Positions 1-64,000 of a stretch of DNA of 64,000 nt are shown here, in pieces; positions within the stretch are counted from its first letter, which is position 1, and every line of letters starts with the position of its first letter. The notes below the pieces were generated by a model. That model had not been told where the DNA came from. It did no database searches and saw only the letters and a list, made by a program, of their open reading frames with translations. Source of the DNA: a bacterium (GTDB lineage Bacteria; Patescibacteriota; Microgenomatia; UBA8517); contig CP129472.1 in NCBI GenBank assembly GCA_030583725.1, forward strand, positions 334,958 through 398,957. The letters are read 5' to 3'. A program made the translations under genes and the position numbers.

Positions 1-1
1 A

Positions 2-220
2 GGGCAAGTTCCATACACAGTGGCACTTGTAAAACTTGATGAAGGCCCAATGCTTACAGCCCAATTAACCGATGTTGACCAAAACGACATTGAAATTGGA
101 ATGCCTGTTGAGATGGTTACCAGAAAGATGAAAGATGACGGTGATGAAAGAGGTTTAATTGTATATGGCTATAAATTTAGGCCCGTTTTACAAACGGATT
201 CTTCCAAGTTTTCCAGATGA
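2..220 (+). CDS. C-terminal fragment of an OB-fold (DUF35-like) protein; the gene starts upstream of the window
   Basis: The frame is open from the window edge with no upstream stop. The C-terminal pattern (PMLTAQLTDVDQNDIEIGMPVEMV...GLIVYGYKFRPV) resembles DUF35 OB-fold domains. The ORF track calls only the GTG-initiated part. Confidence 0.35.
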   Translation, partial: GQVPYTVALVKLDEGPMLTAQLTDVDQNDIEIGMPVEMVTRKMKDDGDERGLIVYGYKFRPVLQTDSSKFSR

Positions 221-1322
221 ATAAGTTATAGACTGTGTAGTTGTATATCAAAACAAAGATAAGGGCAAATAGTAGCGAAGCAAGCCTGATAATTGATGTG
301 TCTCCAAATAGGTATGTTCCCAAAGAAACAATTAATGGTTGAAATATAACTGCAAAAATTGAGGTTAAGTTAAATTTGCCAAATTGAACCAAAATATCTC
401 TAAATCTTTTGATTTCTTTATCTTTAAAGGTCCATATATTATTGAATGTAAAGTTGGAGATTATTGCTAATTCTGTGGCAAGTAACGTAGACCAGTATGT
501 ACTAAGTCCAAACATTTTAAGTAATTCCAGACCCAAGTAATTAACAATAAACCCTGTCCCACCAACTATGCCAAATTTAATAAATCTCATTTTGTCTTTT
601 ATACCTAAAATAATTGCAACTTTAAATGTTGCTATCATTTCTTTTGGATTAAATTTTGATTTCTCCATTGTTCTGGGGGCAAATTCTAAAGGTACCTCAA
701 CGGTTTTCTTTGATAGCTTGACTGACTGATATAACAAGTCAACTTTATATGCAAATCGGTCTAGCTCCATTAAGTTTTCTAAGTCAATCTGATCTAGAAC
801 ACCTTTAACTTTTGTAAGCCTGAAACCAGTAGTCAAATCGTGTAGTGATGGTTTTAACAAGACAAGTCTAATAAAAAGGTTTCCTAAATATGAAACGGCC
901 TTTCTTGATAGTTGCCATTCTTTTGGTACTGAACCCCCTTTAATGTATCTACTGCCAATACAATATTCAGATCCAGCTAAGTAACTGTCGACCATCGGTT
1001 TGACAAATCTTGGTGGATGTTGAAAATCTCCATCCATCTCCATGACCGCATCAGCTTTTAAATTATTAATTGCATACTTAAAGCCTGTTACATAAGCCCA
1101 ACCTAAACCTTTGTTTTGTTGTTGGATAATCTCTAAATTTTTGTATTTTCTGGCAAAGTCCTTGACCACACCTTCTGTGCCGTCGTTTGAATGATTATCA
1201 ACAATCAATAGGTGCATTTCAGCCTCAATTTTTGGAAAATGAACTTCGAAAAGCTCATCAATCATTTTTTTAACGTTATGAACCTCATTCCAAACGGGTA
1301 TAACAACTGCAACTTTTAACAT
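177..1322 (-). CDS. GT2 glycosyltransferase (dolichyl/polyprenyl-phosphate mannosyl/glucosyltransferase-like) fused to a GtrA-like 4-TM C-terminal domain
   Basis: An N-terminal VAVVIPVWNE...DGDFQHPP motif is characteristic of the GT2_DPM type, and there are C-terminal TM helices. I trimmed the start to Met77 of the tracked ORF (MLKVAVV...) because the upstream extension overlaps trmD and is non-coding-like. Confidence 0.8.
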   Translation of the reverse strand: MLKVAVVIPVWNEVHNVKKMIDELFEVHFPKIEAEMHLLIVDNHSNDGTEGVVKDFARKYKNLEIIQQQNKGLGWAYVTGFKYAINNLKADAVMEMDGDFQHPPRFVKPMVDSYLAGSEYCIGSRYIKGGSVPKEWQLSRKAVSYLGNLFIRLVLLKPSLHDLTTGFRLTKVKGVLDQIDLENLMELDRFAYKVDLLYQSVKLSKKTVEVPLEFAPRTMEKSKFNPKEMIATFKVAIILGIKDKMRFIKFGIVGGTGFIVNYLGLELLKMFGLSTYWSTLLATELAIISNFTFNNIWTFKDKEIKRFRDILVQFGKFNLTSIFAVIFQPLIVSLGTYLFGDTSIIRLASLLFALIFVLIYNYTVYNLFIWKTWKNPFVKRA

Positions 1323-1344
1323 ACTTAAATGATACAATATCATT

Positions 1345-1983
1345 ATGCAAATTGATATAATCACACTTTTTCCGACAATGTTTGAAAGACCAATGAATGA
1401 GTCAATTATGTGGAGAGCACAAGACAAGGACTTTTTAAAATTAAATGTTGTAGATATGCGTGAGTTTGGAATAGATGAAAGAAGAACAGTTGATGATAAG
1501 CCGTATGGGGGAGGAGCTGGTATGATAATTCGTGTTGACGTTGTAGACAATGCCCTAAAGTCACTCGGTGTAAAAAAGGGCGACCCAAATACAAGAATAG
1601 TAGTACTAGATGCTGGTGGAGAAAAATTTAATCAATCTAGGGCATACGAATACTCAAAACTTGAAAAACTTGTACTAATTTGTGGTAGATACGAAGGAAT
1701 TGACCACAGGGTTCATGAAAATTTAGTTGATGAAGTTGTGTCTATTGGAAATTATGTTTTAACGGGAGGTGAAATCCCAGCAATGGTTATAGCCGATGCA
1801 GTTACAAGACTTATTCCAAACGTGATTAAACCAGAATCTCTAGCTGAAGAATCACACTCTGGTTTCGATTCTGAATATCCTCAATATACTCGCCCTGAAG
1901 ATTATAATGGTTTAAAAGTCCCAGAAATATTACTTACAGGAAACCATGGTGAAATTGAAAAGTGGAGAAAAAGTAATCAATAG
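1345..1983 (+). CDS. trmD: tRNA (guanine37-N1)-methyltransferase TrmD
   Basis: MQIDIITLFPTMF start, GGGAGMI motif and RYEGIDHRV motif; length 212 aa. Confidence 0.9.
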   Translation: MQIDIITLFPTMFERPMNESIMWRAQDKDFLKLNVVDMREFGIDERRTVDDKPYGGGAGMIIRVDVVDNALKSLGVKKGDPNTRIVVLDAGGEKFNQSRAYEYSKLEKLVLICGRYEGIDHRVHENLVDEVVSIGNYVLTGGEIPAMVIADAVTRLIPNVIKPESLAEESHSGFDSEYPQYTRPEDYNGLKVPEILLTGNHGEIEKWRKSNQ

Positions 1984-2864
1984 GAAGACAAAAATACTAC
2001 CCTTACATATCTCACTATCTTAAATAAGTTAATCCCTAAAACTACGAAATAATTAAACAGAAGTGGATATTTATTCCACAAATTTTTTCTGTAAAACAAT
2101 TCCATTGATGCAACCCCTGCAAGTCTAATTTTTCTTCTTTGGGCATCAGTTAACTTGTGTCTCCATTTTTTAACCTTACCCTTAGTAACACCTTTTAAGT
2201 GGGTAATATATACGTCTGGATAATAAACTAACTTATATCCTGTTTTGTGAATTTGATAACAAAGATCAACGTCTTCCCCATCAAAAAAGTATCTTTCATC
2301 AAACCAACCAACTTTATCCAAAAGTTTTTTGTAAGTTAAGAAAAATGCACCCTGAATTGCTTCAACCTCATGTGTTGCCGTATCTGGAATATAGTCATAG
2401 TAATAATCATGGCTTCTACCCAAAACTAATTTATTAAAAGATACCCAGGGGGTAGGAAACTTCCTCCTGACATCTTTATCCATACTGCCATCCTGCAGAA
2501 TTAGTTTGCAAGTGACTGCTCCCACCTTTGGGTGTTCTTCAAGATATCTTACGGTTCTTGCAAAAACATCTTTGTGAACTAACGTATCAGGATTTAAAAA
2601 CAAAACCATTTCCCCATTAACATATGGTTTTGCCCTATTGTTACCTTTTGAGAAACCTTCGTTTGGTCCTTCTATATATTTAACCCAAGGAAAATTCTTC
2701 TTTATCATTTCTGGACTGCCATCATTTGAGGAGTTGTCAGAAACAATAACCTCCATTGGGACTTCGCCCATGTTTTCTTTAACAGATTTCAAACAATCTG
2801 ATAAAAGTTCCTTTGTGTTGTAGTTTAGAATAATTATAGACAACTTTGGTTTGTGTGATTTCAT
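1977..2864 (-). CDS. GT2 family glycosyltransferase
   Basis: LSIIILNYNT...VSDNSSNDGS...NPD and a DxD-like DGED motif; classic GT-A fold signatures. Confidence 0.8.
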   Translation of the reverse strand: MKSHKPKLSIIILNYNTKELLSDCLKSVKENMGEVPMEVIVSDNSSNDGSPEMIKKNFPWVKYIEGPNEGFSKGNNRAKPYVNGEMVLFLNPDTLVHKDVFARTVRYLEEHPKVGAVTCKLILQDGSMDKDVRRKFPTPWVSFNKLVLGRSHDYYYDYIPDTATHEVEAIQGAFFLTYKKLLDKVGWFDERYFFDGEDVDLCYQIHKTGYKLVYYPDVYITHLKGVTKGKVKKWRHKLTDAQRRKIRLAGVASMELFYRKNLWNKYPLLFNYFVVLGINLFKIVRYVRVVFLSSY

Positions 2865-2928
2865 AAGTTATATTGTTTCAGTTTTTATGTTATTTTTCAA
2901 GAGCCTAGGTATGTTACAATAACACTGT

Positions 2929-3771
2929 ATGAAAAAGATACTATTATCTGTAGTAATTGTAAATATGAACACGCGCGACCTGACTGTGGGTTGCATTAGA
3001 TCAATTCAAAAAGAAGCTGGCAGTATTCCAATTGAAGTATTACTTACAGATAATGGTAGTAGTGATGGCTCTGTTGAAGCTTTTCAAAAAATTTCCAAAG
3101 AAAAATTTTGGAATGGTAAGTTTACATTAATTCTAAATGACACAAACACTGGTTATGCTAAAGCAAACAACCAAGGTATACGAAGAGCTAAGGGAAAATA
3201 TGTATTACTTTTAAACAATGACACAATCGTACACAAAGACGCACTTCAAAACCTGATTAAGTTTGCAGAAAAAACTGAAGATGCAGGCGTTATAGGTAGC
3301 AGATTATTAAATATAGATGGAACACTACAAATGTCTTGTTTTAACTTTCCAACAGTTAAGAACGCTATCCTTGAGTATTTTGGAGGAAGAAAAGGGTTAT
3401 TTGACAAGTTTGCGCCTCTTGGAGATAAACCAACAACAGTTGATTCCGTAGTTGGAGCAGTATTTTTAATGACACCCAAAGCTATTAAGAAAGTTGGAAT
3501 TTTGGATGAACGGTATTGGGCCTATTTTGAAGACATAGATTATTGTAGACAGTGCTGGAAAAATGGACTTAAGGTTTATTATCTTCCAGAGTCAGTAATC
3601 ACACATTACCACGGGGCAACATTCAAAAAGATGGCGAATGAAGCCGAAAGATGGAAAAAACTAATTCCATCAAGCAAAATTTATCATGGATTTATAAATC
3701 ACTATATAATCAATGTAATTCTTTGGTCTGGTCAAAAATGGCAAAAATTACTTTCAAAATTAAACAAATGA
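2929..3771 (+). CDS. GT2 family glycosyltransferase
   Basis: LSVVIVNMNTRD...TDNGSSDGS...LLLNNDT...FEDIDYC motifs. Confidence 0.8.
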   Translation: MKKILLSVVIVNMNTRDLTVGCIRSIQKEAGSIPIEVLLTDNGSSDGSVEAFQKISKEKFWNGKFTLILNDTNTGYAKANNQGIRRAKGKYVLLLNNDTIVHKDALQNLIKFAEKTEDAGVIGSRLLNIDGTLQMSCFNFPTVKNAILEYFGGRKGLFDKFAPLGDKPTTVDSVVGAVFLMTPKAIKKVGILDERYWAYFEDIDYCRQCWKNGLKVYYLPESVITHYHGATFKKMANEAERWKKLIPSSKIYHGFINHYIINVILWSGQKWQKLLSKLNK

Positions 3772-4703
3772 AACTCAAACAAACAGACATCGAAATTTCT
3801 ATAGTAATCGTGTCGTCTCAAATTAAATACCTTGGTGGCTGTTTAAAAACTTTATATTCAGCACTAAAAGGTATTCCTAATGAAATAATTATTGTTGACA
3901 ATGCTTCAGTCGATAAAATTGGCGAACAAATTAAGAAACAATTTTCAGAAGTAATAATAATAAGAAGAGAAGTAAATGGTGGTTTTGGTGAAAACAACAA
4001 TATGGGAATGAGAATAGCAAAAGGTAGATATGTATTACTTTTAAATGATGATACAGAAATAATTGATAAAAACATTTTCAAAGAAATGATTGAGTGGATG
4101 GATTCTCATCCTAAAGTTGGTCTTTCTAGTTGTGCGTTAGTAAACCCAGATCTCAAGAACTACCAAGGATCAGGTGGATATTTTCCTACTCTATTAAGAG
4201 TTATTGCGTGGATGACTTTTATCGACGATATTCCATACCTTGATAACATTATTAAACCATATCACCCAATGCATTCTTCTTCATTTATTCACACTAATGA
4301 AGATTATTACAAAAAGGCACATAAACAAGACTGGGTAACTGGAGCATTTTTCTTTATGCGTAAATCAGCAATGGATGAGGCGGGCATATTTGATGAAAAG
4401 TTTTTCCTTTATGTGGAAGAGGTTGAACTAGCATACAGATTTTACCTAAAGGGTTGGGAAACATGGTACTTACCAAAATGGAAAACTGTTCACTATGGAA
4501 TGGCCACAAACGGAAGTGAAAAAGCGACAATTATGGAAATGCAAAACCTTAGGTTATTTTATAAGTTACACATGCCAAAATGGCAACTTCCTATATTAAC
4601 CGGAGTACTTAAGTTTGGAGTTTTATTAAGAATAATAATTTATACTATTTTTGGTAAATTAAATATTACAAAAATTTATTTGAAGGCTCTAACTAGCTTC
4701 TAA
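3768..4703 (+). CDS. GT2 family glycosyltransferase
   Basis: ISIVIVSS...VDNASVD...LLLNDDTE...YVEEVELAYR motifs. I set the start at the ATG that overlaps the previous stop codon as ATGA; the tracked ORF's N-terminal extension is in the previous gene. Confidence 0.75.
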   Translation: MKLKQTDIEISIVIVSSQIKYLGGCLKTLYSALKGIPNEIIIVDNASVDKIGEQIKKQFSEVIIIRREVNGGFGENNNMGMRIAKGRYVLLLNDDTEIIDKNIFKEMIEWMDSHPKVGLSSCALVNPDLKNYQGSGGYFPTLLRVIAWMTFIDDIPYLDNIIKPYHPMHSSSFIHTNEDYYKKAHKQDWVTGAFFFMRKSAMDEAGIFDEKFFLYVEEVELAYRFYLKGWETWYLPKWKTVHYGMATNGSEKATIMEMQNLRLFYKLHMPKWQLPILTGVLKFGVLLRIIIYTIFGKLNITKIYLKALTSF

Positions 4704-4710
4704 CAAGTAT

Positions 4711-5640
4711 TTATCTATATTTCCACTGACCCATGCCTTTTCTACCTAATAATGCGTCTATAGCTCCCCATTTTTGCCAAGTTCTGCCCGTGAATATTTG
4801 TCTTACAGTATCTCTTAATACCGCAAATTTTGTTCTTAATGGTGAGTATCTCATTGAGTAGTAAAATCTATTTCTAATTAAAAAATAATCATTTGTAGGG
4901 CTTCCTGATCCACCAGTTGAAGCTGATACCTTATGCCACATCCAAGTGTCTGGATAATACATTACCTTATATCCTGCACGTATTACTCTTTCTGAAAAGT
5001 CTGCATCTTCCCAATAAAGAAAGAATGATGCATCTAAAAGTCCAACTTTCTTAAATACTTCTCGCTTTACTATTACACATGCTCCATTTGCCACATCTGT
5101 TTCTTCAATCTTGTCGTATTGTCCTTTATCAATTTCATCTACACCACGATGTGATGTGTATACATTATGTTTATCAATTATGCCACCTGCGTACCATAAA
5201 ACATTTCCCTTTTCTGAAGTTTTATATCTATCTTTATGAAATTCATATCCTTTAGCAAAGTACATCTTAGGTGACGCTATTCCAACTTCAGGATTTTTTT
5301 TCATATAGTCAACAAGTTTAACAACAATATCTTTTTGCAAAATCAGATCATTGTTCATTAATATTATGTAATCAAATTTACGTCTTACAGCGTCTTTAAT
5401 CCCCACGTTATTTCCACCAGCGAAACCTAAGTTTGCACCGCTTTGAATGAACTTATACTTCATATTGGATAATTTATAATCTTTTAAAGCTTCTTCAGTG
5501 CCATCAGGAGAACCATTATCTACAATCATGCATTCAACATCCAAATTTCCTGTATCTAGTTTAGCTACATCCAAAAGTTGCTCCTTTGTCATACTTAAAG
5601 CATTTGTGGTTAAAATAATTATGGAGACTTTAGTTTTCAT
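4711..5640 (-). CDS. GT2 family glycosyltransferase
   Basis: VSIIILTTN...VDNGSPDGT...LMNNDL...YWEDADF motifs. Confidence 0.8.
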   Translation of the reverse strand: MKTKVSIIILTTNALSMTKEQLLDVAKLDTGNLDVECMIVDNGSPDGTEEALKDYKLSNMKYKFIQSGANLGFAGGNNVGIKDAVRRKFDYIILMNNDLILQKDIVVKLVDYMKKNPEVGIASPKMYFAKGYEFHKDRYKTSEKGNVLWYAGGIIDKHNVYTSHRGVDEIDKGQYDKIEETDVANGACVIVKREVFKKVGLLDASFFLYWEDADFSERVIRAGYKVMYYPDTWMWHKVSASTGGSGSPTNDYFLIRNRFYYSMRYSPLRTKFAVLRDTVRQIFTGRTWQKWGAIDALLGRKGMGQWKYR

Positions 5641-6542
5641 AGTTTGGATACAAATTCATCTATCATTTCTTTCCATGTTGGAAGTTTTATACCAAGCTTT
5701 TCTTCAGTTATTTTAGTTTGGAGTCCTCCAAGCCTCGGTCTTGGTGTTCTTCCTTCTGCTTTCAAAAATTCTGTCATAGATCCTTTTTGAACAACACCTT
5801 CTACTTTTCTAGCTTTCCAAAGTAAATACTCAACAAAGTCAAATGGTGTTGTAGTATCACTGGAAACTAAATGAAAGACGCCCTCTAGCTCATTATCTAT
5901 AATCTTGGTCATCGGTTCAACTAAATCATCGACGTTTAAAACACTTAAAATTTGGTCAGTAAAAATAGGAAACAATTTTCCTTCATCAAACAATTTCAGA
6001 TAGTTCTTGGCGAAATCCAACTTTGCTTCATATAAGGAAGGGTAAAAGGGATAGGCTATTCGTACTACTGCAAATCTTGCTCCTGATTCCCTAGCTAATT
6101 TTTCAGATCTATTCTTGGACCATCCATACCACCCAATTCCACTATTCTCTTCTGGGAGAGGAGTATTTTCTGAATAGGGCCCAGGATCGTTTTCAGTTCC
6201 CTTAAACACAAAGTCTGTAGATATCTGAATCAAAAAACGATCATGCTTTAGACACACTTCAGCTAAGTTCAGGGGTCCTACAACATTAAGCTTCCAAGTA
6301 AATCCATTTTCATCTCCTCGTTCTTTTTCAGCACCGTCAACGTTGGTGACTGCTGCAAAATTTATAACCGAGTCAAAGGAATTATCATTAAAATACTTGT
6401 TTACTGCATCACTATTTGTAATATCCAAGGTCTTTTCATCAACGGCAATAATATCTAATTCAGATTTTACAAGTTGTACAAATCTAGAACCAACTAACCC
6501 TGTTGCACCAACTACTAATACTTTTTTCATTCTATGCATCAT
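5637..6542 (-). CDS. rfbD: dTDP-4-dehydrorhamnose reductase-like NAD(P)-dependent epimerase/reductase (RmlD family)
   Basis: KVLVVGATGLVGS Rossmann motif, YSENTP/YGWSK catalytic region and a length of ~300 aa. It overlaps the rmlC-like gene by 4 nt. The real start may be the MKKVLVV Met 4 codons in. Confidence 0.65.
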   Translation of the reverse strand: MMHRMKKVLVVGATGLVGSRFVQLVKSELDIIAVDEKTLDITNSDAVNKYFNDNSFDSVINFAAVTNVDGAEKERGDENGFTWKLNVVGPLNLAEVCLKHDRFLIQISTDFVFKGTENDPGPYSENTPLPEENSGIGWYGWSKNRSEKLARESGARFAVVRIAYPFYPSLYEAKLDFAKNYLKLFDEGKLFPIFTDQILSVLNVDDLVEPMTKIIDNELEGVFHLVSSDTTTPFDFVEYLLWKARKVEGVVQKGSMTEFLKAEGRTPRPRLGGLQTKITEEKLGIKLPTWKEMIDEFVSKL

Positions 6543-7126
6543 CCTTTGGATGTAAATTTTTCTGGAAAAGTCTGTCTTAATGTTTTATTTGTTTTATCTC
6601 TTTCAGATAAAATTGGGTCTTTAATTGGCCATTTAACGGCCAGGTCAGGATCGTCCCAAGCAACACCTGAGGCCTTAGTATCATCCCAATACTCATCAAT
6701 TAAATAAAAGTAATGCATCATTTCATTTCCTGGTGTACATATTGAATTACCAATTCCTCCTTTTGGAAGAAAAAGTGCGGTTTTAGGTTTTGTGTCGTCA
6801 GTGTTATCTATTTCAATTATTTCAACTTTTCCAAAAGTCTTTGATTCAGGTCTTAAATCAGCAATCGGTGCAAACAACTTGCCGGTTACTGGGTATATTA
6901 ATTTATTCCAGTCTTCTCTGTGAAATGCCTTGATAACTCCAGGTTTTATATACGCATGTGTCCACTGTACAGGATTAAACTCAACTCCTGTTGCCACCTT
7001 AAGCTCTTCCTTGTTATATGGTTCATATACAAAACCCCTACTATCACCCATCACAGGTCTTTGTATCAAGACTACTCCCTCGATAGATGTCTTGATTATG
7101 TTTTTCTCAGGGTCAAAACGCATCAT
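6539..7126 (-). CDS. rfbC: dTDP-4-dehydrorhamnose 3,5-epimerase-like cupin (RmlC family)
   Basis: About 195 aa with a GDSRGF-type motif (MGDSRGFVYE) and a cupin beta pattern. It is adjacent to the rmlD-like gene. Confidence 0.7.
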   Translation of the reverse strand: MMRFDPEKNIIKTSIEGVVLIQRPVMGDSRGFVYEPYNKEELKVATGVEFNPVQWTHAYIKPGVIKAFHREDWNKLIYPVTGKLFAPIADLRPESKTFGKVEIIEIDNTDDTKPKTALFLPKGGIGNSICTPGNEMMHYFYLIDEYWDDTKASGVAWDDPDLAVKWPIKDPILSERDKTNKTLRQTFPEKFTSKG

Positions 7127-7181
7127 ACTAAATTGATTCTAATGTATATGTATATAAGTTTCAATTATTGAATTGTTGAAG

Positions 7182-7784
7182 TTAATCTAATTTTGAAATT
7201 TTAGATAATGCCTCGTCAGCAGATACACCACTAGATAACGAGCTTTTTAAGATATCCACAGCAGCCATTGTTTGACCCAACTCATTACCCGTCTCTCCCA
7301 CCTCATTAAATCCTGAATCTTTTATGACAACAGTCACATCAAAATCCGCCTTAAGTTGTTGATTCAATCTGTCAACTTCTACCCCAGATGTAAGAGATTT
7401 GGGTAAAGTATCATTTTCAAACGCCATCAAAAGTACATTAAAATCGTCATCGGACACCTTTTTAATTAAAGGTACCCCGCACTTAATTAACACATCCAGT
7501 AACATCAATTTATGCATTCCACTTTCAGAAATACTTGTTTCTTCAAACGTCTTAGAATTATTATCAATGACTTTATTAACTACATCTAAAAATCTAGATA
7601 GCCTTTGGGGATGAGTAGACTTAGTATCATATATGGCTAACATATTTGATCTAATTGTTGATATTTCTGGATCAAGTTTTCGTTTTAATTCATCGCTATA
7701 TCCAAATACCTGCATCGAAATTGGATTCAACACACTCTTTGTAGCCTCAATTTGTCTGTCCAACTGTTCTCCTAAATTCTCCAT
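7182..7784 (-). CDS. hypothetical protein
   Basis: A 200-codon ORF with ordinary composition and no motif I recognise. Confidence 0.45.
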   Translation of the reverse strand: MENLGEQLDRQIEATKSVLNPISMQVFGYSDELKRKLDPEISTIRSNMLAIYDTKSTHPQRLSRFLDVVNKVIDNNSKTFEETSISESGMHKLMLLDVLIKCGVPLIKKVSDDDFNVLLMAFENDTLPKSLTSGVEVDRLNQQLKADFDVTVVIKDSGFNEVGETGNELGQTMAAVDILKSSLSSGVSADEALSKISKLD

Positions 7785-7851
7785 AGTAGAATTATATCAC
7801 AACTTCGTTATTCAAAATATTTAGCTCCAAGGTCCTGACTAAATATCAAAT

Positions 7852-9033
7852 TTATAACTCCTCTCTTTTAATTCTCAAAAATATTATTGGCAAAATAAAC
7901 AACAAAGTTGAGATTACTAAAACATAGTTTATATTTATATTTGCCAAATATCCAATTAACAAAAGTAGCGGGATATCACTTATATTTTTAATGATATTTA
8001 AAGTTGACGTAGCTGTTGCTCTATTGTGTGATGGTATTCTTGATTGAATTTGAGCCATAAATAATGGATCCCTAACAACTCCTACTGTAAAAAGTACAGT
8101 ACATGCTAGAAACAAAATTGTGAGGTTTGATGTTAATAATGTAGACACAACTGCTATTACACCCAAGATTGGAGGATAAAACATAAAGTTGGCTTTACCC
8201 ACTTTGTTTTGTACTTTTTCAGTATTCCAAAACAGCAAAAAATTAATTCCCTGGAAAACTGTATAAAGTACACCTAAGTAAATAATTGGCATATCAGCGT
8301 TTTTTAATAAAACCTGGTAAATTCTCCAAAAAACAAAGCTTGCCTGAAATACAATTATCTTATTTAGTGCAAACTTTAAAAGAATTTTGTCGTCTTTGAT
8401 TAATCTAAGCCCTTCTTGTATTAAACCAAGTTTATTAACCTTAATTTCTTTAACATGTGGCTCAGTCAAAAACAAGGCAATGCCCATAGATATAATTGTT
8501 CCGATAAAATCAATTCCAATCAATATTAAAAACTGACTTGGTAGAAGTCCTTTGGCAATTATGGAACCTATTAACGGCATTATAACTTTGGGTAAACTAG
8601 CTGAAGAAAAATATTTTCCTGCTACTCTGTTTGCATTTGATTCTTCACCAGTTTCCTTCAATGAGTCATATAGTAACGCATGATCTGCACCTGCAAAAAA
8701 TGAATAACCCGCAGCACCTACCATATATGCAAAGATAAAGGTTAAAAAAGTAGATGCATTAAAGAGCATCGCTGTCGAGACAGCTGTTAACAGAATTCCC
8801 AAAATAATTAGTTTTTTACGTCCAAACTTATCAGCTAAAAAACTTGAAGGAACATCACAGATAAAGGAAGTTATTGTCCAAACCAAACTTAAATACACAA
8901 TCTGACCTAAATCTAATCCCCGTGATAAATAAAATAATTGAATAACAGAATTTAAAGATTTTAATTCCACAAAAAACCGTGTTCCAAACATCAGTCTTTT
9001 ATTTAATTTTAAAGCTTTAATTCTTTGTTTCAT
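7852..9033 (-). CDS. MFS transporter
   Basis: About 12 predicted TM helices, a DKFGRKK motif in the loop 2-3 position, and a length of 393 aa. Confidence 0.75.
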   Translation of the reverse strand: MKQRIKALKLNKRLMFGTRFFVELKSLNSVIQLFYLSRGLDLGQIVYLSLVWTITSFICDVPSSFLADKFGRKKLIILGILLTAVSTAMLFNASTFLTFIFAYMVGAAGYSFFAGADHALLYDSLKETGEESNANRVAGKYFSSASLPKVIMPLIGSIIAKGLLPSQFLILIGIDFIGTIISMGIALFLTEPHVKEIKVNKLGLIQEGLRLIKDDKILLKFALNKIIVFQASFVFWRIYQVLLKNADMPIIYLGVLYTVFQGINFLLFWNTEKVQNKVGKANFMFYPPILGVIAVVSTLLTSNLTILFLACTVLFTVGVVRDPLFMAQIQSRIPSHNRATATSTLNIIKNISDIPLLLLIGYLANININYVLVISTLLFILPIIFLRIKREEL

Positions 9034-9043
9034 GTAAAAAGAA

Positions 9044-9805
9044 TCAACTTACAGATAAGATAGTTAAGGCAGATAGAGTAAAACCATCTTTGAATTCATA
9101 TTCCTTTCCATCTCTATCCACGTATTTTTGATTTACTATCACCTCTTTTAATTCTTTTTTATCCAAAAATACAACACCCCGAATTGCTTCTGTAACTTCG
9201 TATTCAGGTTTTCCAGTAAAATTTATTTCAACTTTGTAAATAGGAACAACTGAAGACAAAACTCCAGAATCTGGACAAACTGATCCAACTTCTTTTGGCT
9301 CACCAATTATTTCTGCGCCTATCTCTTCAGAAAGTTCAGTCTTTACAGTCTTAAGTAAACTGTTACCTATATCTTTATTTCCTCTAGGAAATTCCAAGCA
9401 CCAAACTTTTGTGGCGTTTCTAAAGTTTTTCAAAAATACGTATTTTCCACTTGAAGTAATAGGAGCCACAACACAACCAGCAAAACCAGAATCAAGTGTT
9501 CCCCAGGATATCCAACGATTAAAAACTGTGTACGAACCATTCGGTAAGCGAAGTGGCTCATGAATTGAAACGCCCCATCTATTTTCATCAAAAATTCCAA
9601 TTTTTGATCTTTTTTCAGCATCAACCCCTGAAGTACCCGTCTTGACCATAATCGCGACAGATCCAGATTCACACTGTGGAAATAAGTTTACATCAGAAAC
9701 AACTTCAATTTCACCTTTGGAATAATCACCTTTATACCCTAAGTTATTTTTATACTTTTCTACAAAATCTAAATATGCTTGATATCTTGTTTTTGAATTT
9801 TTCAT
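9044..9805 (-). CDS. hypothetical protein with possible degenerate Nudix box
   Basis: RGNKDIGNSLLKTVKTELSEEIGAEI approximates GX5EX7REUXEEXGU with R replaced by T. Confidence 0.45.
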   Translation of the reverse strand: MKNSKTRYQAYLDFVEKYKNNLGYKGDYSKGEIEVVSDVNLFPQCESGSVAIMVKTGTSGVDAEKRSKIGIFDENRWGVSIHEPLRLPNGSYTVFNRWISWGTLDSGFAGCVVAPITSSGKYVFLKNFRNATKVWCLEFPRGNKDIGNSLLKTVKTELSEEIGAEIIGEPKEVGSVCPDSGVLSSVVPIYKVEINFTGKPEYEVTEAIRGVVFLDKKELKEVIVNQKYVDRDGKEYEFKDGFTLSALTILSVS

Positions 9806-10002
9806 TTGAAGTTATTATATCACTTGAAGATTTGTTCTTGCCGTGCGATATAGATTTTTGATTGAGTTTTTAATTCAATTTTATTTTCTATACCGCACTG
9901 GCAAAACTTCGTGAACCCCCACCACCTTTGATTCGACAGCGCAATCGCCACCAAATTTTTTTGAGGCGGTGAGGGCCAGAAGCGGTCCGAACAAATTATT
10001 AC

Positions 10003-10722
10003 TTACTTAAGCGGTTTGGACGAGATACATCCAAAGTGTTTGGCAGTGAGCCAAAGCGCGGAATTGACAAGAGCGTCAGGACCAACAGGGAAATCTCCCA
10101 GCGGATAGACGTCACCAGCCAAAACTGCATCGTGAGTACCATCGCCGATGGGCTCGCCCGCGCGCTTGAACTTGGCTACGAAGACTTCGTTGCAAGTTTC
10201 AACCCATGCGCGATTGGGATTGTGAATACCCACCAATTCGACTGAGGATTCCTCCACTTCGATTCCGGCATCCGCGATCAATCCTTCGAGTGCAGTCGCC
10301 GCGGGATTCTTCCCAACTTCCTTCGCCCATTTGCCAGTCACGCCAACAACCTGCATTCCTTTTTCGCCTGAGCGATGATCGTACATAAAAGGACGGGGTT
10401 CATTGACGCTGTGTACCCAGAGTTCACCATCGCGATCTTCGATCACAACCACCATGGCGTTGGGAGTAGCATGGCCCCAAGGGTCATTGACATCCATCGC
10501 GCCGTCGGTGCGTTCGATCTGGTCGAAATCAAAACCGATGATTTTACCCTCGGCGTCGACTTCAACCTGTGCAACATGACGGGAAGCGGAAAACGGGCTA
10601 ACAAAGCCGGCGACAGATCCGTCGGGAGTATAAAACGGGCGGTGCCCATTCTTGGACAACTGTTCGGCTTTCGCCAAAAGCAGCTCTTGCGGGACTTCGT
10701 GGAACGGGACGATTTTTTTCAT
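10003..10722 (-). CDS. hypothetical protein in a compositionally foreign high-GC (~50%) segment
   Basis: A clean 239-codon ORF whose codon usage is GC3-rich, unlike every other gene in the window. No family was recognised. Confidence 0.6.
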   Translation of the reverse strand: MKKIVPFHEVPQELLLAKAEQLSKNGHRPFYTPDGSVAGFVSPFSASRHVAQVEVDAEGKIIGFDFDQIERTDGAMDVNDPWGHATPNAMVVVIEDRDGELWVHSVNEPRPFMYDHRSGEKGMQVVGVTGKWAKEVGKNPAATALEGLIADAGIEVEESSVELVGIHNPNRAWVETCNEVFVAKFKRAGEPIGDGTHDAVLAGDVYPLGDFPVGPDALVNSALWLTAKHFGCISSKPLK

Positions 10723-10930
10723 GACTACCTCCAGTAGTTGAAATAACAGATTTGAATTACAAAATTTAAAACATTTGTTCGGACCACCTCTAAAATAGAG
10801 ATGTCCTTTAAGAATTTGAAGATTTTAAAGTCCGACCTTTTGGGTCTTGATAAAGAACTAAACAGGTCAACTTTTTAAGTTGTGGAGGTAGTATATCAGG
10901 CAATTTTCCATTTGTCAAGATTATAGGATA

Positions 10931-12109
10931 CTATTTAATGTCAATACGATTGTTCATCAACCTCTTAAGTGCTGGCTCAAGAAACATTCTTATTTTTGCA
11001 ACCGTATATGATTCGTATGGAATTCTCATAAAAGTAAGTCCTTTAGTTTCGTGTGCAGGTCTTGTTACAGGTTTTAACTTCCTAGCTATAAACAATAAGT
11101 CAGTAGCAATAAGTCTTGCATTAAGTTCTTCTTTTTCTTGTTCTGATAACCTGGAATTTTTAACAAATTCAGCTAAAATTAAACGTTTTGATTCATCGGA
11201 CAAACCCTCGCTAGAATGATGCATTAGTAGGCTCGAAATACCTCCAGAAAAATGATCCCACCCTGCATATTCCATATCAATAGGCACTAATATTCTTTTA
11301 TCATCAATAAGTTTAAAATTCATGTTTGGAAAACTCACATCTCCCCAATTAAATCTTAGGTCGGTTATATTAGTTCGCTTGTGTAAAACTATTGGATCTA
11401 TAAACCGAAGTAATTCATTTAATCTAGATTCAAACAAGGGAATTATATTATTGTCTGTACACCACATTTTCGTAGTTATTTTGCCATCATCATCTAACCA
11501 ACGTTTAAATTGCTCAAGTCGAGAAACTGTCTCCTGATAAATTTCATATACTGAATCTTTTGAATATCTACTCCTATTTGCAAATTGTTCTAAATTTGTA
11601 GGAATAGCCTTTAATTCATTTAAACGAATTAAAAAATCAACTAATAACTTCGATTTATTGTCTTCTAAAATCAATGGATAAACTTGATCTAGATTATCTA
11701 TAAACTCAGTAGCTATTAGCCTATCAGCGTTACTCTCTAATATATTTTTTGGTAATAATATACGAGATTCTGCTCCAAAAATTCCAGAATTTTGAAGAAA
11801 ATCTTTACCTAACGATTCCGCTACAAATCCAGATTGACTATTTTCACCGCCAGAAAATAACTTGACAGCAAGAGATTTTTGACCATCTGGACTAAATTTA
11901 AAAACAACATTATTAAAACTATAAATACGGCTGAAATCTTTAGCACCTATTTTTGATATATTTGTACCGTTTTGTTCAGAATATTGCAAAACAAATCTTG
12001 CTACTTTTTCTGCTGAATATTTATGTAAATGAAGATTTTCTTCTAATGATCTAACCAAACCTGATTTTTCATTTTTTGTTTGGATGATATCTTTACCGGA
12101 GTCCGACAT
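10931..12109 (-). CDS. APH/choline-kinase/NahK-like phosphotransferase (possible anomeric sugar kinase)
   Basis: ITDLRFNWGDVSF is a Brenner HxD-like catalytic loop and VPIDMEYAGWDHFSGG is the IDxE..G..D motif of the APH family. The gene lies inside the nucleotide-sugar cluster. Confidence 0.55.
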   Translation of the reverse strand: MSDSGKDIIQTKNEKSGLVRSLEENLHLHKYSAEKVARFVLQYSEQNGTNISKIGAKDFSRIYSFNNVVFKFSPDGQKSLAVKLFSGGENSQSGFVAESLGKDFLQNSGIFGAESRILLPKNILESNADRLIATEFIDNLDQVYPLILEDNKSKLLVDFLIRLNELKAIPTNLEQFANRSRYSKDSVYEIYQETVSRLEQFKRWLDDDGKITTKMWCTDNNIIPLFESRLNELLRFIDPIVLHKRTNITDLRFNWGDVSFPNMNFKLIDDKRILVPIDMEYAGWDHFSGGISSLLMHHSSEGLSDESKRLILAEFVKNSRLSEQEKEELNARLIATDLLFIARKLKPVTRPAHETKGLTFMRIPYESYTVAKIRMFLEPALKRLMNNRIDIK

Positions 12110-12110
12110 T

Positions 12111-12863
12111 TTAATATAATTTCAAGATATTCATTGAGATAAGCCTCAAAACAGAACACAAGAAATATGGATCGTCAACAGTATTTATCATCTCTCCCAA
12201 TTTGTTTATTGGAAAAACCTTAATTCCAAATTCTATTTTCTTGGTAGTAATAGAATCCTTCTCCAATTCTCTAATTTTTTGTGAGTCATTTGCATCTAAT
12301 ACTGCCGCAAACAATGCAGCCTGTTTATTTGTTAGGGTTATATCTGGATTTATTTGTCCTAAATCAATAAATCTCTTTACAATCAACTCATTTAAACCAA
12401 GCTCATTTTTTATTTCTTTTTCTACAATCGCAGGAAAATTTTTGATCGATCCTTGAGAAAATTGAATAAAGTCGCCAATCGTATCATAAACCCATGTACC
12501 TACTGAAAACTTTTTAGTATATTTAAGTACAAAATATTTGATTCCATCTCCGTGTTCCAATAGCAATATACCTCTGTAGCCTGCATTCTTTCCATATTTG
12601 AAACTAGCATACTCATATGTAAAAATTTGATTAGTTTTTTGCGATCTGACCTCAAAGACTGGGGTTATAATAAAGTTTCCCCGAGGAATCCTTAAAATTC
12701 TAAGAATATCAACGCCTTCAAATTCATCTGGTCTCGAAGCTAAGTCCCACAAAAATCCATCAAAATCTTGAGGCAAATTTAGCAGATCACTTTTAACTTC
12801 TTCATCTGTATTTTGAAACCAAACTTTTTCTGATAACTTTTCTATTAATTGAGTCCTATCCAT
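12111..12863 (-). CDS. Nudix-like domain protein, paralog of the C-terminal extension of the rmlB fusion
   Basis: The C-terminus KVFPINKLGEMINTVDDPYFLCSVLRL aligns with VLWPIDKLADLVNKCDDSYFLSALSRL of the 633-aa protein. A KEIKNELGL motif resembles REUXEEXGU. Confidence 0.55.
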   Translation of the reverse strand: MDRTQLIEKLSEKVWFQNTDEEVKSDLLNLPQDFDGFLWDLASRPDEFEGVDILRILRIPRGNFIITPVFEVRSQKTNQIFTYEYASFKYGKNAGYRGILLLEHGDGIKYFVLKYTKKFSVGTWVYDTIGDFIQFSQGSIKNFPAIVEKEIKNELGLNELIVKRFIDLGQINPDITLTNKQAALFAAVLDANDSQKIRELEKDSITTKKIEFGIKVFPINKLGEMINTVDDPYFLCSVLRLISMNILKLY

Positions 12864-12909
12864 ATACTAACTTTAGTCTTTGAAGCTACTTTTTTCAAGA
12901 TAGAAAAAC

Positions 12910-14811
12910 TTACTGGAGTTTGAGGTTTGTGGCACCCGAGAGGTTAAGTCTTGAAAGAGCTGAAAGAAAGTAAGAATCGTCACATTTATTGACAAGGTCT
13001 GCAAGTTTATCAATTGGCCATAAAACTATTCCTTCGTCTTCTTCAAATTTATCTCCACTTTTGACGTCTTTATAAAGCTCATCTGACAAGTCTGCTATAA
13101 CTGCATATAAGTTTGGTTTATTGTTTGTCATACCAGAATCTGGATTAAGTCTCCCTAATGAAATTATTTGGTCTAGTGTTACATCTTTTTTAGCTACATC
13201 CAAGTTTAAATCTTTCTTCAACGACCTAACTATGAAATCAAGTACAGATTCATTTAGTTGTGGGAATCCACCTGCAAGTGAATATTCAACTGCTCCTGTA
13301 GCAAACTTCTTTTCTCGCTGTGTTGCTAAGTGGGTTATTTTTCCATTTCTTTTAATTAAAATTAAAAGTTTCGCGCCTGATTTTGGTCCCCAACCCCACG
13401 AATAGTAACCCTCCATTCTCTTTTTACCTTTTTTATCATCAACTTCAAACCATGAACCTATACCATATATACCAAATTCTGGATTAGCATGTTCTATCTT
13501 AGATAATTTTTGAATTACATCACCGTTTAAACGGTCCTCCCTACCTGCTAAGTCCTCAACGTAACCAAATGTAGATGGATTTATACCCAAAGTTTTAATT
13601 TCATCCTTTATAGCTTCAGAACTATTTTGATACCATTTTTTGCTTTCTAAATTTTTAATAACAATTTCATATCTAACTAAATTTTGTTCTACAAAGTGTT
13701 CATCAGTATCTACCTTCTCTGGCACCTTACCATTATCTTCAACCTGACCAAAAACAAACTTTGTTTTCCCAGAATCTCTATCAAGTGATATGTAAGCAGA
13801 GATTGACTTGGACCTATCCATTATCATTGCCTTCCTTTTAAGAAGTGGTCTCCACCAATCCTGATTATCTTTATACCACTTTATGGTTTCTTTAAGTCCT
13901 TCATTAAAATTATCTCTTGTGATTTCAGGTTTCCAACCCAGCTCCTCAATAATCTTTGTCGCATCAATAGCATATCTTCTATCATTACTGTGTCTGTCTG
14001 AAACATGCCTAATCATGTTTTGATTTGCACCATACAAATCTACAACTTTCTCTGCTATATAACCATTACTCCTATCATTATTCGATCCAATTAAATAAGT
14101 TTCGCCTGACCTACCCTTCTTTAGGATTAGATCAACTGCAGATGAGTGATCTTTGGTGTGTATCCAATCACGAACATTTCTTCCATCACCATGGAGTGGA
14201 ACTTTTATATTATCTATTAAATTAGTAACTACTATTGGGATAAACTTTTCAGGGAACTGGTATGGGCCGTAGTTGTTTGAACAGTTGGAAATTGTTATAT
14301 ACATTCCTGTCTTTTGATAAAAATCTAAAACTATTTTATCTGCCTCTGCTTTTGATAAGGCGTATAAGTTATCAGGTCTTGGTGAATAAGGAGTTTTTTC
14401 TGTAAATCTGGCGTCAGAATCCAGTGGAAGTTCACCATACACTTCATCAGTTGAAATATGGTGAAACCTGGTAATTCCAGCTTTGTTAGCCTCCTCAAGG
14501 AGGGTAAGCGTACCATGCACATTAGTTTGCCAATAAGTAGACGGGTCAAAAATTGCCCTATCAACATGACTTTCTGCAGCAAAATGAACAACAGCGTCCA
14601 CACCTTTTAAACTCTGAGAAACACTTTTGCGATCATTAATGTCTGCTTCTGCAAACTCTATATTCTTAATTACAGGAGTTAAGTTTTCAATATTACCTGC
14701 ATAAGTTAAAGAATCTATAACTTTTATTTTGTCTTTTGGATATTTTTTAACCCAATAATGCACAAAGTTTGATCCAATAAACCCCGCTCCACCTGTTACT
14801 AATATTTTCAT
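12910..14811 (-). CDS. rfbB: dTDP-glucose 4,6-dehydratase (RmlB) fused to a ~300-aa C-terminal Nudix-like domain
   Basis: The N-terminal 330 aa are canonical RmlB (MKILVTGGAGFIGSN, YxxxK region). The C-terminal extension contains GFPQLNESVLDFIVRSLKKDL, a degenerate Nudix box. Confidence 0.85.
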   Translation of the reverse strand: MKILVTGGAGFIGSNFVHYWVKKYPKDKIKVIDSLTYAGNIENLTPVIKNIEFAEADINDRKSVSQSLKGVDAVVHFAAESHVDRAIFDPSTYWQTNVHGTLTLLEEANKAGITRFHHISTDEVYGELPLDSDARFTEKTPYSPRPDNLYALSKAEADKIVLDFYQKTGMYITISNCSNNYGPYQFPEKFIPIVVTNLIDNIKVPLHGDGRNVRDWIHTKDHSSAVDLILKKGRSGETYLIGSNNDRSNGYIAEKVVDLYGANQNMIRHVSDRHSNDRRYAIDATKIIEELGWKPEITRDNFNEGLKETIKWYKDNQDWWRPLLKRKAMIMDRSKSISAYISLDRDSGKTKFVFGQVEDNGKVPEKVDTDEHFVEQNLVRYEIVIKNLESKKWYQNSSEAIKDEIKTLGINPSTFGYVEDLAGREDRLNGDVIQKLSKIEHANPEFGIYGIGSWFEVDDKKGKKRMEGYYSWGWGPKSGAKLLILIKRNGKITHLATQREKKFATGAVEYSLAGGFPQLNESVLDFIVRSLKKDLNLDVAKKDVTLDQIISLGRLNPDSGMTNNKPNLYAVIADLSDELYKDVKSGDKFEEDEGIVLWPIDKLADLVNKCDDSYFLSALSRLNLSGATNLKLQ

Positions 14812-14816
14812 AATTT

Positions 14817-15707
14817 TTAAATCTCTAAACTCTTGAGGTAATCTCTAAATTTACCATTTAAATCTTTGTGTTTTAGTGCAAATTCAACAACTGTTTTTAA
14901 GTATTCTAATTTATTGCCAGTGTCATAATATTTACTATTCTTAATTTCTTTTACATATACATCTATATTATCCTTCAACATCAGTTTAATAGGATCATTG
15001 TAGTAAAGCTCATCACCTTCCTTTAAATTATCTTTTGCAATTTCTAAATATTTAAAAATCTCTGGGGTAAACAAGAAGCCTGAAACATTTGCAATATCTG
15101 AAGGAGAATTTTCTCTTCCAGGTTTTTCTATAATAGTGTTTACTTTGATTAAACCATCCTCAACTGTTTCTCCACCCGCAAAGCCATATCTGTCATAATC
15201 TTCATCCTTCGTAGCTTTAATTCCAGCTAGAACACTTCCACCATATTTTTCGTAAATTGAAATTAACTGTTTAAACCTGTTTGGTTCAGCCACGATAAAA
15301 TCATCGCTCCATGTATAAATAAATGGTTCATCTCCAATTAAATGTTTGACATTTAATAGTGGTGTCCCATTTCCATATGGTCCCTTTTGCCTTATGTAGA
15401 CAAAGTTTGCCATATTTGATATTTTTTCCACTTCCTCTAGTAGATGCTTCTTTTTCTCCCCTCCCATTTTTAAGTTTTCAATCAAGTCTAGGTTTGGAGC
15501 ATCAAAATGGTCTTCAATTCCTCGCTTGTGGTAACCAGTTACTATAAAAATGTCTTGTATCCCAGCTTCAACTAATTCTTCCACCACATACTGAATGACA
15601 GGTTTATCCACAATAGGAAGCATCTCTTTAGGCATTGCCTTAGTTTGGGGTAGAAATCTTGTTCCAAAACCAGCTGCTGGAATTACTGCTTTTGTTACTT
15701 TTTTCAT
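14817..15707 (-). CDS. galU: UTP--glucose-1-phosphate uridylyltransferase (GalU family)
   Basis: VIPAAGFGTRFLPQTKAMPKEMLPIVDKPVIQYVVEE is the GalU signature; length 296 aa. Confidence 0.85.
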   Translation of the reverse strand: MKKVTKAVIPAAGFGTRFLPQTKAMPKEMLPIVDKPVIQYVVEELVEAGIQDIFIVTGYHKRGIEDHFDAPNLDLIENLKMGGEKKKHLLEEVEKISNMANFVYIRQKGPYGNGTPLLNVKHLIGDEPFIYTWSDDFIVAEPNRFKQLISIYEKYGGSVLAGIKATKDEDYDRYGFAGGETVEDGLIKVNTIIEKPGRENSPSDIANVSGFLFTPEIFKYLEIAKDNLKEGDELYYNDPIKLMLKDNIDVYVKEIKNSKYYDTGNKLEYLKTVVEFALKHKDLNGKFRDYLKSLEI

Positions 15708-15738
15708 ATACTTAAGTGTGAAAAGAATTATACTAGGA

Positions 15739-15999
15739 CTAAGTTCTAAAAATCAAGGTAAAGACCATAACTAGACCCAATATAGCCACGGAAAAGTACT
15801 CTAAAACTATAGACAAACATATATCTTTGTGGAGTGTATGGTGTATTATTCCCCAAGACACATAAGCTGAGGCCATTGCAACAGCCACCCCAATTTGAAA
15901 AAATCTGTCAAAAGAAAAAACATAGAAGCCAACAATTCCTGCAATAAAAATGGTAATTAGAGAAAAATAGTGTGGTAGATGTTTTAAATGTTTTTGCAT
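15739..15999 (-). CDS. small membrane protein (2-3 TM)
   Basis: An 86-codon ORF with hydrophobic helices. Confidence 0.35.
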   Translation of the reverse strand: MQKHLKHLPHYFSLITIFIAGIVGFYVFSFDRFFQIGVAVAMASAYVSWGIIHHTLHKDICLSIVLEYFSVAILGLVMVFTLIFRT

Positions 16000-16020
16000 T
16001 TCTTTAAATAATATATATTT

Positions 16021-16962
16021 TTATAATATCTGACCTGATTTAAGTATTATAATAATTGACAAAACCATACCTAAAAAGGCAATGTGGGCAAATGTTCTAC
16101 CAGTTAGTCTTGTTATCCTTCTTTTTGAAACTAAAATTGCATCAACCATAAAAACTAGAAGTAGTAACCCAACCACAATTAAGGATGCGTTTCTTGTTGT
16201 GGTAAACGGCGAAACTAAAACTTGCTGATCTGGGTTTGGAGTTACAATAACTGCAGGAATAGTTTCAATTTCAGGAACAGTAATTGAAGTAGGTGTTGCT
16301 TCTACTATTGGGGTAGAAGTAGGAACTGTGGTAGTAACAGTATTGGGTAAGCTAGTAACCTCCGTACTTACAGCCTGAGCAATTGGCTCTCTAACCTGGT
16401 CTGCGTAGGTTGCACCAAAAAACTGAACTATTATTGTAGTATCAGATCCTGCCAAGTCACCCTCAACTACCCCGACACCTATATCTTTATATTTTGGGTT
16501 TAAAATATTATCCCTATGCGTTGGAGAATTCATCCAAGCTTCAACTGCAGAATTTGCATTAGAAAAATCCCTGGCCAAGTTTTCCCCCGCATATCTGTAT
16601 TTATAGCCAGCATTATTAAAAAAGACCCAAGGCTGTGTACCATCTGGGGCAGTATGTGCCCAATAATCTTTATTTATCATGTCGACACCCTTAACATAGG
16701 CAGCATTTGATAATGTTTGATTTAAACTTAAAGCAGGTAGCCCTGCTTGGGCTCTTTTTTGATTTGTTAGATTAACAACGTCTTGAATAGAAATATTTGA
16801 TGCATATCCTAAAATACTGGGGTTAATCTTAGGAATATAGTTAAGAACAGCCTGAAATATAATCATCAAACAGGCAATAACTATCAGACTTGATGAATGC
16901 AAAATCTTGGCTTTGTGGTTATTGGTGTCTCGAGGCACTAACAAATGAATTAACTTCTCCAT
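16021..16962 (-). CDS. CAP/SCP/YkwD-like extracellular domain protein, membrane anchored
   Basis: An N-terminal TM helix, then a CAP-domain pattern (NQKRAQAGLPAL...YWAHTAPDG...GENLA...AWMNSPTHRDNIL), a Thr/Pro-rich linker and a C-terminal TM helix. Confidence 0.75.
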   Translation of the reverse strand: MEKLIHLLVPRDTNNHKAKILHSSSLIVIACLMIIFQAVLNYIPKINPSILGYASNISIQDVVNLTNQKRAQAGLPALSLNQTLSNAAYVKGVDMINKDYWAHTAPDGTQPWVFFNNAGYKYRYAGENLARDFSNANSAVEAWMNSPTHRDNILNPKYKDIGVGVVEGDLAGSDTTIIVQFFGATYADQVREPIAQAVSTEVTSLPNTVTTTVPTSTPIVEATPTSITVPEIETIPAVIVTPNPDQQVLVSPFTTTRNASLIVVGLLLLVFMVDAILVSKRRITRLTGRTFAHIAFLGMVLSIIIILKSGQIL

Positions 16963-16989
16963 AATTCATCATAACATACCTAGTAACTA

Positions 16990-18987
16990 TCAAGTAAGAT
17001 TGGTTCTAATGCGACGTATATACTTAAAAATCAACTTTCTTTTTTGTATTATTTTTAAAGTTAAGTATAAAAACAATAAACCCACAAAAATATAGATCAT
17101 TTTCATAATCATTGAATTTCCACTAGCTTCCGTCGATTCTCCAAAAACTTGAGGGTCACCAGATTCATCATCTTCATAAGCTAATAAAACAGGTGTTGTA
17201 TTGAAAAATGCCGTATTATAGCCGGAAATTATAAAGCTTGATTCAGATTCTGCTGATATTTCATCCTCTCCTGGTCCAACTACTCCATAGCCTGTAACTT
17301 TAGCAACATATAACCCTGGCACTGCCCTTCTGGACATTACAAGACCTGTTGATAGTCTAACAGTCTTTTGTGCATCGATATCTCCAAGATCAAAATGACT
17401 TCCACCATAATTTATTCCATCTCTATATAGCTCAATTTTAAGTTTTGCACCATAAACTTTTCCATAACCTACATTTTTGATTCTGGCTTGAAAAGTAATC
17501 GTATCACCCGGAAATACATATGCCCCTACATTATTAGTATGAGTTACTTCCAAAACCCCTCCGCTTTCTTTTTCTGATTGTTTGGTTTCTTCCTCAGTAG
17601 TTGGTTGGGGAGAAACATCAGGCGAAACTTCTTCAAACATGCTTGTCCCCCCAACATCGCCTACTAATGTCCCAAAAATATTGATAAATCCTATAAACCC
17701 TTGGGAATTAATTATGTTTGTGTTTACAAGGTTTACAAGCGATATACTGTTATATGCATTGCCTGTTTTTATATCTCCGTCTTCACTGTTTACAATCTGG
17801 TTATTTCCGGTATTTGAATTTGAACTGATATTATTATTAACAATTGCAGTATTTGTACCCGTCATGGCATTTGAACTACAATAAACACACCCACCACCTT
17901 GTAAAATTAAACCATTTTGGCCAGAATCAATTGCTAAGTTATTATCAGTTTGGGCGGGTTCATCCATCCAGCCTAAGAAATCTCCTATCCAAACTCCTAG
18001 TGTATTAATATATAAATACCTAAAAACGGTATCGACTATGTTGGTATTTACTATGTTTACGACATTTACAACACTTTGAGAGTCACCTGTTTCAATACTT
18101 GATAAACCATTACCGATAGTTGAGTTTTCACCAGTATTTGAGCTAGATGATATGTTGTTATTAACAGACGCATCACTGGATAGATCAATATTAGAACTAC
18201 AGCTCACACAAGAACCAGAATCTTTATATTCAGGAAGTATTATATTTCCTGTTAAGTTGCCAAAAATATTTATAGTCACCAAATGAACTTTTGAATCAAC
18301 TACGTTTGTATTTACATTATTAAGTACAGAAACGACAGAATATGCATCCCCTGTTTGAATATTTGAACTCAACCCATTTTCAACAGTGTTACCACCAGTA
18401 TTTGAGCTTGAAGAAATATTATTTTCAACATATGCATAATTTTCAATATATGAAAAATTATTAGAATCAGTTACTTTGACAGATATATTTTCGGATAAGT
18501 TATTGTCAACTCCATATACTTTGTTGATGACATTAGAAGTTAAACTTGATAGATTAATATTGCCTGATTCTGGAAGATATATATTTAAAGTGTGGTATAC
18601 AAACTCTGAATTTATAATATTTGTATTGACATTATTTTCAACCTCAACAACTGATACAGCATCTGAGGTAACTATTTCAGAAACAGGTGTTGGAGATGGT
18701 TCGCTACTTGGACTTGGAGATTCATCAATATTGTAAATAACAACTACGTGACTTGGTTCTGGAGTTGGGGACGCTAAGACTTCAATTGTATTTTCGCCTG
18801 TATTTGATGTGTCTGTTATATCATTAATAACTTCTGCAGTGTTTTCAATCTCAATCTCAGAAGTTACTGTAGCCTCAGGTGTGGGACTTTCTAAATCTTC
18901 TTGGGCATATATCAAAACAGGAAAGATATTTGTAAAACACAACAACAATACAACTACTATATTTATTACTCTTTTTATTTTTTTCAT
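16990..18987 (-). CDS. large secreted/cell-surface repeat protein with C-terminal TM anchor
   Basis: A signal peptide followed by about four ~85-aa tandem repeats of the form NNISSSSNTGxN...TGDA...V.VxNxVNTNIVDS, then a C-terminal TM helix and basic tail. Confidence 0.65.
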   Translation of the reverse strand: MKKIKRVINIVVVLLLCFTNIFPVLIYAQEDLESPTPEATVTSEIEIENTAEVINDITDTSNTGENTIEVLASPTPEPSHVVVIYNIDESPSPSSEPSPTPVSEIVTSDAVSVVEVENNVNTNIINSEFVYHTLNIYLPESGNINLSSLTSNVINKVYGVDNNLSENISVKVTDSNNFSYIENYAYVENNISSSSNTGGNTVENGLSSNIQTGDAYSVVSVLNNVNTNVVDSKVHLVTINIFGNLTGNIILPEYKDSGSCVSCSSNIDLSSDASVNNNISSSSNTGENSTIGNGLSSIETGDSQSVVNVVNIVNTNIVDTVFRYLYINTLGVWIGDFLGWMDEPAQTDNNLAIDSGQNGLILQGGGCVYCSSNAMTGTNTAIVNNNISSNSNTGNNQIVNSEDGDIKTGNAYNSISLVNLVNTNIINSQGFIGFINIFGTLVGDVGGTSMFEEVSPDVSPQPTTEEETKQSEKESGGVLEVTHTNNVGAYVFPGDTITFQARIKNVGYGKVYGAKLKIELYRDGINYGGSHFDLGDIDAQKTVRLSTGLVMSRRAVPGLYVAKVTGYGVVGPGEDEISAESESSFIISGYNTAFFNTTPVLLAYEDDESGDPQVFGESTEASGNSMIMKMIYIFVGLLFLYLTLKIIQKRKLIFKYIRRIRTNLT

Positions 18988-19067
18988 CCTAGTATTATTT
19001 ACTACGCACCTCCTCAGGTGGGAGATGATTTTAAATCTCCCACCCGAAAAGTAAGTGATTTAATTAC

Positions 19068-19493
19068 TTAATCACCTGTAACAGTTGTATTAACTGTGCT
19101 TTCGATAACAGATGTTGCTATTGCATCACCTGTACCTATCATGCCTCGTCTGACATACTTTCCACTGATAGAATTATCACCGGAATCTGCCTTGACTTCG
19201 ACATTGTTTCTAACCCTAGCCATATTTTTAACGGATAAATCTCCGTCACAACCACAGCCTAAATCGTTTGTATTAACTACATTGACTAAAGTGCTCATGG
19301 CATCTGCTATGCCAGTTAAAATTCTGCCTCCGCCTACATACTTTCCACTGATAGAATTATCACCGGAATCTGCCTTGACTTCGACATTGTTAGTAACTCT
19401 TCCATAATTTCTTACAGAAGTGTCATCAGAGCTTCTTCTATGATATGCCATTACAGGAACGACAAACATCATAACCAAAGCGCCTGAAATCAT
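19068..19493 (-). CDS. small secreted repeat protein from the same repeat family as the 665-aa surface protein
   Basis: Starts MISGALVMMFVVPVMA (a signal/TM helix) and has two copies of RV(T/R)NNVEVKADSGDNSISGKYV...TGDA...VNTN. I trimmed the ORF-track start because the upstream 38 codons are antisense to the ftsX repeat copy. Confidence 0.5.
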   Translation of the reverse strand: MISGALVMMFVVPVMAYHRRSSDDTSVRNYGRVTNNVEVKADSGDNSISGKYVGGGRILTGIADAMSTLVNVVNTNDLGCGCDGDLSVKNMARVRNNVEVKADSGDNSISGKYVRRGMIGTGDAIATSVIESTVNTTVTGD

Positions 19494-19497
19494 TAAA

Positions 19498-19890
19498 CTT
19501 AAAGCTTTTAGTTCATACTTGCGAATAGGCGGAATTGTTTTTGTAGGAGCTCTGGCTGTAACTTCATTCTTTGTACTTTTGGTGATTGTCAGTATGAGAA
19601 TGACCACGAGAAAAGGAGAAATTGAAATATTAAGTCTTATTGGTGCAACTCCAGCTTTTGTCAGAAGTCCAATTGTTATTGAGGGTTTAATATATGCAAC
19701 AGTGGGTGTAGTAACAGGTTGGGCATTATCACTAATTCTTTGGCTTTATGTCTCAGCTCCGATACTTAACTATTTTGGACAAGTTCCAATTTTACCAAGA
19801 GATCCTTTTTACTTCTTTATGCTTTTCTTAATAATTTTAGGTATCGAGTTGATGGTTGGGTTAGTAATTGCACTAACCGGAAGTTTAATA
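19498..19890 (+). pseudogene. 3' fragment of ftsX (codes for the last ~131 aa of FtsX minus the final 9), one arm of a ~393-bp perfect inverted repeat
   Basis: The translation of ORF 19519..19917 is identical to FtsX residues LRIGGIVFVGALAV...LTGSL. The nucleotide sequence 19498-19890 is the exact reverse complement of 23322-23714. Confidence 0.8.
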
Positions 19891-19929
19891 TTCGCTTTTT
19901 TATTTGTCAATAGTTAAATACTATGAGAA

Positions 19930-20937
19930 TCAAACCTGGTTATAGCCTTTTGGATGGGTTTTATAACCATTTGGGTTGGTTTTATGCCAAAGAAGTGCAG
20001 TTTCAATAATTTTTTCTATATCATATTTTGGTGACCAATTAAAATCTTTTTTTAATTTTTCATTTGAAGCATATAATTCATTAGCATCCCCTTCTCTTCT
20101 TGGCCCATACTTTACATTGACTTTTAAATTACTTAACCTTTCTATTTCTTCTATAATTTGGTTGTTTGAATAACCACGGCCCAAACCAACATTGTAGACA
20201 TTACTCTTTTTATTTTTTACTAAAGATTGTAGCCCCATTTCATGAACTTCAACTAAATCAAGTACGTGGATATAGTCACGAACACAAGTACCATCGGTGG
20301 TTTCATAGTCATTACCAAATATTTCCACTTCTTGGTTATTTAAAGCTTTAACAATTATATTTGGTATTAAATGGCTTTCTTCCATATGCGCCTCTCCAAT
20401 TGTGCCATCTAGTGATGCACCAGAAGCATTAAAGTATCTAAAAGACATATATTTTAAACCGTAGGCCAAGTCATAGTCATCTGCCACCCTTTCAAGAATG
20501 TATTTTGTTTCTCCGTATGGATTAAGTGGGTTTTTAAGGTCATCTTCTTCAATTGGTACTCTCTCAGGATTTCCATATACACCTGCAGAAGAAGAAATAA
20601 TTAAATTTAAACAATTATTCTCAATCATAGTATCCATAAGATTTAAATACCCAACAACGTTATTACGATAATACTTTGATGGATTATTAAATGATTCACC
20701 CATTTGAATAAAACTGGCCATATGAACAACACCATCAAATTTTTCTTTCTGGAATAATTCGTCTAGTTTTTGTTTTTCAGTTACTAAATCAATTTTTTGT
20801 AAATCAAAATCTTTTACTGCTTCGGGGTGCCCACCTGACAGGTTATCCACAATCACAACACTGTGTCCTTTTTCTTTAAGTTCTCTAACCATAAAAGAAC
20901 CAATGTAACCTGCCCCACCTGTTACTAATATTTTCAT
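19930..20937 (-). CDS. galE: UDP-glucose 4-epimerase
   Basis: MKILVTGGAGYIGS, YxxxK and other NAD-dependent epimerase motifs; length 335 aa. Confidence 0.85.
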   Translation of the reverse strand: MKILVTGGAGYIGSFMVRELKEKGHSVVIVDNLSGGHPEAVKDFDLQKIDLVTEKQKLDELFQKEKFDGVVHMASFIQMGESFNNPSKYYRNNVVGYLNLMDTMIENNCLNLIISSSAGVYGNPERVPIEEDDLKNPLNPYGETKYILERVADDYDLAYGLKYMSFRYFNASGASLDGTIGEAHMEESHLIPNIIVKALNNQEVEIFGNDYETTDGTCVRDYIHVLDLVEVHEMGLQSLVKNKKSNVYNVGLGRGYSNNQIIEEIERLSNLKVNVKYGPRREGDANELYASNEKLKKDFNWSPKYDIEKIIETALLWHKTNPNGYKTHPKGYNQV

Positions 20938-20945
20938 TTTTTTTA

Positions 20946-21368
20946 TTATTTAACTATCTGATATTTTGTATAAAAATCCCGAATCACCTTTGGCATATTT
21001 TTAATATTTTCTATTATACCAAATAAGGCAAAACTGGCCCCAATTGTATCAATTAAAACATCGCGAAATGCAGGACCTCTACCCGGTACAAATGACTGAT
21101 GATACTCATCACTAACTGCATATAAAAATGAGATTAAAACGGATAACCACATAGCTTTTTTACTTTTAACTTTTGAATTTATTAGAGCCCTATATAACAG
21201 TGTCGACAATATCGCATACTCCACAAAATGAGCAGATTTTTTAAAAATAAAATCCCACAAGTAAAACTTAGTTGTCGTAACTGTAGGGATACTTGAAAGA
21301 GTAAATATCAAACCAGCCCAAAGTAAAACTGGCAACCAGAATTTAGTCAATTTTTTGTTCTTTAACAC
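20946..21368 (-). CDS. VanZ-like membrane protein
   Basis: About 140 aa with 4 TM helices and a VanZ-like layout. Confidence 0.5.
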   Translation of the reverse strand: MLKNKKLTKFWLPVLLWAGLIFTLSSIPTVTTTKFYLWDFIFKKSAHFVEYAILSTLLYRALINSKVKSKKAMWLSVLISFLYAVSDEYHQSFVPGRGPAFRDVLIDTIGASFALFGIIENIKNMPKVIRDFYTKYQIVK

Positions 21369-22137
21369 GTCTTTGATTATATATCATATAGCCCACATAT
21401 CCCAGACAAGAGACTCCAAGTAATATGAAAATAATTGCAGCTAGTGGTGTTTTTTTAGTATCTGTTGCTCCAGCTACTAAACCCTCTGGTGTAGATTCAA
21501 CTATTTTAATATCAGCGTCAGAAATCAAATTTATAGGTTCGTTTGTTTCCTCAGATTCTTCAGTTGGAGTTGGCTTGGGGGTTGATGTTTTAGTAGGTGT
21601 TGGTTTGGGGGTTGGAGTTGGAGTTGGTGCAGTAGTTGGTTGGCTAGTTGGTTGTGGAGTTGAAGTAGCTGTTGGGGTCGGTATGGGTGTAGGATCTGGA
21701 TTTTGTAATCCTTGAGTTATTACACTCGTAATTTGCCAATTCTCACTTCCGTTTGGTACTCTTGCATAAACTTTGTTTGAATCCACGGCGGTATATGTGT
21801 ATTGATCGATAATTACTTGTGGCAACTGATTATTATATAATTTAATTGTGTCACCACCGTTATTTAGCCAACCCTCCGACCTCTGAAAAACAATATAACC
21901 AAGTGGTTCTATCACCCCTGAAAGTAAAATATCATCCTTTGAATTTGAGTTGCCATCCTCCAATAAATACCCACCGAGATCTATTTGATTTGAGCTTTCA
22001 TTATATAACTCTACCCACTCAGGGTCTGTTGAGGGAGAGAACTCATTTATCACAACCTGTGAAAAAACATATTTTGGGTAAAACAAAAACAAAAAACCAA
22101 CAGCAGATAGTAAATAAACAACTTTTGCTGTTTTCAT
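21343..22137 (-). CDS. lamin-tail-domain (LTD) protein with Pro/Thr-rich linker and C-terminal TM anchor
   Basis: A signal peptide, then the LTD signature VINEFSPSTDPEWVELYN, a PTPTPTPKPTPT linker and a C-terminal TM helix. Confidence 0.65.
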   Translation of the reverse strand: MKTAKVVYLLSAVGFLFLFYPKYVFSQVVINEFSPSTDPEWVELYNESSNQIDLGGYLLEDGNSNSKDDILLSGVIEPLGYIVFQRSEGWLNNGGDTIKLYNNQLPQVIIDQYTYTAVDSNKVYARVPNGSENWQITSVITQGLQNPDPTPIPTPTATSTPQPTSQPTTAPTPTPTPKPTPTKTSTPKPTPTEESEETNEPINLISDADIKIVESTPEGLVAGATDTKKTPLAAIIFILLGVSCLGYVGYMIYNQRRVKEQKID

Positions 22138-23295
22138 TTATTGCAAATGCAAATAAAGAGACATTTTCCCGTTAGGGTGAAATATTCGTACGTTATTACC
22201 AAAAGAACTAGATCCACGGTAGAAATAAGCAACACCATCGTCTAAGGCTCTAATTATTCTATCTGCACTATCAACCATATCTAGACCGTGGTGAAAATTA
22301 CCAGAATAGACGTAGGAATAGGGAGTATTACCATAACATTGAGTTATTCTGGGGTTTGTCATGGGCCAAGGTAGTGAACCAGACCCTATACTCTTAGTTT
22401 GTGCAGTTTGTACATCATTACAAGACAAAGCATTAAAATATAAACTTCGTGAAGCTAACAAGTTTGTGGGTGACTCGTGTTTTGTAGCATACCATCCGAT
22501 ACTGCCACTATACTCCTCGTTGTGTTGTGACTCTGTTAGGTTATATAAACCGAAGTGTAGATGTGCACCGGTTGAAAATCCTGTATTACCCATAACTCCA
22601 ATTGTTTCACCTTTTTTAACGTCCTTTTTGCCTGTAAATTGTGAACTGGATAGAGCTTCTAGTTCTCTTCTTGCTAAATCCAACAGCTCAGAATACTTCT
22701 TTTCATCGTTTTTAGTAACTGCCAACAAGTTTGCTTTCTGCTGTTTTTGATTGGCCAATTGCCTCTGTTGACTTGCAAGCTGTTCTTGTAGTTCTTCCTG
22801 ATCTGTTTTTTCTTCTACGTAAGTGTCTTGTGCTTTCTGGAGTCTATCAAGTAAACTTTTATCTCCATCCTGAATTTTTTTAAGATATGAAAATCTACTA
22901 AAAACTTCATTTAAATTACTTGAGGCTGCTAAAAGTAAAAATGGGTCACCAACACGAGCCATTTTATATGTTTCTTTGGCTCTTTCATTAAAGGCAATAT
23001 TTAATGATTCAATTGAGCCACCAATTTGATCAATTCTGCCTGACAACAAACTAATTTGCTCTTCTGTTTGCTGTACTTTTAAAGTTGTCAAAGTAATCTG
23101 GGCATCGAATTGGTTTATTTGACTAGAAAGCGTTTTGCTTGAGTCTTTCAACTTAGAAATGTTGGCCTCATAACAACTGATTCTTGACTGCACATCACCA
23201 CTACACTCTTGGGCGCTAACTTTTAAAACAGTTGAGAGAATTAGTGGTGTAAAAGCAAAGAAAAGCGATGTAAATATTATTATTTTATTTCTCAT
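22138..23295 (-). CDS. EnvC/PcsB-like coiled-coil M23 peptidase (FtsEX-associated murein hydrolase activator/hydrolase)
   Basis: A signal peptide, a long coiled-coil, and a C-terminal M23 LytM domain (GNTGFSTGAHLHFGLY). It lies immediately downstream of ftsEX. Confidence 0.8.
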   Translation of the reverse strand: MRNKIIIFTSLFFAFTPLILSTVLKVSAQECSGDVQSRISCYEANISKLKDSSKTLSSQINQFDAQITLTTLKVQQTEEQISLLSGRIDQIGGSIESLNIAFNERAKETYKMARVGDPFLLLAASSNLNEVFSRFSYLKKIQDGDKSLLDRLQKAQDTYVEEKTDQEELQEQLASQQRQLANQKQQKANLLAVTKNDEKKYSELLDLARRELEALSSSQFTGKKDVKKGETIGVMGNTGFSTGAHLHFGLYNLTESQHNEEYSGSIGWYATKHESPTNLLASRSLYFNALSCNDVQTAQTKSIGSGSLPWPMTNPRITQCYGNTPYSYVYSGNFHHGLDMVDSADRIIRALDDGVAYFYRGSSSFGNNVRIFHPNGKMSLYLHLQ

Positions 23296-24206
23296 ATTTT
23301 TTTAAGTGATCGTTTGACAGCTATTAAACTTCCGGTTAGTGCAATTACTAACCCAACCATCAACTCGATACCTAAAATTATTAAGAAAAGCATAAAGAAG
23401 TAAAAAGGATCTCTTGGTAAAATTGGAACTTGTCCAAAATAGTTAAGTATCGGAGCTGAGACATAAAGCCAAAGAATTAGTGATAATGCCCAACCTGTTA
23501 CTACACCCACTGTTGCATATATTAAACCCTCAATAACAATTGGACTTCTGACAAAAGCTGGAGTTGCACCAATAAGACTTAATATTTCAATTTCTCCTTT
23601 TCTCGTGGTCATTCTCATACTGACAATCACCAAAAGTACAAAGAATGAAGTTACAGCCAGAGCTCCTACAAAAACAATTCCGCCTATTCGCAAGTATGAA
23701 CTAAAAGCTTTAAGCCTGCCTACAACATCCCCCAGTGATTGTTCCCCACCAATGTTTGCAGTAAAGCCAACTTCCTCAACAACTGCTTCTGACTTGACTT
23801 CACTAATTACAGCCTCAGCCAAATCAAGATCAGTGACTGAAAACTCTAAAGAAGCTGGAAAAATTGAAGGACTAACTAACTCAGAAAGAAGTGGATTATC
23901 TTCTGTTGCTTTTTTATAAATTTCAAGAGCTTCCTCTTTGGGCACATATTTAACATCTTTAATTCTTAAGTCTTGGCTTAACTTATTTTGCAAAGCAAAA
24001 ACTGCTTCTTGTGTAGCATCATTTTTCAAAAAAGAAATAATTTGTGGCCTAGTTTCAAAATAATTTAAAGACTGGTTTGAGGCATAGACTAAAATAGCAA
24101 CTGTGGTAGCCACAAAAAAAGTTAAAGTTAAAACAAAAATTGCAGAAATTGCCTGAAACGGCGATCTCTTAATTGAGTCGATTGCTGTTTTTGAATGTAT
24201 TCCCAT
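23292..24206 (-). CDS. ftsX: cell division ABC transporter permease FtsX
   Basis: Follows ftsE with a 4-nt overlap and has the 4-TM FtsX topology with a large extracellular loop. Confidence 0.85.
   Translation of the reverse strand: MGIHSKTAIDSIKRSPFQAISAIFVLTLTFFVATTVAILVYASNQSLNYFETRPQIISFLKNDATQEAVFALQNKLSQDLRIKDVKYVPKEEALEIYKKATEDNPLLSELVSPSIFPASLEFSVTDLDLAEAVISEVKSEAVVEEVGFTANIGGEQSLGDVVGRLKAFSSYLRIGGIVFVGALAVTSFFVLLVIVSMRMTTRKGEIEILSLIGATPAFVRSPIVIEGLIYATVGVVTGWALSLILWLYVSAPILNYFGQVPILPRDPFYFFMLFLIILGIELMVGLVIALTGSLIAVKRSLKKI
23322..23714 (-). repeat. second arm of the ~393-bp perfect inverted repeat (the intact ftsX 3' end)
   Basis: The exact reverse complement of 19498-19890. Confidence 0.85.
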
Positions 24207-24233
24207 ATAGTTATTAAAAAAATTTAAATACCT

Positions 24234-24887
24234 CTATTTCCCAGCTGCTTTGCCATCTTTTAATTCTATCACTCTATGCTTACCATGTTTAATAATACCC
24301 TCGTGATGAGTAGCCATAATTATTGTTTTACCTTCTTTGTTTACTTTTTCTAAAAGATCCATTATACCTTCTGCAGTATCCCAATCTAGGTTGCCGGTAG
24401 GCTCATCAGCTAAAATTAGTTTTGGATTGACCACTAATGCGCGAGCAAGGGAAACTCTTTGAAGCTCTCCACCAGAAAGTTGTGAGGGAAATAGTCTTGC
24501 CCTGTTTGACAGCCCAACAAGTTTTAAAACATGGTCAACTCTCTTTTGCCATTCCTCTTGGGGTGTATTTGAAACCGCCAAAGCAACCTCAACGTTTTCT
24601 GAAACAGTTCTTTCAGACAACACTTTAAAATCCTGAAAAACTATACCCATCTGCTGACGTAGAAGTGGTATGTCGCTTGCTCTAATTTCAGAAAGATCGT
24701 TTCCATCAAAAACTACTTTACCTGAGTCTGCTATCAAATCTCTTAAAATTAATTTTAGAATCGTTGTTTTCCCTGCACCAGAAGGACCTGTTAAAAAAAC
24801 AAATTCGCCATCCTTGACTTCAAATGAGATTTTGTCGAGGGCTTTTATAGATCCAAAGGATTTAGAAACATTTTCAAATTGTATCAT
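24234..24887 (-). CDS. ftsE: cell division ATP-binding protein FtsE
   Basis: Walker A GPSGAGKTT, LSGGELQR signature, Walker B ILADEPTGNLD; length 217 aa. Confidence 0.9.
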   Translation of the reverse strand: MIQFENVSKSFGSIKALDKISFEVKDGEFVFLTGPSGAGKTTILKLILRDLIADSGKVVFDGNDLSEIRASDIPLLRQQMGIVFQDFKVLSERTVSENVEVALAVSNTPQEEWQKRVDHVLKLVGLSNRARLFPSQLSGGELQRVSLARALVVNPKLILADEPTGNLDWDTAEGIMDLLEKVNKEGKTIIMATHHEGIIKHGKHRVIELKDGKAAGK

Positions 24888-25399
24888 TCAATAACTTTAA
24901 TTTTACCCACATCAATCAACCAACCAGCTTTCTTACCTGAAATTGTATCCCCCCAAATTCTGACCTTTTTACCAACAAATTTATCCAAGTCAACAGAAGT
25001 TGAAGTTAGATAAGCGTATTGAGAAGGACCTACACCCCTAACCAAGTGGTGTGTACCTTCATCTGCAATTCCACCTTCTTCTAAAAGACCATCAGCAGTA
25101 GATGCAAAAATTGATTCGTCTGCAACCCCCGCCTCATTTTCAGAAACAATTATTGTCTGCTCCTTCGAAATGCTTAAAAATCCGTCAGAATCTTTACCAG
25201 CACCTGACAATAAATAACCTGCGCCTATGCCTAGTAAAACTACTGTAATAGAAATTAAAGCAAGAATGATATTTTTCTTGGATTGATTTTGGCCACTATT
25301 GGTTGTGCTAAATTGCTTAACTACAGATGCGGACCTTTGGACTGGATTTAAAGTAGATTCCATATCATTAAAACTACCATAATTGAGAGTGTCAAACAA
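24884..25399 (-). CDS. hypothetical membrane-anchored protein
   Basis: A 171-codon ORF with a single TM helix. Confidence 0.4.
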   Translation of the reverse strand: MFDTLNYGSFNDMESTLNPVQRSASVVKQFSTTNSGQNQSKKNIILALISITVVLLGIGAGYLLSGAGKDSDGFLSISKEQTIIVSENEAGVADESIFASTADGLLEEGGIADEGTHHLVRGVGPSQYAYLTSTSVDLDKFVGKKVRIWGDTISGKKAGWLIDVGKIKVIE

Positions 25400-25407
25400 G
25401 AGAGAAA

Positions 25408-25767
25408 TTATTCTGTTTCTATTGGGCTTGAGGTTGGCAACACAACAACTTCGGCACTGACTGTCGCTGTTGGCTCATCTGAAGACTCTGCTGTCGGCGA
25501 TGGAGATGGAACCATAGTTGGCTCTGGTGTAACTTGAATATTTATTAACTCTTCATTCTTCATTCTCAACTCTGTCACCAATTGTTGTGTTTGATAGGCA
25601 AAAAAGCCAGCCATTAAGGTTGCAAGAATTAAAAGGATTGAAAGCAATGATACTAAAAAACTACCTCCTTTTGTTTTTACTGGTTCTGGGTTTACTACCT
25701 GAGGAACACTAACTTCAGGTTCTGGATTACTAATTACTGGTACTTCTGGTGTTTGATTTTCTTGCAT
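25408..25767 (-). CDS. hypothetical single-TM protein with short coiled-coil (FtsB/FtsL-like topology)
   Basis: A TM helix followed by LVTELRMKNEEL and Pro-rich tails. Confidence 0.35.
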   Translation of the reverse strand: MQENQTPEVPVISNPEPEVSVPQVVNPEPVKTKGGSFLVSLLSILLILATLMAGFFAYQTQQLVTELRMKNEELINIQVTPEPTMVPSPSPTAESSDEPTATVSAEVVVLPTSSPIETE

Positions 25768-25806
25768 AAATTAACTATACCACAGTTTTAATTTTTATTC
25801 TGCTTC

Positions 25807-26862
25807 TTAAATTTTCAACTCGGCATTTATAAATTCATCAAGTTCACCATCAAGAACTGCATCTGGATTTCCTGATTCCACCTCTGTTCTTAAATCCTTA
25901 ACCATCTTATACGGATGTAACACATAACTTCTGATCTGGTTTCCCCAACTTGCAGGTTTATAATCCCCTTTAATATCTTTTAATTGGTTCTTTTCTACTT
26001 CTTGTTGCCTAATCCATAATTTTGCACGAAGTAACCCTAATGCAATTTTTCTATTTTGTTCTTGAAATCTTTCAGTCCTTGCAGTAATTACAATTCCTGT
26101 CGGAATATGCGTAAGCCTAACTGCAGTGGACACTTTATTAACATTTTGTCCTCCATGCCCACCAGCCCTCGTAAATTGCCAATCAAGTTCTTCATCTTTA
26201 ATCTGTATCTCAGGTAAATCAGTAGCTTCCAAGTCTGGCAAGACTTCAACCAAAGCAAATGATGTTTGCCTTAAATCATTTGCATTAAATGGCGACTGAC
26301 GGACAAGCCTGTGTGTTCCTGATTCTTTTTTTAAATAACCATATGTATATTTACCCTTTACCTCAAAAGTTACACTTTTTAAACCAGCTTCTTCACCTGC
26401 TGTTGAGTCAATGGTTTCAGTTGTATAGTTTTTTCTTTCGCAGTATCTTAGATACATTCTAAAAAGCATTGCGGTCCAGTCCATAGCTTCGGTTCCACCT
26501 TGACCCGCGTGAATTGTAATAATTGCATTTTTAGTATCATATGGACTCGAAAGGTATGACTTTGTTTCAAGTTTTGATATTATTTTTGAGGCTTTTGATA
26601 ATTCTGTGGGATCCTCAACTTCATTTAAAATTTCAATCGTAGCTGAAATGTCTTCTATCTCATCCAACTCTTCTTTTAAATTTGATAGATTTTGAAGGAC
26701 AGTTTTGGCATTATTCTGGTCATCCCAAAGACTTGGATCAGTTGACAAGCTTTCCAATTTTTTCAACTCCGCTTCTTTTTTGGGAATATCTAAAACCTCT
26801 TTTAACTTGTCTAATCTCTGGGTTAGTTCTTCAATTGTTACTTCTTCGCTCATGGAGTACAT
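25807..26862 (-). CDS. prfB: peptide chain release factor 2
   Basis: The RF2-specific SPF tripeptide (RQSPFNAN) and GGQ motif (GGHGGQNVNKVSTAVRLTHIPTGIV). The ORF is uninterrupted, with no +1 frameshift site. Confidence 0.9.
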   Translation of the reverse strand: MYSMSEEVTIEELTQRLDKLKEVLDIPKKEAELKKLESLSTDPSLWDDQNNAKTVLQNLSNLKEELDEIEDISATIEILNEVEDPTELSKASKIISKLETKSYLSSPYDTKNAIITIHAGQGGTEAMDWTAMLFRMYLRYCERKNYTTETIDSTAGEEAGLKSVTFEVKGKYTYGYLKKESGTHRLVRQSPFNANDLRQTSFALVEVLPDLEATDLPEIQIKDEELDWQFTRAGGHGGQNVNKVSTAVRLTHIPTGIVITARTERFQEQNRKIALGLLRAKLWIRQQEVEKNQLKDIKGDYKPASWGNQIRSYVLHPYKMVKDLRTEVESGNPDAVLDGELDEFINAELKI

Positions 26863-27284
26863 ATTATAGCCTTTATTTTTTTCATTTCATCTGGGTTTAA
26901 ACTTTGTAAAACATTTAAAGCATCATCAGTTGTCGGGTTACTAGCATAAGATGATGGTATTTCGTCCGTGACACCCAGAACATCTACCAATTTGCCTCTG
27001 CCTATATCTAGCGCTGCGGTAATTGGTTTTGGAGCATTTTTCCAACCTAAAATCTCAGTAATTGCAGTTCTTCCTGCAATTAATAAAAATCCTTCCAAAA
27101 GCAATGTCAACAAAAATCCAAAAAAAATACCTAAAAAGACACCATCTATTGATGACTTGACAAAAATTTTGCGTATATATCCAAAAACCACAACTGCCAA
27201 AAACACCAAAACAATAATTAACCCTGCCTTAATATGACCTTGGCTCCAACTGATGTTTGAAATATAACTTAAGATATTTTGCAC
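26850..27284 (-). CDS. hypothetical membrane protein
   Basis: A 144-codon ORF with 3 TM helices. Confidence 0.4.
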   Translation of the reverse strand: MQNILSYISNISWSQGHIKAGLIIVLVFLAVVVFGYIRKIFVKSSIDGVFLGIFFGFLLTLLLEGFLLIAGRTAITEILGWKNAPKPITAALDIGRGKLVDVLGVTDEIPSSYASNPTTDDALNVLQSLNPDEMKKIKAIICTP

Positions 27285-27337
27285 AATTTAATTATATACT
27301 AGTCAAACCAGTTTGCTACTTTTGTAGGTTAGTAGAG

Positions 27338-28018
27338 TTATAAAGGTGTGGAAGTTGGGGTTGCTGAAGGCTTTGGTGTGCCTGAGGCTTGAGGTGTGGC
27401 CGTACTAGCAGGTTTTGATGTTTGACTACCTCTAAGCCCAGTAATTACTACAACATCTGATTTTTGAGTTGTAGAGGTTTTTACATTTACTTCTTTATAG
27501 AAACTTTCTAATTCTTTTTTGAGTTCATCTTGAACTGTTTTAGACAAACTACTTAAAAAGGTAACTGTTGTAATTGTGTTATTTGTTGAATCTGCATTTC
27601 CTGATGTTATATCACTGTAACCTAGAGTTTTTAACTTATCTGAAAGTAATTTTGCTTCCCCTGTTATACCAGTACCATTTAAAATCTCTATCGAAACTTC
27701 AGACTTATTAACAGGTGCTGGTGTTGATGTTGGAGATGGAGTATTTTGTGGTTCGTCAATAGGAACAATTCCAAATGATGGAGTAGGTGTTGCTATTGGT
27801 TCACTACTAGTTTTTGAAAAGAAATAAATACCAGCTCCACCTAAAACTAATAAAAGTATAAAAATTATTAACCACTTGGAGTTAGAATTTTTTGCCCTGT
27901 TGGAAGATGATTGAAAATCAGATGCCTGAGGAGGTCCTTGCTGAGCTACTTCGTTCTGTGTTATTTGGTCTTCCATCGTTGTCGGCGCAGTATACCTATA
28001 ACTTATGGGTATTGTCAA
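27338..28018 (-). CDS. membrane-anchored LytR_C (LytR/CpsA/Psr C-terminal) domain protein
   Basis: A TM helix, a Pro/Thr-rich segment, then IEILNGTGITGEAKLLSDKLKTLGY... Confidence 0.5.
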   Translation of the reverse strand: MTIPISYRYTAPTTMEDQITQNEVAQQGPPQASDFQSSSNRAKNSNSKWLIIFILLLVLGGAGIYFFSKTSSEPIATPTPSFGIVPIDEPQNTPSPTSTPAPVNKSEVSIEILNGTGITGEAKLLSDKLKTLGYSDITSGNADSTNNTITTVTFLSSLSKTVQDELKKELESFYKEVNVKTSTTQKSDVVVITGLRGSQTSKPASTATPQASGTPKPSATPTSTPL

Positions 28019-28029
28019 GTGTAGTCTTA

Positions 28030-29130
28030 CTAATCAAGGTCAACAAGCTTACTTAGTTTCTCCATTAAAATGGAGTAAAACCTAAGGTTATGTATCGTGG
28101 CTAATCGGCCCGCAGTAAAATCACCAATTTTAAATAGGTGGGCCAAATACCCTCTAGTATATCTTTTACAGGTCAGGCAATCACAAGCTTCTGAAACTGG
28201 TTCGTTGGAACTTAAGTTTTTAGTTTTTGCTGGAACATAAAACTCGTAGAAATCTTTTTGAGATACATCTATCTCATCTATTGTTTTTGCGTTATATATA
28301 TACATTCTGCCGTGCCTTGCATCTCTAGTTGGCAGAACACAATCAAAAATTGTAAAGCCTTGGCCAACTAAAGTTACAATATCTTCAGGCTTCCCTAACC
28401 CTAGTCCATATAGTAAATAGTTTTTGGGGCTGTTATTGGCAATAACTTTGGACATTTCATAATTTATACCCTTGTCTCCTTTGCCATCTCCACCATAACC
28501 CAAACCATCAAAGCCTATTTTTACTAGTTCTTGTGTACAATACTTTCTTAAGTCAGCAAACCTACCACCTTGAACAACCCCTAAAATAAGTGGTCTTTTA
28601 CTTGTTGGTATTTTTTTTGCCTTACATATTTTTTCAAATTCATCTTTACTACGTTTGGCCCACATAATAGTCCTATCAACTGATATCTCGGTTCCTTTTT
28701 TAGTACCACCAAACAAATCAAAGTCATCCAATACAACCACCATATCAACACCTAGTTCCATTTGAATTTGTATGGATAGCTCAGGTGTTAGTAGTATTTT
28801 TTTACCATCTAGTTTAAATAAAGCTCCCTCGTCAGTAATTTTTCCCAAATTTGGGTTTGATTTTATTAAACTTCCAACTTGAAACCCCCCTGAGTCTGAA
28901 ATCATGGCACCATCCCAATTCATGAACTTTTTAATCCCACCTATTTTTTTGATGAAGTCTAATCCCAACTCTTTGTATAAATGGAAAGTATTAACTAATA
29001 AACCTGTTGTTTTTGTTTCTTCAATATCTCTGGTATCAAGTGATTTAAGTACTGCCCTAGTAGCATCAGGAAAGAATACTGGTAAAGAAACATTACCATT
29101 GGCAGACCGAAAATATTTAGGAGACGTCAT
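28030..29130 (-). CDS. tgt: queuine tRNA-ribosyltransferase
   Basis: The FFPDATRA start, the D-SGGFQ catalytic region and the zinc site CDCLTC...H. Confidence 0.9.
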   Translation of the reverse strand: MTSPKYFRSANGNVSLPVFFPDATRAVLKSLDTRDIEETKTTGLLVNTFHLYKELGLDFIKKIGGIKKFMNWDGAMISDSGGFQVGSLIKSNPNLGKITDEGALFKLDGKKILLTPELSIQIQMELGVDMVVVLDDFDLFGGTKKGTEISVDRTIMWAKRSKDEFEKICKAKKIPTSKRPLILGVVQGGRFADLRKYCTQELVKIGFDGLGYGGDGKGDKGINYEMSKVIANNSPKNYLLYGLGLGKPEDIVTLVGQGFTIFDCVLPTRDARHGRMYIYNAKTIDEIDVSQKDFYEFYVPAKTKNLSSNEPVSEACDCLTCKRYTRGYLAHLFKIGDFTAGRLATIHNLRFYSILMEKLSKLVDLD

Positions 29131-29756
29131 TTGTTACCCAGAGTTATGACAAAATCATAAGGACTTGAAGCAGGCAATGTTTCAGTCTCAGTAGAAACTT
29201 CATAATCTTCTGAAAGATCTTTAATTAAAGATTCCAAAAGTTCTTTTTTGTCACTTTTGACAGATATTACAGTTTCTTCAAAATTTGAACTAGAAGCATT
29301 ACCCACAGCTACATTCTCATAGCCTAGACCTTCTAGCATTGTTTTGGCTTTACCAGCAAAACCTGCAATTCCACTACCATTTAAAACTTGTAATTTAACT
29401 ACTGATCTATCAAATTCATCCTCTTCTTCTGTTTTAACTTCTTCCTCCACCTCAGGAGTAGCAACTACAACAGGAGATGGTAAAGCTTCCACACTAGAAA
29501 GACGAGACAGGCCTGAGAAATAAGTAATTAAACCTCCAACAAATGCGCCAACTAAAAGCGCTGTTGGGACTATAATCCAGAGGTAATTTGTTTTTTCTGT
29601 TTCCTCAACTACAATTTCTTCACTTGAAGGCTCTTGATCCTCAACTTTAACTGTTTCTGGTTCACTTTCTGGCTTCTCCAATTCATTCTCTTCAACGGGC
29701 TCAGCTATTTCCTCAACTACTACCATTTTTTTCTTCTTATCTTCTTCTTTTGGCAT
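29127..29756 (-). CDS. membrane-anchored LytR_C domain protein with acidic N-terminus
   Basis: An acidic, low-complexity N-terminus, a TM helix, then LQVLNGSGIAGFAGKAKTMLEGLGY... Confidence 0.5.
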   Translation of the reverse strand: MPKEEDKKKKMVVVEEIAEPVEENELEKPESEPETVKVEDQEPSSEEIVVEETEKTNYLWIIVPTALLVGAFVGGLITYFSGLSRLSSVEALPSPVVVATPEVEEEVKTEEEDEFDRSVVKLQVLNGSGIAGFAGKAKTMLEGLGYENVAVGNASSSNFEETVISVKSDKKELLESLIKDLSEDYEVSTETETLPASSPYDFVITLGNK

Positions 29757-29777
29757 ATACTTATATTAACATACTTT

Positions 29778-30308
29778 TCAAATTTTTGTTGCATCGTAAG
29801 CCCAATGAACAAGTGTTTGTCTTTGTTTCTTCCTGCAATCTAAATCATGAGGCTTACAGTTGTTTTTAAGTTGTACTAAGTGTCTTTTAATAGCTACCCA
29901 TCTTTTTATTTGTTTTTCGTCCTCACCTTTTATCCTCCTACCCATAAAGTATCTACAATACCACTGGAACCAACCCCTAGGATCTTCTCTATATATCCAG
30001 CCCTTATTTCTCCACACAGACAAAGGCTGGCTGGCATTCACTTTAAAAAAATTAAGACCTGGGTCATGAAATTCGTGACATAACTTTGCATTTTTATACC
30101 AGTCTTTTGGAAATTCACCCCCACAATCAGTCATGTATTTACCACCAAAAACTCCCAAATAAAGCATCTCCTTTGGTGTAAGTTCTGGTTTAAAACGAGG
30201 GTCAAAGTGCTTACCTATTGGCTCAGTTAAATAATAAACGTAGCCCTTTTGCATTACATCATTAACAACAACTTTTTTACCACCATATGGCAAGCTCTGC
30301 TTATTCAT
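29778..30308 (-). CDS. hypothetical Trp/Cys-rich protein
   Basis: A 176-codon ORF. Motifs such as WFQWYCRYFMGRR suggest conservation, but I do not recognise the family. Confidence 0.45.
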   Translation of the reverse strand: MNKQSLPYGGKKVVVNDVMQKGYVYYLTEPIGKHFDPRFKPELTPKEMLYLGVFGGKYMTDCGGEFPKDWYKNAKLCHEFHDPGLNFFKVNASQPLSVWRNKGWIYREDPRGWFQWYCRYFMGRRIKGEDEKQIKRWVAIKRHLVQLKNNCKPHDLDCRKKQRQTLVHWAYDATKI

Positions 30309-30790
30309 TACCTAATACCAAGAAGTTCTACCTCAAAAACTAAGGTAGCATTTGGAGGGATAACACCACCAGCGCCTTGTGCGCCATAGCCCAAAGATGC
30401 AGGAATAACTAATTTTCTCTTTCCTCCAACTTTCATACCATTAAAACCTTGGTCCCAACCTTGAATTACTTGTCCTGCACCTAATGTAAATTCAAATGGT
30501 TCATTTCTATCAACACTTGAGTCAAATTTTGTTCCATCAGTTAAAGTACCAGTATAATGCACTGAAATAATCTTGCCTGAAACAGCCTCAGGACCTGTAC
30601 CAACAACCAAATCTTTTATTTCTAATTCTTCCATATCAGTTTCTATATTTTGCAGGACTTCTTCACTTTCTGCAACAGGTGAAATACTACTTAGATCACT
30701 TCTTAATAAGAGAACTATACCAATAGTTGCCACAGCAACAATAGTAAAGTAACCAAAATATGAAATTAGACTGTTTTTACTTTCCTCCAT
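30308..30790 (-). CDS. FKBP-type peptidyl-prolyl cis-trans isomerase, membrane anchored
   Basis: [16 protein letters not shown]...[15 protein letters not shown]...LVFEVELL after an N-terminal TM helix. Confidence 0.85.
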
Positions 30791-30926
30791 TTTGCTTCTA
30801 AAATATCTAATAACTATACACTTTACCTCAAAAAGTTTCTATGGGAAACAACTGGTCTCTTCAATCTCGTCTCAAGTTTTTTCCTTGCAACTCCTGCAAT
30901 TTCCCCACCATCTTCAGCATCTTTTT

Positions 30927-31544
30927 TTAGTTTTTTAAATCTTTTGAATCTTCAACTTTGTGAATCTCCGTGGTTGATCTTTCTCCAAGCATAGTAAAAA
31001 TTAATTCAAAATCATCCATGTGATCCCTTAAATTTTGACGTTTCAAACCTTTTAATTTTTTATATTGACTTGGAGTAACACCAAATGTAGCTTTTGAAAT
31101 TTCTGAAGTTAATATTTTATAATCCAAGTCTTTTTCAATTCCTCTATTTTTCCACTCGTTTGTTAGTTCTTCTCGAATAACAATCCCACGCATTCTTTTC
31201 TCAATCCATGAATCTGGATAACCTTTGAGTTTATATAGAATTCGAGTTCGTTTTGTTGCAAGCTCAGGATCTTCAATCTCTTGAATCCTTTCAAACCCTA
31301 CTTTTGCCAACCACCTTTTCATTGGTTCGACTTTCGGAGAAGGAATTGTTTGTATTATACGAAACATAGTTTCCGTATTTGCGCAGTCAGTCTCTCTTTT
31401 TTTACCATCAGGTGCAGTTAACTTCAACTGTCCGATTTTATCGGACAGTTCAATAAAACCTTCCTTAACTAACTTAGTTTTAAGATCACTCCAATATTTT
31501 CGAGGCCGTTCTGAACCTACCAAAATTTCAATGATATCAATCAC
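30927..31544 (-). CDS. Bro-N/DinD-like (phage antirepressor N-terminal domain family) protein
   Basis: A pattern reminiscent of Bro-N domains (FRIIQTIPSPKVEPMKRWLAKVGFERIQEIEDPE); an assignment made from memory. Confidence 0.4.
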   Translation of the reverse strand: MIDIIEILVGSERPRKYWSDLKTKLVKEGFIELSDKIGQLKLTAPDGKKRETDCANTETMFRIIQTIPSPKVEPMKRWLAKVGFERIQEIEDPELATKRTRILYKLKGYPDSWIEKRMRGIVIREELTNEWKNRGIEKDLDYKILTSEISKATFGVTPSQYKKLKGLKRQNLRDHMDDFELIFTMLGERSTTEIHKVEDSKDLKN

Positions 31545-31669
31545 CGAAAACCACCATTCTCCATGATGAATTTACTTTCTAACTTTTTTATTTCTAAAAA
31601 TTGCAATATGAGTATCTATCATACTTTAACAATAGTACGAATTATTACCGAAGTCAAGGAGTTTGACTC

Positions 31670-31691
31670 ATCCCACTTTTGGATAGTGGCA
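31670..31691. repeat. 22-bp direct repeat copy 1 (ATCCCACTTTTGGATAGTGGCA), a copy of the secA 3' end
   Basis: Identical to 32162-32183, which encodes the last 7 codons of secA. Confidence 0.8.
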
Positions 31692-31721
31692 GTGTTTGAA
31701 ATGCTATTCAAATAGGAATCC

Positions 31722-32135
31722 TTACAAATCACTTATGTCTTCTAGTATTTCTTTAGTTCCGGGGAGAAGTATAAGTTTGTTAACCGTTTTTCTATTAAAC
31801 CAACCAAATTCAGTGTGTTCATCACTTATTACAATATCATTTGGAGTAACGATTGCATTAAAAACAACCCTGAAACACAAAAAATTCAATCCTTTGGCCT
31901 CAATTTCATTGTGATATACAGATTTTAGTTCAAGTTTGTTAACTTCAATTTTAGTTTCCTCCTCAACTTCCCTTCTTATTGTTTCTTCAGGTGACTCACT
32001 GATGTTTATTTTGCCCTCGACTAATTGCCAATGATCAGGATATGAGCTTTTTTTACTTCTTTTAATGAGTAAGACTTGTTTTTTTGAATCTCGTATAATC
32101 GCAGTTGATATAACTAGAACCTTATCTATATTCAT
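31722..32135 (-). CDS. Nudix hydrolase
   Basis: A perfect Nudix box, GKINISESPEETIRREVEEETKI; length 137 aa. Confidence 0.85.
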   Translation of the reverse strand: MNIDKVLVISTAIIRDSKKQVLLIKRSKKSSYPDHWQLVEGKINISESPEETIRREVEEETKIEVNKLELKSVYHNEIEAKGLNFLCFRVVFNAIVTPNDIVISDEHTEFGWFNRKTVNKLILLPGTKEILEDISDL

Positions 32136-32159
32136 ATTGGTATATACAAAAACTAGTAT

Positions 32160-34859
32160 TTATCCCACTTTTGGATAGTGGCATTTCTTCCATTTTTTTC
32201 CAGATTTACACCAGCAGGGGTCGTTACGACCTATTTTTAAACCATTTGTTGTTGACATCCCTTGACCTGAGGCAAAAGTCGTAGTATTTAACAAGTTGTT
32301 GGGATTTTGTCGTGGGCTAGAAACACGAGAAACTTCAGACAACCCAGTTCCATCCTTTTTATCAATGTTTTCCCTCATTAAGTTAACTGGGATTTCTTGT
32401 GGTCTTTGTGTAACTCCAATTCTAAATATCCTTCTTGCTATTTCTTCATCAATTCTATTTAAAAGTCCTTCAAACATCTCGTATGCTTCACCTTTAAATT
32501 CTACTAATGGGTCACGTTGTCCATAGGCCCTTAAACCTATAGCACCCCTTAAGTCATCGATTGCATCAATGTGGTCAATCCAATGGTGATCAATTGCTCC
32601 TAGGTATGCATATTTTTCAATTTGGCGCATAACCGTCTCTCCAACTTCTTTTTCGCGTGAATTATATATATCTTTAAAAATTGATTCCAAAAACTCTTCT
32701 ACCGCTTGTGGATTACTTCTTTTTTGAAGCTCTTTTTTGAAATTTTTTGTAGATTCAGGATCAAATGGAATTACTTCTAGAAAACCTGCCGTAACAGCAT
32801 CATAGTCAACAGATTCAGTAACAGATTGTGATATCTTTCCTGCGTGGATTCCTAATTTTTCAGAAACTTCTTCTTTTAAATTGTTACTATCTAAAATTTT
32901 TCTCCTTAAAGTGTAAATTATTTCCCTTTGCTGATTGGCAACATCATCAAACTCAACTAAACGTTTCCTTGTATCAAAATGAAAACCCTCGACCTTTACC
33001 TGAGACTGTTCAATTGCACGACTTACAAGTGAGTTTTCAATTGGCTGATCATCAGGAATTGAAAGCCTATCCATTAATGATTTTATTTGTTCTCCACCAA
33101 AAATTCTCATTAAATCATCCTCTAGTGACAAATAAAACTTTGATGATCCTGGGTCACCTTGTCTTCCAGCCCTTCCTCTTAACTGGTTATCTATTCGTCT
33201 TGATTCATGTCTTTCTGTACCAATAACATGAAGTCCACCCACATTGATAACATCCAAGTGATCTCTCTCCCACTTTTTAACATCTTTTTGTGATTCAGGC
33301 TTTGCTCCTCCTAAAATAATATCGACACCACGGCCTGCCATGTTTGTAGCAACAGTTACGGCCTTAAGTCTGCCTGCATTGGCTATAATTTCTGCTTCTT
33401 TTTCATGGTTTTTAGCATTTAAAACATTATGTGGTATCTTTTTTCTTTTTAAGAGTTCTGAAACTATTACATTTTTTTCAATTGAGGTGGTTCCAATTAA
33501 AACAGGTTGACCAGCTTCATATCGTTCAACAATGTCGTTTGCAATAGCACCATACTTACCAGACAGTGTTTTATAAATTGAATCACCCTCGTCAATTCTT
33601 ATATTTTCCCTGTGTGTAGGTATCGCAACAACTTCTAGTTTATATATTTTTTTGAATTCCTCAGCTTCAGTTACTGCAGTTCCCGTCATACCTGACAAGT
33701 GTTCATACAACCTAAAATAGTTTTGGAATGAAATGGTTGCCAAGGTTTTACTCTCTTGCTGTATTACTACTCCCTCTTTTGCTTCTACTGCCTGATGGAG
33801 ACCATCACTCCATCTTCTGCCGGTCATTAACCTTCCTGTAAACTCATCAACAATAGTTACTCCTGCATCGTTTACAACATAGTCTCTATCTTTCAAATAC
33901 AAACTTTTGGCGCGAAGTGCATTTTCAATGTGGTGGATACTTTCAAAATCTTTTTCATACAAATTATCAACTTTTAATACTTTTTCAACTTTTGATATAC
34001 CTGTTTCAGTTAGAGATGCACTTTTAGCTTTTTCGTCAACTTTAAAATCAATCTCTGGCTGTAACTTCTCAACTAATTTTGAAAACTCGTAGTATTTTTG
34101 TGTGGGCTCAGTATCAGGAGCTGAAATAATTAATGGTGTTCTTGCTTCATCAATTAAAATTGAATCAACCTCATCAACAATTGCAAAGTAGTGCTCTCTT
34201 TGCACCATCTCAGATAAATTTTGAACCATATTGTCTCGAAGATAATCAAAACCAAATTCATTATTGGTTCCATAGGTGATATCACAGGCATATGCCTCTT
34301 TTCTTGATACTGGTTTTAAATGAGAAAGTCTTTCGTCGCCGTGGCTATTATCAGTATATTTAGGGTCATACACAAAAGATTTATTTTCTTGGACAATGAC
34401 ACCCACAGAAAGTCCCAACAACTCAAAGACAGGAGCATTCCACCCAGCACCAAGACGAGCTAAAAAGTCATTTACAGTAACCAAGTGGACACCTTTACCT
34501 TCTAAAGCCCTTAAGTAGAGTGCGGGGACAGCTGACAGCGTTTTACCTTCACCTGTTTTTTGTTCTACTATTTTACCTTCAAAAAGAGCTGTAGCTGCCA
34601 TTAATTGGACATCGTAGTGGCGTTGTCCCAAAACACGAAGTGAAGCTTCACGAGCAAGGGCAAAGGCGGAAGGTAAGGCATCTGTCAAATCTTGACTATT
34701 TGCAATTTGTTTTTTTAATTTTTCAGTTTCTTTTTTAAAATCTTCAAGTTTGAATTTGGTAAATTTTGACTCAACCTCATTGATTTGTGTGACAGTTTTG
34801 TTTAACCTGTCAACTTCTCTCTGGTTAAGATCTAAAAATTTAAATAAGTTTTTGAACAT
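32160..34859 (-). CDS. secA: preprotein translocase ATPase SecA
   Basis: 899 aa with DEAD motor motifs (Walker A GEGKT, DEVDSILIDEARTPLIIS) and a C-terminal zinc-binding tail (CWCKSGKKWKKCH). Confidence 0.95.
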   Translation of the reverse strand: MFKNLFKFLDLNQREVDRLNKTVTQINEVESKFTKFKLEDFKKETEKLKKQIANSQDLTDALPSAFALAREASLRVLGQRHYDVQLMAATALFEGKIVEQKTGEGKTLSAVPALYLRALEGKGVHLVTVNDFLARLGAGWNAPVFELLGLSVGVIVQENKSFVYDPKYTDNSHGDERLSHLKPVSRKEAYACDITYGTNNEFGFDYLRDNMVQNLSEMVQREHYFAIVDEVDSILIDEARTPLIISAPDTEPTQKYYEFSKLVEKLQPEIDFKVDEKAKSASLTETGISKVEKVLKVDNLYEKDFESIHHIENALRAKSLYLKDRDYVVNDAGVTIVDEFTGRLMTGRRWSDGLHQAVEAKEGVVIQQESKTLATISFQNYFRLYEHLSGMTGTAVTEAEEFKKIYKLEVVAIPTHRENIRIDEGDSIYKTLSGKYGAIANDIVERYEAGQPVLIGTTSIEKNVIVSELLKRKKIPHNVLNAKNHEKEAEIIANAGRLKAVTVATNMAGRGVDIILGGAKPESQKDVKKWERDHLDVINVGGLHVIGTERHESRRIDNQLRGRAGRQGDPGSSKFYLSLEDDLMRIFGGEQIKSLMDRLSIPDDQPIENSLVSRAIEQSQVKVEGFHFDTRKRLVEFDDVANQQREIIYTLRRKILDSNNLKEEVSEKLGIHAGKISQSVTESVDYDAVTAGFLEVIPFDPESTKNFKKELQKRSNPQAVEEFLESIFKDIYNSREKEVGETVMRQIEKYAYLGAIDHHWIDHIDAIDDLRGAIGLRAYGQRDPLVEFKGEAYEMFEGLLNRIDEEIARRIFRIGVTQRPQEIPVNLMRENIDKKDGTGLSEVSRVSSPRQNPNNLLNTTTFASGQGMSTTNGLKIGRNDPCWCKSGKKWKKCHYPKVG

Positions 34860-34906
34860 ACTTGCTTTGTCATTCTACCAGATATAGACTTCAAATAAAA
34901 TTATAT

Positions 34907-35272
34907 ATGAGCATAAGAGAAGCAATACGTGAAGTACGCAAAAAAAATAAAGAATCAGGAAGGCGTCGTGGTAAAGAAAGCGAAAACAAAGTCGGTGATG
35001 CTCTAGGAATATTGGCTGCTAATGGATACATCACTACCTCTTGGGATGCAAGTGGTACTGAAGACAAATTTGAGGGTATTGATAAACACATACAACTACC
35101 CGACGGAACAATAATCGACCTACAAGTTAAAAGTTCGAGGTCGGGTGTGGACATAGCCAGACAAAACTATCCCCATATACCAGCTATTGAGGTTGATTAC
35201 AATGAAAAGATAGACCATCTAGCCATGAGATTACTTGGACTGATTCGAGCAAAAGTTGAAGGTAGATTTTAA
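34907..35272 (+). CDS. hypothetical protein (possible small PD-(D/E)xK-like fold)
   Basis: A 121-codon ORF from the internal ATG. LPDGTIIDLQVKSS is weakly nuclease-like. Confidence 0.35.
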   Translation: MSIREAIREVRKKNKESGRRRGKESENKVGDALGILAANGYITTSWDASGTEDKFEGIDKHIQLPDGTIIDLQVKSSRSGVDIARQNYPHIPAIEVDYNEKIDHLAMRLLGLIRAKVEGRF

Positions 35273-35862
35273 TAGCTACAGATAAACATCAAGTTTGCTT
35301 CTGGATAAAACCAAGTTACTTTTGAGAATATTTCTTCTAGTTTTTTACCAAACCTAACAGTATCTGGTCTTTTATCTCCAAAATACAACCTATTAATGAC
35401 TACTGTGGGGAATTTTGTTAATTTTTTTAAAAATTCTTCACTCTCAAATTCTTTTGGAAAGTTGTCTCCAGAATACATATCTACAATTACTAAATCATAT
35501 TTACCAAATTTAAATTTGTTGGTATCTTCAATTTTAATATCAATATCATATTTATCTAAGTCAAAATATTCTTTACCTAATTCAACCATAATGGGATCTA
35601 TTTCAACTCCAGTTATTTTGGCTTCAGGATATTTTTTACGAAGCAACTTTGCGAGTGTTCCCCCACCTAAACCCAAGATTAAAATATCTCTATAATCCTT
35701 TCCAAGTTGTTTTATTGTTTGTTTCCAGATACTTTCAACAATTCCTCCAGACTGGGTTAATCCATTTGCTTGTATGTAAGTCCCCATTCCAAAAGTTTTT
35801 AAAACACGTAAATGACCATTATGCTTTGAATCTCTTTCCTCCAAAACTTGTGTACCTAGCAT
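35269..35862 (-). CDS. spermidine-synthase-like / class I SAM-dependent methyltransferase fold protein
   Basis: ILILGLGGGTLAKLL...VEIDP...DLVIVD resembles the spermidine synthase core. Confidence 0.55.
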   Translation of the reverse strand: MLGTQVLEERDSKHNGHLRVLKTFGMGTYIQANGLTQSGGIVESIWKQTIKQLGKDYRDILILGLGGGTLAKLLRKKYPEAKITGVEIDPIMVELGKEYFDLDKYDIDIKIEDTNKFKFGKYDLVIVDMYSGDNFPKEFESEEFLKKLTKFPTVVINRLYFGDKRPDTVRFGKKLEEIFSKVTWFYPEANLMFICSY

Positions 35863-35866
35863 GAAT

Positions 35867-37096
35867 TTATTCCATCCCTATCTTTTTCTTCCCCACCCAC
35901 TTTTGAAGAACTTTGGGAATATTTACTGATCCGTCTTCATTTTGGTAGTTTTCCAAAATTGCAATTATTGTTCTACCTATTGCAAAGGCTGTTGCGTCGT
36001 TCATATGTACATATTCAGTTCCTTCTTTTGTTCTTACTTTTGTGTTTAATCTTCTTGATTGATAATCTGTCATATAGTCTGATGTGTGAGTTTCTCTATA
36101 TCTATCTTGACTTGGAATCCAGCTTTCAATATCTATTTGTCTAAAGTCAGGCCCCCCCATATCCCCTGTACAAATTTGAATCACTTGGTATGGGATATCA
36201 AGAGCTTGCATAAATTCTTCTTGAATAGAAACAAAAAAGTCTTGTTCTTTTAAGCCATCTTCAGGAGTGGAAAAAGATTCCATTTCCAGTTTATCAAATT
36301 GGTGTTGTCTTAAAATTCCCTTTGTGTCTTTACCATATGAACCTGCTTCTCTTCTAAATGCAGGGGTGAAGGCAAAATATCTAAGTGGTAAATCCTTTTC
36401 ATTTAAAGTTTGATCCATATGCATCGGACCTAAAGTATGTTCTGCACTACCAATAAGCATTGTGTCGTCTTCTTTTAGGTAGTATCTTTCTTCTAGAGGA
36501 TCATGTCTTGACATTTTCTTCATGACCTCCGTTTTTAACATAAGAGGGGGAACAACGGGGATAAAACCTTTTTTAAGTAACACTTCCATTGCAAACTGAT
36601 GCAAAGCGTTTTGCAACAAAACGGCATCTCCCTTTAAATAATTAAATCTTGCGCCAGATACTTTACTTGCAGTTTCAGTGTCAATTATTTTTAAACTTGT
36701 ACCAAGCTCCATATGGTCTTTGGGATTAAATTCAAATTTTCGTGGTTCTCCCCATTTTCTGATTACTACATTTTCTGTTTCATCCTTACCTACTGGGGAA
36801 TCTTTTGAAACAACATTTGGAATATTATATAAGCTTTCTAAAAACTCTTGACTTATTTTTGATAATTTTGGTTCTAATTCTTGTAGTTTTGTTTTTGTTT
36901 CTTTTCCTTTTTCTATATTTTTTTCTAAAGCATATTTATTTTTTAAGCTTCTTAAGTTTTCAACCTCACCTATTAATTTTCTCTTTTTTTCATCTAATTC
37001 TAAAGCTTTATCAACAACAGTTGGATCAAGTTGTTTGTTATTTACAACTTCTTTGACCAAATCAACATTTTCTCTAATAAATTTAATGTCTAGCAT
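35867..37096 (-). CDS. serS: seryl-tRNA synthetase
   Basis: An N-terminal coiled-coil arm followed by the class II core motifs (FRRE, GSA); length 409 aa. Confidence 0.9.
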   Translation of the reverse strand: MLDIKFIRENVDLVKEVVNNKQLDPTVVDKALELDEKKRKLIGEVENLRSLKNKYALEKNIEKGKETKTKLQELEPKLSKISQEFLESLYNIPNVVSKDSPVGKDETENVVIRKWGEPRKFEFNPKDHMELGTSLKIIDTETASKVSGARFNYLKGDAVLLQNALHQFAMEVLLKKGFIPVVPPLMLKTEVMKKMSRHDPLEERYYLKEDDTMLIGSAEHTLGPMHMDQTLNEKDLPLRYFAFTPAFRREAGSYGKDTKGILRQHQFDKLEMESFSTPEDGLKEQDFFVSIQEEFMQALDIPYQVIQICTGDMGGPDFRQIDIESWIPSQDRYRETHTSDYMTDYQSRRLNTKVRTKEGTEYVHMNDATAFAIGRTIIAILENYQNEDGSVNIPKVLQKWVGKKKIGME

Positions 37097-37135
37097 GCTA
37101 CTTGATTATACCAATAAATATATTATAATCCATCC

Positions 37136-37378
37136 ATGTCAACTGAAAAGATAACAAACTGCAATCTCTGTGAAGAATATGGGTTCACTTGTAGACGAGC
37201 AAATCTTATCGAACGATGGACAGGTAGAGAAAAAATTGTAAAATTAAACAATAGTGGTCAAGAATTTGCTCACGATTTCACAATCGAAACGTGTGAAGTT
37301 GTCACCGGCGAGGTTCCTGCGAAAAAATATGCAAAACTTTTGATGAAAGTCATAGGTCAGGAAATATTAAGGATATAA
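37136..37378 (+). CDS. hypothetical small protein
   Basis: An 80-codon ORF in an otherwise empty gap. Confidence 0.3.
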   Translation: MSTEKITNCNLCEEYGFTCRRANLIERWTGREKIVKLNNSGQEFAHDFTIETCEVVTGEVPAKKYAKLLMKVIGQEILRI

Positions 37379-37410
37379 AAGATTCCATTGACCATAGCTC
37401 GACAGGTCTC

Positions 37411-37968
37411 CTATAAACCTAACTCTTGAGAAATGCTCTGCATTGAAGTTAACACAATTCCTATAAAATCAGGTAATTTAATTCCCAGTTTTTCTTCACA
37501 AAGTTTTATGTTTTCCCTTTCAACACCTTTTGCGAAATCTTTCTTGTCCCATTTTGAAAGTATGTTCTCTACTGTCACAGTGGATAATTTTTTTTCTGGT
37601 CTAATCAGGGCAACCGCAACAATTAACCCAGTTAATTCGTCACAACAGTAAATACTCCACTCCATATTACTCTGTGGTTCTCTGTCCATTCCATTATATT
37701 TCCAAGCATGTGCACGAATTGCATTTACAATCTTTTCATCTTCTTTTCTCTTTATTAGCTCATCAATTAAAACTTGAGGATGTTTATCTGGATATTTATC
37801 ATAGTCAGCATCATGAATCAAACCTACTAATTTCCAAAGATTTTCGTCTTCTCCGAAATGTTTTGCCAAACCACCCATTGAAGCCTCAACAGCCAACATG
37901 TGTTTAATTAAGTTTTTGTTTTGTGTCCAAGAAGTAACTAAACTAAAGGCGTCTTCACGACTGATCAT
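37411..37968 (-). CDS. HD-domain phosphohydrolase
   Basis: The HMLAVE...LIHDADY (H..HD...D) metal-binding motifs. Confidence 0.7.
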   Translation of the reverse strand: MISREDAFSLVTSWTQNKNLIKHMLAVEASMGGLAKHFGEDENLWKLVGLIHDADYDKYPDKHPQVLIDELIKRKEDEKIVNAIRAHAWKYNGMDREPQSNMEWSIYCCDELTGLIVAVALIRPEKKLSTVTVENILSKWDKKDFAKGVERENIKLCEEKLGIKLPDFIGIVLTSMQSISQELGL

Positions 37969-38306
37969 TACTTAAGTGAGTCTTTAAGTTTTAAGATTTT
38001 GAAGTATCTAACCATATTGCCTAATATTGTAATTGCCCAAAAAACAACTGGGACTGCAATAAAAGCCTGCATTATTTTCAAAGATGATGGTAAATATGGA
38101 TTGATAATTTCTGGAAAAACTGATGGTGCGCCAATAAATAAAAGTAAAGATAAAATTGAAACAGCTACTGATTCAGTAACATAATGAGTCATTTCTAATC
38201 TGAGTTCTGTTATTTGGTCTTTAACCATTTCTGCATTTACAGCCTGAAGGAGATTTGAAACTTTCACTGTTTTTACGCTGGTTCTTTTAGCTGTCTTTCT
38301 TGCCAT
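37968..38306 (-). CDS. hypothetical 2-TM membrane protein
   Basis: A 112-codon ORF translationally coupled to the HD gene. Confidence 0.4.
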   Translation of the reverse strand: MARKTAKRTSVKTVKVSNLLQAVNAEMVKDQITELRLEMTHYVTESVAVSILSLLLFIGAPSVFPEIINPYLPSSLKIMQAFIAVPVVFWAITILGNMVRYFKILKLKDSLK

Positions 38307-38354
38307 ATTCGTAATTTACCTCTTAATTTGTTAAATGTAAAGAGTTAATTTTTT

Positions 38355-39818
38355 TTAAGAGTTTTCCGGTCTTAATAATGGAAACAAAACTGTTTCCTTA
38401 ATTGGTTTGTCTGCTAAAAATGAGAATAGCCTTTCAGATACTCCAAAACCTGATACCGGAGGCATACCATACTCTAAGGCTCTTACAAAATCCCAGTCAT
38501 TCATTTGTGCTTCGGTGTCACCCTCGTCACGAAGTTTCTGTTGTTCTTCAAATCTTTCTGCTTGATCAATAGGATCATTTAACTCCGAATATCCATTACC
38601 CATTTCGCTACCTGCTAAGATTACTTGATATCTTTCTACTTTTTCAGGTTTGTCTGTCATCCTTTTGGCAAGGGGTGAAATTTCAACAGGGTGACCTGTT
38701 AAAAACACGGGTCCACTAATTTCTTTTCTTATACTCTTCCACAGTAGGTCTATTAAACGTGGCCTTGATAAGTCATCTCCTATTTTTATTTTTAAAGATT
38801 TTAGTTTATCTTTCAATTCCTTGACCGTCGTTGATGTTATATCAACCCCAGTTTTATCTAAAATGGTTTTAGTGTAATCTATTTTTTTCCAGTCTGAATC
38901 GAAGTCAACGACCATGCCATTGATCTCAAACTTCAACTTTCCAAATGTTTCTTTGATTACATACTTATACATTTCTTCAACTAATGCCATTGAGTCTTCA
39001 TAGTTTGCATAACCCCAGTAAAATTCCATTTGTGTATAGTCTTGGAGATGCTCACGACTTAAACCTTCATTTCTAAATTGTCTACCAATTTCAAAAGTCT
39101 TATCAAACCCTGCAACCATTAGTCTTTTTTGCCACAACTCACCCATTGAAATTCTTAAAAATAAATCAATATCCAAAGCTTCATGATGTGTAACAAAGGG
39201 GTTAGCATCTGCTCCGCCAGCCGTATTTTCTAAAACAGGTGTCTCAACTTCTAGAAATTCTTTATTCATTAAAAACTTTCTCATACTATTCCAAAACATA
39301 GATTTTTTCTTAAAGAGGTCTCTCAAATCGTCATTTAGTAATAAATCTACGTATCTTTGGCGATATCTTTCTTCTGTGTCTTTTAAACCATACCAAATAC
39401 TAGGTAGTTGCCTGATAGCTTTTGTTAAAATTTGAAAATCAGAAACTAAAACTGAGATCTCCCCAGCTTGGGTCTTAATAATTTTTCCAGTAACTGCCAA
39501 AAAATCTGCAGAATCAACTAATTTTAAAAGATTGTATTTATCCTCTAATATCTTTTTTGAAAAAAAAAGTTGTATATTACCAGAAGAATCTTTGAGGTCT
39601 GCAAACGTAACACCACCGTGTAATCTAATAGACATTATTCTTCCAGCCACCAAAACGTCTTTGTCCATTAAGTCACGAGAGTTATTAATAGATATGTGCT
39701 TGCCTTCTAATAGAATTTTGGAAGGATATGGATCAATTCCAAGTTTATTAAGTTTGTTAAGTTTTTCTATTCGTTCTTCGCGAACATTTTTTACGGTACT
39801 ACCTGTTATTTCATCCAT
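38355..39818 (-). CDS. lysS: lysyl-tRNA synthetase (class II)
   Basis: An OB anticodon-binding N-terminus and class II motifs (FLEVETP, FEIGRQFRNEG, GGxGxGxxR-type C-terminus). Confidence 0.9.
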   Translation of the reverse strand: MDEITGSTVKNVREERIEKLNKLNKLGIDPYPSKILLEGKHISINNSRDLMDKDVLVAGRIMSIRLHGGVTFADLKDSSGNIQLFFSKKILEDKYNLLKLVDSADFLAVTGKIIKTQAGEISVLVSDFQILTKAIRQLPSIWYGLKDTEERYRQRYVDLLLNDDLRDLFKKKSMFWNSMRKFLMNKEFLEVETPVLENTAGGADANPFVTHHEALDIDLFLRISMGELWQKRLMVAGFDKTFEIGRQFRNEGLSREHLQDYTQMEFYWGYANYEDSMALVEEMYKYVIKETFGKLKFEINGMVVDFDSDWKKIDYTKTILDKTGVDITSTTVKELKDKLKSLKIKIGDDLSRPRLIDLLWKSIRKEISGPVFLTGHPVEISPLAKRMTDKPEKVERYQVILAGSEMGNGYSELNDPIDQAERFEEQQKLRDEGDTEAQMNDWDFVRALEYGMPPVSGFGVSERLFSFLADKPIKETVLFPLLRPENS

Positions 39819-39833
39819 ATTTGTATTCTACAT

Positions 39834-39860
39834 TAAAAAAACCTCCTAGTTAAGGAGGTT
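39834..39860 (-). terminator. rho-independent terminator of greA (hairpin AACCTCCT-AGTTA-AGGAGGTT followed by a T-run on the minus strand)
   Basis: Read directly: an 8-bp GC-containing stem with a run of six or seven U's immediately 3' on the minus strand, 22 nt after the greA stop. Confidence 0.7.
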
Positions 39861-39882
39861 ATTGATTTAATTGATTGTTATT

Positions 39883-40344
39883 TTAATCAATTGCAACAAC
39901 CTCGTAGACTATCTTACCTACTGGCGCTTCAACTTCAAATTTTTCGCCTGCTTTTCTCCCAGCCAACGAAGATCCAAGAGGTGATGTATGACTAATTTTT
40001 TTGTTTGCTATATCAGCTTCCCATTCTCCAACTATTTCAAAAGTATTTTTAACACCATTTACACGAACTGTAACTCTTGAACCCACACCTGCACCAGATC
40101 CATTTTTAGCATCTGACACAACATCAGCGTTTTTAATAACTTGAGTTAGTTCTTCAATTTTCCCATCTAAAAACTCTAATTCTTCTTTTGAATTTTGATA
40201 GTCACTGTTTTCAGACAAATCACCTTGTGACCTTGCATTTGATAGTCTTTTAACTAATGCAGGCCTCTTTTTGTCCACCAAAAGTCCAAGCTCCTTTTTT
40301 AGAGCTTCTAAACCTTTTGTTGTTAATTGTATTTTATTTGCCAT
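39883..40344 (-). CDS. greA: transcription elongation factor GreA
   Basis: The N-terminal coiled-coil and C-terminal FKBP-like domain pattern; length 153 aa. Confidence 0.9.
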   Translation of the reverse strand: MANKIQLTTKGLEALKKELGLLVDKKRPALVKRLSNARSQGDLSENSDYQNSKEELEFLDGKIEELTQVIKNADVVSDAKNGSGAGVGSRVTVRVNGVKNTFEIVGEWEADIANKKISHTSPLGSSLAGRKAGEKFEVEAPVGKIVYEVVAID

Positions 40345-40581
40345 AATCCTTGTTTTTCAAAAAAAATAATCTCCCCTTAATTTGGAGAGATTTAAATAAT
40401 TGATTCTCTCCAACAAACCTTAAACCTTAATAATAAGGCTAGAACAAAACGGCATGTTGGAAAAAATATTCATTAGTTAAATAGTACCTAAGGCGTTTAT
40501 CAGTTCACGCGTGACAAACTCGTTTATCATATCCCTTGAACCATGCAAAGTCAAGTAGTCAGATTGTATCAAAAACTAATC

Positions 40582-40842
40582 TTACTTTAAACACTTTGCC
40601 TCAGACTTTACTTGTTCCGGAGAAATTCTATCACCTTGTACGTCTGCAAAAATTGAACCACCAGCAGAATCAGGTCCTCCACATGAATAACCCAAAGGAC
40701 AACTTCCGCATTTGACTTTTTTCACCATAGCAATATTTGTTCCTTCAGAAAAAATTATGCGATGACTATCTGTGGGGGATATACTAGCAGCCAAAATTTC
40801 TGTCATATGGCAATATATATCATAATGTTTTATTTTTTTCAA
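40582..40842 (-). CDS. hypothetical Cys-rich small protein
   Basis: CGSCPLGYSCGG motif. The start is uncertain because a 36-codon CPKCG zinc-ribbon ORF (40820-40930, minus strand) overlaps it in another frame. Confidence 0.3.
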   Translation of the reverse strand: MKKIKHYDIYCHMTEILAASISPTDSHRIIFSEGTNIAMVKKVKCGSCPLGYSCGGPDSAGGSIFADVQGDRISPEQVKSEAKCLK

Positions 40843-41069
40843 ATTGTTGTATTACCATATCGTTAAATTCTACATAAACAGTCCCCACCCTGCCACATTT
40901 TGGGCATCTGAATCTGAATGTGTGAGCCATCCGGGTCTGGAACCGTTTAGTCCCATAACCACTTGGTTCTTACCATTGTCTCACGTCCTGGCTAAACAAG
41001 ACAAATAAGACACTATAAAAGGACTGTCTCAGTTTACTGATGTATTTTGATATAGATAACTACTTATCC

Positions 41070-42722
41070 TTATAACTGAATCTCTTTTCCATCCGAACCA
41101 GCTATAGTCATCTTAATCTTAGAGTCCTTTTTGGGGTATTTTTCCAGAAACTCTTGATTTTCACTCACTAAGTAGATGGTGTGGTACTCGCTTCCATCCT
41201 TTCGCTTCAAATCTCTGCCTTTAAGCAAGCCTTCTCGCCTGAGTTTACGAATTGAGGACGGATGAACGCCTCTATTGGAAGTAATCTCAAATTTATCAAA
41301 CCACTCAGACTTGTCATCGTGTTTACTGCGTTTTAGTGGCGGAATGACACCTTCCACTATATTCCTTCGACAATCGACACAACGTAAGCCATCCAGATTC
41401 CACCAAATCTCATTTCCATAATGACTTTCACCACAAATGCCACAATTGTATGGACCTTCACTGGCTTCTAGGAAGAAACCATCTGGTTCTTTGGTAAGTC
41501 TGCGTTTTCGCATGTTTTCAATGCCGTCATGTTCACCAATGAGTCTTGCGAGTTGGACTAGATTGTTAGAAGCATATTTTTGTCGCTTAGCTTCATCAAT
41601 CTTTGATTTTGGTTTAACAGGTTCTTCTTTCTTGCCAGCGAGTTTAAGCATGTCTTCTTCACGCTCATGGCCCTTTAATCGACCTTCAAGGTATCCAAGT
41701 CTGTAACTGACACTATTGGAGAGTAATCGCCAGTTTGTGTCTTCTAGTGAGTTCTTAATGACCTTTTCTAGCTCCGAAACACTGATTCTGTCTCTTCTGG
41801 ATGAGTCGGCATCTTGAACGGTGAAGGGAACAATCACATATTGGCCTATTTCTGGTTTATCAAACGATAGTTTGGCGTATTTAGCGTTCTCAAGCGACTT
41901 GGTTAGCAAAGTTTCTAGATCAGAGATGTTGGTCTTCTTGAGCTGTAGAGAGCGCTCATAGACAGGATTATCGTACTTTTGCATTTCTTCTTCCCGTACG
42001 ACCTTAGCTACTTCCATCGCCTCTATCAGCTCAATGTATTCTTGACCCTCTTTGTCGGACAAACAGAACTCAGAGCGGTATTTTTCAAGTAACTCCTTGT
42101 CTTTTTTCTTCTCAGCTTCTCGTTCAAGATCTTTCTTGCCCAAATCCTCAACTTCAACTTTCTTGTATTTACATGAGGTACATTTTTCAGTGGTGGTTAT
42201 AACATCGCCTTTTCGTTTGTAGATGGTCTTTATCTCTTTACTACACTCAGGGCATAAATTTGGTTTTGAGATGTGTTCTTCACCATTGTCATACAAGCCT
42301 AGACGCTTCTTGCACTTTGGACATTCAAAAATAAACATAACTCGCATTGGTTTATCTTCTGGCCAGTCTTCCAGATGCTTAAAATCTTCGGCAACCATCT
42401 CGGTTTTACAATGGGGACACAAAACATTGGCAGGTGAAGGGGTATTGTCTACTTTGTCTTGCCTTACTCGATCTTTTTCTACCCAATCGCTGATAGTCTC
42501 TGCTTTACGTCGATATTCCTCACCCTTTTTAACTCGTAGATCCCAAGAAATGTAATGATTAAAACCTTTTTCTACTTCTTCTGGAGAAATTTCTTTAAGC
42601 TTGGGGTCGGTATCTTTTTTCTTGTATAAGTCTTGCCAGAAATGAATAACTTTTAAGCAGGCCTTTATAGTGAAAAGGTCGTAAAGATCAACATAATATT
42701 GTTCATCTTTAAGATATTTCAT
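41070..42722 (-). CDS. multi-zinc-ribbon protein (three CxxC...CxxC ribbons plus a KE-rich coiled coil), unknown family
   Basis: CPHCKTEM...CPKCKKR; CPECSKE...CTSCKYKK; CGICGES...CVDCRRN. A paralog occurs at 63204. Confidence 0.6.
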   Translation of the reverse strand: MKYLKDEQYYVDLYDLFTIKACLKVIHFWQDLYKKKDTDPKLKEISPEEVEKGFNHYISWDLRVKKGEEYRRKAETISDWVEKDRVRQDKVDNTPSPANVLCPHCKTEMVAEDFKHLEDWPEDKPMRVMFIFECPKCKKRLGLYDNGEEHISKPNLCPECSKEIKTIYKRKGDVITTTEKCTSCKYKKVEVEDLGKKDLEREAEKKKDKELLEKYRSEFCLSDKEGQEYIELIEAMEVAKVVREEEMQKYDNPVYERSLQLKKTNISDLETLLTKSLENAKYAKLSFDKPEIGQYVIVPFTVQDADSSRRDRISVSELEKVIKNSLEDTNWRLLSNSVSYRLGYLEGRLKGHEREEDMLKLAGKKEEPVKPKSKIDEAKRQKYASNNLVQLARLIGEHDGIENMRKRRLTKEPDGFFLEASEGPYNCGICGESHYGNEIWWNLDGLRCVDCRRNIVEGVIPPLKRSKHDDKSEWFDKFEITSNRGVHPSSIRKLRREGLLKGRDLKRKDGSEYHTIYLVSENQEFLEKYPKKDSKIKMTIAGSDGKEIQL

Positions 42723-42727
42723 AGCCT

Positions 42728-43579
42728 TTAACTGTCTTTATAGTTTCCTATCTCGAAAATAGCGGCCTGTAAAACCTGCCAGCTAATTTTTGCTGTATGT
42801 TCATGTGGACTAAAACCGCTCGCTACCTGCTGGTAGGGGTGAATGTAATTTCTAAAATCTCTTAGTGCGTGACTATGTTTCTTCACATCATCCCCCAAAA
42901 TTTTGAGATCACTCGCGGTGTCAATAAAATTAGATAGTGTCCAGTTGTGAAAAGGTAGAACTTTTCCTTCTTTCTGAGGGGCGCATTTTGATTGATTGAA
43001 TTTTCTAGCGTATTTACTTGCTGTCCCTAGAAGAATTCCTTCCAATGTGCTGCCACATAAGAAGATAGTTGCTAAAGAAGACTTTGATGATAAACACTTC
43101 CTAATTTCTTCAATTCTTTGGCTAAGGGTATCAGTGATTGTTGTATCCAAACCTAATTTTTCCAGAGAAACACTCTTAAATTCTTTATTTATAAATTCAT
43201 CTTCAGATGATACTTGATCTGATTGTTTTGGCGGTTGGCCTCCCACAAGTCTAATGACGATCTTTTGACATTCATCAAAAAGAGACTGATCGTTACTTGT
43301 AATAACCACGCCATCAATAAGCCTCTTTGTTTTCCAGTACTCTAGTAAGTCGGCTATTAACTTTCCGACAATATGGTTAGGCTCTTGCTCCCATAGAGAT
43401 CTCAGCCTATTAGCTTTTGATCCGCTTGCATAAGAGTATTTATCACTCCATATATCAATTTTTATAGCCGAATGAACAAACTCCTGAAGTTTTTGATTGG
43501 AAAGGTCAAGAACATAACCACCACCCATTTCAAGTATTCGTTCAAGTTTCAATTTTTCAATATTAGTAATATTTGACAT
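42728..43579 (-). CDS. hypothetical protein with C-terminal HEPN-like R-x6-H motif
   Basis: HALRDFRNYIHPYQQ near the C-terminus. There is a 6-nt gap to the AAA_13 gene upstream and a 5-nt gap to the ribbon gene downstream. Confidence 0.5.
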   Translation of the reverse strand: MSNITNIEKLKLERILEMGGGYVLDLSNQKLQEFVHSAIKIDIWSDKYSYASGSKANRLRSLWEQEPNHIVGKLIADLLEYWKTKRLIDGVVITSNDQSLFDECQKIVIRLVGGQPPKQSDQVSSEDEFINKEFKSVSLEKLGLDTTITDTLSQRIEEIRKCLSSKSSLATIFLCGSTLEGILLGTASKYARKFNQSKCAPQKEGKVLPFHNWTLSNFIDTASDLKILGDDVKKHSHALRDFRNYIHPYQQVASGFSPHEHTAKISWQVLQAAIFEIGNYKDS

Positions 43580-43585
43580 GTGTAT

Positions 43586-45814
43586 CTATCCAGTAATTGA
43601 TTTCTCCAATATTGAATAGTGTTCTGGGAATGTTGTTTGAATCATTTCAAGCAAATATTTAACATTCTTTTGAGTCTCTTGAACCAAAGAGGGATCAAGA
43701 CCTTTTCCAGTTATGTGTGATTGATCGTTTGTGAACTTATATATTGCTGTAAGTTTGTTTTGATCAAATTTATCATTTAATGATTCAAGTTTTTTGAACG
43801 GACTCTGGTTGCTTGGGACTCTAAACATTAAGAATGTCTCTAATGCTTTCCTGGCTATATTAGGCATATGATATACAGACATGATTGTGCCATCAGACTT
43901 AAATGTATAGAGAAGTTTAAAAAGAAAATGGTATTCACTCTCATGATCCTGAAGATCTTTGTCTAGCAGGGAGATGCTGGCTACTCTCCCCGCAGTAGTG
44001 TCAGTATTTTTGATCATGTAATAGCTTTTTTCGCCTGCACTGTTAGGAATATTTTTTACCCAATTTAAAAGTAATCTAAGAAAATCAAAATTGTGAGTCA
44101 GTACAAATATTTGCTTTGCATCCTTAACTGAATTTTTTAAGAAGGCAAAAGCTTGAAATAATGAATTAGAATCTAAACTAGATACAGGGTCGTCTATTAC
44201 TAAAATTCCTTCTTTCGTGTCAAAATTCTGATCCTGTAAATGAACAGTAAAATACACGAATGCAATTGCTGTTTTTTCTCCCTCACTTAAATTCTCAGCT
44301 ATTTTTCCATGTCGCTTAATAACATAACCATCACCTTCTACCTCAAAAGTTATTTCATCCCTTCCTAGGAAAGTTTTTATACCATCATTAATCGCCTTAC
44401 AGGCTTTGTGCGAGGAAGATATTTTGCTCTTATTTTCGATGATGGCCTTACTTGTTGATTCAAGATCACTCTTTTTGTTGGTCAAGTCTTTCTTGCTATT
44501 TTCCATTTTTGTCTCAAGTTCATTGATGTCATCAAAAATAGTGCTTAAATAATGTTTTTCCAATTCTTTTTGGGCATTTAATTTTTCATTCTTAAAATTG
44601 TTTGATTTATCATTATGCTGTTTGATCAATTCATTTATTTCACTGATTGCACTAAGAAATTCATCTAGATTTATTTTTTGTTCAAAATTAACTACTTCAG
44701 TGGTCTTTGACTTTTTTTCTTTTACTAAAGTTCCAGCTTTTGTGATCTCACCTAGGATGGTCTTTTTTACTGTCTCAAATTTCTCTGCCTTCTTTTGGTA
44801 ATCTGGTTGAATTTCATCATAAAGATTCGCTTTATCTATCGTTTTTACTGTCTCAATCTGTGAATAAAGTGACCTGAGGTCAGATAAATTCTCGTCGATT
44901 TTAATCTTTAGCTTTTTGTCAGCGTCATTGAAGTGTTTTGCGAGCTCGAGAAGCCTTTCTTTTGGTAAACTTTGATTACAGAATTCGCAGACGGTTGACT
45001 TGTGTGTTTCGTGGATGTGAATACCATTTTCAACCCACTCTGAAATATCGGCATTGTCTTTTAGTTTGTCTATTATTACTGTTTCAACAGTTTCTCTACA
45101 CAAGTTAACGGCTACCTCATTTATTTTTTCTATACCTTTATTGGTGTCATAGGTATTACCCCCAATCACCAACTGAGGAGTGGAAAGTAGGGTTAGCTGA
45201 GGCTTTTCTAGTTGTCTAAGGGTGAGGTTATGCTTAGTAAGTCCAGCCTCATCAATCAATTCCTTCTTTAAAAGTTTTTTGAAAGCTTCTTCGGCGTCTC
45301 GTTTGTCATACCGACGAGTGGCCTCACCTGAGGTGTTGGAACTAATTGTTCTCGCAATATCAGTAAACTTCTTATTTTTATCCTTTTCTTGATTTTCCAA
45401 ATCTAGTTTATGTTTCTTGATTTGAGAATTAAGGCTGATAACTTCTTTCTCATCCTTTTCTATCTGATCTGCAATTTTTTTATTCTCTTCTCCCAGAATG
45501 TATATTGGTTTTGCAGTACAAGATAAGACCTGTACATTATTTGCAACATAATCTTGATTGAACACTCTCACTTTTCTGGAGTAGGTTGTTCCTTGCTTGG
45601 TTACTCCAGATTCAGAATCAATTTCATATTCCAGTTCCGGGAACTTAGTTGACTGTCCAGATTCGAGGGTGTCAAAAAGACTAGAAAGAGTGGTTTTGCC
45701 ACAGCCATTCCATCCATAAATAATGTTGTACCTTTTAAAATCAGGCAAAGAAGAATCCCAGACATAGTCACTGAATATTCCTAAGTTTTTTATCTTCTTA
45801 ATTTTCTTGATCAT
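43586..45814 (-). CDS. AAA_13/RloC-like ABC-type ATPase with long coiled coil and CxxC zinc hook
   Basis: Starts MIKKIKKIKNLGIFSDY (a typical AAA_13 N-terminus), Walker A GWNGCGKTT, a coiled coil of more than 400 aa containing CEFC, and Walker B/D-loop LVIDDPVSSLD. I trimmed 20 codons from the ORF-track start. Confidence 0.7.
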   Translation of the reverse strand: MIKKIKKIKNLGIFSDYVWDSSLPDFKRYNIIYGWNGCGKTTLSSLFDTLESGQSTKFPELEYEIDSESGVTKQGTTYSRKVRVFNQDYVANNVQVLSCTAKPIYILGEENKKIADQIEKDEKEVISLNSQIKKHKLDLENQEKDKNKKFTDIARTISSNTSGEATRRYDKRDAEEAFKKLLKKELIDEAGLTKHNLTLRQLEKPQLTLLSTPQLVIGGNTYDTNKGIEKINEVAVNLCRETVETVIIDKLKDNADISEWVENGIHIHETHKSTVCEFCNQSLPKERLLELAKHFNDADKKLKIKIDENLSDLRSLYSQIETVKTIDKANLYDEIQPDYQKKAEKFETVKKTILGEITKAGTLVKEKKSKTTEVVNFEQKINLDEFLSAISEINELIKQHNDKSNNFKNEKLNAQKELEKHYLSTIFDDINELETKMENSKKDLTNKKSDLESTSKAIIENKSKISSSHKACKAINDGIKTFLGRDEITFEVEGDGYVIKRHGKIAENLSEGEKTAIAFVYFTVHLQDQNFDTKEGILVIDDPVSSLDSNSLFQAFAFLKNSVKDAKQIFVLTHNFDFLRLLLNWVKNIPNSAGEKSYYMIKNTDTTAGRVASISLLDKDLQDHESEYHFLFKLLYTFKSDGTIMSVYHMPNIARKALETFLMFRVPSNQSPFKKLESLNDKFDQNKLTAIYKFTNDQSHITGKGLDPSLVQETQKNVKYLLEMIQTTFPEHYSILEKSITG

Positions 45815-45995
45815 AGTTTTCAATAAACTTCTTGATATCTTCTTTTCTATATTTCCTGTCTTTTCTTGTTCCAAATCGTACAGCCTTAAGAATGCCTTTT
45901 TTATCCCACAATCTTAAGGTATTAGGATGAACTTTTAATAGTTCACAGGCCTCCCTCATGCTCAGTAGTTCTGGTATTTTGTCGTCATTTTTCAT
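45798..45995 (-). CDS. excisionase/AlpA/MerR-type helix-turn-helix DNA-binding protein
   Basis: LSMREACELLKVHPNTLRLWDKKGIL HTH; length 65 aa. Confidence 0.6.
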   Translation of the reverse strand: MKNDDKIPELLSMREACELLKVHPNTLRLWDKKGILKAVRFGTRKDRKYRKEDIKKFIENYDQEN

Positions 45996-46226
45996 TTTTT
46001 GTTAACCTACCAATAGTTAACAATAACTTACACCAATTTCCTTCTAATGACAAATAAAGTCTTGATTGCTAAAACCTTGTCAAGTGGGTAGTTTCGGTGA
46101 ATTTAAAAAACTGAAGAAAATTATTTAGGTCGTTAAATCGGTCTATTTTATGTATTACCCTCCGTTTCACCCACCTCCACCGTGTCACCTAGGTCATTCA
46201 AAAACCCGTGGTAAATTGGCTTAATT

Positions 46227-47555
46227 ATGAAAGACACAAAGATTCAAACGGTGGAAGTTCCCGTGAACGAACTCATCACACCAGACTATAACCCTCGCAA
46301 GCATGACGACCTTGCTAAAGAACAATTAAAAGAAAGCATCCGTCGATTTGGGATTGTCGACCCGATAGTCGCAAACTCCTCGCTTGCCCGCAAAAACATA
46401 GTTATCGGAGGCAACTTTAGGTTGGAGACAATCAAAGAGCTAGGTTACACCACCGTTCCTGTCGTATACGTCGATATACCAGATCTTGATAGGGAAAAAG
46501 AACTCAATATTCGCCTCAATAAAAATACTGGCGAGTTTGATTGGAATCTGTTGGCGAAGTTCGATGTCTCGCTACTTACTGATATTGGTTTTACCAGCGG
46601 TGAACTCGACACGATCTTTGATATCGAAGACACGCCTGAGGAATTTAATCTTGAAAAAGAGTTAAAGAAGCTAGACATAGAGACTATAAACACTAAAAAA
46701 GGTGATGTGTATGAGTTGGACGGAAGTCGGTTAATGTGTGGCGACTCAACAATAGTAGAAGACTTCACCAAGCTTATGAATGGTGAGAAAGCGGATATGT
46801 GTTTTACTGATCCGCCTTACATCCTCGATTACCTCAATGGCAAGAAAAAGCATGGCTCGGCAGTTACAGGGTTTGGTGCAAAGCGAGATAGAAGATATTT
46901 GGAAACTGATGTGCTTCCACCAGACTTTACTGAGAAATGGATGGGCAATATCGCCAAAGCCCAAAAAGAACATTTCAGTATTATTGTTTACGAGAACTGG
47001 AAGAACATTCGTACCATTTGGGGTGAGATGGAGAAATTCTGGAAGGTTAAGAACATGATCGTCTGGCACTTACCCAACAGACATCAAGGATTTTCAGCTA
47101 AACACAAGTTTTTCTCTAAACATGACATAGCCATGGTTGGTGCTTCACCAGATGTAGATGTTGAGTTCAACTGGGAAGAAGAAGCAGACGGGTTACAAGA
47201 AGAATACGAGACCGCACTATATGCCATAGCAGGCAAACCCCACTGGGAAGGCTACGAGCGAGGCAGGAAGAACCAACCAACTGATTTCATCGAGTACGTA
47301 GCCTCAGATGAGAAGCATTCTGGGCAAGGTGTAATTTTTGGTACGAAGCCCACTGAAATCCTCATTCCATATATTAAGATGCTCACTAAGCGTGGCGATC
47401 TCATTATTGAGCCATTTGGAGGCAGTGGAAGCACTCTGATGGCCTCAACCAAGATGAAGCGCCGATGCTACATCATGGAAAAATCGCCAGTCTATACCGA
47501 GGTCATTATTAAACGCTGGGGAAAGCTGACTGGACTAAAAGCAAAGAAACTATGA
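46227..47555 (+). CDS. ParB-like nuclease domain fused to beta-class N6A/N4C DNA methyltransferase
   Basis: An N-terminal ParB/Srx fold pattern, then DPPY (CFTDPPYILDY) and a later FGGSGST motif I (EPFGGSGSTLMA). This is the beta order, IV before I. Confidence 0.8.
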   Translation: MKDTKIQTVEVPVNELITPDYNPRKHDDLAKEQLKESIRRFGIVDPIVANSSLARKNIVIGGNFRLETIKELGYTTVPVVYVDIPDLDREKELNIRLNKNTGEFDWNLLAKFDVSLLTDIGFTSGELDTIFDIEDTPEEFNLEKELKKLDIETINTKKGDVYELDGSRLMCGDSTIVEDFTKLMNGEKADMCFTDPPYILDYLNGKKKHGSAVTGFGAKRDRRYLETDVLPPDFTEKWMGNIAKAQKEHFSIIVYENWKNIRTIWGEMEKFWKVKNMIVWHLPNRHQGFSAKHKFFSKHDIAMVGASPDVDVEFNWEEEADGLQEEYETALYAIAGKPHWEGYERGRKNQPTDFIEYVASDEKHSGQGVIFGTKPTEILIPYIKMLTKRGDLIIEPFGGSGSTLMASTKMKRRCYIMEKSPVYTEVIIKRWGKLTGLKAKKL

Positions 47556-48148
47556 TCGATGAAACTACTGCCAAACGCCAAGCGAGGAATAAGGAACTAC
47601 TGTTACTACAGTTCACTAAGATACCAATTGTCCAAATTGCATGTGAGAAGGTTGGGATTAGCCGAGCCAGTTACTATCGCTGGCGACAAGAAGACAAAGA
47701 TTTTGCTGATAAATCTGATGTGGCCATTGGCGAAGGAACTCTACTCATGAATGACATGGCAGAGTCTCAGCTTCTTTCATTAATAAAGGATAAGCACCCA
47801 ACAGGAATTATCTTTTGGCTTAAACATCATCATCCCACTTATGCGCCAAAATATGAGATTTCAACGATCAGCAATAAAGATAGCCTGACGGAAGCAAATA
47901 TAAATGAACTGACACAGCTTCTCTATAACAAAAGCACCTTTAAACAGGGTCAGGAGATGCTGACCTCATATGTTTTTAGAGGTTTTATCAGCGAAAAATT
48001 TGCCCAGTTAATACTAAAGATGTTTATCTCCCAACTTCGAGCTGAAGATGTTATGACCAGAAAAGCTGAAGCTGAAATTATGACTGAAGTCCTAAGAAGA
48101 AAAGTAGAACGCAAAGAAAAGAAGAAATTCGAAAAAACATGGACTTAA
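47552..48148 (+). CDS. HTH-domain protein (terminase-small-subunit / transposase-HTH-like)
   Basis: IACEKVGISRASYYRWRQED HTH. A 4-nt overlap with the upstream gene. Confidence 0.45.
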   Translation: MIDETTAKRQARNKELLLLQFTKIPIVQIACEKVGISRASYYRWRQEDKDFADKSDVAIGEGTLLMNDMAESQLLSLIKDKHPTGIIFWLKHHHPTYAPKYEISTISNKDSLTEANINELTQLLYNKSTFKQGQEMLTSYVFRGFISEKFAQLILKMFISQLRAEDVMTRKAEAEIMTEVLRRKVERKEKKKFEKTWT

Positions 48149-48933
48149 ATAAAGCATCTCTCATTCAAAAGATTATTTCAAAAGGTGTGGTTCTGACACC
48201 ATTTGAAGCGATTCAGTTGCGATATCTCGAACGTAAGGGCATTTTGAACGGCCTCATTAATATTGAGAGAGAAGCCAATCCATACATTGCCGCTGAACGA
48301 GCAACGGGGCCAATTTCACCTGTGATGGTCAACTTTATGGTTCAACAAACAAGAGCCGAATCACCTGATGAGTACCAGGAATATAACTTTGCCTATGAAT
48401 CCATGCTCGATCAAGATAGTAATAGCACCAAGCAGGCATATAAAGGGTTAATGCTGATAACTCAACTCAGGCTAATTAAAGCGGAATTTCAAGCAACACC
48501 AATTCATAAGACCAAAGGTTCCTTGTTAGATTTTGGCTCGTATTCTTATTATCACCACAGCACCAAAACTTTCACTCAAACTTTAGAGTCTTTGGGAGAC
48601 ACATTTAAATACTTTATTCAGGACATCGATAACATTCTGACATTGAACTGTTATCTTCATGAGTTAGCGGAACTAAAAGATTTCCAGTGTCTGAGTTTAT
48701 TAAAGTTGTGGTTAAGTAAGCCAATAAGCAGTCACAATGAGGACTTTGAATATTTAAATGGAGCGTATCTTTGTTGTAGTTCGGAAATGATCAATTTGGT
48801 ATTAGATAGAAACCATCAAAACTATGTTGATGGTTTAGAACGTCATGTTGGACACATATCTATAGATTTCGCAGAAAATTCGCTTAAGTACGTTAAGAGC
48901 GTACTTGGAGATTTAACTAAAGCAGATCTTTAA
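48139..48933 (+). CDS. hypothetical protein
   Basis: A 264-codon ORF with a 10-nt overlap with the upstream gene. Confidence 0.45.
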   Translation: MDLNKASLIQKIISKGVVLTPFEAIQLRYLERKGILNGLINIEREANPYIAAERATGPISPVMVNFMVQQTRAESPDEYQEYNFAYESMLDQDSNSTKQAYKGLMLITQLRLIKAEFQATPIHKTKGSLLDFGSYSYYHHSTKTFTQTLESLGDTFKYFIQDIDNILTLNCYLHELAELKDFQCLSLLKLWLSKPISSHNEDFEYLNGAYLCCSSEMINLVLDRNHQNYVDGLERHVGHISIDFAENSLKYVKSVLGDLTKADL

Positions 48934-49340
48934 AGTCCAAGGATCTGTTTTTTCTTCTGGTCAAACTCTTCTTGGGTTAAGATTCCTTTGTCTTTAAGTT
49001 GACTAAGCTTCTCGAGTTCATCTGCGTCACTTGCTCCACCTGATTTTTTCTTCATCAGATTAAGGATGAGTTCTTCAGCCTTCTTGGCTTCGGCAACTTT
49101 CACAAAAGGAGCTTCGAGCTTTTGATCACCTGTACCAAACACTTTGACGGTAGCTGCTCCTGGAGACATGAATACAGCCGCCATCACTACTTTAATTTCA
49201 ACTCCTGTGAGTTGTTCTTTCATGATGGTGTTAGCCTTATATGATCCGAGGAATTTAAGCTCTATAGCGACTCTGTCGTCATAGACCATTAAGAATCCTT
49301 TGGTGGTTCTGGCTTTAAGTAGTACTTTCATAGTTTTCAC
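48930..49340 (-). CDS. SHOCT-domain protein
   Basis: The C-terminal LKDKGILTQEEFDQKKKQIL is the SHOCT motif. Confidence 0.6.
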   Translation of the reverse strand: MKTMKVLLKARTTKGFLMVYDDRVAIELKFLGSYKANTIMKEQLTGVEIKVVMAAVFMSPGAATVKVFGTGDQKLEAPFVKVAEAKKAEELILNLMKKKSGGASDADELEKLSQLKDKGILTQEEFDQKKKQILGL

Positions 49341-49458
49341 CTCCTATCGTAATGATGCAATGCTAACTTACATTTAGCATAAAATCAAGCTCTTTACCAG
49401 GCTAAATGCTAACTGTGGTTAAGTGGACTATCCTCTAAGATATTTCGACAATGTATGA

Positions 49459-49671
49459 ATGAGAAAAAATGCAAAGTTACCAAAAGTCCTAGGCAAGAGA
49501 GTCCAGAAGCGCAGGAAGGAACTTGGACTCACTCAGGAAGATGTGGGTTATAAAGTCGGCATTAGTCGGGCTTATATGGGTTATATTGAGCAAGGTAGAA
49601 ATGCACCCTCTCTCGAGATACTTGAGAAAATCGCCAAAGCACTCAAGTCTCCAATTAGTGATTTTTTCTAA
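49459..49671 (+). CDS. XRE-family HTH transcriptional regulator
   Basis: LGLTQEDVGYKVGISRAYMGYIEQGRNAPSLEILEKIA. Confidence 0.75.
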   Translation: MRKNAKLPKVLGKRVQKRRKELGLTQEDVGYKVGISRAYMGYIEQGRNAPSLEILEKIAKALKSPISDFF

Positions 49672-49741
49672 CCCATCGCCAAGTGATGCAGTAACACCCA
49701 GTTGACTTATGTATGTGAATATCATTATATGATATATACAT

Positions 49742-52417
49742 ATGTCACAGCTATTTAAATCAATTTACTTTCCAAATTACAGCGATCAAGATTCTAAGTC
49801 ATTTACTCTAGCTTTTTCAGAGAAGGACTTAGATTTATACGATATTCTAAAAAATATCTCTAGCCTTGAGATTAGAAGTTTGCTATCCGCTCAAACACTC
49901 AAAGATCTGACTGACAAAGCAGATCAAGAGCATTTGGCACTAAACACCTACTGTCTTTGGAAACTACGTAAAAACTTTTCGCAAAGCCACACTAATGAGG
50001 AAGGGGTTAATGGCCAGTTACCATTATTGAAAATTGACCCCATTCATGTAACCTTCGAAGGTGGCAAGAAGCTTCCATTACAATCTTGGTTTCCCTACCT
50101 CGAGGGATATTCTCCAGATTTTGTTACTCACATAATTAACAACTATTTGAATAAAAATACCAGAACAATTTATGATCCGTTTTCTGGGTCAGGAACTACC
50201 CCACTAGTAACTTCTACTTTGAAGTACACATCTTATTATTCAGAGGTAAATCCGTTACTGCAATTTTTATCTCAAACAAAGTTTAAGGCTAGAAATATCG
50301 TAAATAAAGAGAAGACAATTGAAATACTAAACGAGATAAAATCTAATCTTAAAAAGAATATTATCAAACAAGCCGAAGATGAAGTATTAAGGAAAGCATA
50401 TCAAGACACTTTTGGAAGCAGTAAATTCTTTAACGATGAAGTATTTTCATACATACTTAAAACAAAGACTTATTTGAATGGTTTATCTAAGTCTGAAAAT
50501 TTAATATCTGACCTAGTTTGTACTGCCGTATTGGGGAGTTTGATAAAAGTTTCACTATTAAAACGACAAGGTGATCTGAGATTCAAAAATCAAAGTGAGC
50601 TCTTAAAGGCTAAAAAATCTGAATATTTTGAGACTCTAGAACAATGTCTTCAAAATATAATCGACGATCTTAAAGTGATAAAAAAAGCCTCCGAACCCAT
50701 ATTTCTAACTGACGACGCTCGAAAGTTAAAGGATTTGGAATCAGTTGGAATCGATGCTGTCATCACAAGCCCACCATATTTAAATGGAACAAACTATTTT
50801 AGAAACACAAAAGTTGAGCTTTGGTTTTTGGGAAATTTGAAAACTCCAAAGGATCTAAATGAATTCCGAAGACAGGCGGTGACGGCTGGTATTAACGATG
50901 TTTCTTTCAAAGAAGAAAAACTTATCGAGAACAAACAACTTAATGATTTACTAGAAATCATGAGAAAAAATGCTTATGACAAGAGAATTCCGAAGATGGT
51001 TCATGATTATTTTGCTGATATGAAGATTATCTTTGAAGGACTACAAAGACACTTAAATGATAATGCAGTGTTGGCAATTGATTTGGGTGACTCGATTTAT
51101 AGTGATGTTCATGTAAAAACTGATGAAATATTAATTTCCATATTGACTAATATTGGATATAAATTCGAAAAAAATGTTGTTTTGCGCAGAAGAATATCTA
51201 AAAGTGGTGCTGAATTACGACAGGTATTGCTAATCTTTAGATACTCGAAACCAAAGAAGGACAGCCTAGTTCCATTGGACCAAGCGTATGCTTGGCAAAA
51301 TTCATGGAATGATTTTAAGAAAGACCTGCCCCATCAAAAAGTTCCTTTCTCTAAGAGAAATTGGGGTGATCCTATGCACTCACTCTGTTCATATCAAGGA
51401 AAGCTAAAGCCATCCATAGCAAATATGTTGGTATCGATATTTGTCCCTCCAAATGGATCGGTATTAGATATTTTTGCAGGAGTTGGCACTATTCCATTAG
51501 AAGCTGCGCTACAAGGCAAAAAATCTTTTGGATTCGATATTAGTAACCCAGCAATTGCAATTTCTCGAGCAAAGTTGACATTGCCATCAAAAGAAAGAAC
51601 TTATGAAATAATCTCAGATCTAGAAAGCCACATCCGAAATGAAAGTGTTGATGAAATGATCCATGAAAAAGCGGAAAGGTTTGGATTTAATAAAAAATTA
51701 GTAGATTATTTTCATAAAGATACTCTAAATGAGATTTTAGTATCGAGAGAGTATTTTAGAAAAAACGGGTTCGATACTCCAGAGAAATCTATTGTTCTTG
51801 CATCCATTCTTCACATATTACATGGCAACAGACCATATGCCCTCAGTAGAAGGTCTCATGGGATTACTCCATTTGCACCAACTGGAGAATTTGAGTACAA
51901 AAATTTAATTACAAAACTAAAAGAAAAAATTGATCGTTCATTTAAACACTTTGATAGGACCAATTTTGCAAAAGGTAAAATGTACTTTCAAAACTCTTTG
52001 AAGCCTTGGCCAGAAGAAGTTAAAAACTTAGATTCGATAATAACAAGCCCTCCTTTTTTTGATAGCACAAGATTTTATGTATCAAACTGGATGAGACTTT
52101 GGTTCGCAGGATGGGATGAGGAAAACTTTAAAACAGATTCTGTTGACTTTATAGAGGAATTACAGAAAAAGGATTTCTCTGTATATAACTCAATATTTAG
52201 TCAAGCAAAGGAGAGACTCAAAAAAAATGGAACGCTTGTGATGCATCTCGGAAAAAGCAAGAAGTGTGACATGGCAACCGTTTTATCTGAAAAAGCTAAA
52301 CCATGGTTTGATACTGCAGATATCTTTGAGGAGAGTGTTAGAAAAGGTGAGTCACATGGTGTTACTGACAAAGGAACGGTTGTTGATCACCAATATCTTG
52401 TTCTTATTCCAAACTAA
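49742..52417 (+). CDS. tandem double DNA methyltransferase (two alpha-class N6A/N4C MTase domains, M.FokI-like architecture)
   Basis: Domain 1 has motif X-I (WFPY...IYDPFSGSGTT) and motif IV (ITSPPYLNG). Domain 2 has HSLCSYQGKLKP...VLDIFAGVGT and IITSPPFFDS. Confidence 0.7.
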   Translation: MSQLFKSIYFPNYSDQDSKSFTLAFSEKDLDLYDILKNISSLEIRSLLSAQTLKDLTDKADQEHLALNTYCLWKLRKNFSQSHTNEEGVNGQLPLLKIDPIHVTFEGGKKLPLQSWFPYLEGYSPDFVTHIINNYLNKNTRTIYDPFSGSGTTPLVTSTLKYTSYYSEVNPLLQFLSQTKFKARNIVNKEKTIEILNEIKSNLKKNIIKQAEDEVLRKAYQDTFGSSKFFNDEVFSYILKTKTYLNGLSKSENLISDLVCTAVLGSLIKVSLLKRQGDLRFKNQSELLKAKKSEYFETLEQCLQNIIDDLKVIKKASEPIFLTDDARKLKDLESVGIDAVITSPPYLNGTNYFRNTKVELWFLGNLKTPKDLNEFRRQAVTAGINDVSFKEEKLIENKQLNDLLEIMRKNAYDKRIPKMVHDYFADMKIIFEGLQRHLNDNAVLAIDLGDSIYSDVHVKTDEILISILTNIGYKFEKNVVLRRRISKSGAELRQVLLIFRYSKPKKDSLVPLDQAYAWQNSWNDFKKDLPHQKVPFSKRNWGDPMHSLCSYQGKLKPSIANMLVSIFVPPNGSVLDIFAGVGTIPLEAALQGKKSFGFDISNPAIAISRAKLTLPSKERTYEIISDLESHIRNESVDEMIHEKAERFGFNKKLVDYFHKDTLNEILVSREYFRKNGFDTPEKSIVLASILHILHGNRPYALSRRSHGITPFAPTGEFEYKNLITKLKEKIDRSFKHFDRTNFAKGKMYFQNSLKPWPEEVKNLDSIITSPPFFDSTRFYVSNWMRLWFAGWDEENFKTDSVDFIEELQKKDFSVYNSIFSQAKERLKKNGTLVMHLGKSKKCDMATVLSEKAKPWFDTADIFEESVRKGESHGVTDKGTVVDHQYLVLIPN

Positions 52418-53015
52418 TTGAACTAGGAAACTTACCAGTTTTTTTTCTATAAATGGAGATCAAGTCGATATTTGTTGTAGTAAGAACTTTATTCAGAGCT
52501 TTAAAAATGAGATCTGCAACTTTTTTGCCTTTCTTAATCTTTTGGTAGTCATTTCTTGATAAAAAGTCTTCGAAAACCCACTCAACGTTTTCTTTAAGGA
52601 GACCAGAAACTGACTCATTCACTGTTCTTTCTTTGCTCGAAATAACTTCATAGGGAATCCCAGTTAATTTTGAAAGAATCATTAACTTGTTTTTGTCGTA
52701 AAGTTTAAATTCACTGGGAAAAAGATCGTGTTTCAAAGAGTTACAACTCTTACATAAAGCTGTAGCCGTGGCATCCAAGGGCCAAAGATAGACAAGTGGA
52801 AGTGTGTGATCGATATCCATATCGGTAATTTTTTCTAGCTTCTTGCCACAACCAAAACAAGATTTCGAAAAGTTATTCCAAATATAGTCCTGAAATTCTA
52901 TCCCATTCGCACTACGAAACGTCTTTACGACATCTTGTTTGGTAAGCTCGATAATAAGACGTTCGAAAGCCCGCCTTCGCGCACTGTCTTCGTGGTGTTG
53001 AGCTTTATTTCGCAA
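52404..53015 (-). CDS. HNH endonuclease
   Basis: CFGCGKK...DIDHTLPL...CKSCNSLKHD is an HNH/zinc motif. It converges on the double MTase with a 14-nt overlap. Confidence 0.65.
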   Translation of the reverse strand: MRNKAQHHEDSARRRAFERLIIELTKQDVVKTFRSANGIEFQDYIWNNFSKSCFGCGKKLEKITDMDIDHTLPLVYLWPLDATATALCKSCNSLKHDLFPSEFKLYDKNKLMILSKLTGIPYEVISSKERTVNESVSGLLKENVEWVFEDFLSRNDYQKIKKGKKVADLIFKALNKVLTTTNIDLISIYRKKTGKFPSSISLE

Positions 53016-53163
53016 AGGATTTAGCGGTGAATTAACTTCAAACTTCTTACAGGTTCGACATTCTAATTGAAACCCGAAGTTTGTCTTTAAATATTTCTTT
53101 TCACCAGCTTCAATGACGGCCTGTCTTAATTTTTTTGGACAGTTCCGGATACTTTCGGGATTT

Positions 53164-53910
53164 TCAATAAATATATCTACTGAAAGCGTTATGAACGCAG
53201 GGTGCCTTTTTCTTACAATGATTGCTAAATCCTAAAGAATTTGACTCATTTTCAACATCAATTGGAAGGAACCTGGCACATCTGTTGCACGATTTACTCA
53301 CAATATATCCAGGCTCAATTTGCTCAGGATCTTTAACATCAAAGTCAAATTCACAAGAATCGAGATAGTAAATATCCGGTTTATATAAATCTGTCTTTTC
53401 ATAGAAAGCATTAAAGTAATTCGATTTTTCAGCATAGAATTTGACTACATCTGCATACAGCTCATATATTTCCAATTGGAAGTTGGGTGTGGCTGACACG
53501 ATTTTCAGAGAAACTGAGACACTGTAAGTTTTGGCACCATCTTCTACTTCTATTTGTAGGTCGTTTCCCACTCTAACCCAATGACTATTAGAGACCTTAT
53601 AGGTTTTCTTGGACTCAGCAATTAAACCGCTCTCATCAGTCAACTCGATCTTTATAGTTAACTCTGAATTTGTACTAATTTTTATGTAACCACCAGCACC
53701 ATAAATTCCTAGGTTCTTATCAAACAATTTAGTGAAGACGACACTAGGATCTTTTTTAGAAAGAGTTATCTGAGAACCATTAATTCTGAAAACTTTAGTT
53801 TGTGATAATAAACATTCACTACCTGTTTTAATACCACCAACATTAAATCCGCTTCTTTGTCTAGTTAGCCTTCTTTTTGGCTGCAAAAATTTAGATAATT
53901 TTATTTCCAT
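53164..53910 (-). CDS. hypothetical protein
   Basis: A 248-codon ORF with a C-terminal Cys/His cluster (CNRCARF...HCKKKAPCVH). Confidence 0.4.
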   Translation of the reverse strand: MEIKLSKFLQPKRRLTRQRSGFNVGGIKTGSECLLSQTKVFRINGSQITLSKKDPSVVFTKLFDKNLGIYGAGGYIKISTNSELTIKIELTDESGLIAESKKTYKVSNSHWVRVGNDLQIEVEDGAKTYSVSVSLKIVSATPNFQLEIYELYADVVKFYAEKSNYFNAFYEKTDLYKPDIYYLDSCEFDFDVKDPEQIEPGYIVSKSCNRCARFLPIDVENESNSLGFSNHCKKKAPCVHNAFSRYIY

Positions 53911-53981
53911 GATGGAATTATATCGGGTATAAGACTATTATGCTATTTTGAACCTAGACTTCCTCAAGAGACAGCGGTACA

Positions 53982-55337
53982 TTGACTACTGAAATGAGTG
54001 CCAAATACAACCAAAATACGACGATAGAACCGCCCAAGATAGAATATTGTCTCTATGCTCGTAAGTCTTCGGAATCCGATGAAAGGCAAGCAATGTCGAT
54101 TGATTCTCAGATTGATGAGATGCTGACTTTAGCTAAACGAGATAATTTAAAAATTAAAGCGATTAAAAAAGAAAGTCATTCTGCAAAAATGTCTGGATCA
54201 AGACCTGTATTTACTGAATTACTTCAAGATTTAAGACAAAAGAAATTTAACGGAATTTTAACTTGGGCTCCTGATAGGCTTTCGAGAAACGCAGGAGACT
54301 TAGGATCTGTAGTTGATTTAATGGATCAAGGAAAATTAGTAAAAATCCAGACATATTCACAAAGTTTTTCAAACAGTCCAAATGAAAAGTTTTTATTAAT
54401 GATTCTCTGCTCTCAAGCAAAGCTTGAAAATGATAACAAAGGATTAAACGTTCAAAGAGGGTTGAGAACTAAGTGTAGTATGGGGTGGAGACCATCAGTT
54501 GCTCCTCTGGGTTATCTAAATCAAGCAGGAGATGGACATAAAGACGAACTCATCATTATTGACCAAGAACGATCCTCCTTTGTCAAACAGATGTTTGATC
54601 GGATGGCGAACCAAGGTCACAGTGGAAGGGCTATAAAGAACTGGTTAGATAGAATTGGGTTTAAAACTAAAAATGATAAACCACTAGCATTAAGTAGGTT
54701 ATATACAACTCTTAGTAACCCTTTTTATTATGGAGAATTTGAATTTCCAGTTGGAAGTGGAACTTGGTATCAAGGAAAGCATAAACCATTAATCTCAAAG
54801 GAATTGTTTGACAAAGTTCAAATAATGCTTGAAACACCTCCAAAAAGCTATCACAATAAGATCTTTCCGTTTAAAAAGATATTTAGATGTGGTGGTTGTA
54901 ACGGTGGAATAACTGCTGATGACAAACTTAGAAAATTAAAAGGTGGTGGGTATACTAAACATATTTACTATCACTGTGCTAGATCTGTAAATTACGAGTG
55001 TGACGAGCCGTATATTACCGAAAACGATTTAGTAAAACAATTAATTGCAAACATAGATAAAATTAAATTCAACAACTCTGGTATAAATAGAAAAATTCAA
55101 GAAGATATTGAAAGATATCATAGACTAAAAACACAAGTGCTACACCAAGAATTTATAGACGGGTATCTACCAGAATTTAATAGAGTTCCACAAACCACAA
55201 TTGATAAAAACGAAATGACTAAAAACTATCTTTTGCACATATTACAAGTTGGAACTGCTGAAGAAAGACAAGAAGCATTGAGTTTTATCAAAACTAAATT
55301 TATTCTATCTAAAAGAACTATAACAATAGAAAAATAA
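53982..55337 (+). CDS. large serine recombinase (phage-type serine integrase)
   Basis: A resolvase catalytic domain (YARKSSESDERQAMSIDSQ with the catalytic Ser), a recombinase domain and a zinc ribbon (CGGCNG...HCARS); length 451 aa. Confidence 0.85.
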   Translation: MTTEMSAKYNQNTTIEPPKIEYCLYARKSSESDERQAMSIDSQIDEMLTLAKRDNLKIKAIKKESHSAKMSGSRPVFTELLQDLRQKKFNGILTWAPDRLSRNAGDLGSVVDLMDQGKLVKIQTYSQSFSNSPNEKFLLMILCSQAKLENDNKGLNVQRGLRTKCSMGWRPSVAPLGYLNQAGDGHKDELIIIDQERSSFVKQMFDRMANQGHSGRAIKNWLDRIGFKTKNDKPLALSRLYTTLSNPFYYGEFEFPVGSGTWYQGKHKPLISKELFDKVQIMLETPPKSYHNKIFPFKKIFRCGGCNGGITADDKLRKLKGGGYTKHIYYHCARSVNYECDEPYITENDLVKQLIANIDKIKFNNSGINRKIQEDIERYHRLKTQVLHQEFIDGYLPEFNRVPQTTIDKNEMTKNYLLHILQVGTAEERQEALSFIKTKFILSKRTITIEK

Positions 55338-55512
55338 CTCCAGATTAATATCTGGTGTACTTTTCGTTGTCTAAACTTGGTCTAAAACAAGGCCATTTCT
55401 TCACTATTACAGGATATAAAAGTGTTTTCTGGGCAAGATGATAGAAGATTAGCAAGTGTTGTTGAGCTTTTCTGGCCATGCGAGCAGGTCTGGCTGAACC
55501 TTGCGATATATG

Positions 55513-55586
55513 TGACCCCAGTGAGATTCGAACTCACGATCTCTTGGATGAGAACCAAGTGTCCTAGGCCACTAGACGATGGGGCC
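55513..55586 (-). tRNA. tRNA-Glu (anticodon CUC)
   Basis: Hand-folded cloverleaf on the minus strand. The acceptor stem is GGCCCCA/UGGGGUC, the D-arm is UCUAGUGGCCUAGGA, the anticodon stem CUUGG/CCAAG has loop UUCUCAU, and the T-arm is GUUCGAAUC. No encoded CCA. Confidence 0.8.
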
Positions 55587-55599
55587 TCCTAGAATAGGG

Positions 55600-57969
55600 T
55601 TATTTTACCACAATTGGCCACTTTGTGAGGGAAACTTTTAAAACATCTTCTAATTTTTCTGCAAAGACAAAATTAATATCTTTCTTTACTTTTTCTGGTA
55701 CATCTTCCATATCTTTTTTATTTTCTTTAGGTAAAATTATTGTTTTAAGTCCTGCCCTATGACCTGCAATTGTTTTTTCTTTTACTCCCCCTATTTCCAT
55801 TACATGACCTCTTAGAGATATTTCACCTGTCATACCCGTATCTCTTCTTGTTGGAATCTTAGTTAGAGCTGAAACTAAAGCAGTTGTAATTGATGTTCCT
55901 GCAGATGGTCCATCTTTTGGTACTGCACCTTCTGGAACGTGGATATGAATATCAAGTTTTGAAGAAAAATCTGGCTTTAATCCTAACAACTTATAATTAG
56001 ATCTTGCCCAGGTAAATGCAGCTTGGGCTGATTCTTTCATAACATCTCCCAACTGACCTGTTAAAGTAAGTCTCCCACGTCCAGGCATTAAAGAAACTTC
56101 AATGAAGAGTATTTCTCCACCTACTGAAGTTACTGCAAGACCTGTTGACATCCCCACTTCATTTTTCTTTTCTGCAATTAAAGATGAATATTTGTGAGGA
56201 CCTAAAAACTTTAGTAAATGACTTGAATTAATAGATCTAGGGAATTTTTTCTTTTCTGCTTTTAACCTTGCTAATTTTCTCATAACAGTTGCTATGTTTC
56301 TTTCCAAGTTTCTAACACCCGACTCTCTTGTATACTTTGATACCATTTCTTTTAATGCCTTATCTGTAATTTTTATACTTATATCTTCTAGTCCATGATT
56401 TTTGAGTTGTTTTGGTAATATAAATCTGTTTGCAATCTCAAACTTTTCTTCTTCTGTATAACCTGCAAACTGAATTATTTCCATTCTGTCTTTTAGAGCT
56501 GATGGAATAGTATCTAATATATTTCCTGTGGCTATGAAAAAAACACCTGATAAGTCAAATGGAACTTCCAAATAGTGATCTGAGAATTCCCTGTTTTGTT
56601 CAGGGTCTAAAGCTTCCAATAATGCAGAACTTGGGTCACCCCTAAAGTCTGAGCCAACCTTATCTATTTCATCAAGCATAAAAACAGGGTTTTTAGTCCC
56701 CGCTTGTTTTATACCTTGAATAATTCTTCCTGGAAGTGCACCAACATATGTTCTCCTATGACCCCTGATTTCTGCCTCATCTCTAATTCCTCCGAGTGAA
56801 ATTCTTGCAAATTTTCTACCCATTGCTTCTGCAATTGCACGACCAATTGATGTTTTACCAACTCCTGGGGGACCAATAAAACAAAGAATTGTGGGTTGAT
56901 AGTTTCCTTCTTTACCCTTTTTCTTTTTTTCCTCCAAAAGCTTCATAACTGATAAATATTCCAAAATTCTTTCCTTTGTCTTTTTTAAACCATAGTGCCT
57001 TTTTTCCATTGTTTTACCAGCTTTGGTAATTGATACATTGTTTGGGGATACCACACTCCAAGGTACCTCACACAACCAATCTAGATAATTTCTTAAAAAT
57101 CCAGACTCAGGATTAAAAGAACTCATTTTTGAAAGCTTGGTTAACTCCTTTAAGGCCTTAGTCTCAACATCTTTGGGCATTTTGGCATCAGCAATTTTTT
57201 TCTTGTATTCCTTAATTTCTTCAGAGTCTATTTCTCCCTCTTCTCCACCTTTACCCCCAATTACTCCAAGTTCTTTGTCAATTGCCCTCTTCTTTTCTCT
57301 TAAAATGTTTTTCTTCATTATTTCGTCAAACTGAGCTTGCGTGTTAGTTGAAATAGTCTTTTCAATTTCCAAAACACTAATTTCTCTATTTAAAAGTTCT
57401 TGAACTTTTCTCATTCTTTCAATTAATGGGAATGTAGCTAGGAGTAGTTGTTTTTCAGTGAATTTAATGTCTAATACTGATGCAATTTGGTCAACCATCT
57501 CACTTGGACTTGATGAGTTGGAAATTAATTTTACAACAGACATAACCTCAACTGTTTTACCAAGTGAAAGTGCTTTTTTAAACAAATCAGAAAGTGAATT
57601 TGATAGGGCAACAAATTCTGGAGAGTTATCAAAAATATCAGGTAATTCTTCCACATTTCCTATAACAAATGGGTCTTTTGCAACTATTTCTGATAGTTTT
57701 ACTCTTGCCTGCCCCTTAACTAATGCGTGGGTTCCATCTTCAACAGTCATCAGTTGAGTAATAGTTGCCAAAGTTCCAACTTCATATAAATCTTCTTTTT
57801 CAGGGTTATTTATTCTTGAATCTTTTTGAGTGAAAATAGCAATAAGTCTGTCTTTTTGGAATGCTTCATCAGCTGCCAAAACAGATCCAGACCTTACAAA
57901 TGATAACAAAGTATCAGTATGGGGAAAAACAACAGAGCCTCGTATTGGTACAATTGGTACACTTCTCAT
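55600..57969 (-). CDS. lon: ATP-dependent Lon protease
   Basis: A Lon N-domain, an AAA+ module (GPPGVGKTS, Walker B) and the S16 protease catalytic Ser (PKDGPSAG). Confidence 0.9.
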   Translation of the reverse strand: MRSVPIVPIRGSVVFPHTDTLLSFVRSGSVLAADEAFQKDRLIAIFTQKDSRINNPEKEDLYEVGTLATITQLMTVEDGTHALVKGQARVKLSEIVAKDPFVIGNVEELPDIFDNSPEFVALSNSLSDLFKKALSLGKTVEVMSVVKLISNSSSPSEMVDQIASVLDIKFTEKQLLLATFPLIERMRKVQELLNREISVLEIEKTISTNTQAQFDEIMKKNILREKKRAIDKELGVIGGKGGEEGEIDSEEIKEYKKKIADAKMPKDVETKALKELTKLSKMSSFNPESGFLRNYLDWLCEVPWSVVSPNNVSITKAGKTMEKRHYGLKKTKERILEYLSVMKLLEEKKKKGKEGNYQPTILCFIGPPGVGKTSIGRAIAEAMGRKFARISLGGIRDEAEIRGHRRTYVGALPGRIIQGIKQAGTKNPVFMLDEIDKVGSDFRGDPSSALLEALDPEQNREFSDHYLEVPFDLSGVFFIATGNILDTIPSALKDRMEIIQFAGYTEEEKFEIANRFILPKQLKNHGLEDISIKITDKALKEMVSKYTRESGVRNLERNIATVMRKLARLKAEKKKFPRSINSSHLLKFLGPHKYSSLIAEKKNEVGMSTGLAVTSVGGEILFIEVSLMPGRGRLTLTGQLGDVMKESAQAAFTWARSNYKLLGLKPDFSSKLDIHIHVPEGAVPKDGPSAGTSITTALVSALTKIPTRRDTGMTGEISLRGHVMEIGGVKEKTIAGHRAGLKTIILPKENKKDMEDVPEKVKKDINFVFAEKLEDVLKVSLTKWPIVVK

Positions 57970-58016
57970 TGATTTAGCAGTCTAACAAAGTGTTTGCTAG
58001 ATGTCAATCAGTATTT

Positions 58017-59141
58017 TCACTTTTTTAGTATATAAATCAAACCTGTTTTATCGTCTCCTATATATAGGTTGCCATTTCTATCATATGCCAATCCAGCAGG
58101 GCGTCCCAAGATTTGACCATTGTCTTGTATGAAGCCTGTTACAAAATCTTCCATTCCAGTAATACTATTTGCAAAAGTAGTTAGTTTTACAACTTTATAG
58201 CCAACTGGCTGAGTTGAGTTCCATGAACCATGCAATGCAACTAAAATATTGCCACTACTATCAAAAATAAACCCTAAAGGTGCAGTATGGGCAGGCATTT
58301 CAAAAACAGGAGGTTCTGTCTGTTCACAAGTTATGGTTTTATCTGAATTAAACTTAGTATCCTTAACCCTGTTGCCATAGCAATATGGCCAACCATAGTC
58401 TAATCCTTCTTTTATCAAGTTTACTTCTTCAGGTGGGAGGTTATCTCCTAGATTGTCCCTACCCATATCTGCCCCCCACATATTTCCTTGACTATCAAAA
58501 TCAAAAAAAACAGTATTCCTAAGTCCTCTTGCAAAAACTTTTAAATCAGAACCATCAAGGCTAGAGACTAAAATAGTTGCACTATGTGGGTTTGTTTCAA
58601 GACAGGTATCACAAGAGGAACCAACTGATGTATAGAGCTTGCCGTTATTTATCTTTATAGTCCTAGTAAAATGTCTTCCACCACTAGGGAGTGAAAATAA
58701 AAATTCTTTTTTACCAATTTCTAAATTTTGGGAGTTATATAAATATCTACTTACTCCATCAGTCTCTGCAATGTAGATATAATTTTCATTGAAAGCTATG
58801 CCATGTGGTTTATTTAAACCTGTTAATAATTCTGTAACAGAGTCGTCAGTTAAAGCAAGTATCTTACCTTTTGAAGTAATACTAACAATCAAGTTTCCAT
58901 TTGAATCAAATTCCAAAACTCTTGGCAAATCATTTTTTAAATCTGCAAAAATATCCATACTATAACCACTTGGAATTTTAAATGGAGAAAATGTTTCATT
59001 ACTTAAAGGAAAATGTTGTTTTACTTCTTTTGAAACAGGTATAAATTGAGGTAAAACCTGTGGAAAATACTTACTCACTACAAAATAAGAACCACCAATA
59101 ACACCTAAGATTAAAATCGTCCAAACTAAAAAACTTTTCAT
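58017..59141 (-). CDS. PQQ-dependent glucose/sorbosone dehydrogenase-like beta-propeller protein
   Basis: A signal/TM N-terminus and GSDH-family motifs (HGIAFNENYIY, GRHFTRTI, DYGWPYCYG). Confidence 0.65.
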   Translation of the reverse strand: MKSFLVWTILILGVIGGSYFVVSKYFPQVLPQFIPVSKEVKQHFPLSNETFSPFKIPSGYSMDIFADLKNDLPRVLEFDSNGNLIVSITSKGKILALTDDSVTELLTGLNKPHGIAFNENYIYIAETDGVSRYLYNSQNLEIGKKEFLFSLPSGGRHFTRTIKINNGKLYTSVGSSCDTCLETNPHSATILVSSLDGSDLKVFARGLRNTVFFDFDSQGNMWGADMGRDNLGDNLPPEEVNLIKEGLDYGWPYCYGNRVKDTKFNSDKTITCEQTEPPVFEMPAHTAPLGFIFDSSGNILVALHGSWNSTQPVGYKVVKLTTFANSITGMEDFVTGFIQDNGQILGRPAGLAYDRNGNLYIGDDKTGLIYILKK

Positions 59142-59698
59142 CTACTTTCAAAAATTTTTAAAAATGAATCAATATATTCTGCTCGTCTATTTTGGTATTT
59201 TAGGTAGTAAGCATGTTCCCATAAGTCTAAGCCCAAAACAGGTTTTTTGTTTTGCAATAAGGGTGAGTCTTGATTAGCTGTTGTCATAACTTCAAACGAA
59301 TCTCCATTTTCAACTAGCCAAACCCAACCACTACCAAATAGACTTACTCCCTTTTGTTTGAATTCTTCTTCAAAGGAAGAAAAATTTGAGGGTAATTTTT
59401 TAGTTAAAATCTGCCAAAAAAATGTGTGGTTATAGTGACCTCCTCCAAAATTAGTTACTTTTTGTTTTATTTCACTAGGTAATTCACCAACTTTTGATAA
59501 TAAGTCTTCTATTGTAAGACTTGAGAATTGAGGGTAATCTTTTAATGTTTCATTTAACTTATCAACATAGCCCTGATGATGTTTAGTGTAGTGAATTTCC
59601 ATTGTTTTAGTATCAATAAAAGGTTCAAACTGATCAAATGAAAAATTAAGTTCAGGGAGTTTGTACATAATTAATTGTAACATATCAAAAAAAGGCAT
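59138..59698 (-). CDS. sodA: Fe/Mn superoxide dismutase
   Basis: HYTKHHQGYV and DLWEHAYYL metal-ligand motifs. Confidence 0.85.
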   Translation of the reverse strand: MPFFDMLQLIMYKLPELNFSFDQFEPFIDTKTMEIHYTKHHQGYVDKLNETLKDYPQFSSLTIEDLLSKVGELPSEIKQKVTNFGGGHYNHTFFWQILTKKLPSNFSSFEEEFKQKGVSLFGSGWVWLVENGDSFEVMTTANQDSPLLQNKKPVLGLDLWEHAYYLKYQNRRAEYIDSFLKIFESR

Positions 59699-60041
59699 CG
59701 TTTGGTATAATTACGCTTGATATATTATCTCGTCGGATAACGGTAAACAAGTTTTGGCCGTTATCCGATTTAGGTAGTTGTTGTTTATTATGCCTCGTCG
59801 GCTAACGGTAGGCCAAATGATTCTGGATCATTTTATCTTCGTTCGAATCGAAGCGAGGCAGCCAGGTTACGTACTATCATGAAAAAAGTTGTAAAAACAC
59901 ACTTATTCCGATTCTATTCTGATGTAATTCCTTGTAAGCAGGCCTCTTAAGCAACACGCACAAAAGCTGTCTTGTAAATAAATATTAGTTTCCTTATCTA
60001 TTTTTATAAAGATCTAAATCCTTATCAAGATAGGTCTCTCG

Positions 60042-60357
60042 TTCTCATCTTAAAACAACTGACTCCGGTCAACAACAAAAAATTATAATTGACAAGTATT
60101 CAGGCTCAATTTTGAGATAATACACACCAACCTTTTTGTCCTTTGTCAAGAGTTGGTATTTTATGAAGATTAATTTTACAAATACAATGAAGACTATTAT
60201 GGCTATTTCTTGTAAAAGCACTTATTCTCATCTTAAAACAACTGACTCCGGTCAACAACAAAAAATTATAATTGACAAGTATTCAGGCTCAATTTTGAGA
60301 TAATACACACCAACCTTTTTGTCCTTTGTCAAGAGTTGGTATTTTATGAAGATTAAT
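60042..60357. repeat. perfect 133-bp tandem direct repeat (60042-60174 and 60225-60357) separated by a 50-bp spacer
   Basis: Identical copies read directly. Each unit contains TTGACA/TTATAAT promoter-like hexamers and the hairpin CCAAC-N20-GTTGG. Confidence 0.9.
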
Positions 60358-60370
60358 AATACGAAGAAAG

Positions 60371-60814
60371 ATGGAGAATAAGTTTTTGCTTATTGACTTT
60401 AAAAATTCTGTCCTTATAATAATTCTTATTATGGCTGATCCATTAGATAAAATCTTTACACCCGATCGAGAGGTCGATTCGCAGTTGCTTTCAGACATAT
60501 TGTTTCCATTTGTTAAGATCAATTCCGAAGACTTATCAATATTTTTTACCAACTTAGGAAATAAATTGCCCATAAATAAAAAGCTCATCATTTTTTTGCT
60601 GGCCAAAAAGGCTTTGTATATAAAGGGTAAGGTAGAGCTCGAGAGCGTGACTCCAAATGACATTATCGATCAGACAGATTTAAAATCAGGAAGCGTACAC
60701 CCCGGTTTGAAGCAATTAAGGGATAAAAATTTGGTAATTGTTAAAGACGGTAGGTATTTTATTCCTAATTATCAAATCAATGAAATGAAGAATCTCTTCT
60801 TAGAAGGCAAGTAA
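60371..60814 (+). CDS. small winged-helix-like protein (paralog pair A, member 1)
   Basis: Its C-terminal half aligns with the next ORF (KKLIIFLLAKKALYIKG... against KKILIYLLALRGWPYVI...). An alternative start is at 60431. Confidence 0.45.
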   Translation: MENKFLLIDFKNSVLIIILIMADPLDKIFTPDREVDSQLLSDILFPFVKINSEDLSIFFTNLGNKLPINKKLIIFLLAKKALYIKGKVELESVTPNDIIDQTDLKSGSVHPGLKQLRDKNLVIVKDGRYFIPNYQINEMKNLFLEGK

Positions 60815-60815
60815 T

Positions 60816-61202
60816 ATGGCATTAAAAGATTTAACAATAGATCAAGGTCAGATGTTAGAAGAACTTATAGAAAGTTCTGTAAGTTCATATATTAGGTACG
60901 ATATTAATCAAAAGGCTGTAATCTTCCTCCCGGAAGCATTGAGAAATTTATCGGTCCAAAAAAAGATTTTGATATACTTGCTTGCTTTAAGGGGTTGGCC
61001 ATATGTTATAGAGTCAACAGACATTTCTCAGGAAGCTCAACCCAAGGATATCGCCAAGGCTATAACGGAAAACGGAAGTACGGTTAGGAACAACCTTCAG
61101 TCTTTGTTAAAAGATGGCCTTATTTTGAAAAGTGCTACCAAATATTCAATTTCGCAAATTGCAATAACGAGAATCGAAGATTTTATGAGAGAAGAAAGAT
61201 AG
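60816..61202 (+). CDS. small winged-helix-like protein (paralog pair A, member 2)
   Basis: Paralogous to the preceding ORF, with a 1-nt gap between them. Confidence 0.45.
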   Translation: MALKDLTIDQGQMLEELIESSVSSYIRYDINQKAVIFLPEALRNLSVQKKILIYLLALRGWPYVIESTDISQEAQPKDIAKAITENGSTVRNNLQSLLKDGLILKSATKYSISQIAITRIEDFMREER

Positions 61203-61206
61203 AAAT

Positions 61207-61614
61207 ATGGAAAAGAAGATACAAGAAGCATTAAAAAAAGCAAAAGACATCATCAACAACTCTGAAATAGGAGATGATTTACGAAGTGCCGGTTTTAGAG
61301 AAGTCTTCCGTCTTTTAATTTCTTCTGATGTAGACTCTGGAAAAACTCAATTAAAGACTGAATCTGATTCTGGTTTAGCAGCTCCAAGGACAAAAAGTAA
61401 GGCTAGGGGCAAGGTTGCTGGAATAGTAGATGAACTAATAAGTAACGGTTATTTTGCAGAAAAGAGAAGAGATATTGACTGCATTGAACAAATAAATCTT
61501 GTAAAAGGAATAAAAATTCCGCGAAACCAGATGGCCACTATTCTCGTACGAAAACTAAGAAGCGGAGTTTTAAAGAGAGAGAAAATCACAACAGGTTATG
61601 TATATTTTAAATAA
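61207..61614 (+). CDS. small winged-helix-like protein
   Basis: A C-terminal wing-like pattern (LVRKLRSGVLKREKITTGYVYF). Confidence 0.4.
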   Translation: MEKKIQEALKKAKDIINNSEIGDDLRSAGFREVFRLLISSDVDSGKTQLKTESDSGLAAPRTKSKARGKVAGIVDELISNGYFAEKRRDIDCIEQINLVKGIKIPRNQMATILVRKLRSGVLKREKITTGYVYFK

Positions 61615-61617
61615 ATT

Positions 61618-62028
61618 ATGAAAACAGATATTTCTACTATTTTAAAGCAGATTACAGATCTTAAGAGAAGGGTCTCCGTTCTTGAAAGACAGATAGTAAA
61701 CCAGCCCGAACAAATAATTAATAGTGTCAAGGAATTATCATTGAAAGAATTCTTGCTTGAAAAAAGGCCGAAAAACGATGTACAAAAAACTTTTTATATA
61801 GGAGTGTATTTGGAAAAATATAAAGGAATAGGTTCGTTTACAATGGATGATATCAAAAAAGCATTCAAAGTTGCCAAAGAACCCTCTCCCTTAAATATAA
61901 ACGACAAAATTAATAAAAATATCTCTAAAGGTCGTTTTATGGAATCGGATACTAGAGATGGAAAAAAGACTTGGATGTTGACTTCGACAGGTGAACAGGC
62001 GGCAAATAGTGATACGGAAATTAAATGA
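61618..62028 (+). CDS. small coiled-coil + winged-helix-like protein (paralog pair B, member 1)
   Basis: LKQITDLKRRVSVLERQ followed by a wing region. Paralogous to the next ORF. Confidence 0.45.
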   Translation: MKTDISTILKQITDLKRRVSVLERQIVNQPEQIINSVKELSLKEFLLEKRPKNDVQKTFYIGVYLEKYKGIGSFTMDDIKKAFKVAKEPSPLNINDKINKNISKGRFMESDTRDGKKTWMLTSTGEQAANSDTEIK

Positions 62029-62035
62029 AATAACT

Positions 62036-62446
62036 ATGGACGATTTGACAAGCATAATAGATCAACTGAAAGATCACGAGAAACGTATTTCTGCTTTGGA
62101 AGGAAACCTTACAAGTAATAATTTAAAAACAACTTCAAAGGTAAAAGAATTGACAATAACAGAATTGGTAAAAGGGGAAAAATTTCATTCTGGACAGAAA
62201 AAAATTGCCACGATTGTTGGATATTGCGAGAAGATACTTAAATTAGAAAAAATTGATGAAGGTAAGATTAAAAATAATTGGGTAAATGGTAAATTTGACG
62301 GAAAATATAGAAGCAACTTTATTGAACGCGCCGTTGGTGACGGATTGATAAGAGATTTGGAAGACGGAACATACGACCTTAGCCAAACCGGGGAAAGTTT
62401 CTTTGAAGAATTACTTCATAAAAACAATGGAAAAACTCAAAGCTGA
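62036..62446 (+). CDS. small coiled-coil + winged-helix-like protein (paralog pair B, member 2)
   Basis: The start was moved to ATG 62036 (MDDLTSIIDQLKDHEKRISALEGNL). Paralogous to the preceding ORF. Confidence 0.45.
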   Translation: MDDLTSIIDQLKDHEKRISALEGNLTSNNLKTTSKVKELTITELVKGEKFHSGQKKIATIVGYCEKILKLEKIDEGKIKNNWVNGKFDGKYRSNFIERAVGDGLIRDLEDGTYDLSQTGESFFEELLHKNNGKTQS

Positions 62447-63182
62447 TCTTGCCATAAAGGTTGATGACGAAAAGTTAATCGAAAACTTATTTTCTAGCTT
62501 TCAAAAGATATCTGAAGAATATATAGCGCAGAAACCCGTTGACTTACTTCAAAATACTGGTCTTTTTCTGGAATCTGTTATGAGAGTTACCCAACATTTA
62601 ATAGAGGGCAAGCACACCCCTCTTGGGGGAAAATTTGGTTTAGACGATTGTGTAAAAAATCTCGAATCAGTCGCTGGAAACGACGGGCTAAGAATACATG
62701 TTTCAAGATTAAGCCGTGCAATCTATGATTTCAGAAGCAGAAAGAAATCTGTACATCTTAAGGCCACGGATCCCCAAGCAATAGATGCAGACTTAGTTTT
62801 TAACGTATGTAACTGGATTTTGATAGAGGTATTAAAAGAAAGCGGTGTTGCTGGAGCAGAACAAGAAATAAAGATCCTTCACACCAGAAAAGTTCCGTTA
62901 GTCCAAAGTGTGGGTGGTATATTAAGAACTACAAACCCAAAACTATCTGGAACCCAAAGGATTTTATTACTACTCTATTCCAACCCGGATGGAATATCGG
63001 TTGATGAATTACTAGAAAGTACAAAAATTAAGATTAAAAACAAAAATCACATGAACAAGGATTTAAAAAACCTAGAAACTAGGGATATGGTTCACTTACT
63101 TCCAAACGGAAATTGGACATTGTTTGGGCGTGGTTTTAATGAGGCAGAGGTTATAATAAGTAAATTTTCTTCCTTAAACTAA
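62427..63182 (+). CDS. HEPN-like (R-x4-6-H) plus C-terminal winged-helix protein
   Basis: SRLSRAIYDFRSRKKSVH motif, with C-terminal ILLLLYSNPDGISVDELLE...GNWTLFGRG. Confidence 0.45.
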   Translation: MEKLKADLAIKVDDEKLIENLFSSFQKISEEYIAQKPVDLLQNTGLFLESVMRVTQHLIEGKHTPLGGKFGLDDCVKNLESVAGNDGLRIHVSRLSRAIYDFRSRKKSVHLKATDPQAIDADLVFNVCNWILIEVLKESGVAGAEQEIKILHTRKVPLVQSVGGILRTTNPKLSGTQRILLLLYSNPDGISVDELLESTKIKIKNKNHMNKDLKNLETRDMVHLLPNGNWTLFGRGFNEAEVIISKFSSLN

Positions 63183-63203
63183 TACCCTAAAATATAATTA
63201 GTT

Positions 63204-64000
63204 ATGAATAATTTAGGGGATGAACAGCATTACAACAATTTATATGATCTCCATACGATAGAAGAATGTTTACAAAGTCACAAATTTGCCATAAAAAGTA
63301 AGCCTCAGAAACCCAAGGGCTCCAGAGTAAAAGCTATCAGAATAGTTACAGATCTTTTACTTATTACATTAAGGGTGAAAGATATAGGAAAAAGTCGGAA
63401 ACGATTCGAGAATGGATGGCTAGAGATAAAGAAAAGGATGATAGGGTTGAAAATGCAGTTACTCCGCGAAACGTTTATTGTGATTCTTGTTCAAACGAGA
63501 TGAATATGACCATGAAACATCTGTCATCTAACGACACAAGAGTAATGTTTTGGTTCGAATGTCCAAATAAATGCAAAAAAAGAAAGGCAGTTTTTGACAA
63601 TGGCGAGGAATTTAAACCAGAACCCCCGCTATGCCCTAGATGTTCTGGAAAACTTAATGAAAAGCTTGAAAGGAAAGGTGAGGCATTAATAACTTATATC
63701 TCCTGTCCCAACTGCAAATATAAAAATAAAGAAATTATCGATTATGAGAAGGATAGAAAAGAATGGGCAGAAAAGAAAAGGAAAGATAAAGAGCTACTTA
63801 AAAAATACAGATGGCAATTTTGTTTAAACGAAAAAGAGGGTCAAGAATACATTTCTCATATAGAAAGCATGAAACGACTTAGGGAGGTAATGGAAGAAAG
63901 TGAGAAAAAACAAAAAGACCCCACTTACAAGAAAGTTCAAAAACTGAAAAGGTTAAAGATCACTGATCTAAGGGAAAACCTGGAGAAAATACTTACAAAA
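63204..64000 (+). pseudogene. paralog of the 550-aa multi-zinc-ribbon protein, apparently frameshifted (-1 near 63300-63330), continuing past the window end
   Basis: Frame A (63204-) gives MNNLGDEQHYNNLYDLHTIEECL, which matches the paralog's MKYLKDEQYYVDLYDLFTIKACL. Frame B, from about 63302, gives ...IKGERYRKKSETIREWMARDKEKDDRVEN...FECPNKCKKRKAVFDNGEEF...CPRCSG...CPNCKYK, which matches the paralog's ...VKKGEEYRRKAETISDWVEKDRVRQDKVDN...FECPKCKKRLGLYDNGEEH. Confidence 0.55.

Follow-up and report, generated by a model that had tools for sequence, protein, structure and literature searches.

Probable separate cargo units in a phage-derived Patescibacteria element: an HTH-RloC cassette, a HEPN protein and a zinc-ribbon protein

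Results

The window analyzed here is a 64,000-nt stretch of a Patescibacteria contig (CP129472.1, positions 334,958 to 398,957). All four minus-strand open reading frames of the original prediction were confirmed, and they are listed here with the neighboring features of the locus.

45798-45995, minus: HTH gene, 65 aa, MerR/excisionase-type
43586-45814, minus: RloC-type ATPase gene, 742 aa
42728-43579, minus: HEPN protein gene (P3), 283 aa
41070-42722, minus: zinc-ribbon protein gene (P4), 550 aa
40922-41054, minus: conserved non-coding segment of ~135 nt, directly 3′ of the P4 stop
46227-47555, plus: ParB_N + N6/N4 DNA methyltransferase gene (Pfam, PHROG)
47552-48148, plus: terminase-small-subunit-like (TerS-like) HTH gene (PHROG)
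53982-55337, plus: large serine recombinase (integrase) gene (Pfam, PHROG)
55512-55586, minus: tRNA-Glu(CTC) (ARAGORN and Rfam)

The ATPase frame opens with an ATG giving MIKKIKKIKNLGIFSDY. The predicted spacing of 5-7 nt holds for the RloC/P3 and P3/P4 gaps (6 and 5 nt) but not for the HTH and ATPase genes, which overlap by 17 nt (HTH stop TAA at 45800-45798, ATPase ATG at 45814-45812). Since the four genes are tightly spaced and a search across the run revealed no convincing internal terminator or promoter, they are probably co-transcribed; functional cross-talk among them in the host is conceivable.

G+C content is 0.38-0.42 over 40-49 kb, compared with ~0.34 elsewhere in the window, and the serine recombinase gene adjoins tRNA-Glu, which bears out the predicted setting in an integrative island; the island is rich in defense genes. 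The recombinase matches Pfam Resolvase, Recombinase and Zn_ribbon_recom as well as the PHROG 95 integrase family (E 3.2e-60), and has homologs in 16 of the loci that carry P4 homologs (P4 loci). The tRNA gene probably marks the island boundary; a search for att-type repeats of the element gave none that could be demonstrated. The ParB-methylase is matched by Pfam ParB_N and N6_N4_Mtase and by PHROG 498 (E 1.2e-76), and 29 of 80 P4 loci have a homolog of it. Where its position was measured (20 loci, identity >55%), it is encoded on the strand opposite P4, at 0.25-8.9 kb upstream. This divergently transcribed gene is the conserved proximal flank of a variable arm. Behind it, in 21-22 loci, comes the TerS-like gene (PHROG terminase small subunit families, E 3.5e-6), followed in relatives by a TerL-like gene (Pfam Terminase_6C) that is missing from the window copy. 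Arm contents in relatives include LexA/S24 regulators, type I, IIG, III and ISP R-M systems, SMODS, Hachiman-like, UvrD and DUF2779 genes and others, with a DUF2779/Cas4-like gene recurring near P4.

The ~135-nt segment after P4 contains TGTCTC/GAGACA inverted repeats, has no match in Rfam and gives a fold z-score of -2.0. It is 88.7% identical in the closest relative (L169), where it stands behind different cargo, and 13 additional loci contain it, in every case 0-7 kb past P4 on the downstream side. In one of them (L009) the serine recombinase gene overlaps it with its 3′ end, and in another (L031) that gene is ~0.4 kb away. The segment probably represents a conserved distal end, either of the variable arm or of the whole element.

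The ATPase matches Pfam AAA_13 over residues 12-722 (E 1.8e-134) and, over its full length, the PADLOC model PDC-S06 (E 2.4e-260), a single-gene candidate that is the RloC entry; its homologs are named 'wobble nucleotide-excising tRNase' by JGI. Across 33 homologs the Walker A motif GWNGCGKTT, the CEFC pair (C276/C279), LSEGE and LVIDDPVSSLD are invariant. Individually invariant residues are G34, GK(39-40), T42, C276, C279, LS..E (509-513), DDP (541-543), H574, R655, K656 and H700, while position 659 always holds an acidic residue (E in 17, D in 16) and 32 of the 33 keep S699. The protein thus bears out the predicted RloC-like AAA_13 ATPase with a zinc hook, its parts being an ABC head, a coiled-coil insert with the CxxC hook and a fused C-terminal HEPN-type anticodon nuclease (ACNase) domain. 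The triad of the latter, R655-x3-E/D659-x40-S699-H700, has the spacing of R692/E696/H737 in the characterized Geobacillus enzyme GkaRloC and agrees with the published motif Arg-X3-Glu-X36-52-His (PMC2610378). The proposal that the nuclease had been split from the ATPase is contradicted by this triad and by the full-length PDC-S06 match; since the ATPase carries its own triad at the GkaRloC spacing, its sequence identifies it as a complete RloC-type anticodon nuclease with the nuclease fused. Elsewhere, homologs occupy position X in HsdM-HsdS-X-HsdR (L170, L171, L179) or lie behind type II R-M genes (L178, L180).

The small protein encoded ahead of the ATPase matches Pfam HTH_17 (E 1.1e-10) and MerR_1 and the PADLOC mad1 model (E 1.5e-8); its NCBIfam MAD1 score is 16.4 bits against a cut-off of 80. 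Of 12 other loci, 10 have a homolog that precedes an unrelated large gene by 7-31 nt; these large genes encode methylases, type IIG-like proteins and proteins of 892 and 954 aa. Encoded at the operon head, the HTH protein probably acts as a controller, of a generic kind that heads many R-M and defense operons.

P3 has two domains. Residues 1-111 form an all-alpha N-domain, and residues ~146-283 a DUF4145-like HEPN RNase domain that contains the motif LRDFRNYIHP. The AF2 model (pLDDT 88.4) has a HEPN fold, and in the RDFRNYIH motif all of 43 homologs keep R243 and H247 and at least 90% keep R240, so that the predicted HEPN assignment holds; S236 and H237 are also invariant. The Pfam DUF4145 match (E 1.6e-4, 22.1 bits) falls below the 23.1 cut-off, and PADLOC and PHROG returned no match. 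About 32 of 80 loci with P3 homologs show the arrangement HsdM-HsdS-[P3]-(0-2 genes)-HsdR, in which the genes separating P3 from hsdR are variable or absent, and in one locus (L184), within an HTH-X-HsdM-HsdS operon, the N-domain is joined to another C-domain, of the RNEKAH type. The island itself showed no type I R-M system able to partner P3 in cis. Sequence and structure model together identify P3 as a predicted two-domain HEPN RNase.

In P4 (AF2 model pLDDT 84.8) a helical hairpin is followed by two zinc ribbons and a coiled coil; a ferredoxin-like alpha/beta domain comes next, then the third zinc ribbon and finally a wHTH-like end. Six Cys pairs (C102/105, C134/137, C157/160, C181/184, C427/430 and C448/451) are invariant in 36 homologs, confirming the three zinc ribbons noted earlier, and P4 probably binds DNA or zinc. 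It belongs to no family in Pfam, PADLOC or PHROG. Its profile matches 997 clusters at 50% identity, the commonest form of the family being ~360 aa long and corresponding to P4 residues 1-365.

Homologs of RloC and of P3 each occur in 1 of 80 P4 loci, a sample picked by P4 itself. None of the 37 P3 loci with at least 2.5 kb upstream has an RloC homolog beside P3, none of 80 P3 loci contains P4, and among RloC loci, a small sample (n=8), none has P3 and just one has P4; the loci compared include MAG contigs, which can be chimeric. In L169, a 78% identical HTH copy precedes an 81% RloC homolog, and other genes (Pkinase, a 192-aa gene and a SEC-C gene) take the place of P3 and P4. DNA similarity to this relative spans HTH and RloC, ends at the RloC stop and resumes only in a 133-nt segment past P4. 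HEPN-like and ribbon genes are therefore, with rare exceptions, missing beside homologous ATPases elsewhere, which the original prediction had named as grounds for refutation, and the idea that the four genes form one undescribed defense system was not upheld. The genes are independent cargo, mostly of known kinds, and P4 is not a specific partner of RloC.

Discussion

Taken together, these data make it probable that the four genes are separate units, namely an HTH+RloC cassette, P3 and P4, in the variable cargo arm of a phage-derived element. The element appears to be compact, integrative and recurrent in Patescibacteria, with a backbone across relatives that would comprise the ParB-methylase, the TerS-like and TerL-like genes and the large serine integrase; the arm would span from the divergent ParB-methylase promoter region to the conserved ~135-nt terminal segment. 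We infer activities and triggers for RloC, P3 and P4 from the identities, motifs, folds and distributions described above. By homology with Geobacillus RloC, the window protein would be a self-contained abortive-infection enzyme whose C-terminal HEPN anticodon nuclease is held silent by the Rad50-like ABC head and zinc hook. Release of the nuclease would require ATP together with DNA ends or phage-induced DNA damage, and the freed nuclease would excise the tRNA wobble nucleotide and so stop translation. The P3 family normally occupies the niche of PrrC in type I R-M operons, with hsdS on one side and hsdR on the other. The N-domain of P3 may couple the protein to a trigger, either the state of an R-M complex or a phage product, after which the DUF4145-like HEPN domain, with R240/R243...H247, would cleave RNA, by analogy with RAZR.

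P4 often stands last in the variable arm but is facultative there. It is less probable that it is a shared accessory of many defense operons rather than passive cargo; in that case it might regulate them as a DNA-binding protein, act as a sensor, or help to capture or stabilize cargo. Such a role would explain its constant last, translationally coupled position: although its upstream neighbors belong to 65 gene families over 75 loci (median gap 7 nt), in 58 of the 75 the upstream gene shares the strand of P4, with a gap of at most 30 nt or an overlap in 44 of these 58. The large conserved family, invariant zinc sites, wHTH-like end and recurrent DUF2779/Cas4-like gene nearby are also consistent with it. 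However, the downstream side is equally variable (60 families over 74 loci), close relatives of the element (L169, L182, L184) are without P4, and fold and family comparison found no match pointing to function. Tight gene packing is, moreover, normal in small-genome Patescibacteria.

An improbable alternative is that RloC and P3 are a locally assembled pair of layered or mutually dependent HEPN-type RNases, in which P3 could, for example, back up an RloC beaten by phage tRNA repair or sense the same trigger. The genes are 6 nt apart, and both families occupy the same 'restriction-linked' niche elsewhere, so the two may answer related signals. Against this, their adjacency recurs in no other locus (0/37 and 0/8), the HTH+RloC cassette of L169 lacks P3, and P3 in type I operons needs no conserved ATPase partner. 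A dedicated four-part system, with an RloC-like ATPase controlling P3 as a separate nuclease and P4 as a zinc-ribbon sensor, is very improbable. The genes are co-directional and nearly contiguous, all four proteins have defense-type features, and in one further locus (L033) P4 comes directly after an RloC homolog; yet the ACNase triad within the ATPase is intact, co-occurrence stays at background, L169 retains HTH+RloC while swapping out P3 and P4, and the large P3 and P4 families each have other, consistent contexts. That the ATPase is a housekeeping SMC/RecN/Rad50-type protein of a repair locus, as the coiled coil and zinc hook of this ABC ATPase and weak SMC_N Pfam matches in some homologs might suggest, is rejected as having next to no likelihood, given the full-length AAA_13 and PDC-S06 matches, the conserved triad and a mobile, R-M-linked context with no repair genes.

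RloC is a wobble-nucleotide-excising anticodon nuclease (Davidov & Kaufmann 2008; Klaiman et al. 2012), counted as a defense system in surveys (e.g. PMC12447246). The window ATPase is of the same size class and likewise has ABC ATPase motifs, an inserted coiled coil with CxxC at its center and, with equal spacing to GkaRloC, the C-terminal Arg-x3-Glu/Asp-x40-(Ser)His; its homologs also lie inside type I R-M operons, in the 'restriction-linked ORF' position. It differs from characterized RloC in its Patescibacteria mobile element, the small overlapping HTH gene ahead of it and the E or D at position 659 of its clade. PrrC, a homologous protein from the prr type I R-M locus of E. coli, likewise joins an ABC ATPase to a HEPN ACNase with the same triad, but is about half the size, without the coiled-coil/zinc-hook insert, and the PADLOC PrrC model matches the window ATPase only in part (E 7.7e-10). 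P3 shares with PrrC the genomic position of an RNase gene flanked by hsdS and hsdR, but is without any ATPase domain.

The HEPN domain of P3 is likened to the DUF4145-like HEPN group of Anantharaman et al. (2013). RAZR (PD-T7-4) combines a zinc finger with a DUF4145 HEPN RNase whose R and H residues are required for defense (Nature 2026, PMC13017515). Like RAZR, P3 is a single-gene protein of defense islands and R-M operons with a small N-terminal domain, a C-terminal DUF4145-like HEPN domain and a long-spaced Arg...His pair (R-x6-H in P3, R146...H154 in RAZR). Unlike RAZR, its N-domain is all-helical and without a Cys4 finger, its Pfam DUF4145 score is just under the cut-off, it prefers type I R-M operons, and it is unmatched by any PADLOC model although PD-T7-4 is a recognized defense type.

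The element as a whole recalls the defense hotspots of prophages and phage satellites, namely P2/P4 hotspots (bioRxiv 10.1101/2021.01.21.427644) and PICI-type satellites, in being mobile, integrase-bearing and phage-derived and in having an arm where unrelated defense and R-M systems swap between conserved landmarks. It differs from them in its Patescibacteria host, in its serine recombinase integrase, in its landmarks, which are the ParB-methylase/TerS module and the 135-nt terminal segment, and in an arm that often ends with the uncharacterized zinc-ribbon gene.

Organization of the four-gene block

The block consists of four ORFs on the minus strand, and the gene on its far side is transcribed divergently and belongs to the backbone of the surrounding integrative element.

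45798-45995, minus strand: HTH gene, 65 aa
43586-45814, minus strand: ATPase gene (RloC), 742 aa, from the ATG giving MIKKIKKIK...
42728-43579, minus strand: P3 gene, encoding the 283-aa HEPN protein
41070-42722, minus strand: P4 gene, encoding the 550-aa zinc-ribbon protein
46227-47555, divergent from the HTH gene: ParB_N-N6/N4 methyltransferase (ParB-methylase), element backbone

The four minus-strand ORFs lie at the same positions as in the original prediction, and every motif quoted there was found in the sequences. The spacing of 5-7 nt that it gave, when the junctions were read from the sequence, holds for two of them (gaps of 6 and 5 nt), but the HTH stop and the ATPase start form a 17-nt overlap. 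Such tight packing may bring about co-expression, and so some cross-talk, among the four genes. A promoter and terminator scan of 40300-46300 was uninformative because its counts were no higher than in shuffled sequence.

The ATPase, a complete RloC

Profile searches with the 742-aa ATPase returned two matches across its full length, AAA_13 in Pfam (residues 12-722, E 1.8e-134) and the PADLOC single-gene candidate PDC-S06 (PDLC04894; E 2.4e-260, residues 1-738 against positions 1-736 of the 740 in the model), and its homologs carry the JGI label 'wobble nucleotide-excising tRNase'. [quoted passage not shown] The zinc-hook pair C276-E-F/Y-C279 is likewise found in 33/33 homologs and lies midway from Walker A (residue 40) to the signature motif (residue 509); the composition of the insert, together with the full-length AAA_13 match, suggests that it is a coiled coil.

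The published definition of RloC comprises ABC motifs, an insert with coiled coil and zinc hook, and the pattern Arg-X3-Glu-X36-52-His, often with Ser before the His (Davidov and Kaufmann, PMC2610378). The anticodon nuclease (ACNase) triad is present in the C-terminal region of the alignment as R655 (33/33, followed by K656), position 659 (E in 17, D in 16) and H700 (33/33), which S699 precedes in 32/33. Forty residues separate position 659 from H700, the spacing of the Geobacillus triad (GkaRloC R692/E696/H737), in which mutation of any one residue leads to loss of activity (PMC2610378). The nuclease of the window ATPase is therefore fused to it, as in every RloC, and the premise of a nuclease encoded apart from the ATPase is wrong.

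The contexts of eight RloC homologs agree with a self-contained, restriction-linked gene. The order is HsdM-HsdS-RloC-HsdR at two loci on other contigs (L171 and L179) and HsdM-HsdS-RloC at a third (L170), whose contig breaks off inside the following gene. In L178 and L180 the homolog comes after genes of type II R-M, in L172 it stands alone, and the L169 and L033 homologs are part of related elements. No type I R-M genes adjoin RloC in the window. PrrC, which also combines an ABC-ATPase with an ACNase, is ~400 aa long, lacks the coiled-coil/zinc-hook insert and is always found in a type I R-M locus, whereas the window RloC has 742 aa and a CxxC insert; the match of the PADLOC PrrC model is limited to ATPase residues 444-729 (E 7.7e-10). 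No solved relatives of RloC were found by PDB sequence search, and none of its relatives were confirmed in IMG/VR.

Other known systems were rejected. For Lamassu, the LmuB model gave only a partial match (E 4e-15) and no LmuA was found; for MADS, the HTH protein scored 16.4 bits against the NCBIfam MAD1 equivalog cut-off of 80. A housekeeping SMC/RecN identity of the ATPase is ruled out by family, motifs and context.

The mechanism expected for the window RloC is modelled on that of the Geobacillus enzyme, including damage beyond phage tRNA repair (PMC3458546). By this analogy, the ACNase would be silenced by the zinc hook and a DNA-dependent ATPase and switched on by DNA ends plus ATP, and excision of the wobble nucleotide would then cause a translation block not reversible by phage tRNA repair. 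The HTH protein probably controls how strongly the operon is expressed.

The four genes are rarely found together

Co-occurrence was examined across sequences that were mostly MAG contigs. Among 80 loci picked by P4 itself, an RloC homolog was present in one (L033) and a P3 homolog in one, the latter 7 kb from P4 on the opposite strand. No RloC homolog adjoined P3 in any of the 37 P3 loci with at least 2.5 kb of upstream sequence, P4 was found in none of 80 metagenomic P3 loci, and P3 was found in none of the RloC loci, a small sample of eight.

Comparison with the DNA of L169, the closest relative of the window's element, is decisive on the nature of the region. Identity to the window is 81% for RloC, 78% for the HTH protein and 80% for the ParB-methylase. 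The DNA similarity spans the HTH and RloC genes, ends at the RloC stop codon and returns only in a 133-nt non-coding segment after the P4 stop (40922-41054, 88.7% identity). L169 retains only HTH and RloC of the four genes, and in place of P3 and P4 it has a protein kinase gene, a 192-aa gene and a SEC-C gene. Because RloC, P3 and P4 are rarely together and the ACNase triad lies inside the ATPase, the single new four-gene system of the original prediction does not stand. HTH and RloC make up a single cassette, and P3 and P4 sit as units of their own in the variable arm, the exchangeable cargo segment of the element.

At L169 9236-11723, HTH and RloC are followed by genes for a Ser/Thr protein kinase, the 192-aa protein and a SEC-C-motif protein, which may represent a further cargo set of uncharacterised type.

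P3, a HEPN protein of a restriction-linked family

P3 is a genuine HEPN protein with an alpha-helical HEPN fold, and its AlphaFold model (pLDDT 88.4) has two domains, both all-helical. DUF4145 (PF13643), which is counted as a HEPN family (Anantharaman et al. 2013), matches residues 158-247 at 22.1 bits versus a gathering cut-off of 23.1 (E 1.6e-4), and one P3 homolog, P0015, has a precomputed PF13643 match. The motif reads L-R240-D-F-R243-N-Y-I-H247-P. Among 43 homologs, S236, H237, R243, N244 and H247 never vary and R240 is found in at least 90%, so the R-x6-H motif is conserved; this motif and the modelled fold together bear out the earlier HEPN assignment. In RAZR, a characterised DUF4145 protein, the equivalents of the P3 Arg and His, R146 and H154, are needed for defence (PMC13017515). 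RAZR / PD-T7-4 has an N-terminal Cys4 zinc-finger sensor fused to its DUF4145 HEPN domain, whereas the N-domain of P3 (residues 1-111) is all-helical and contains no invariant Cys. No PADLOC model matched P3 at E<=1, and no solved relatives were found by PDB sequence search.

The P3 family is large, with >4,700 matches. About 32 of 80 metagenomic loci have P3 with type I R-M in the order HsdM-HsdS-P3-(0-2 variable genes)-HsdR, with 0-20 nt from the hsdS stop to the P3 start; this is the same place as the niche of PrrC, the hsdS-hsdR interval. Although the family is commonly inside type I R-M operons, no hsd genes lie near P3 in the window. Its closer homologs are found alone among other defence genes, e.g. 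Mrr, Schlafen/AlbA, TIR and KAP NTPase, and one (L089) lies within a small HTH-containing islet. In L184 (3547-4513, minus strand) an HTH gene (69 aa), a gene for a 250-aa protein, HsdM and HsdS occur in that order. The 250-aa protein has the P3 N-domain at 40% identity (residues 1-122) and a different C-domain with RNEKAH, a canonical HEPN-like motif. Since the same N-domain is paired there with another C-domain beside HsdM and HsdS, the P3 N-domain appears to be a modular part that accompanies type I R-M and is joined to interchangeable HEPN ends.

Among the DUF4145-like, restriction-linked HEPN proteins, P3 represents a new member at the family level. It would be an RNase, dimeric when active and gated by its N-domain. 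The family's place in hsd operons points to a possible signal, the state of a type I R-M complex, as for PrrC.

P4, a zinc-ribbon protein of the variable arm

P4 has six Cys pairs, all of them invariant, which agrees with the three zinc ribbons first described for it. Its model (pLDDT 84.8) consists, in order, of a helical hairpin, a two-ribbon beta domain, a coiled coil, a ferredoxin-like domain, the third ribbon and a wHTH-like end. No match to the whole of P4 was found in PDB or BFVD: the BFVD structure search returned none, and the sole match of a PDB sequence profile search was ZPR1 (E 0.026). None of the Pfam, PADLOC or PHROG models matched P4. The P4 profile finds 997 clusters at 50% identity, of which the commonest form is ~360 aa long and corresponds to residues 1-365, a core of two zinc ribbons and an alpha/beta domain.

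The gene directly upstream of P4 belongs to 65 families across 75 loci. It is on the same strand in 58 loci, with a gap of <=30 nt or an overlap in 44 of these, and the systems found there include CBASS-like SMODS, Hachiman-like HamA plus helicase, KAP NTPase and many R-M systems. P4 is not a partner of RloC. Because only one of three informative contigs picked by ParB-methylase carries it, P4 is a frequent but facultative gene inside the variable arm; the idea that it was an obligatory backbone 'anchor' was dropped after comparison with L169, L182 and L184.

A DUF2779/Cas4-like nuclease gene (~500 aa) lies no more than two genes upstream of P4 in ~9 loci (L011, L014, L021, L039, L064, L066, L175, L176 and L177), and is the only recurrent P4 neighbour besides the backbone genes.

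A conservative guess at the role of P4 in the element is DNA binding. In a less likely reading, P4 would be a functional accessory that mobile elements of Patescibacteria put 3' of many unrelated defence/R-M operons, acting as a shared regulator, a shared sensor or a factor for the capture or stabilisation of cargo. Separately, in the same reading, the P3 family, whose N-domain is shared with other HEPN ends, would be a counterpart of PrrC that lacks an ATPase and is wired to type I R-M complexes.

The phage-derived element and its variable arm

A terminase-small-like (TerS-like) gene comes after the ParB-methylase and, in relatives, a TerL-like gene (Pfam Terminase_6C) is next; the recurrent backbone also includes an XRE regulator and a large serine recombinase. 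The integrase and the TerS-like gene are in the window, and the TerL-like gene was seen in relatives only. A 264-aa ORF (48139-48933, plus strand) with no family match stands at the site of the ~510-aa TerL-like gene of related elements, so no large terminase is present in the window element, which looks like either a decayed prophage or a satellite.

The ParB-methylase and P4 are separated by 0.25 kb (an empty arm) to 8.9 kb across 20 loci. Different loci carry unrelated genes in the arm, often with a LexA/S24 repressor or an HTH of the window type in first place. The 65 cargo proteins, classed by Pfam (the PADLOC summary was swamped by redundant methyltransferase models), are mostly of R-M, helicase, SMODS and S24 families. 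The four-gene block lies in the variable arm of a phage-derived integrative element, and the conserved landmarks around an exchangeable defence/R-M segment constitute a mobile-element defence hotspot. The proposed integrative island is upheld, and it is rich in defence genes.

The arm closes with the non-coding terminal segment (~135 nt, 40922-41054), directly after the P4 stop in minus-strand sense. It is 76-95% conserved across 14 loci, above the neighbouring genes, and has TGTCTC...GAGACA inverted repeats and a T-arm-like end, GGTTCCAGACC. In the 13 other loci it is always downstream of P4, and in two of them it lies close to the recombinase gene's 3' end or overlaps it. Its fold z-score is -2.0, Rfam in E-value mode gave no match over 40300-41100, and its tRNA-like 23-mer has no second copy in the window. 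A search for att repeats, direct or inverted, between the P4-side gap and the tRNA-Glu/integrase end found only an inverted 11-mer at about chance level. The segment may be the element terminus, or a putative binding region for the integrase or a regulator.

The remainder of the 725-nt gap before greA (40345-40921) contains a minus-strand ORF (40582-40842) for an 86-aa, Cys/Gly-rich protein, CGSCPLGYSCGG, and a terminator-like hairpin at 40392-40368. Elsewhere in the island are a gene for a 136-aa protein with a C-terminal SHOCT domain (48930-49340, minus strand), which matches PHROG 2700 (unknown function), and one for an 891-aa protein (49742-52417, plus strand), in which an N6_N4 methylase model covers residues 337-607 and other methyltransferase models ~549-640. 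The latter is convergent, with a 14-nt overlap, with a 203-aa gene (52404-53015, minus strand) that has a weak HNH match. This pair, also present in L011 at ~71% identity, may be an R-M-like unit of the same island. Many contigs with the same Patescibacteria-type element are labelled as 'uncultured Gammaproteobacteria' or 'Pseudomonadales' MAGs (L010, L012, L013, L018, L020 and others); these labels, or the binning, are probably wrong.

Implications

The observation behind the original prediction was confirmed, but a new four-gene system with a split nuclease was not. RloC is already known as a system. The 'split RloC' is a false lead, and effort on testing the four genes as a unit is therefore not worthwhile. 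P3 and P4 represent two large families with no match in PADLOC or PHROGs and none above threshold in Pfam-A: P3 is a predicted R-M-embedded HEPN RNase with a modular N-domain, and P4 is a zinc-ribbon protein marking variable arms. Either could be used as bait for new defence systems in uncultured lineages.

Patescibacteria, to which the relatives of the window genome belong, have tiny genomes and were considered defence-poor. Even so, R-M, CBASS-like, Hachiman-like and RloC-type systems replace one another in the variable arm of the phage-derived integrative elements that they carry. This arm is the Patescibacteria version of prophage and satellite defence hotspots, and its exchange resembles that at the P2/P4 and PICI hotspots of Proteobacteria.

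Follow-up and report, generated by a model that had tools for sequence, protein, structure and literature searches.

A recurrent array of small winged-helix genes ending in a HEPN-like gene, a putative restriction-modification-linked cassette of Patescibacteria

The six small genes described in this paper form a single compact operon, and that operon is one copy of an uncharacterised accessory cassette of CPR (Patescibacteria) bacteria, a new variation on a known theme of HEPN proteins and restriction-modification (R-M) systems. We have found the cassette in ~60 metagenomic and genomic loci. By analogy with PrrC and EcoprrI, it is most probably an R-M-linked, island-borne accessory defence of the second-line or abortive-infection type, because it lies on variable islands and often within R-M operons; we hold this reading with middling confidence, about evenly balanced between belief and doubt.

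Results

A compact operon and its families

The window (the whole stretch of DNA that was analysed, 64,000 nt) carries six real ORFs on its + strand, at the positions first claimed for them:

g1, 60431-60814, + strand: family A small winged-helix protein, 127 aa from ATG 60431
g2, 60816-61202, + strand: family A small winged-helix protein, 128 aa; paralog of g1
g3, 61207-61614, + strand: family B, 135 aa; N-terminal helical part, C-terminal probable winged helix
g4, 61618-62028, + strand: family C (C1 type), 136 aa; N-terminal coiled-coil helix, linker, winged helix
g5, 62036-62446, + strand: family C (C2 type), 136 aa from ATG 62036; paralog of g4
g6, 62427-63182, + strand: family D, 251 aa from ATG 62427; putative effector

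With the ATG starts preferred by homolog alignments and independent gene calls, the spacings from g1 to g6 are +1, +4, +3, +7 and -20 nt, and the tight, co-directional packing that the first-pass annotation had described holds, with gaps of 1-7 nt and a single overlap of 20 nt. Other starts can be read for g1 (ATG 60371, giving 147 aa, where homolog alignment A8 prefers 60431), for g5 (GTG 61991, giving 151 aa, where independent gene calls give 136 aa) and for g6 (from 62403).

Three paralog pairs had been proposed, and two of them stand. Blastp relates g1 to g2 (E 3e-5, 23% over 91 aa) and g4 to g5 (E 7e-8, 26% over 123 aa), and in iterative HMM searches of 72 fetched loci each pair converges on one family, A for the former and C for the latter. 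The third pair, which would have joined g3 to the g6 C-terminus, falls: blastp returns E 0.3 and hhalign of family B against the D C-terminus a probability of 0.8%, so g3 was rejected as a paralog of that C-terminus and, by these sequence comparisons, is a separate family B.

Are they all winged-helix proteins, as had been supposed? For g4 and the C-terminus of g6 the answer from models and Foldseek is yes. The AF2 model of g4 (pLDDT 84.9) begins with a long helix (residues 5-27), which bears out the coiled coil proposed for g4 and g5, and its best Foldseek matches are MepR/MarR (probability 1.0, E 3e-3), STIV F93, AspA and RosR, with AspA of plasmid pNOB8 at TM 0.58-0.66. For g1 and g2 the answer is again yes, by profile: the top PDB matches of family A are all wHTH (best E 9e-4), and g2 has faint wHTH matches to HrcA_DNA-bdg, Csa3 and CasR. 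For g3 it is a weak yes, with wHTH matches of the family B profile in the PDB no better than E 0.085 (AspA among them) and an hhalign probability of 96% to a C-like family, X. None of g1-g5 belongs to Pfam MarR or MarR_2, the best score being that of g1 against MarR_2, 13.2 bits where the cut-off is 27. The MarR/AspA-type proteins, the best structural matches for g4 and the g6 C-terminus, differ from the cassette proteins in other ways as well: g4 has its N-terminal coiled coil in place of the MarR dimerisation helices, a ligand-pocket signature is missing, and the genes come in arrays, not as single regulators.

Scans of g1-g7 against Pfam, NCBIfam, PHROGs and PADLOC gave no significant match, only faint wHTH ones, and for the window proteins the matches in PADLOC-DB v2.0.0 were likewise faint and at wHTH level (E at least 0.003).

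The terminal gene, a HEPN-like domain joined to a winged helix

The AF2 model of g6 (pLDDT 86.5) starts with a helical domain, which a beta hairpin separates from a winged helix at the C-terminus; the HEPN-like part takes up approximately residues 1-153, with R103-x6-H110 inside it, and the winged helix residues 175-248, for which MarR/AspA-type structures are among the best matches. Against solved HEPN structures (2hsb, 1ufb and 3o10), the N-terminal domain reaches Foldseek probabilities of 0.84-0.96 and TM(target) of 0.53-0.61 at E values of 0.6-0.9, none below 1e-3. No Pfam or NCBIfam model, curated HEPN families included, matches g6, and PDB searches with profiles from the D alignment found the wHTH part alone and no HEPN entry.

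The HEPN-like motif that had been noticed in g6 is well borne out by conservation. R103-x6-H110 is invariant in 36 close homologs, and both residues keep a conservation of at least 90% among 150 representatives of the D superfamily (19-40% identity), which an exhaustive HMM search extends to 690 clusters at 50% identity. The near-invariant polar residues of the helical domain are E49, R103, H110, D120 and E134, and the superfamily consensus, RNKRGxxH, is one that we take to resemble Abi-type HEPN motifs. Because it has a HEPN-like helical domain with R-x6-H, D is presumably a metal-independent RNase.

A recurrent, diverging cassette

In the 72 fetched loci the D homolog always comes last in a co-directional array, after one to five small A, B, C or X genes, and arrays of this kind also contain the C-family proteins that were found without recourse to D. 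Even remote relatives of D (~30% identity) keep the partner families, in the orders A-C-C-D (locus L073) and A-C-X-D (L079). The first-pass annotation had named two outcomes that would speak against it, structures that are not wHTH and homologs only scattered singly; neither came to light, because wHTH folds were recovered by structure prediction and profiles (some predictions being made on database homologs) and the array linkage is conserved, the small genes being tied to the HEPN-like gene across dozens of loci.

The members of the array do not evolve alike. Across 38 loci the median pairwise identity is 65% for D versus 27-30% for its partners, and between the window and a related island, L009, the 5' half of the array has been swapped and the 3' half is 87% identical. 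Taken together, these sequence comparisons suggest evolution of the kind expected in conflict. The terminal position can also be held by another protein, E, a wHTH joined to a helical domain with a K/R...H motif, which forms more than 800 clusters at 90% identity. Profile comparison brought out no likeness between its C-terminal domain and the HEPN-like domain of D, and no PDB entry matched that C-terminal domain; that E may be of HEPN nature is a guess at the level of the motif. In one locus (L078) a partner gene is a DUF5343 protein, which has no detectable relation to families B or C and on which a literature search turned up no paper. Most host contigs are chromosomal, and the genomic surroundings of the cassette are many and unrelated.

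Flanking DNA

The features 5' of the array are these:

tRNA-Gln(CTG), 59791..59864, + strand: found by ARAGORN and Rfam; upstream border of the variable island that holds the cassette
93-nt segment, 59891..59983, + strand: 91% identical to L009 (blastn of the window against L009 and L018)
141-nt non-coding direct repeat, two copies, 60042-60182 and 60225-60365, + strand: just 5' of g1

The same tRNA lies 3-5 kb 5' of the cassette in L009, L020 and L039, and the 93-nt segment is the left boundary of the swapped region. The copies of the repeat are 98% identical with a 133-nt identical core, and a contig of an independent assembly (L001) breaks within copy 2. Of the freshly duplicated promoter-like region that had been proposed here, the duplication is plain to see; the promoter is not, a consensus scan having found no canonical sigma-70 site on the + strand of the repeat, where an extended -10-like TGAGATAAT is readable by eye only. 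The repeat is possibly the promoter region of the operon. We rejected it as a structured or known RNA (the tRNA is the sole Rfam match, the repeat itself matching no RNA family, and its fold is not significant, z = -0.8) and as a conserved regulatory element (it is missing from all other loci). Nor did we find any operator, upstream element or repeated centromere-like DNA shared among loci.

A zinc-ribbon paralog had been reported after the array, and the downstream gene does have a paralog in the window (41070-42722, - strand); g7 together with g8 corresponds to a second copy, split in two, of a gene found elsewhere in the window. The suggested link between the array and the ribbon gene did not survive, since g7-g9 are confined to three near-identical loci, and we do not count them as members of the system.

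Restriction-modification neighbours and islands

Of 32 informative loci, at least 14 have R-M genes adjoining the cassette; with the seeds used, over half of the 32 have no R-M neighbour. In five loci (L011, L013, L025, L039 and L051) the array sits exactly between hsdM and hsdS (L013 runs hsdM, B, B, D, hsdS, hsdR, and L039 has a minimal B-C-D array), and in L010, L047, L056, L046, L020 and L073 it adjoins type III-like, type IIG or type ISP systems. Of the Pfam families found in 133 neighbouring proteins, the leading ones are N6_Mtase, N6_N4_Mtase, Methylase_S, ResIII, Eco57I and HsdM_N. The copy in the window adjoins no R-M gene, its neighbours being the tRNA-Gln and housekeeping genes. The tRNA-Gln island L009 encodes a serine recombinase as well as a BfiI-like enzyme, and a relative in Salinibacter adjoins integrase fragments, AbiGi and a PIN toxin-antitoxin pair.

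Discussion

What could such an array be for? HEPN genes inside R-M operons are a recurrent theme in defence, with PrrC as the paradigm (PMC3710099), and genes lodged within type I R-M systems are frequently defence systems themselves (bioRxiv 10.1101/2024.01.29.577857; PMC11411939). If the cassette follows this theme, g6 and the other D proteins would be its conserved effector, a HEPN domain fused to a winged helix, and g1-g5 (A, A, B, C, C) would form complexes with one another and with D, serving in them as regulatory, sensor or inhibitor subunits. D would be kept inactive by these partners, or by an R-M complex or DNA, until infection or a failure of the R-M system was sensed, whereupon it would be released to cut RNA.

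The likeness to PrrC and EcoprrI lies in the place of the gene within a type I hsd operon (for D, in five loci), in the HEPN-type R-x(4-6)-H motif of its product and in the expected logic, by analogy, of a latent RNase as second-line defence. It goes only so far: PrrC has an N-terminal ABC-ATPase, whereas D, at 251 aa, has no ATPase match and ends in a winged helix; D always follows one to five small winged-helix genes that have no counterpart beside PrrC; roughly half of the cassette copies, that of the window included, do not adjoin R-M genes; and no sequence similarity between D and PrrC was detected. A second comparison is with AbiJ and Abi_C (PF14355), to which nine of the 150 D representatives have faint matches, although these fall far under the Pfam threshold (best E 0.011). 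Solo AbiJ-type HEPN genes are also found in R-M operons (PMC3710099). D differs from them in its domain order, N-terminal HEPN and C-terminal wHTH, and in its multi-gene operon of wHTH partners, which AbiJ-type proteins do not have. HEC-08, a HEPN protein found by guilt-by-embedding in a larger immune operon (Payne et al. 2024, bioRxiv 10.1101/2024.01.29.577857), needs the histidine of its Rx4-6H motif for defence (bioRxiv 10.1101/2024.01.29.577857); it is a single DUF3644 protein with zinc-ribbon domains in Hma systems, whereas D has no DUF3644 match. Among PADLOC models there is no dedicated family for the 150 D relatives, one of which faintly matches AbiEi (E 0.006).

Much of the same evidence could be read as a toxin-antitoxin-like addiction module: D would be the HEPN toxin, one or more of the small winged-helix proteins would be DNA-binding antitoxins or autorepressors, and the module would serve mainly to stabilise the island or the R-M operon, not to sense phage. 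We consider this unlikely, if the most serious of the rivals. Small, fast-evolving genes translationally coupled 5' of a larger conserved putative nuclease would suit it, as would mobile or variable islands shared with other toxin-antitoxin pairs, and antitoxins of the wHTH class (AbiEi) and toxins of the HEPN class are both established (PMC3710099). The resemblance to HEPN-MNT and AbiE modules (a HEPN toxin or a wHTH antitoxin, a compact operon, mobile islands) breaks down in composition: none of g1-g5, all wHTH-type, matches NTP_transf_2 or related families, so the usual partner of HEPN, the MNT nucleotidyltransferase, is absent; there is no AbiEii-like gene; and there are several wHTH genes where AbiE has one. 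Three to six genes are unusually many for such a module, and insertion at one precise place, between hsdM and hsdS, in locus after locus speaks more for functional coupling to R-M than for mere addiction. Mechanistically this reading overlaps with R-M-linked defence, and the two are inseparable in silico. A purely transcriptional role is less probable still: the proteins would be controllers of R-M systems or islands, or nucleoid-associated proteins, and the helical domain of g6 would be a non-catalytic one for ligand binding or dimerisation. All six proteins (g3 probably) have MarR/IclR/DtxR-like winged helices, R-M operons frequently have controller proteins, and paralogous pairs could heterodimerise on asymmetric operators. 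A repressor of R-M systems has been reported (PMC12255303). Known R-M controllers, however, are single small Xre-type HTH proteins and not arrays of three to six genes, the five near-invariant polar residues of D look like those of an active site, no operator or upstream element is shared among the loci, and the cassette turns up in many settings that have nothing to do with one another.

Two further readings seem to us far less probable. The small proteins might be AspA-like centromere binders that spread on DNA, within a module for the partition or upkeep of a mobile element's DNA; the cassette is indeed located on islands, and AspA recurs among the matches of g4 and, weakly, of family B. 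That match is to the generic wHTH fold only, the cassette encodes no ParA/ParB motor or adaptor, and neither the chromosomal setting of most host contigs nor the lack of repeated centromere-like DNA common to loci is what partition would lead one to expect; we regard it as very improbable. Least probable of all, and close to negligible, is a set of anti-defence genes of phage or satellite origin, R-M inhibitors for example, as small, fast-evolving, paralogous genes near R-M genes might suggest. Searches of 2.9 million IMG/VR viral contigs with D patterns yielded no relative, BFVD yielded no whole-protein fold match to D and PHROGs no match; no structural, capsid or replication genes were found near the cassette; and the cassette is co-oriented with, and inside, intact host R-M operons. 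The IMG/VR and BFVD blanks led us to reject a phage-derived origin, which the first-pass annotation had entertained. Its broader suggestion, a diversified set of regulators, antitoxins or antidefence proteins, fares better in part: the genes are paralogous, diversified and linked to a HEPN-like gene, the antidefence role drops out, and what surrounds the cassette, R-M operons and islands, speaks for host defence or a toxin-like role. A set of antitoxins or regulators next to a HEPN-like effector stays plausible.

Returning to R-M-linked defence, one can imagine a broader form of it, which we offer tentatively, as possible but on balance doubtful. The cassette would then be a member of an undescribed modular, multi-subunit immune family, abundant in CPR and reaching archaea and other bacteria, in which hypervariable, exchangeable A, B, C and X modules, paralogous winged-helix subunits for sensing or specificity, gate a terminal D or E protein. 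Such a system would often be built into type I R-M operons, which it would back up as a further layer.

The D and E families together comprise well over a thousand sequence clusters for which Pfam, NCBIfam and PADLOC have no model, and a conserved putative RNase gated by an expandable set of diverging winged-helix paralogs is not among the described layouts of HEPN systems. CPR bacteria have tiny genomes and few recognised defence systems besides R-M, so a recurrent, unannotated cassette wired to R-M would fill part of that gap. If functional, it would provide a testable case of specificity modules that diversify by gene duplication and cassette swapping, and a new example of immunity in which R-M and abortive infection are layered.

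The array and its gene families

The region at 60371-63182 of the window, a stretch whose GC content is about 34% and whose proteins have their nearest relatives in Paceibacterota, Minisyncoccia and the Patescibacteria group, holds six ORFs, all on the + strand and co-directional. We chose their boundaries from homolog alignments and from genes called independently in other assemblies of this sequence:

g1, 60431-60814, +, 127 aa (ORF open from ATG 60371)
g2, 60816-61202, +, 128 aa
g3, 61207-61614, +, 135 aa
g4, 61618-62028, +, 136 aa
g5, 62036-62446, +, 136 aa
g6, 62427-63182, +, 251 aa

Read in order from g1 to g6, the intergenic spacings are +1, +4, +3, +7 and -20 nt, the layout of a translationally coupled operon. 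The first-pass annotation, which had proposed six ORFs in three paralog pairs, was largely correct: the ORFs stand, and so do two of the pairs, g1/g2 (alignment E 3e-5) and g4/g5 (E 7e-8). Families were defined by iterative HMM searches across the ORFs of 72 related loci, which placed g1 and g2 together in family A, g4 and g5 together in family C, and g3 in a family of its own (B). The third pair, g3 with the C-terminus of g6, found no support from sequence or profile-profile comparison. A 160-aa variant from other arrays, X, ties by profile-profile comparison to C and to B, at 96% probability each.

Winged helices and a HEPN-like terminal protein

That the array encodes winged helix-turn-helix (wHTH) proteins was also borne out. 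The g4 model (pLDDT 84.9) shows a winged helix that a flexible linker joins to a long N-terminal helix (5-27), and its top Foldseek matches are all wHTH proteins (MepR/MarR, STIV F93, pNOB8 AspA and RosR; E 3e-3 to 3e-2). Searched against the PDB, the profiles of families A and B match wHTH proteins only, at a best E of 9e-4 for A and a weak 0.085 for B. The AF2 model of g6 (36 homologs in the input, pLDDT 86.5) has an all-alpha domain (1-153), followed by a beta hairpin and then by a winged helix (175-248). Its C-terminal part matches MarR/IclR/DtxR winged helices at Foldseek probability 1.0; its N-terminal part matches the solved HEPN structures 2hsb, 1ufb and 3o10 at probability 0.84-0.96 and TM 0.53-0.61, with no E-value significant.

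The close homologs of g6 (family D) number 119 at cluster level, at 50-90% identity and all about 250 aa, and none carries a Pfam domain. An exhaustive profile search (E < 1e-3) gave 690 D representatives (50% clusters), nearly all 245-265 aa. Among 150 of these, at 19-40% identity to g6, nine positions are at least 90% conserved (G45, F47, E49, P93, R103, H110, D120, W130 and E134), and the consensus Y..RNKRG..H is an R-x6-H motif. Many of the 150 match wHTH families and nine faintly match Pfam Abi_C; no PADLOC model matches D significantly. A pattern-limited scan placed the close D subfamily in only 9 of 185,579 species-representative genomes.

A conserved cassette and its terminal gene

Wherever a locus offers enough sequence, the D homolog closes a run of small genes that all point the same way. 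The layouts include A-C-C-D, B-B-C-D, B-B-X-D, A-C-B-D, B-C-D and A-X-D, with the window's A-A-B-C-C-D the largest seen, and C-family proteins found without reference to D likewise sit in such arrays. Remote D relatives keep the partner families (A-C-C-D in L073, A-C-X-D in L079), and an archaeal locus reads B/C-like-D. A further remote locus, L078, reads A-DUF5343-D: the gene directly upstream of D (L078:6508-6990) matches Pfam DUF5343 (E 1.7e-13), a family with no detectable relationship to B or C and mentioned in no paper that our literature search found. The wHTH proteins and the HEPN-like gene are a conserved unit.

Across 38 non-redundant loci, median identity is 65% for D proteins, 30% for the D-adjacent gene and 27% for the first array gene. 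The window and L009, a related island, share 87% DNA identity from mid-g4 to the window end; from g1 through g3 and into the 5' part of g4, no similarity could be detected. The two have therefore exchanged the 5' part of the array.

The terminal gene can itself differ. In L080 and L081, otherwise similar A/B/C/X arrays end not in D but in a protein we call E:

L080:5739-6410 and L081:5473-6147, E, 222-224 aa

A family-B winged helix forms its N-terminus (hhalign 98%), and its C-terminal helical domain conserves LRKxLEKLI and GxKFLGDxSAHNP; the motif may recall DUF4145-type HEPN domains. E has 821 homologs at cluster level, mostly in Patescibacteria and none with a Pfam domain. Its presence in place of D speaks for a modular system whose terminal effectors can be swapped.

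The genes downstream of g6 (g7-g9) lie outside the conserved cassette:

g7, 63204-63503, 99 aa
g8, 63500-64000+, 268 aa, zinc-ribbon CxxC motifs, running off the window
550-aa ORF, 41070-42722, -

Residues 1-74 of g7 align with residues 1-82 of the 550-aa ORF (33%), and residues 14-258 of g8 with its residues 127-371 (50%). Together, g7 and g8 resemble a paralog of this ORF that has been split and cut short at its C-terminus.

Genomic setting

Counted over 133 neighbouring proteins, the Pfam families seen most often belong to restriction-modification (R-M): N6_Mtase, N6_N4_Mtase, Methylase_S, ResIII, Eco57I, HsdM_N, Mrr_cat and EcoEI_R_C; there are serine recombinases as well. The array fits precisely between hsdM and hsdS, separated from them by 2-430 nt, in five loci (L011, L013, L025, L039 and L051), and in L032 and L038 one side of this arrangement is visible. 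Elsewhere the array is preceded by a type III-like Res gene (L010, L047, L056), a type IIG or type ISP enzyme (L046, L020, L073) or an EcoRI-type methylase (L071), and the tRNA-Gln island L009 carries a serine recombinase, a ParB-methylase and a BfiI-like nuclease. In all, the array adjoins R-M genes in at least 14 of the 32 informative loci. The window copy does not; its neighbours are tRNA-Gln and housekeeping genes (Ham1, HAD). In L013, a 352-aa gene of no assigned family (L013:5292-6350) lies between hsdS and hsdR of the type I operon that embeds the cassette, and it may be another embedded gene.

Upstream of g1 the window has two features:

59791-59864, tRNA-Gln(CTG)
60042-60182 and 60225-60365, 141-nt direct duplication directly before g1, with a 133-nt identical core

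In four different genomes (the window; L009:301-374; L020:956-1027; L039:2857-2928) a tRNA-Gln(CTG) stands 0.5-5 kb ahead of the variable region that carries the cassette, and L009 has a serine recombinase and an R-M system between tRNA and cassette, which suggests an integration hotspot linked to tRNA-Gln in these CPR genomes. Just 5' of the window's tRNA, at 59725-59775, tctcgtcggataacggt...gccgttatccga is similar to the tRNA 5' part ctcgtcggctaacggt and makes up an inverted repeat, possibly a tRNA fragment or an attachment-site remnant.

The duplication is tandem-like, with a period of 183 nt. Its + strand carries TTGACA and an extended -10-like TGAGATAAT, and its - strand a TTGAGC-N16-TATAAT site in each copy. 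The repeat, which was not found in related loci, matched no RNA family and gave no significant fold. It breaks assemblies, as an independent Logan contig (L001) that begins within copy 2 shows.

What the cassette might do

HEPN genes within R-M operons are an established theme, with at least 16 HEPN clades and PrrC-EcoprrI as the worked example (PMC3710099), and embedding in type I R-M, BREX or Hma has successfully predicted new defence genes (bioRxiv 10.1101/2024.01.29.577857), TgvAB being a case in point (PMC11411939). Our cassette fits the theme, although its layout differs from those in PMC3710099: a HEPN-wHTH effector follows an expandable set of fast-diverging winged-helix paralogs. On this fit and this distinct layout we favour, at roughly even odds, a latent HEPN RNase gated by its partners. 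In other words, D would be the RNase, the wHTH subunits would form a complex with it and hold it in check, some trigger would release it, and the cassette would act as an accessory defence or toxin-like module.

The same pairing of small wHTH proteins with a HEPN-like gene could instead be an addiction module in the toxin-antitoxin style, which we consider possible and clearly less probable, or a purely regulatory set, which we doubt more. That it is a partition-like module strikes us as improbable. Least probable of all is phage anti-defence: the first-pass annotation had raised a phage origin or anti-defence role, and neither gained support, a pattern scan of IMG/VR contigs having found no close D relative. 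Of that interpretation, what survives is the conserved unit of wHTH proteins and a HEPN-like gene. The cassette, uncharacterised and without family models, is best filed with the known R-M-linked HEPN kind.

What the first reader, a model, noticed from the sequence alone, without database searches (positions are those of the whole stretch)
62427..64000. The HEPN-like gene followed by the multi-zinc-ribbon gene recurs at a second locus
The 259-aa protein at 62427-63182 carries DFRSRKKSVH (R-x4-6-H) plus a C-terminal winged helix. It is immediately followed, after a 21-nt gap, by a paralog of the 550-aa zinc-ribbon protein. The first locus has the same order: the HEPN-like 283-aa protein with its RDFRNYIH motif, then the ribbon protein after a 5-nt gap. 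The two ribbon proteins align along their N-termini, the CxxC ribbons and the KE-rich coiled coil (KDKELLEKYRSEFCLSDKEGQEYIELIEAMEV against KDKELLKKYRWQFCLNEKEGQEYISHIESMKR). A conserved adjacency at two loci suggests a functional pair, for example a toxin/effector with a partner, that other modules can recruit. The second copy reads in two frames with a shift near 63300-63330, so it is either a decaying copy, a sequencing error or a programmed frameshift. It also runs off the window.
Basis: seen in the sequence. Interest (0 to 1): 0.7.

Follow-up and report, generated by a model that had tools for sequence, protein, structure and literature searches.

The report
Defence-cargo slot beside a conserved gene
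The two "HEPN-like gene followed by zinc-ribbon gene" loci are real, but they are two copies (one complete, one a remnant) of a mobile-element layout in uncultured ultra-small (CPR/Patescibacteria) bacteria, in which a conserved zinc-ribbon gene sits just after a slot that holds different anti-phage genes in different genomes, so this is not a dedicated gene pair.

Summary
A 251-aa protein (62427-63182) is followed after 21 nt by a paralog of the 550-aa zinc-ribbon protein (45% identity, E 4e-97), and that paralog reads in two frames.

Both upstream proteins belong to the HEPN superfamily, but to unrelated families (hhalign probability 0.3%).

The "functional pair" reading fails. Among 547 proteins flanking 67 ribbon genes from other genomes, none belongs to either HEPN family. 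Of 35 loci of the 251-aa family with enough downstream DNA, only one has a ribbon gene.

Instead, the ribbon gene is a backbone gene of a Patescibacteria integrative element. The order is serine recombinase, HTH protein, ParB-methyltransferase, a variable slot, ribbon, then a conserved about 135-nt terminal sequence.

The slot holds Dsr1/SIR2, CBASS-like, Gabija, Lamassu-like, RT, restriction-modification or DUF6119 genes in relatives. In one relative it is empty.

Locus 2 is a remnant of a second such element. A metagenome relative (L086) keeps the full layout with an intact 349-aa short-form ribbon.

The frameshift is a 1-nt deletion in a T run at 63355-63358. dN/dS is 0.06, so it is either very recent or a read error.

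The function of the ribbon protein remains unknown.

The parts
62427..63182 (+). 251-aa protein with an N-terminal HEPN-fold domain and a C-terminal winged helix. It is the last gene of the locus-2 cargo cassette.
60371..62446 (+). Five tightly packed small ORFs (147, 128, 135, 136 and about 136 aa; the last probably starts at ATG 62036). They form one operon with the 251-aa gene.
   Evidence: ORFs. Spacings are 1-8 nt. Weak paralogy: s128 with s147 at E 1e-4, s136 with s151 at E 4e-6. Relatives of the 251-aa gene are preceded by 3-5 such ORFs in every neighbourhood read. Among 64 family loci, tblastn finds s151-like ORFs in 31, s136-like in 19 and s147-like in 15.
63204..64000 (+). Ribbon copy 2, a short-form paralog (N-terminal module only). 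It is frame-shifted and continues to window-equivalent position about 64306.
   Evidence: Frame 0 covers 63204-63503 and frame 2 runs from 63302. The extension comes from the identical contig L080. It is 45% identical to the 550-aa copy, E 4e-97. It is 88% identical in protein to the intact 349-aa ortholog in L086.
63355..63358 (+). T4 run that carries the 1-nt deletion causing the frameshift.
   Evidence: DNA alignment to L086, which has T5 and a single open frame. Restoring one T gives a colinear 367-aa protein. dN/dS against L086 is 0.04 upstream and 0.06 downstream of the shift.
59791..59864 (+). tRNA-Gln(ctg) at the left edge of locus 2.
   Evidence: ARAGORN and Rfam. Window 59891-59983 is 91% identical to the stretch just upstream of the ParB-methyltransferase start in L086. 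The element backbone therefore appears to have been lost up to this point.
60042..60365 (+). Two copies of a 141-nt direct repeat (98% identical, 183 nt start to start) immediately upstream of the first small ORF.
   Evidence: the repeat finder family D1. It was not found in other loci.
41070..42722 (-). Ribbon copy 1, the 550-aa long form. It has three Cys4 sites, a coiled coil, a ferredoxin-like domain and a C-terminal helix-turn-helix-like domain.
   Evidence: More than 446 homologs, 50-92% identical, from Patescibacteria, with no Pfam domain. Twelve Cys are invariant, in three groups of four. The AF2 model has pLDDT 83.7. No informative structural neighbour was found.
42728..43579 (-). 283-aa DUF4145-type HEPN protein (abortive-infection-like). 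It is cargo in locus 1.
   Evidence: DUF4145 match at E 1.6e-4, 22.1 bits against a cutoff of 23.1. 26 of 40 family members match. F242, R243, N244, Y245, I246 and H247 are invariant. The family has 4733 members in many phyla and stands alone in other islands.
43586..45874 (-). 762-aa AAA_13 ATPase, the PADLOC candidate defence gene PDC-S06. It is cargo in locus 1.
   Evidence: Pfam AAA_13 at E 1.9e-134. PADLOC PDC-S06 at E 2.6e-260.
46227..47555 (+). ParB_N-N6/N4 DNA methyltransferase. It is the backbone gene on the other side of the cargo slot and is transcribed divergently.
   Evidence: Pfam and PHROGs. It is present upstream of the ribbon gene in 29 loci. Homology with L001 stops about 30 nt before its ATG.
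47552..48148 (+). 198-aa HTH protein (terminase-small-like or transposase-like HTH). Backbone gene.
   Evidence: Pfam HTH_Tnp_1_2 and PHROG small-terminase hits. It is syntenic with the ParB-methyltransferase in 24 loci.
53982..55337 (+). Large serine recombinase, the likely integrase of element 1.
   Evidence: Resolvase, Recombinase and Zn_ribbon_recom domains; PHROG integrase at E 3e-60. Homologs lie in the same position in 17 loci and in L086.
55512..55586 (-). tRNA-Glu(ctc) abutting the recombinase end of element 1.
   Evidence: ARAGORN and Rfam. The motif GGTTCAGCCAGACC lies at 55500, just inside it.
40922..41058 (-). Conserved non-coding terminal sequence of the element. It starts 12 nt after the stop of ribbon copy 1.
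   Evidence: blastn finds it in 32 ribbon loci (33 locus ids including the duplicate L002), always in the same orientation, 15 nt to 7.7 kb downstream of the ribbon gene. Alignment A6. Homology with L001, L003 and L010 ends at 40922. There is no Rfam or tRNA hit.

Best explanation
Both loci are instances of one mobile-element architecture found in Patescibacteria (CPR).

The backbone has a left arm of a large serine recombinase, a small HTH protein and a ParB-DNA-methyltransferase. It has a right arm of the zinc-ribbon gene plus a conserved terminal sequence of about 135 nt. Between the divergently transcribed methyltransferase and ribbon genes lies a hypervariable slot. In different genomes this slot holds different, mostly anti-phage, gene cassettes. 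A second slot lies between the ribbon stop codon and the terminal sequence.

Locus 1 (about 40922-55500) is a complete element next to tRNA-Glu. Its slot holds an AAA_13/PDC-S06 ATPase and a stand-alone DUF4145-type HEPN protein.

Locus 2 (tRNA-Gln to about 64800) is a remnant of a second, diverged element that has lost its left arm. Its slot holds a different cassette of five small proteins plus a HEPN-winged-helix protein. Its ribbon gene is the natural short form and carries a 1-nt deletion.

The repeated order 'HEPN-like, then ribbon' therefore arises for two reasons. The ribbon gene is the fixed first gene after the slot. HEPN effectors are very common in defence cargo (that second point is my own knowledge).

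Shown: the architecture, the cargo turnover, the sharp homology breakpoints, the HEPN folds and the nature of the frameshift.

Inferred: that the cassettes act in defence; that the ribbon protein is an element or backbone factor, probably nucleic-acid binding through its Cys4 ribbons and C-terminal HTH-like domain; and that it is co-transcribed with whatever lies upstream.
For: 1. Synteny. In 69 genome loci the ribbon gene follows the order recombinase(-), HTH(-), ParB-MTase(-), variable DNA, ribbon(+). ParB-MTase is present in 29 loci, the HTH protein in 24 and the recombinase in 17.
2. Slot size. In 19 loci with a close ParB-MTase the slot is 249 nt (empty, L011) to 9.7 kb.
3. Variability. 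The 67 immediate upstream neighbours fall into clusters of at most 4. Of 378 neighbour clusters, 311 are singletons.
4. Content. The two upstream genes include Dsr1/SIR2, RT-protease, GajB, LmuA, ZorD-like, PbeA, type I and II RM, DUF2779 and SMODS.
5. Cargo differs between close relatives. A ribbon 92% identical has HTH + SIR2 + a 960-aa protein (L144). One 90% identical has a SIR2/Dsr1-like cassette (L001). One 83% identical has DUF6119 (L145). One 78% identical has LexA + SMODS (L002/L003).
6. Breakpoints. DNA homology between the window and L001 breaks exactly at the ribbon ATG (42722), about 30 nt before the ParB-MTase ATG (46197), and at 40922.
7. Locus 2 in its ancestral state. L086 carries the recombinase, HTH protein, ParB-MTase, small ORFs, the 251-aa gene (97% identical) and an intact 349-aa ribbon.
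8. Neither HEPN family is otherwise linked to the ribbon gene.
9. Element 1 is bounded by tRNA-Glu and by the only two copies in the window of the motif GGTTC(N0-4)AGACC, both on the same strand.
Against: - 40 of 69 ribbon loci show no ParB-MTase within 10 kb, so the ribbon gene is not strictly tied to that backbone.
- The upstream gene is co-oriented in 44 of 60 cases. The gap is typically 0-30 nt, and six cases overlap by 17-20 nt. This is equally what a functional, translationally coupled partner would look like.
- No excision or circular form has been observed.
- The att sites are only suggested by one short motif, for which roughly 0.6 chance matches per window are expected.
- The defence role of the locus-2 cassette is unsupported by any library.
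Confidence: 0.75

Rival explanations
1. A HEPN-like toxin or effector and the zinc-ribbon protein form a dedicated two-gene system that has been duplicated within this genome.
For: The gene order and tight spacing are the same at both loci. Both upstream proteins are HEPN-superfamily members. A fused zinc-finger + DUF4145 HEPN defence protein, RAZR, exists (PMC13017515).
Against: - The two HEPN-like families are unrelated at profile level (probability 0.3%).
- None of 547 neighbour proteins of 67 ribbon genes belongs to either family.
- Only 1 of 35 loci of the 251-aa family with downstream DNA has a ribbon gene.
- The 283-aa family stands alone in Flavobacterium and CPR islands.
- The real conserved partners of the 251-aa gene are the small upstream ORFs.
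Confidence: 0.04
2. The ribbon protein is a generic accessory (sensor, regulator or adaptor) that many different defence systems in CPR bacteria use. That would explain why it is kept as the last gene of their operons.
For: - 44 of 60 upstream genes are co-oriented, with gaps mostly under 30 nt and frequent overlaps.
- It sits beside defence genes even in loci with no ParB-MTase, for example a Gabija-like pair in L062 and type I RM in L051.
- The family is strongly conserved, 50-92% identity across CPR classes.
- Copy 2 has dN/dS 0.06.
Against: - L011 has the ribbon gene 249 nt from the ParB-MTase with no cargo at all.
- The same defence families work elsewhere without it.
- Defence genes also lie downstream of it, in a second slot.
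- Homology between elements breaks exactly at its ATG, as expected for a flanking backbone gene.
Confidence: 0.13
3. The ribbon protein is itself a stand-alone defence (or anti-defence) gene that simply accumulates in defence islands.
For: It lies in defence-rich neighbourhoods. It is absent from known phages and plasmids and present in only 3 IMG/VR contigs.
Against: - It has no recognisable enzymatic or effector domain.
- Its position is fixed relative to the backbone genes and the terminal sequence rather than scattered within islands.
- It is unusually well conserved for a defence gene.
Confidence: 0.06
4. The two-frame reading of copy 2 is a programmed frameshift, not a lesion or an error.
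For: Both parts are under strong purifying selection relative to L086 (dN/dS 0.04 and 0.06). The same sequence is found in two assemblies.
Against: The ortholog in L086 is a single ORF. The site (GAT CTT TTA C) is not an X XXY YYZ slippery heptamer. A T4 run is too short for transcriptional slippage. The last two points rest on reading the sequence and on general knowledge.
Confidence: 0.02

Closest known systems
Defence hotspots of P2-like prophages and P4-like satellites (PMC9122126); also hotspot 5 of SXT-type ICEs (that one from my own knowledge)
   Same: Conserved mobile-element genes flank a slot whose content changes between close relatives and is rich in anti-phage systems. An integrase sits at one end and the element lies next to a tRNA gene.
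   Different: The host group differs (uncultured Patescibacteria). The backbone differs (large serine recombinase, ParB-methyltransferase, an uncharacterised zinc-ribbon protein). No structural or transfer genes are seen in this window. Mobility has not been shown.
Serine recombinases as markers of anti-phage defence systems (PMC13552941; title and abstract only)
   Same: A serine recombinase gene is found together with variable defence cargo.
   Different: That work concerns small serine recombinases. Here the recombinase is a 451-aa large serine recombinase, and the closest fixed neighbour of the cargo is the ribbon gene, not the recombinase.
RAZR, the ring-activated zinc-finger RNase (PMC13017515)
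   Same: It combines a Cys4 zinc ribbon with a DUF4145-type HEPN RNase in phage defence.
   Different: RAZR is one fused protein. Here the HEPN and ribbon functions are separate genes that are not linked across genomes. The 550-aa ribbon protein has a much larger, unrelated architecture. Homology to RAZR was not tested.
DUF4145 / AbiJ-like stand-alone HEPN abortive-infection proteins (PMC3710099)
   Same: The 283-aa protein has a C-terminal DUF4145-like HEPN domain with the conserved R...N..H motif. It has an N-terminal helical domain and occurs singly in defence islands.
   Different: Its Pfam score is just under the curated cutoff. The N-terminal domain is not assigned to a named AbiJ-NTD. 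RNase activity has not been tested.
HEPN proteins fused or paired with winged-helix regulators (Csx1/Csm6-type CARF-wHTH-HEPN; HEPN-MNT toxin-antitoxin pairs). Comparison from my own knowledge.
   Same: The 251-aa protein joins a HEPN fold to a winged helix. It is encoded with small winged-helix-like proteins that could control it.
   Different: There is no CARF domain, no MNT partner and no CRISPR context. The array of 3-5 small ORFs has no counterpart in the libraries searched.

Membership tests
HEPN superfamily (251-aa protein, 62427-63182) | All-alpha up-down helical bundle of the HEPN fold | tested here: met
HEPN superfamily (251-aa protein, 62427-63182) | Conserved R-x4-6-H motif | tested here: met
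   R103 and H110 (R-x6-H) are invariant and R105 (R-x4-H) is at least 90% conserved in 50 sequences. The motif lies in a lower-confidence loop of the model, residues 101-115.
HEPN superfamily (251-aa protein, 62427-63182) | Sequence-profile match to a described HEPN family | tested here: not met
   There is no Pfam, NCBIfam, PADLOC or PHROG hit. hhalign against the DUF4145-type family A5 gives probability 0.3%.
HEPN superfamily (251-aa protein, 62427-63182) | RNase activity that depends on the R and H residues | not testable with these tools
   This needs biochemistry.
Pfam DUF4145 (PF13643, a HEPN family) for the 283-aa protein | Profile match at or above the curated cutoff | tested here: inconclusive
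   The score is 22.1 bits against a cutoff of 23.1, E 1.6e-4. 26 of 40 family members match at E < 0.01, best 3.9e-5. One homolog carries a precomputed PF13643 hit.
Pfam DUF4145 (PF13643, a HEPN family) for the 283-aa protein | Conserved Arg/His catalytic motif | tested here: met
   F242, R243, N244, Y245, I246 and H247 are invariant and R240 is at least 90% conserved in 40 sequences.
   tblastn finds the 251-aa family in 0 of 69 loci and the 283-aa family in 1 of 69, not adjacent. None of 547 neighbour proteins matches by HMM. Only 1 of 35 loci of the 251-aa family has a ribbon gene.
   BLASTP gives a best E of 0.19. hhalign gives E 0.18, probability 0.3%.
Mobile-element defence hotspot | Conserved flanking genes with sharp homology breakpoints around a variable segment | tested here: met
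   Between the window and L001 the breakpoints lie at the ribbon ATG (42722) and at 46197. The same pattern is seen with L003, L005, L009, L010 and L011.
Mobile-element defence hotspot | Different cargo in close relatives | tested here: met
   Ribbons 78-92% identical have four different cassettes. Neighbour clustering gives a largest cluster of 4 among the 67 upstream neighbours.
Mobile-element defence hotspot | Cargo enriched in known defence systems | tested here: met
   PADLOC and Pfam hits among 96 upstream proteins include Dsr1, RT-protease, GajB, LmuA, ZorD, PbeA and type I/II RM. Window cargo includes PDC-S06. No background rate was computed, so the enrichment is qualitative.
Mobile-element defence hotspot | Integrase and insertion next to a tRNA gene | tested here: met
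   In locus 1 the large serine recombinase (53982-55337) lies beside tRNA-Glu. Locus 2 has tRNA-Gln but no recombinase. Its relative L086 has one.
Mobile-element defence hotspot | Demonstrated excision or transfer | not testable with these tools
   This needs read-level evidence of empty sites or circular junctions, or an experiment.
PADLOC PDC-S06 (762-aa AAA_13 ATPase) | Full-length match to the family model | tested here: met
   PDLC04894 at E 2.6e-260, covering residues 21-758 of 762. Pfam AAA_13 at E 1.9e-134.
Programmed ribosomal frameshift (ribbon copy 2) | Slippery heptamer, with the frameshift conserved in orthologs | tested here: not met
   The ortholog in L086 is a single ORF with one more T. 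No X XXY YYZ heptamer is present at 63351-63360 (read from the sequence).

The most novel reading that the evidence does not exclude
The zinc-ribbon family may be more than a passive flank. It could be the factor that makes or services the slot. One version is a DNA-binding protein (three Cys4 ribbons plus an HTH-like domain) that recognises the GAGACA/TGTCTC repeats of the conserved terminal sequence. A second version is a regulator of whatever cassette is inserted. In either case it would be a CPR-specific, previously undescribed organiser and marker of defence islands. Separately, the cassette of 3-5 small winged-helix-like proteins plus a HEPN-winged-helix protein would be a new defence or toxin-antitoxin system.
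Probability: 0.2. Interest if true: 0.7.

Novelty: new member of a known kind. Interest (0 to 1): 0.45.

Why it matters
Defence hotspots on mobile elements are well known in Enterobacteria, Vibrio and Pseudomonas. I found no description of one for the Candidate Phyla Radiation. Three full-text searches turned up no paper on this element or on the ribbon family.

If the architecture holds, the ribbon gene (with the ParB-methyltransferase and the terminal sequence) is a practical anchor for mining new anti-phage systems. These organisms cannot be cultured, and one study reports them as unusually rich in defence genes (PMC12259885, abstract).

The work also shows that a plausible-looking 'conserved pair' within one genome can be a by-product of hotspot architecture.

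Tried and rejected
1. My first estimate was that copy 2 had lost about 28 nt relative to copy 1 (reasoning). This was wrong. The L086 ortholog shows that the short stretch is natural for this subfamily and that only one T is missing.
2. I first took the stop after residue about 365 and the following 162-aa ORF as a second disruption of a 550-aa gene. I rejected this. Short-form ribbon genes of 359-366 aa end at the same place in many genomes. The 162-aa ORF is unrelated to the ribbon C-terminus and has no homolog in any fetched locus.
4. Ribbon homologs were sought in cultured-phage and plasmid collections. None were found.
5. I tried to read the conserved terminal sequence as an RNA. There was no Rfam hit even at E 1. 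There was no tRNA or tmRNA. RNAalifold gave no consensus structure. Single-sequence folds had z-scores of -2.3 to +1.0. It remains unexplained.
6. I looked for long direct repeats bounding element 1. None were found. Only the short GGTTC...AGACC motif lies at both ends.
7. One literature search (PDC-S06 / AAA_13) matched irrelevant text and was wasted.
Full report
**1. The observation**

- ORF 62403-63182 (259 aa from TTG) is followed after 21 nt by an ATG at 63204.
- From 63204, frame 0 matches the N-terminus of the 550-aa protein encoded at 41070-42722 on the minus strand. From about 63350 the match continues in frame 2 to the window end.
- A degenerate DNA pattern for the shared KDKELLEKY peptide occurs exactly twice in the window, against 0 expected.
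- In locus 1, the 283-aa protein (42728-43579, minus strand) precedes the ribbon gene by 5 nt. It is itself preceded by a 762-aa protein.

Homologs of the locus-2 protein all start at the ATG at 62427, so the protein is 251 aa.

**2. Are the upstream proteins HEPN-like, and are they related?**

The 251-aa protein:
- It has no hit in Pfam, PADLOC, NCBIfam or PHROGs.
- It belongs to a conserved family of 119 proteins in the search, all about 250 aa and from CPR bacteria.
- R97, D101, F102, R103, K106 and H110 are invariant in that family.
- An AlphaFold2 model built on 50 sequences has mean pLDDT 87.6.

The 283-aa protein:
- It scores 22.1 bits on Pfam DUF4145, against a cutoff of 23.1.
- 26 of 40 family members hit that model.
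- DUF4145 is a HEPN family (PMC3710099). It is the catalytic domain of the defence RNase RAZR (PMC13017515).

So 'HEPN-like' is right for both. The two families are not specifically related, however. BLASTP gives a best E of 0.19. hhalign of the two profiles gives probability 0.3%. The only aligned stretch is the catalytic-motif helix.

**3. Is the pair conserved?**

It is not.
- The ribbon protein has more than 446 homologs at 50-92% identity, essentially all from Patescibacteria. None carries a Pfam domain.
- I fetched 69 genome loci with 10-kb flanks.
- tblastn with all window proteins found the 251-aa family in none of these loci. It found the 283-aa family in one, 8 kb away.
- Profile HMMs of both families found nothing among 547 proteins lying within five genes upstream or four downstream of 67 ribbon genes.
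- In the other direction, every neighbourhood of the 251-aa family shows 3-5 small co-oriented ORFs upstream and variable genes downstream.
- Of 35 loci of that family with at least 1.2 kb of downstream DNA (26 distinct contexts), only one has a ribbon gene.
- The 283-aa family (4733 hits, many phyla) stands alone in islands of Flavobacterium and CPR genomes.

**4. What the ribbon gene is linked to**

The same tblastn search showed a recurrent layout. The order is:
- a large serine recombinase (-), present in 17 loci;
- a 198-aa HTH protein (-), present in 24 loci;
- a ParB_N-N6/N4 methyltransferase (-), present in 29 loci;
- variable DNA;
- the ribbon gene (+).

The variable segment:
- It measures 249 nt (empty, L011) to 9.7 kb.
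- The gene just upstream of the ribbon gene is co-oriented in 44 of 60 cases. The median gap is about 10 nt.
- These upstream genes are extremely diverse. The largest of the clusters among 67 such genes has four members, and 311 of 378 neighbour clusters are singletons.
- Pfam and PADLOC scans of the two upstream genes give Dsr1/SIR2, RT-protease, GajB, LmuA, ZorD-like, PbeA, type I/II restriction-modification, DUF2779 and SMODS.
- A LexA-like repressor with a SMODS/AGS_C gene recurs either upstream or downstream of the ribbon gene.

Close relatives of the window's ribbon gene carry different cargo:
- 92% identical: HTH, a 188-aa protein, SIR2 and a 960-aa protein (L144).
- 90% identical: a SIR2/Dsr1-like cassette (L001).
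- 83% identical: DUF6119 (L145).
- 78% identical: LexA, a 172-aa protein, SMODS and a 249-aa protein (L002).

The window itself carries the AAA_13 ATPase that PADLOC calls PDC-S06 (E 2.6e-260), plus the DUF4145 protein.

DNA homology between the window and L001 breaks exactly at the ribbon ATG (42722) and about 30 nt before the methyltransferase ATG (46197). These are the properties of a cargo hotspot flanked by mobile-element backbone genes. The same pattern has been described for P2/P4 elements (PMC9122126).

**5. The element in the window**

- Downstream of the ribbon stop codon lies a conserved non-coding stretch (40922-41058, minus strand).
- The same stretch recurs in 32 ribbon loci, always in the same orientation, 15 nt to 7.7 kb after the ribbon gene.
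- Homology with L001, L003 and L010 ends at 40922.
- A second variable slot therefore lies between the ribbon gene and this terminal sequence. It is empty here.
- At the other end, the serine recombinase (53982-55337) abuts tRNA-Glu(ctc) at 55512-55586.
- The motif GGTTC(N0-4)AGACC occurs only twice in the 64-kb window, at 40944 and 55500, both on the minus strand.
- I therefore read element 1 as about 40922-55500.
- Between the 264-aa gene and the recombinase it also carries an 891-aa DNA methyltransferase and an HNH protein.

**6. Locus 2**

- A Logan contig (L080) is identical to window 60328-64000 and extends it.
- In L080, copy 2 ends at family residue about 365. This is the linker where the AlphaFold model of the long form has its only low-confidence segment (residues 366-370).
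- It is also where a natural short form (359-366 aa) ends in many genomes.
- An unrelated 162-aa ORF follows, then housekeeping genes (Ham1, HAD).

The metagenome contig L086 carries a 97%-identical 251-aa gene inside the full canonical layout. Its order is:
- recombinase;
- HTH protein;
- ParB-methyltransferase;
- small ORFs;
- the 251-aa gene;
- an intact 349-aa ribbon gene.

The window keeps 93 nt of the L086 methyltransferase-proximal intergenic region (59891-59983) directly after tRNA-Gln. Locus 2 is therefore a remnant that has lost its left arm.

**7. The frameshift**

- Aligned to L086, the window lacks one T in a T5 run (63355-63358). Restoring it gives a colinear 367-aa protein.
- dN/dS against L086 is 0.04 before and 0.06 after the shift. 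Selection has therefore acted on the whole gene until very recently.
- The lesion is either very young or a read error.
- Two assemblies agree on T4, but they may rest on the same reads.
- There is no slippery heptamer and the ortholog is a single ORF, so a programmed shift is unlikely.

**8. What the ribbon protein does**

This remains open. The model (pLDDT 83.7) shows the following domains:
- a long helical hairpin (residues 7-93);
- a beta-rich domain with two Cys4 sites (C102/105/134/137 and C157/160/181/184);
- a coiled coil (194-260);
- a ferredoxin-like domain (266-351);
- a linker;
- a third Cys4 ribbon (C427/430/448/451);
- a small helix-turn-helix-like domain (477-528).

My preferred reading is a nucleic-acid-binding backbone factor of the element. 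I cannot exclude that it is a generic accessory of the upstream cassettes or a defence gene in its own right. The rivals section gives these readings 0.13 and 0.06 respectively.

**9. Verdict**

- The interpretation as a functional HEPN-ribbon pair is not supported.
- What is there is a CPR integrative-element or defence-island architecture with a conserved anchor gene, seen twice in one genome.
- It is a new member of a known kind.
- It is of moderate interest, mainly as a handle for finding defence systems in Patescibacteria. The still-uncharacterised ribbon protein, the terminal sequence and the small-ORF + HEPN-winged-helix cassette add to that interest.

Noticed in passing
window 40922-41058 (minus strand); also L001 7665-7801, L010 13159-13294, L035 15452-15517 and about 29 more loci: A conserved non-coding element of about 135 nt lies downstream of ribbon genes. 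It contains GAGACA/TGTCTC repeats that change in concert (GTCCC with GGGACA in L035, L039 and L041). Its 3' part resembles a tRNA T-arm (GGTTCCAGACC). There is no Rfam, tRNA or RNAalifold support. It may be the element terminus or att site, a protein-binding array, or a small RNA.
   Followed up: partly
window 60371-63182; L072-L079, L081, L086-L140: A conserved operon of 3-5 small (about 127-161 aa) winged-helix-like proteins followed by the 251-aa HEPN-winged-helix protein. It is found in at least 26 distinct CPR contexts and matches nothing in PADLOC, Pfam or PHROGs. It is a candidate new defence or toxin-antitoxin cassette.
   Followed up: partly
window 60042-60182 and 60225-60365: A 141-nt direct repeat (98% identical, 183 nt start to start) lies between tRNA-Gln and the first small ORF of locus 2. 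It is not found in any fetched locus, including the close relative L086.
   Followed up: partly
window 40944 and 55500 (both minus strand): These are the only two matches in the window to GGTTC(N0-4)AGACC. They lie at the two proposed ends of element 1, one of them 12 nt inside tRNA-Glu's 3' flank. They could be att core remnants. About 0.6 chance matches per window are expected.
   Followed up: partly
L006 17494-17718 and 18930-21218, compared with window 55512-57969: In L006 the terminal element ends 18 nt before a tRNA-Glu(ctc), which is followed by Lon. In the window the same tRNA-Glu and Lon lie at the opposite (recombinase) end of the element. The tRNA-Glu/Lon region may be a preferred insertion site.
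   Followed up: no
L001 3135-6020, L003 9238-10020, L005 9373-10020, L006 7144-10017, L010 9184-10017: Unrelated upstream cargo genes all end 17-20 nt inside the ribbon ORF, at the same out-of-frame TGA created by the conserved GAT GAA (Asp-Glu) codons. This suggests translational coupling, or that cargo junctions lie right at the ribbon start.
   Followed up: partly
window 49742-53015: An 891-aa N6/N4 DNA methyltransferase with a convergent 203-aa HNH protein lies inside element 1. The same pair (71-72% identical) lies about 7 kb upstream of the ribbon gene in L004. It is probably a further restriction-modification-like cargo.
   Followed up: no
window 40819-40929 (minus strand): A small 36-aa ORF with a CxxC motif (MAHTFRFRCPKCGRVGTVYVEF...) starts at the 3' edge of the terminal element. 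I did not test whether it is real.
   Followed up: no
L080 3989-4477 (window-equivalent about 64316-64804): A 162-aa ORF directly after ribbon copy 2 has no homolog in any fetched locus. L086 has three different minus-strand genes in that position, so the second slot is also variable at locus 2.
   Followed up: partly
window 42728-43579: The 283-aa protein is 100% identical to an NCBI MAG protein with locus tag QY322_02085, on an 841,695-nt contig labelled only 'bacterium'. That is presumably the source genome of the window.
   Followed up: no
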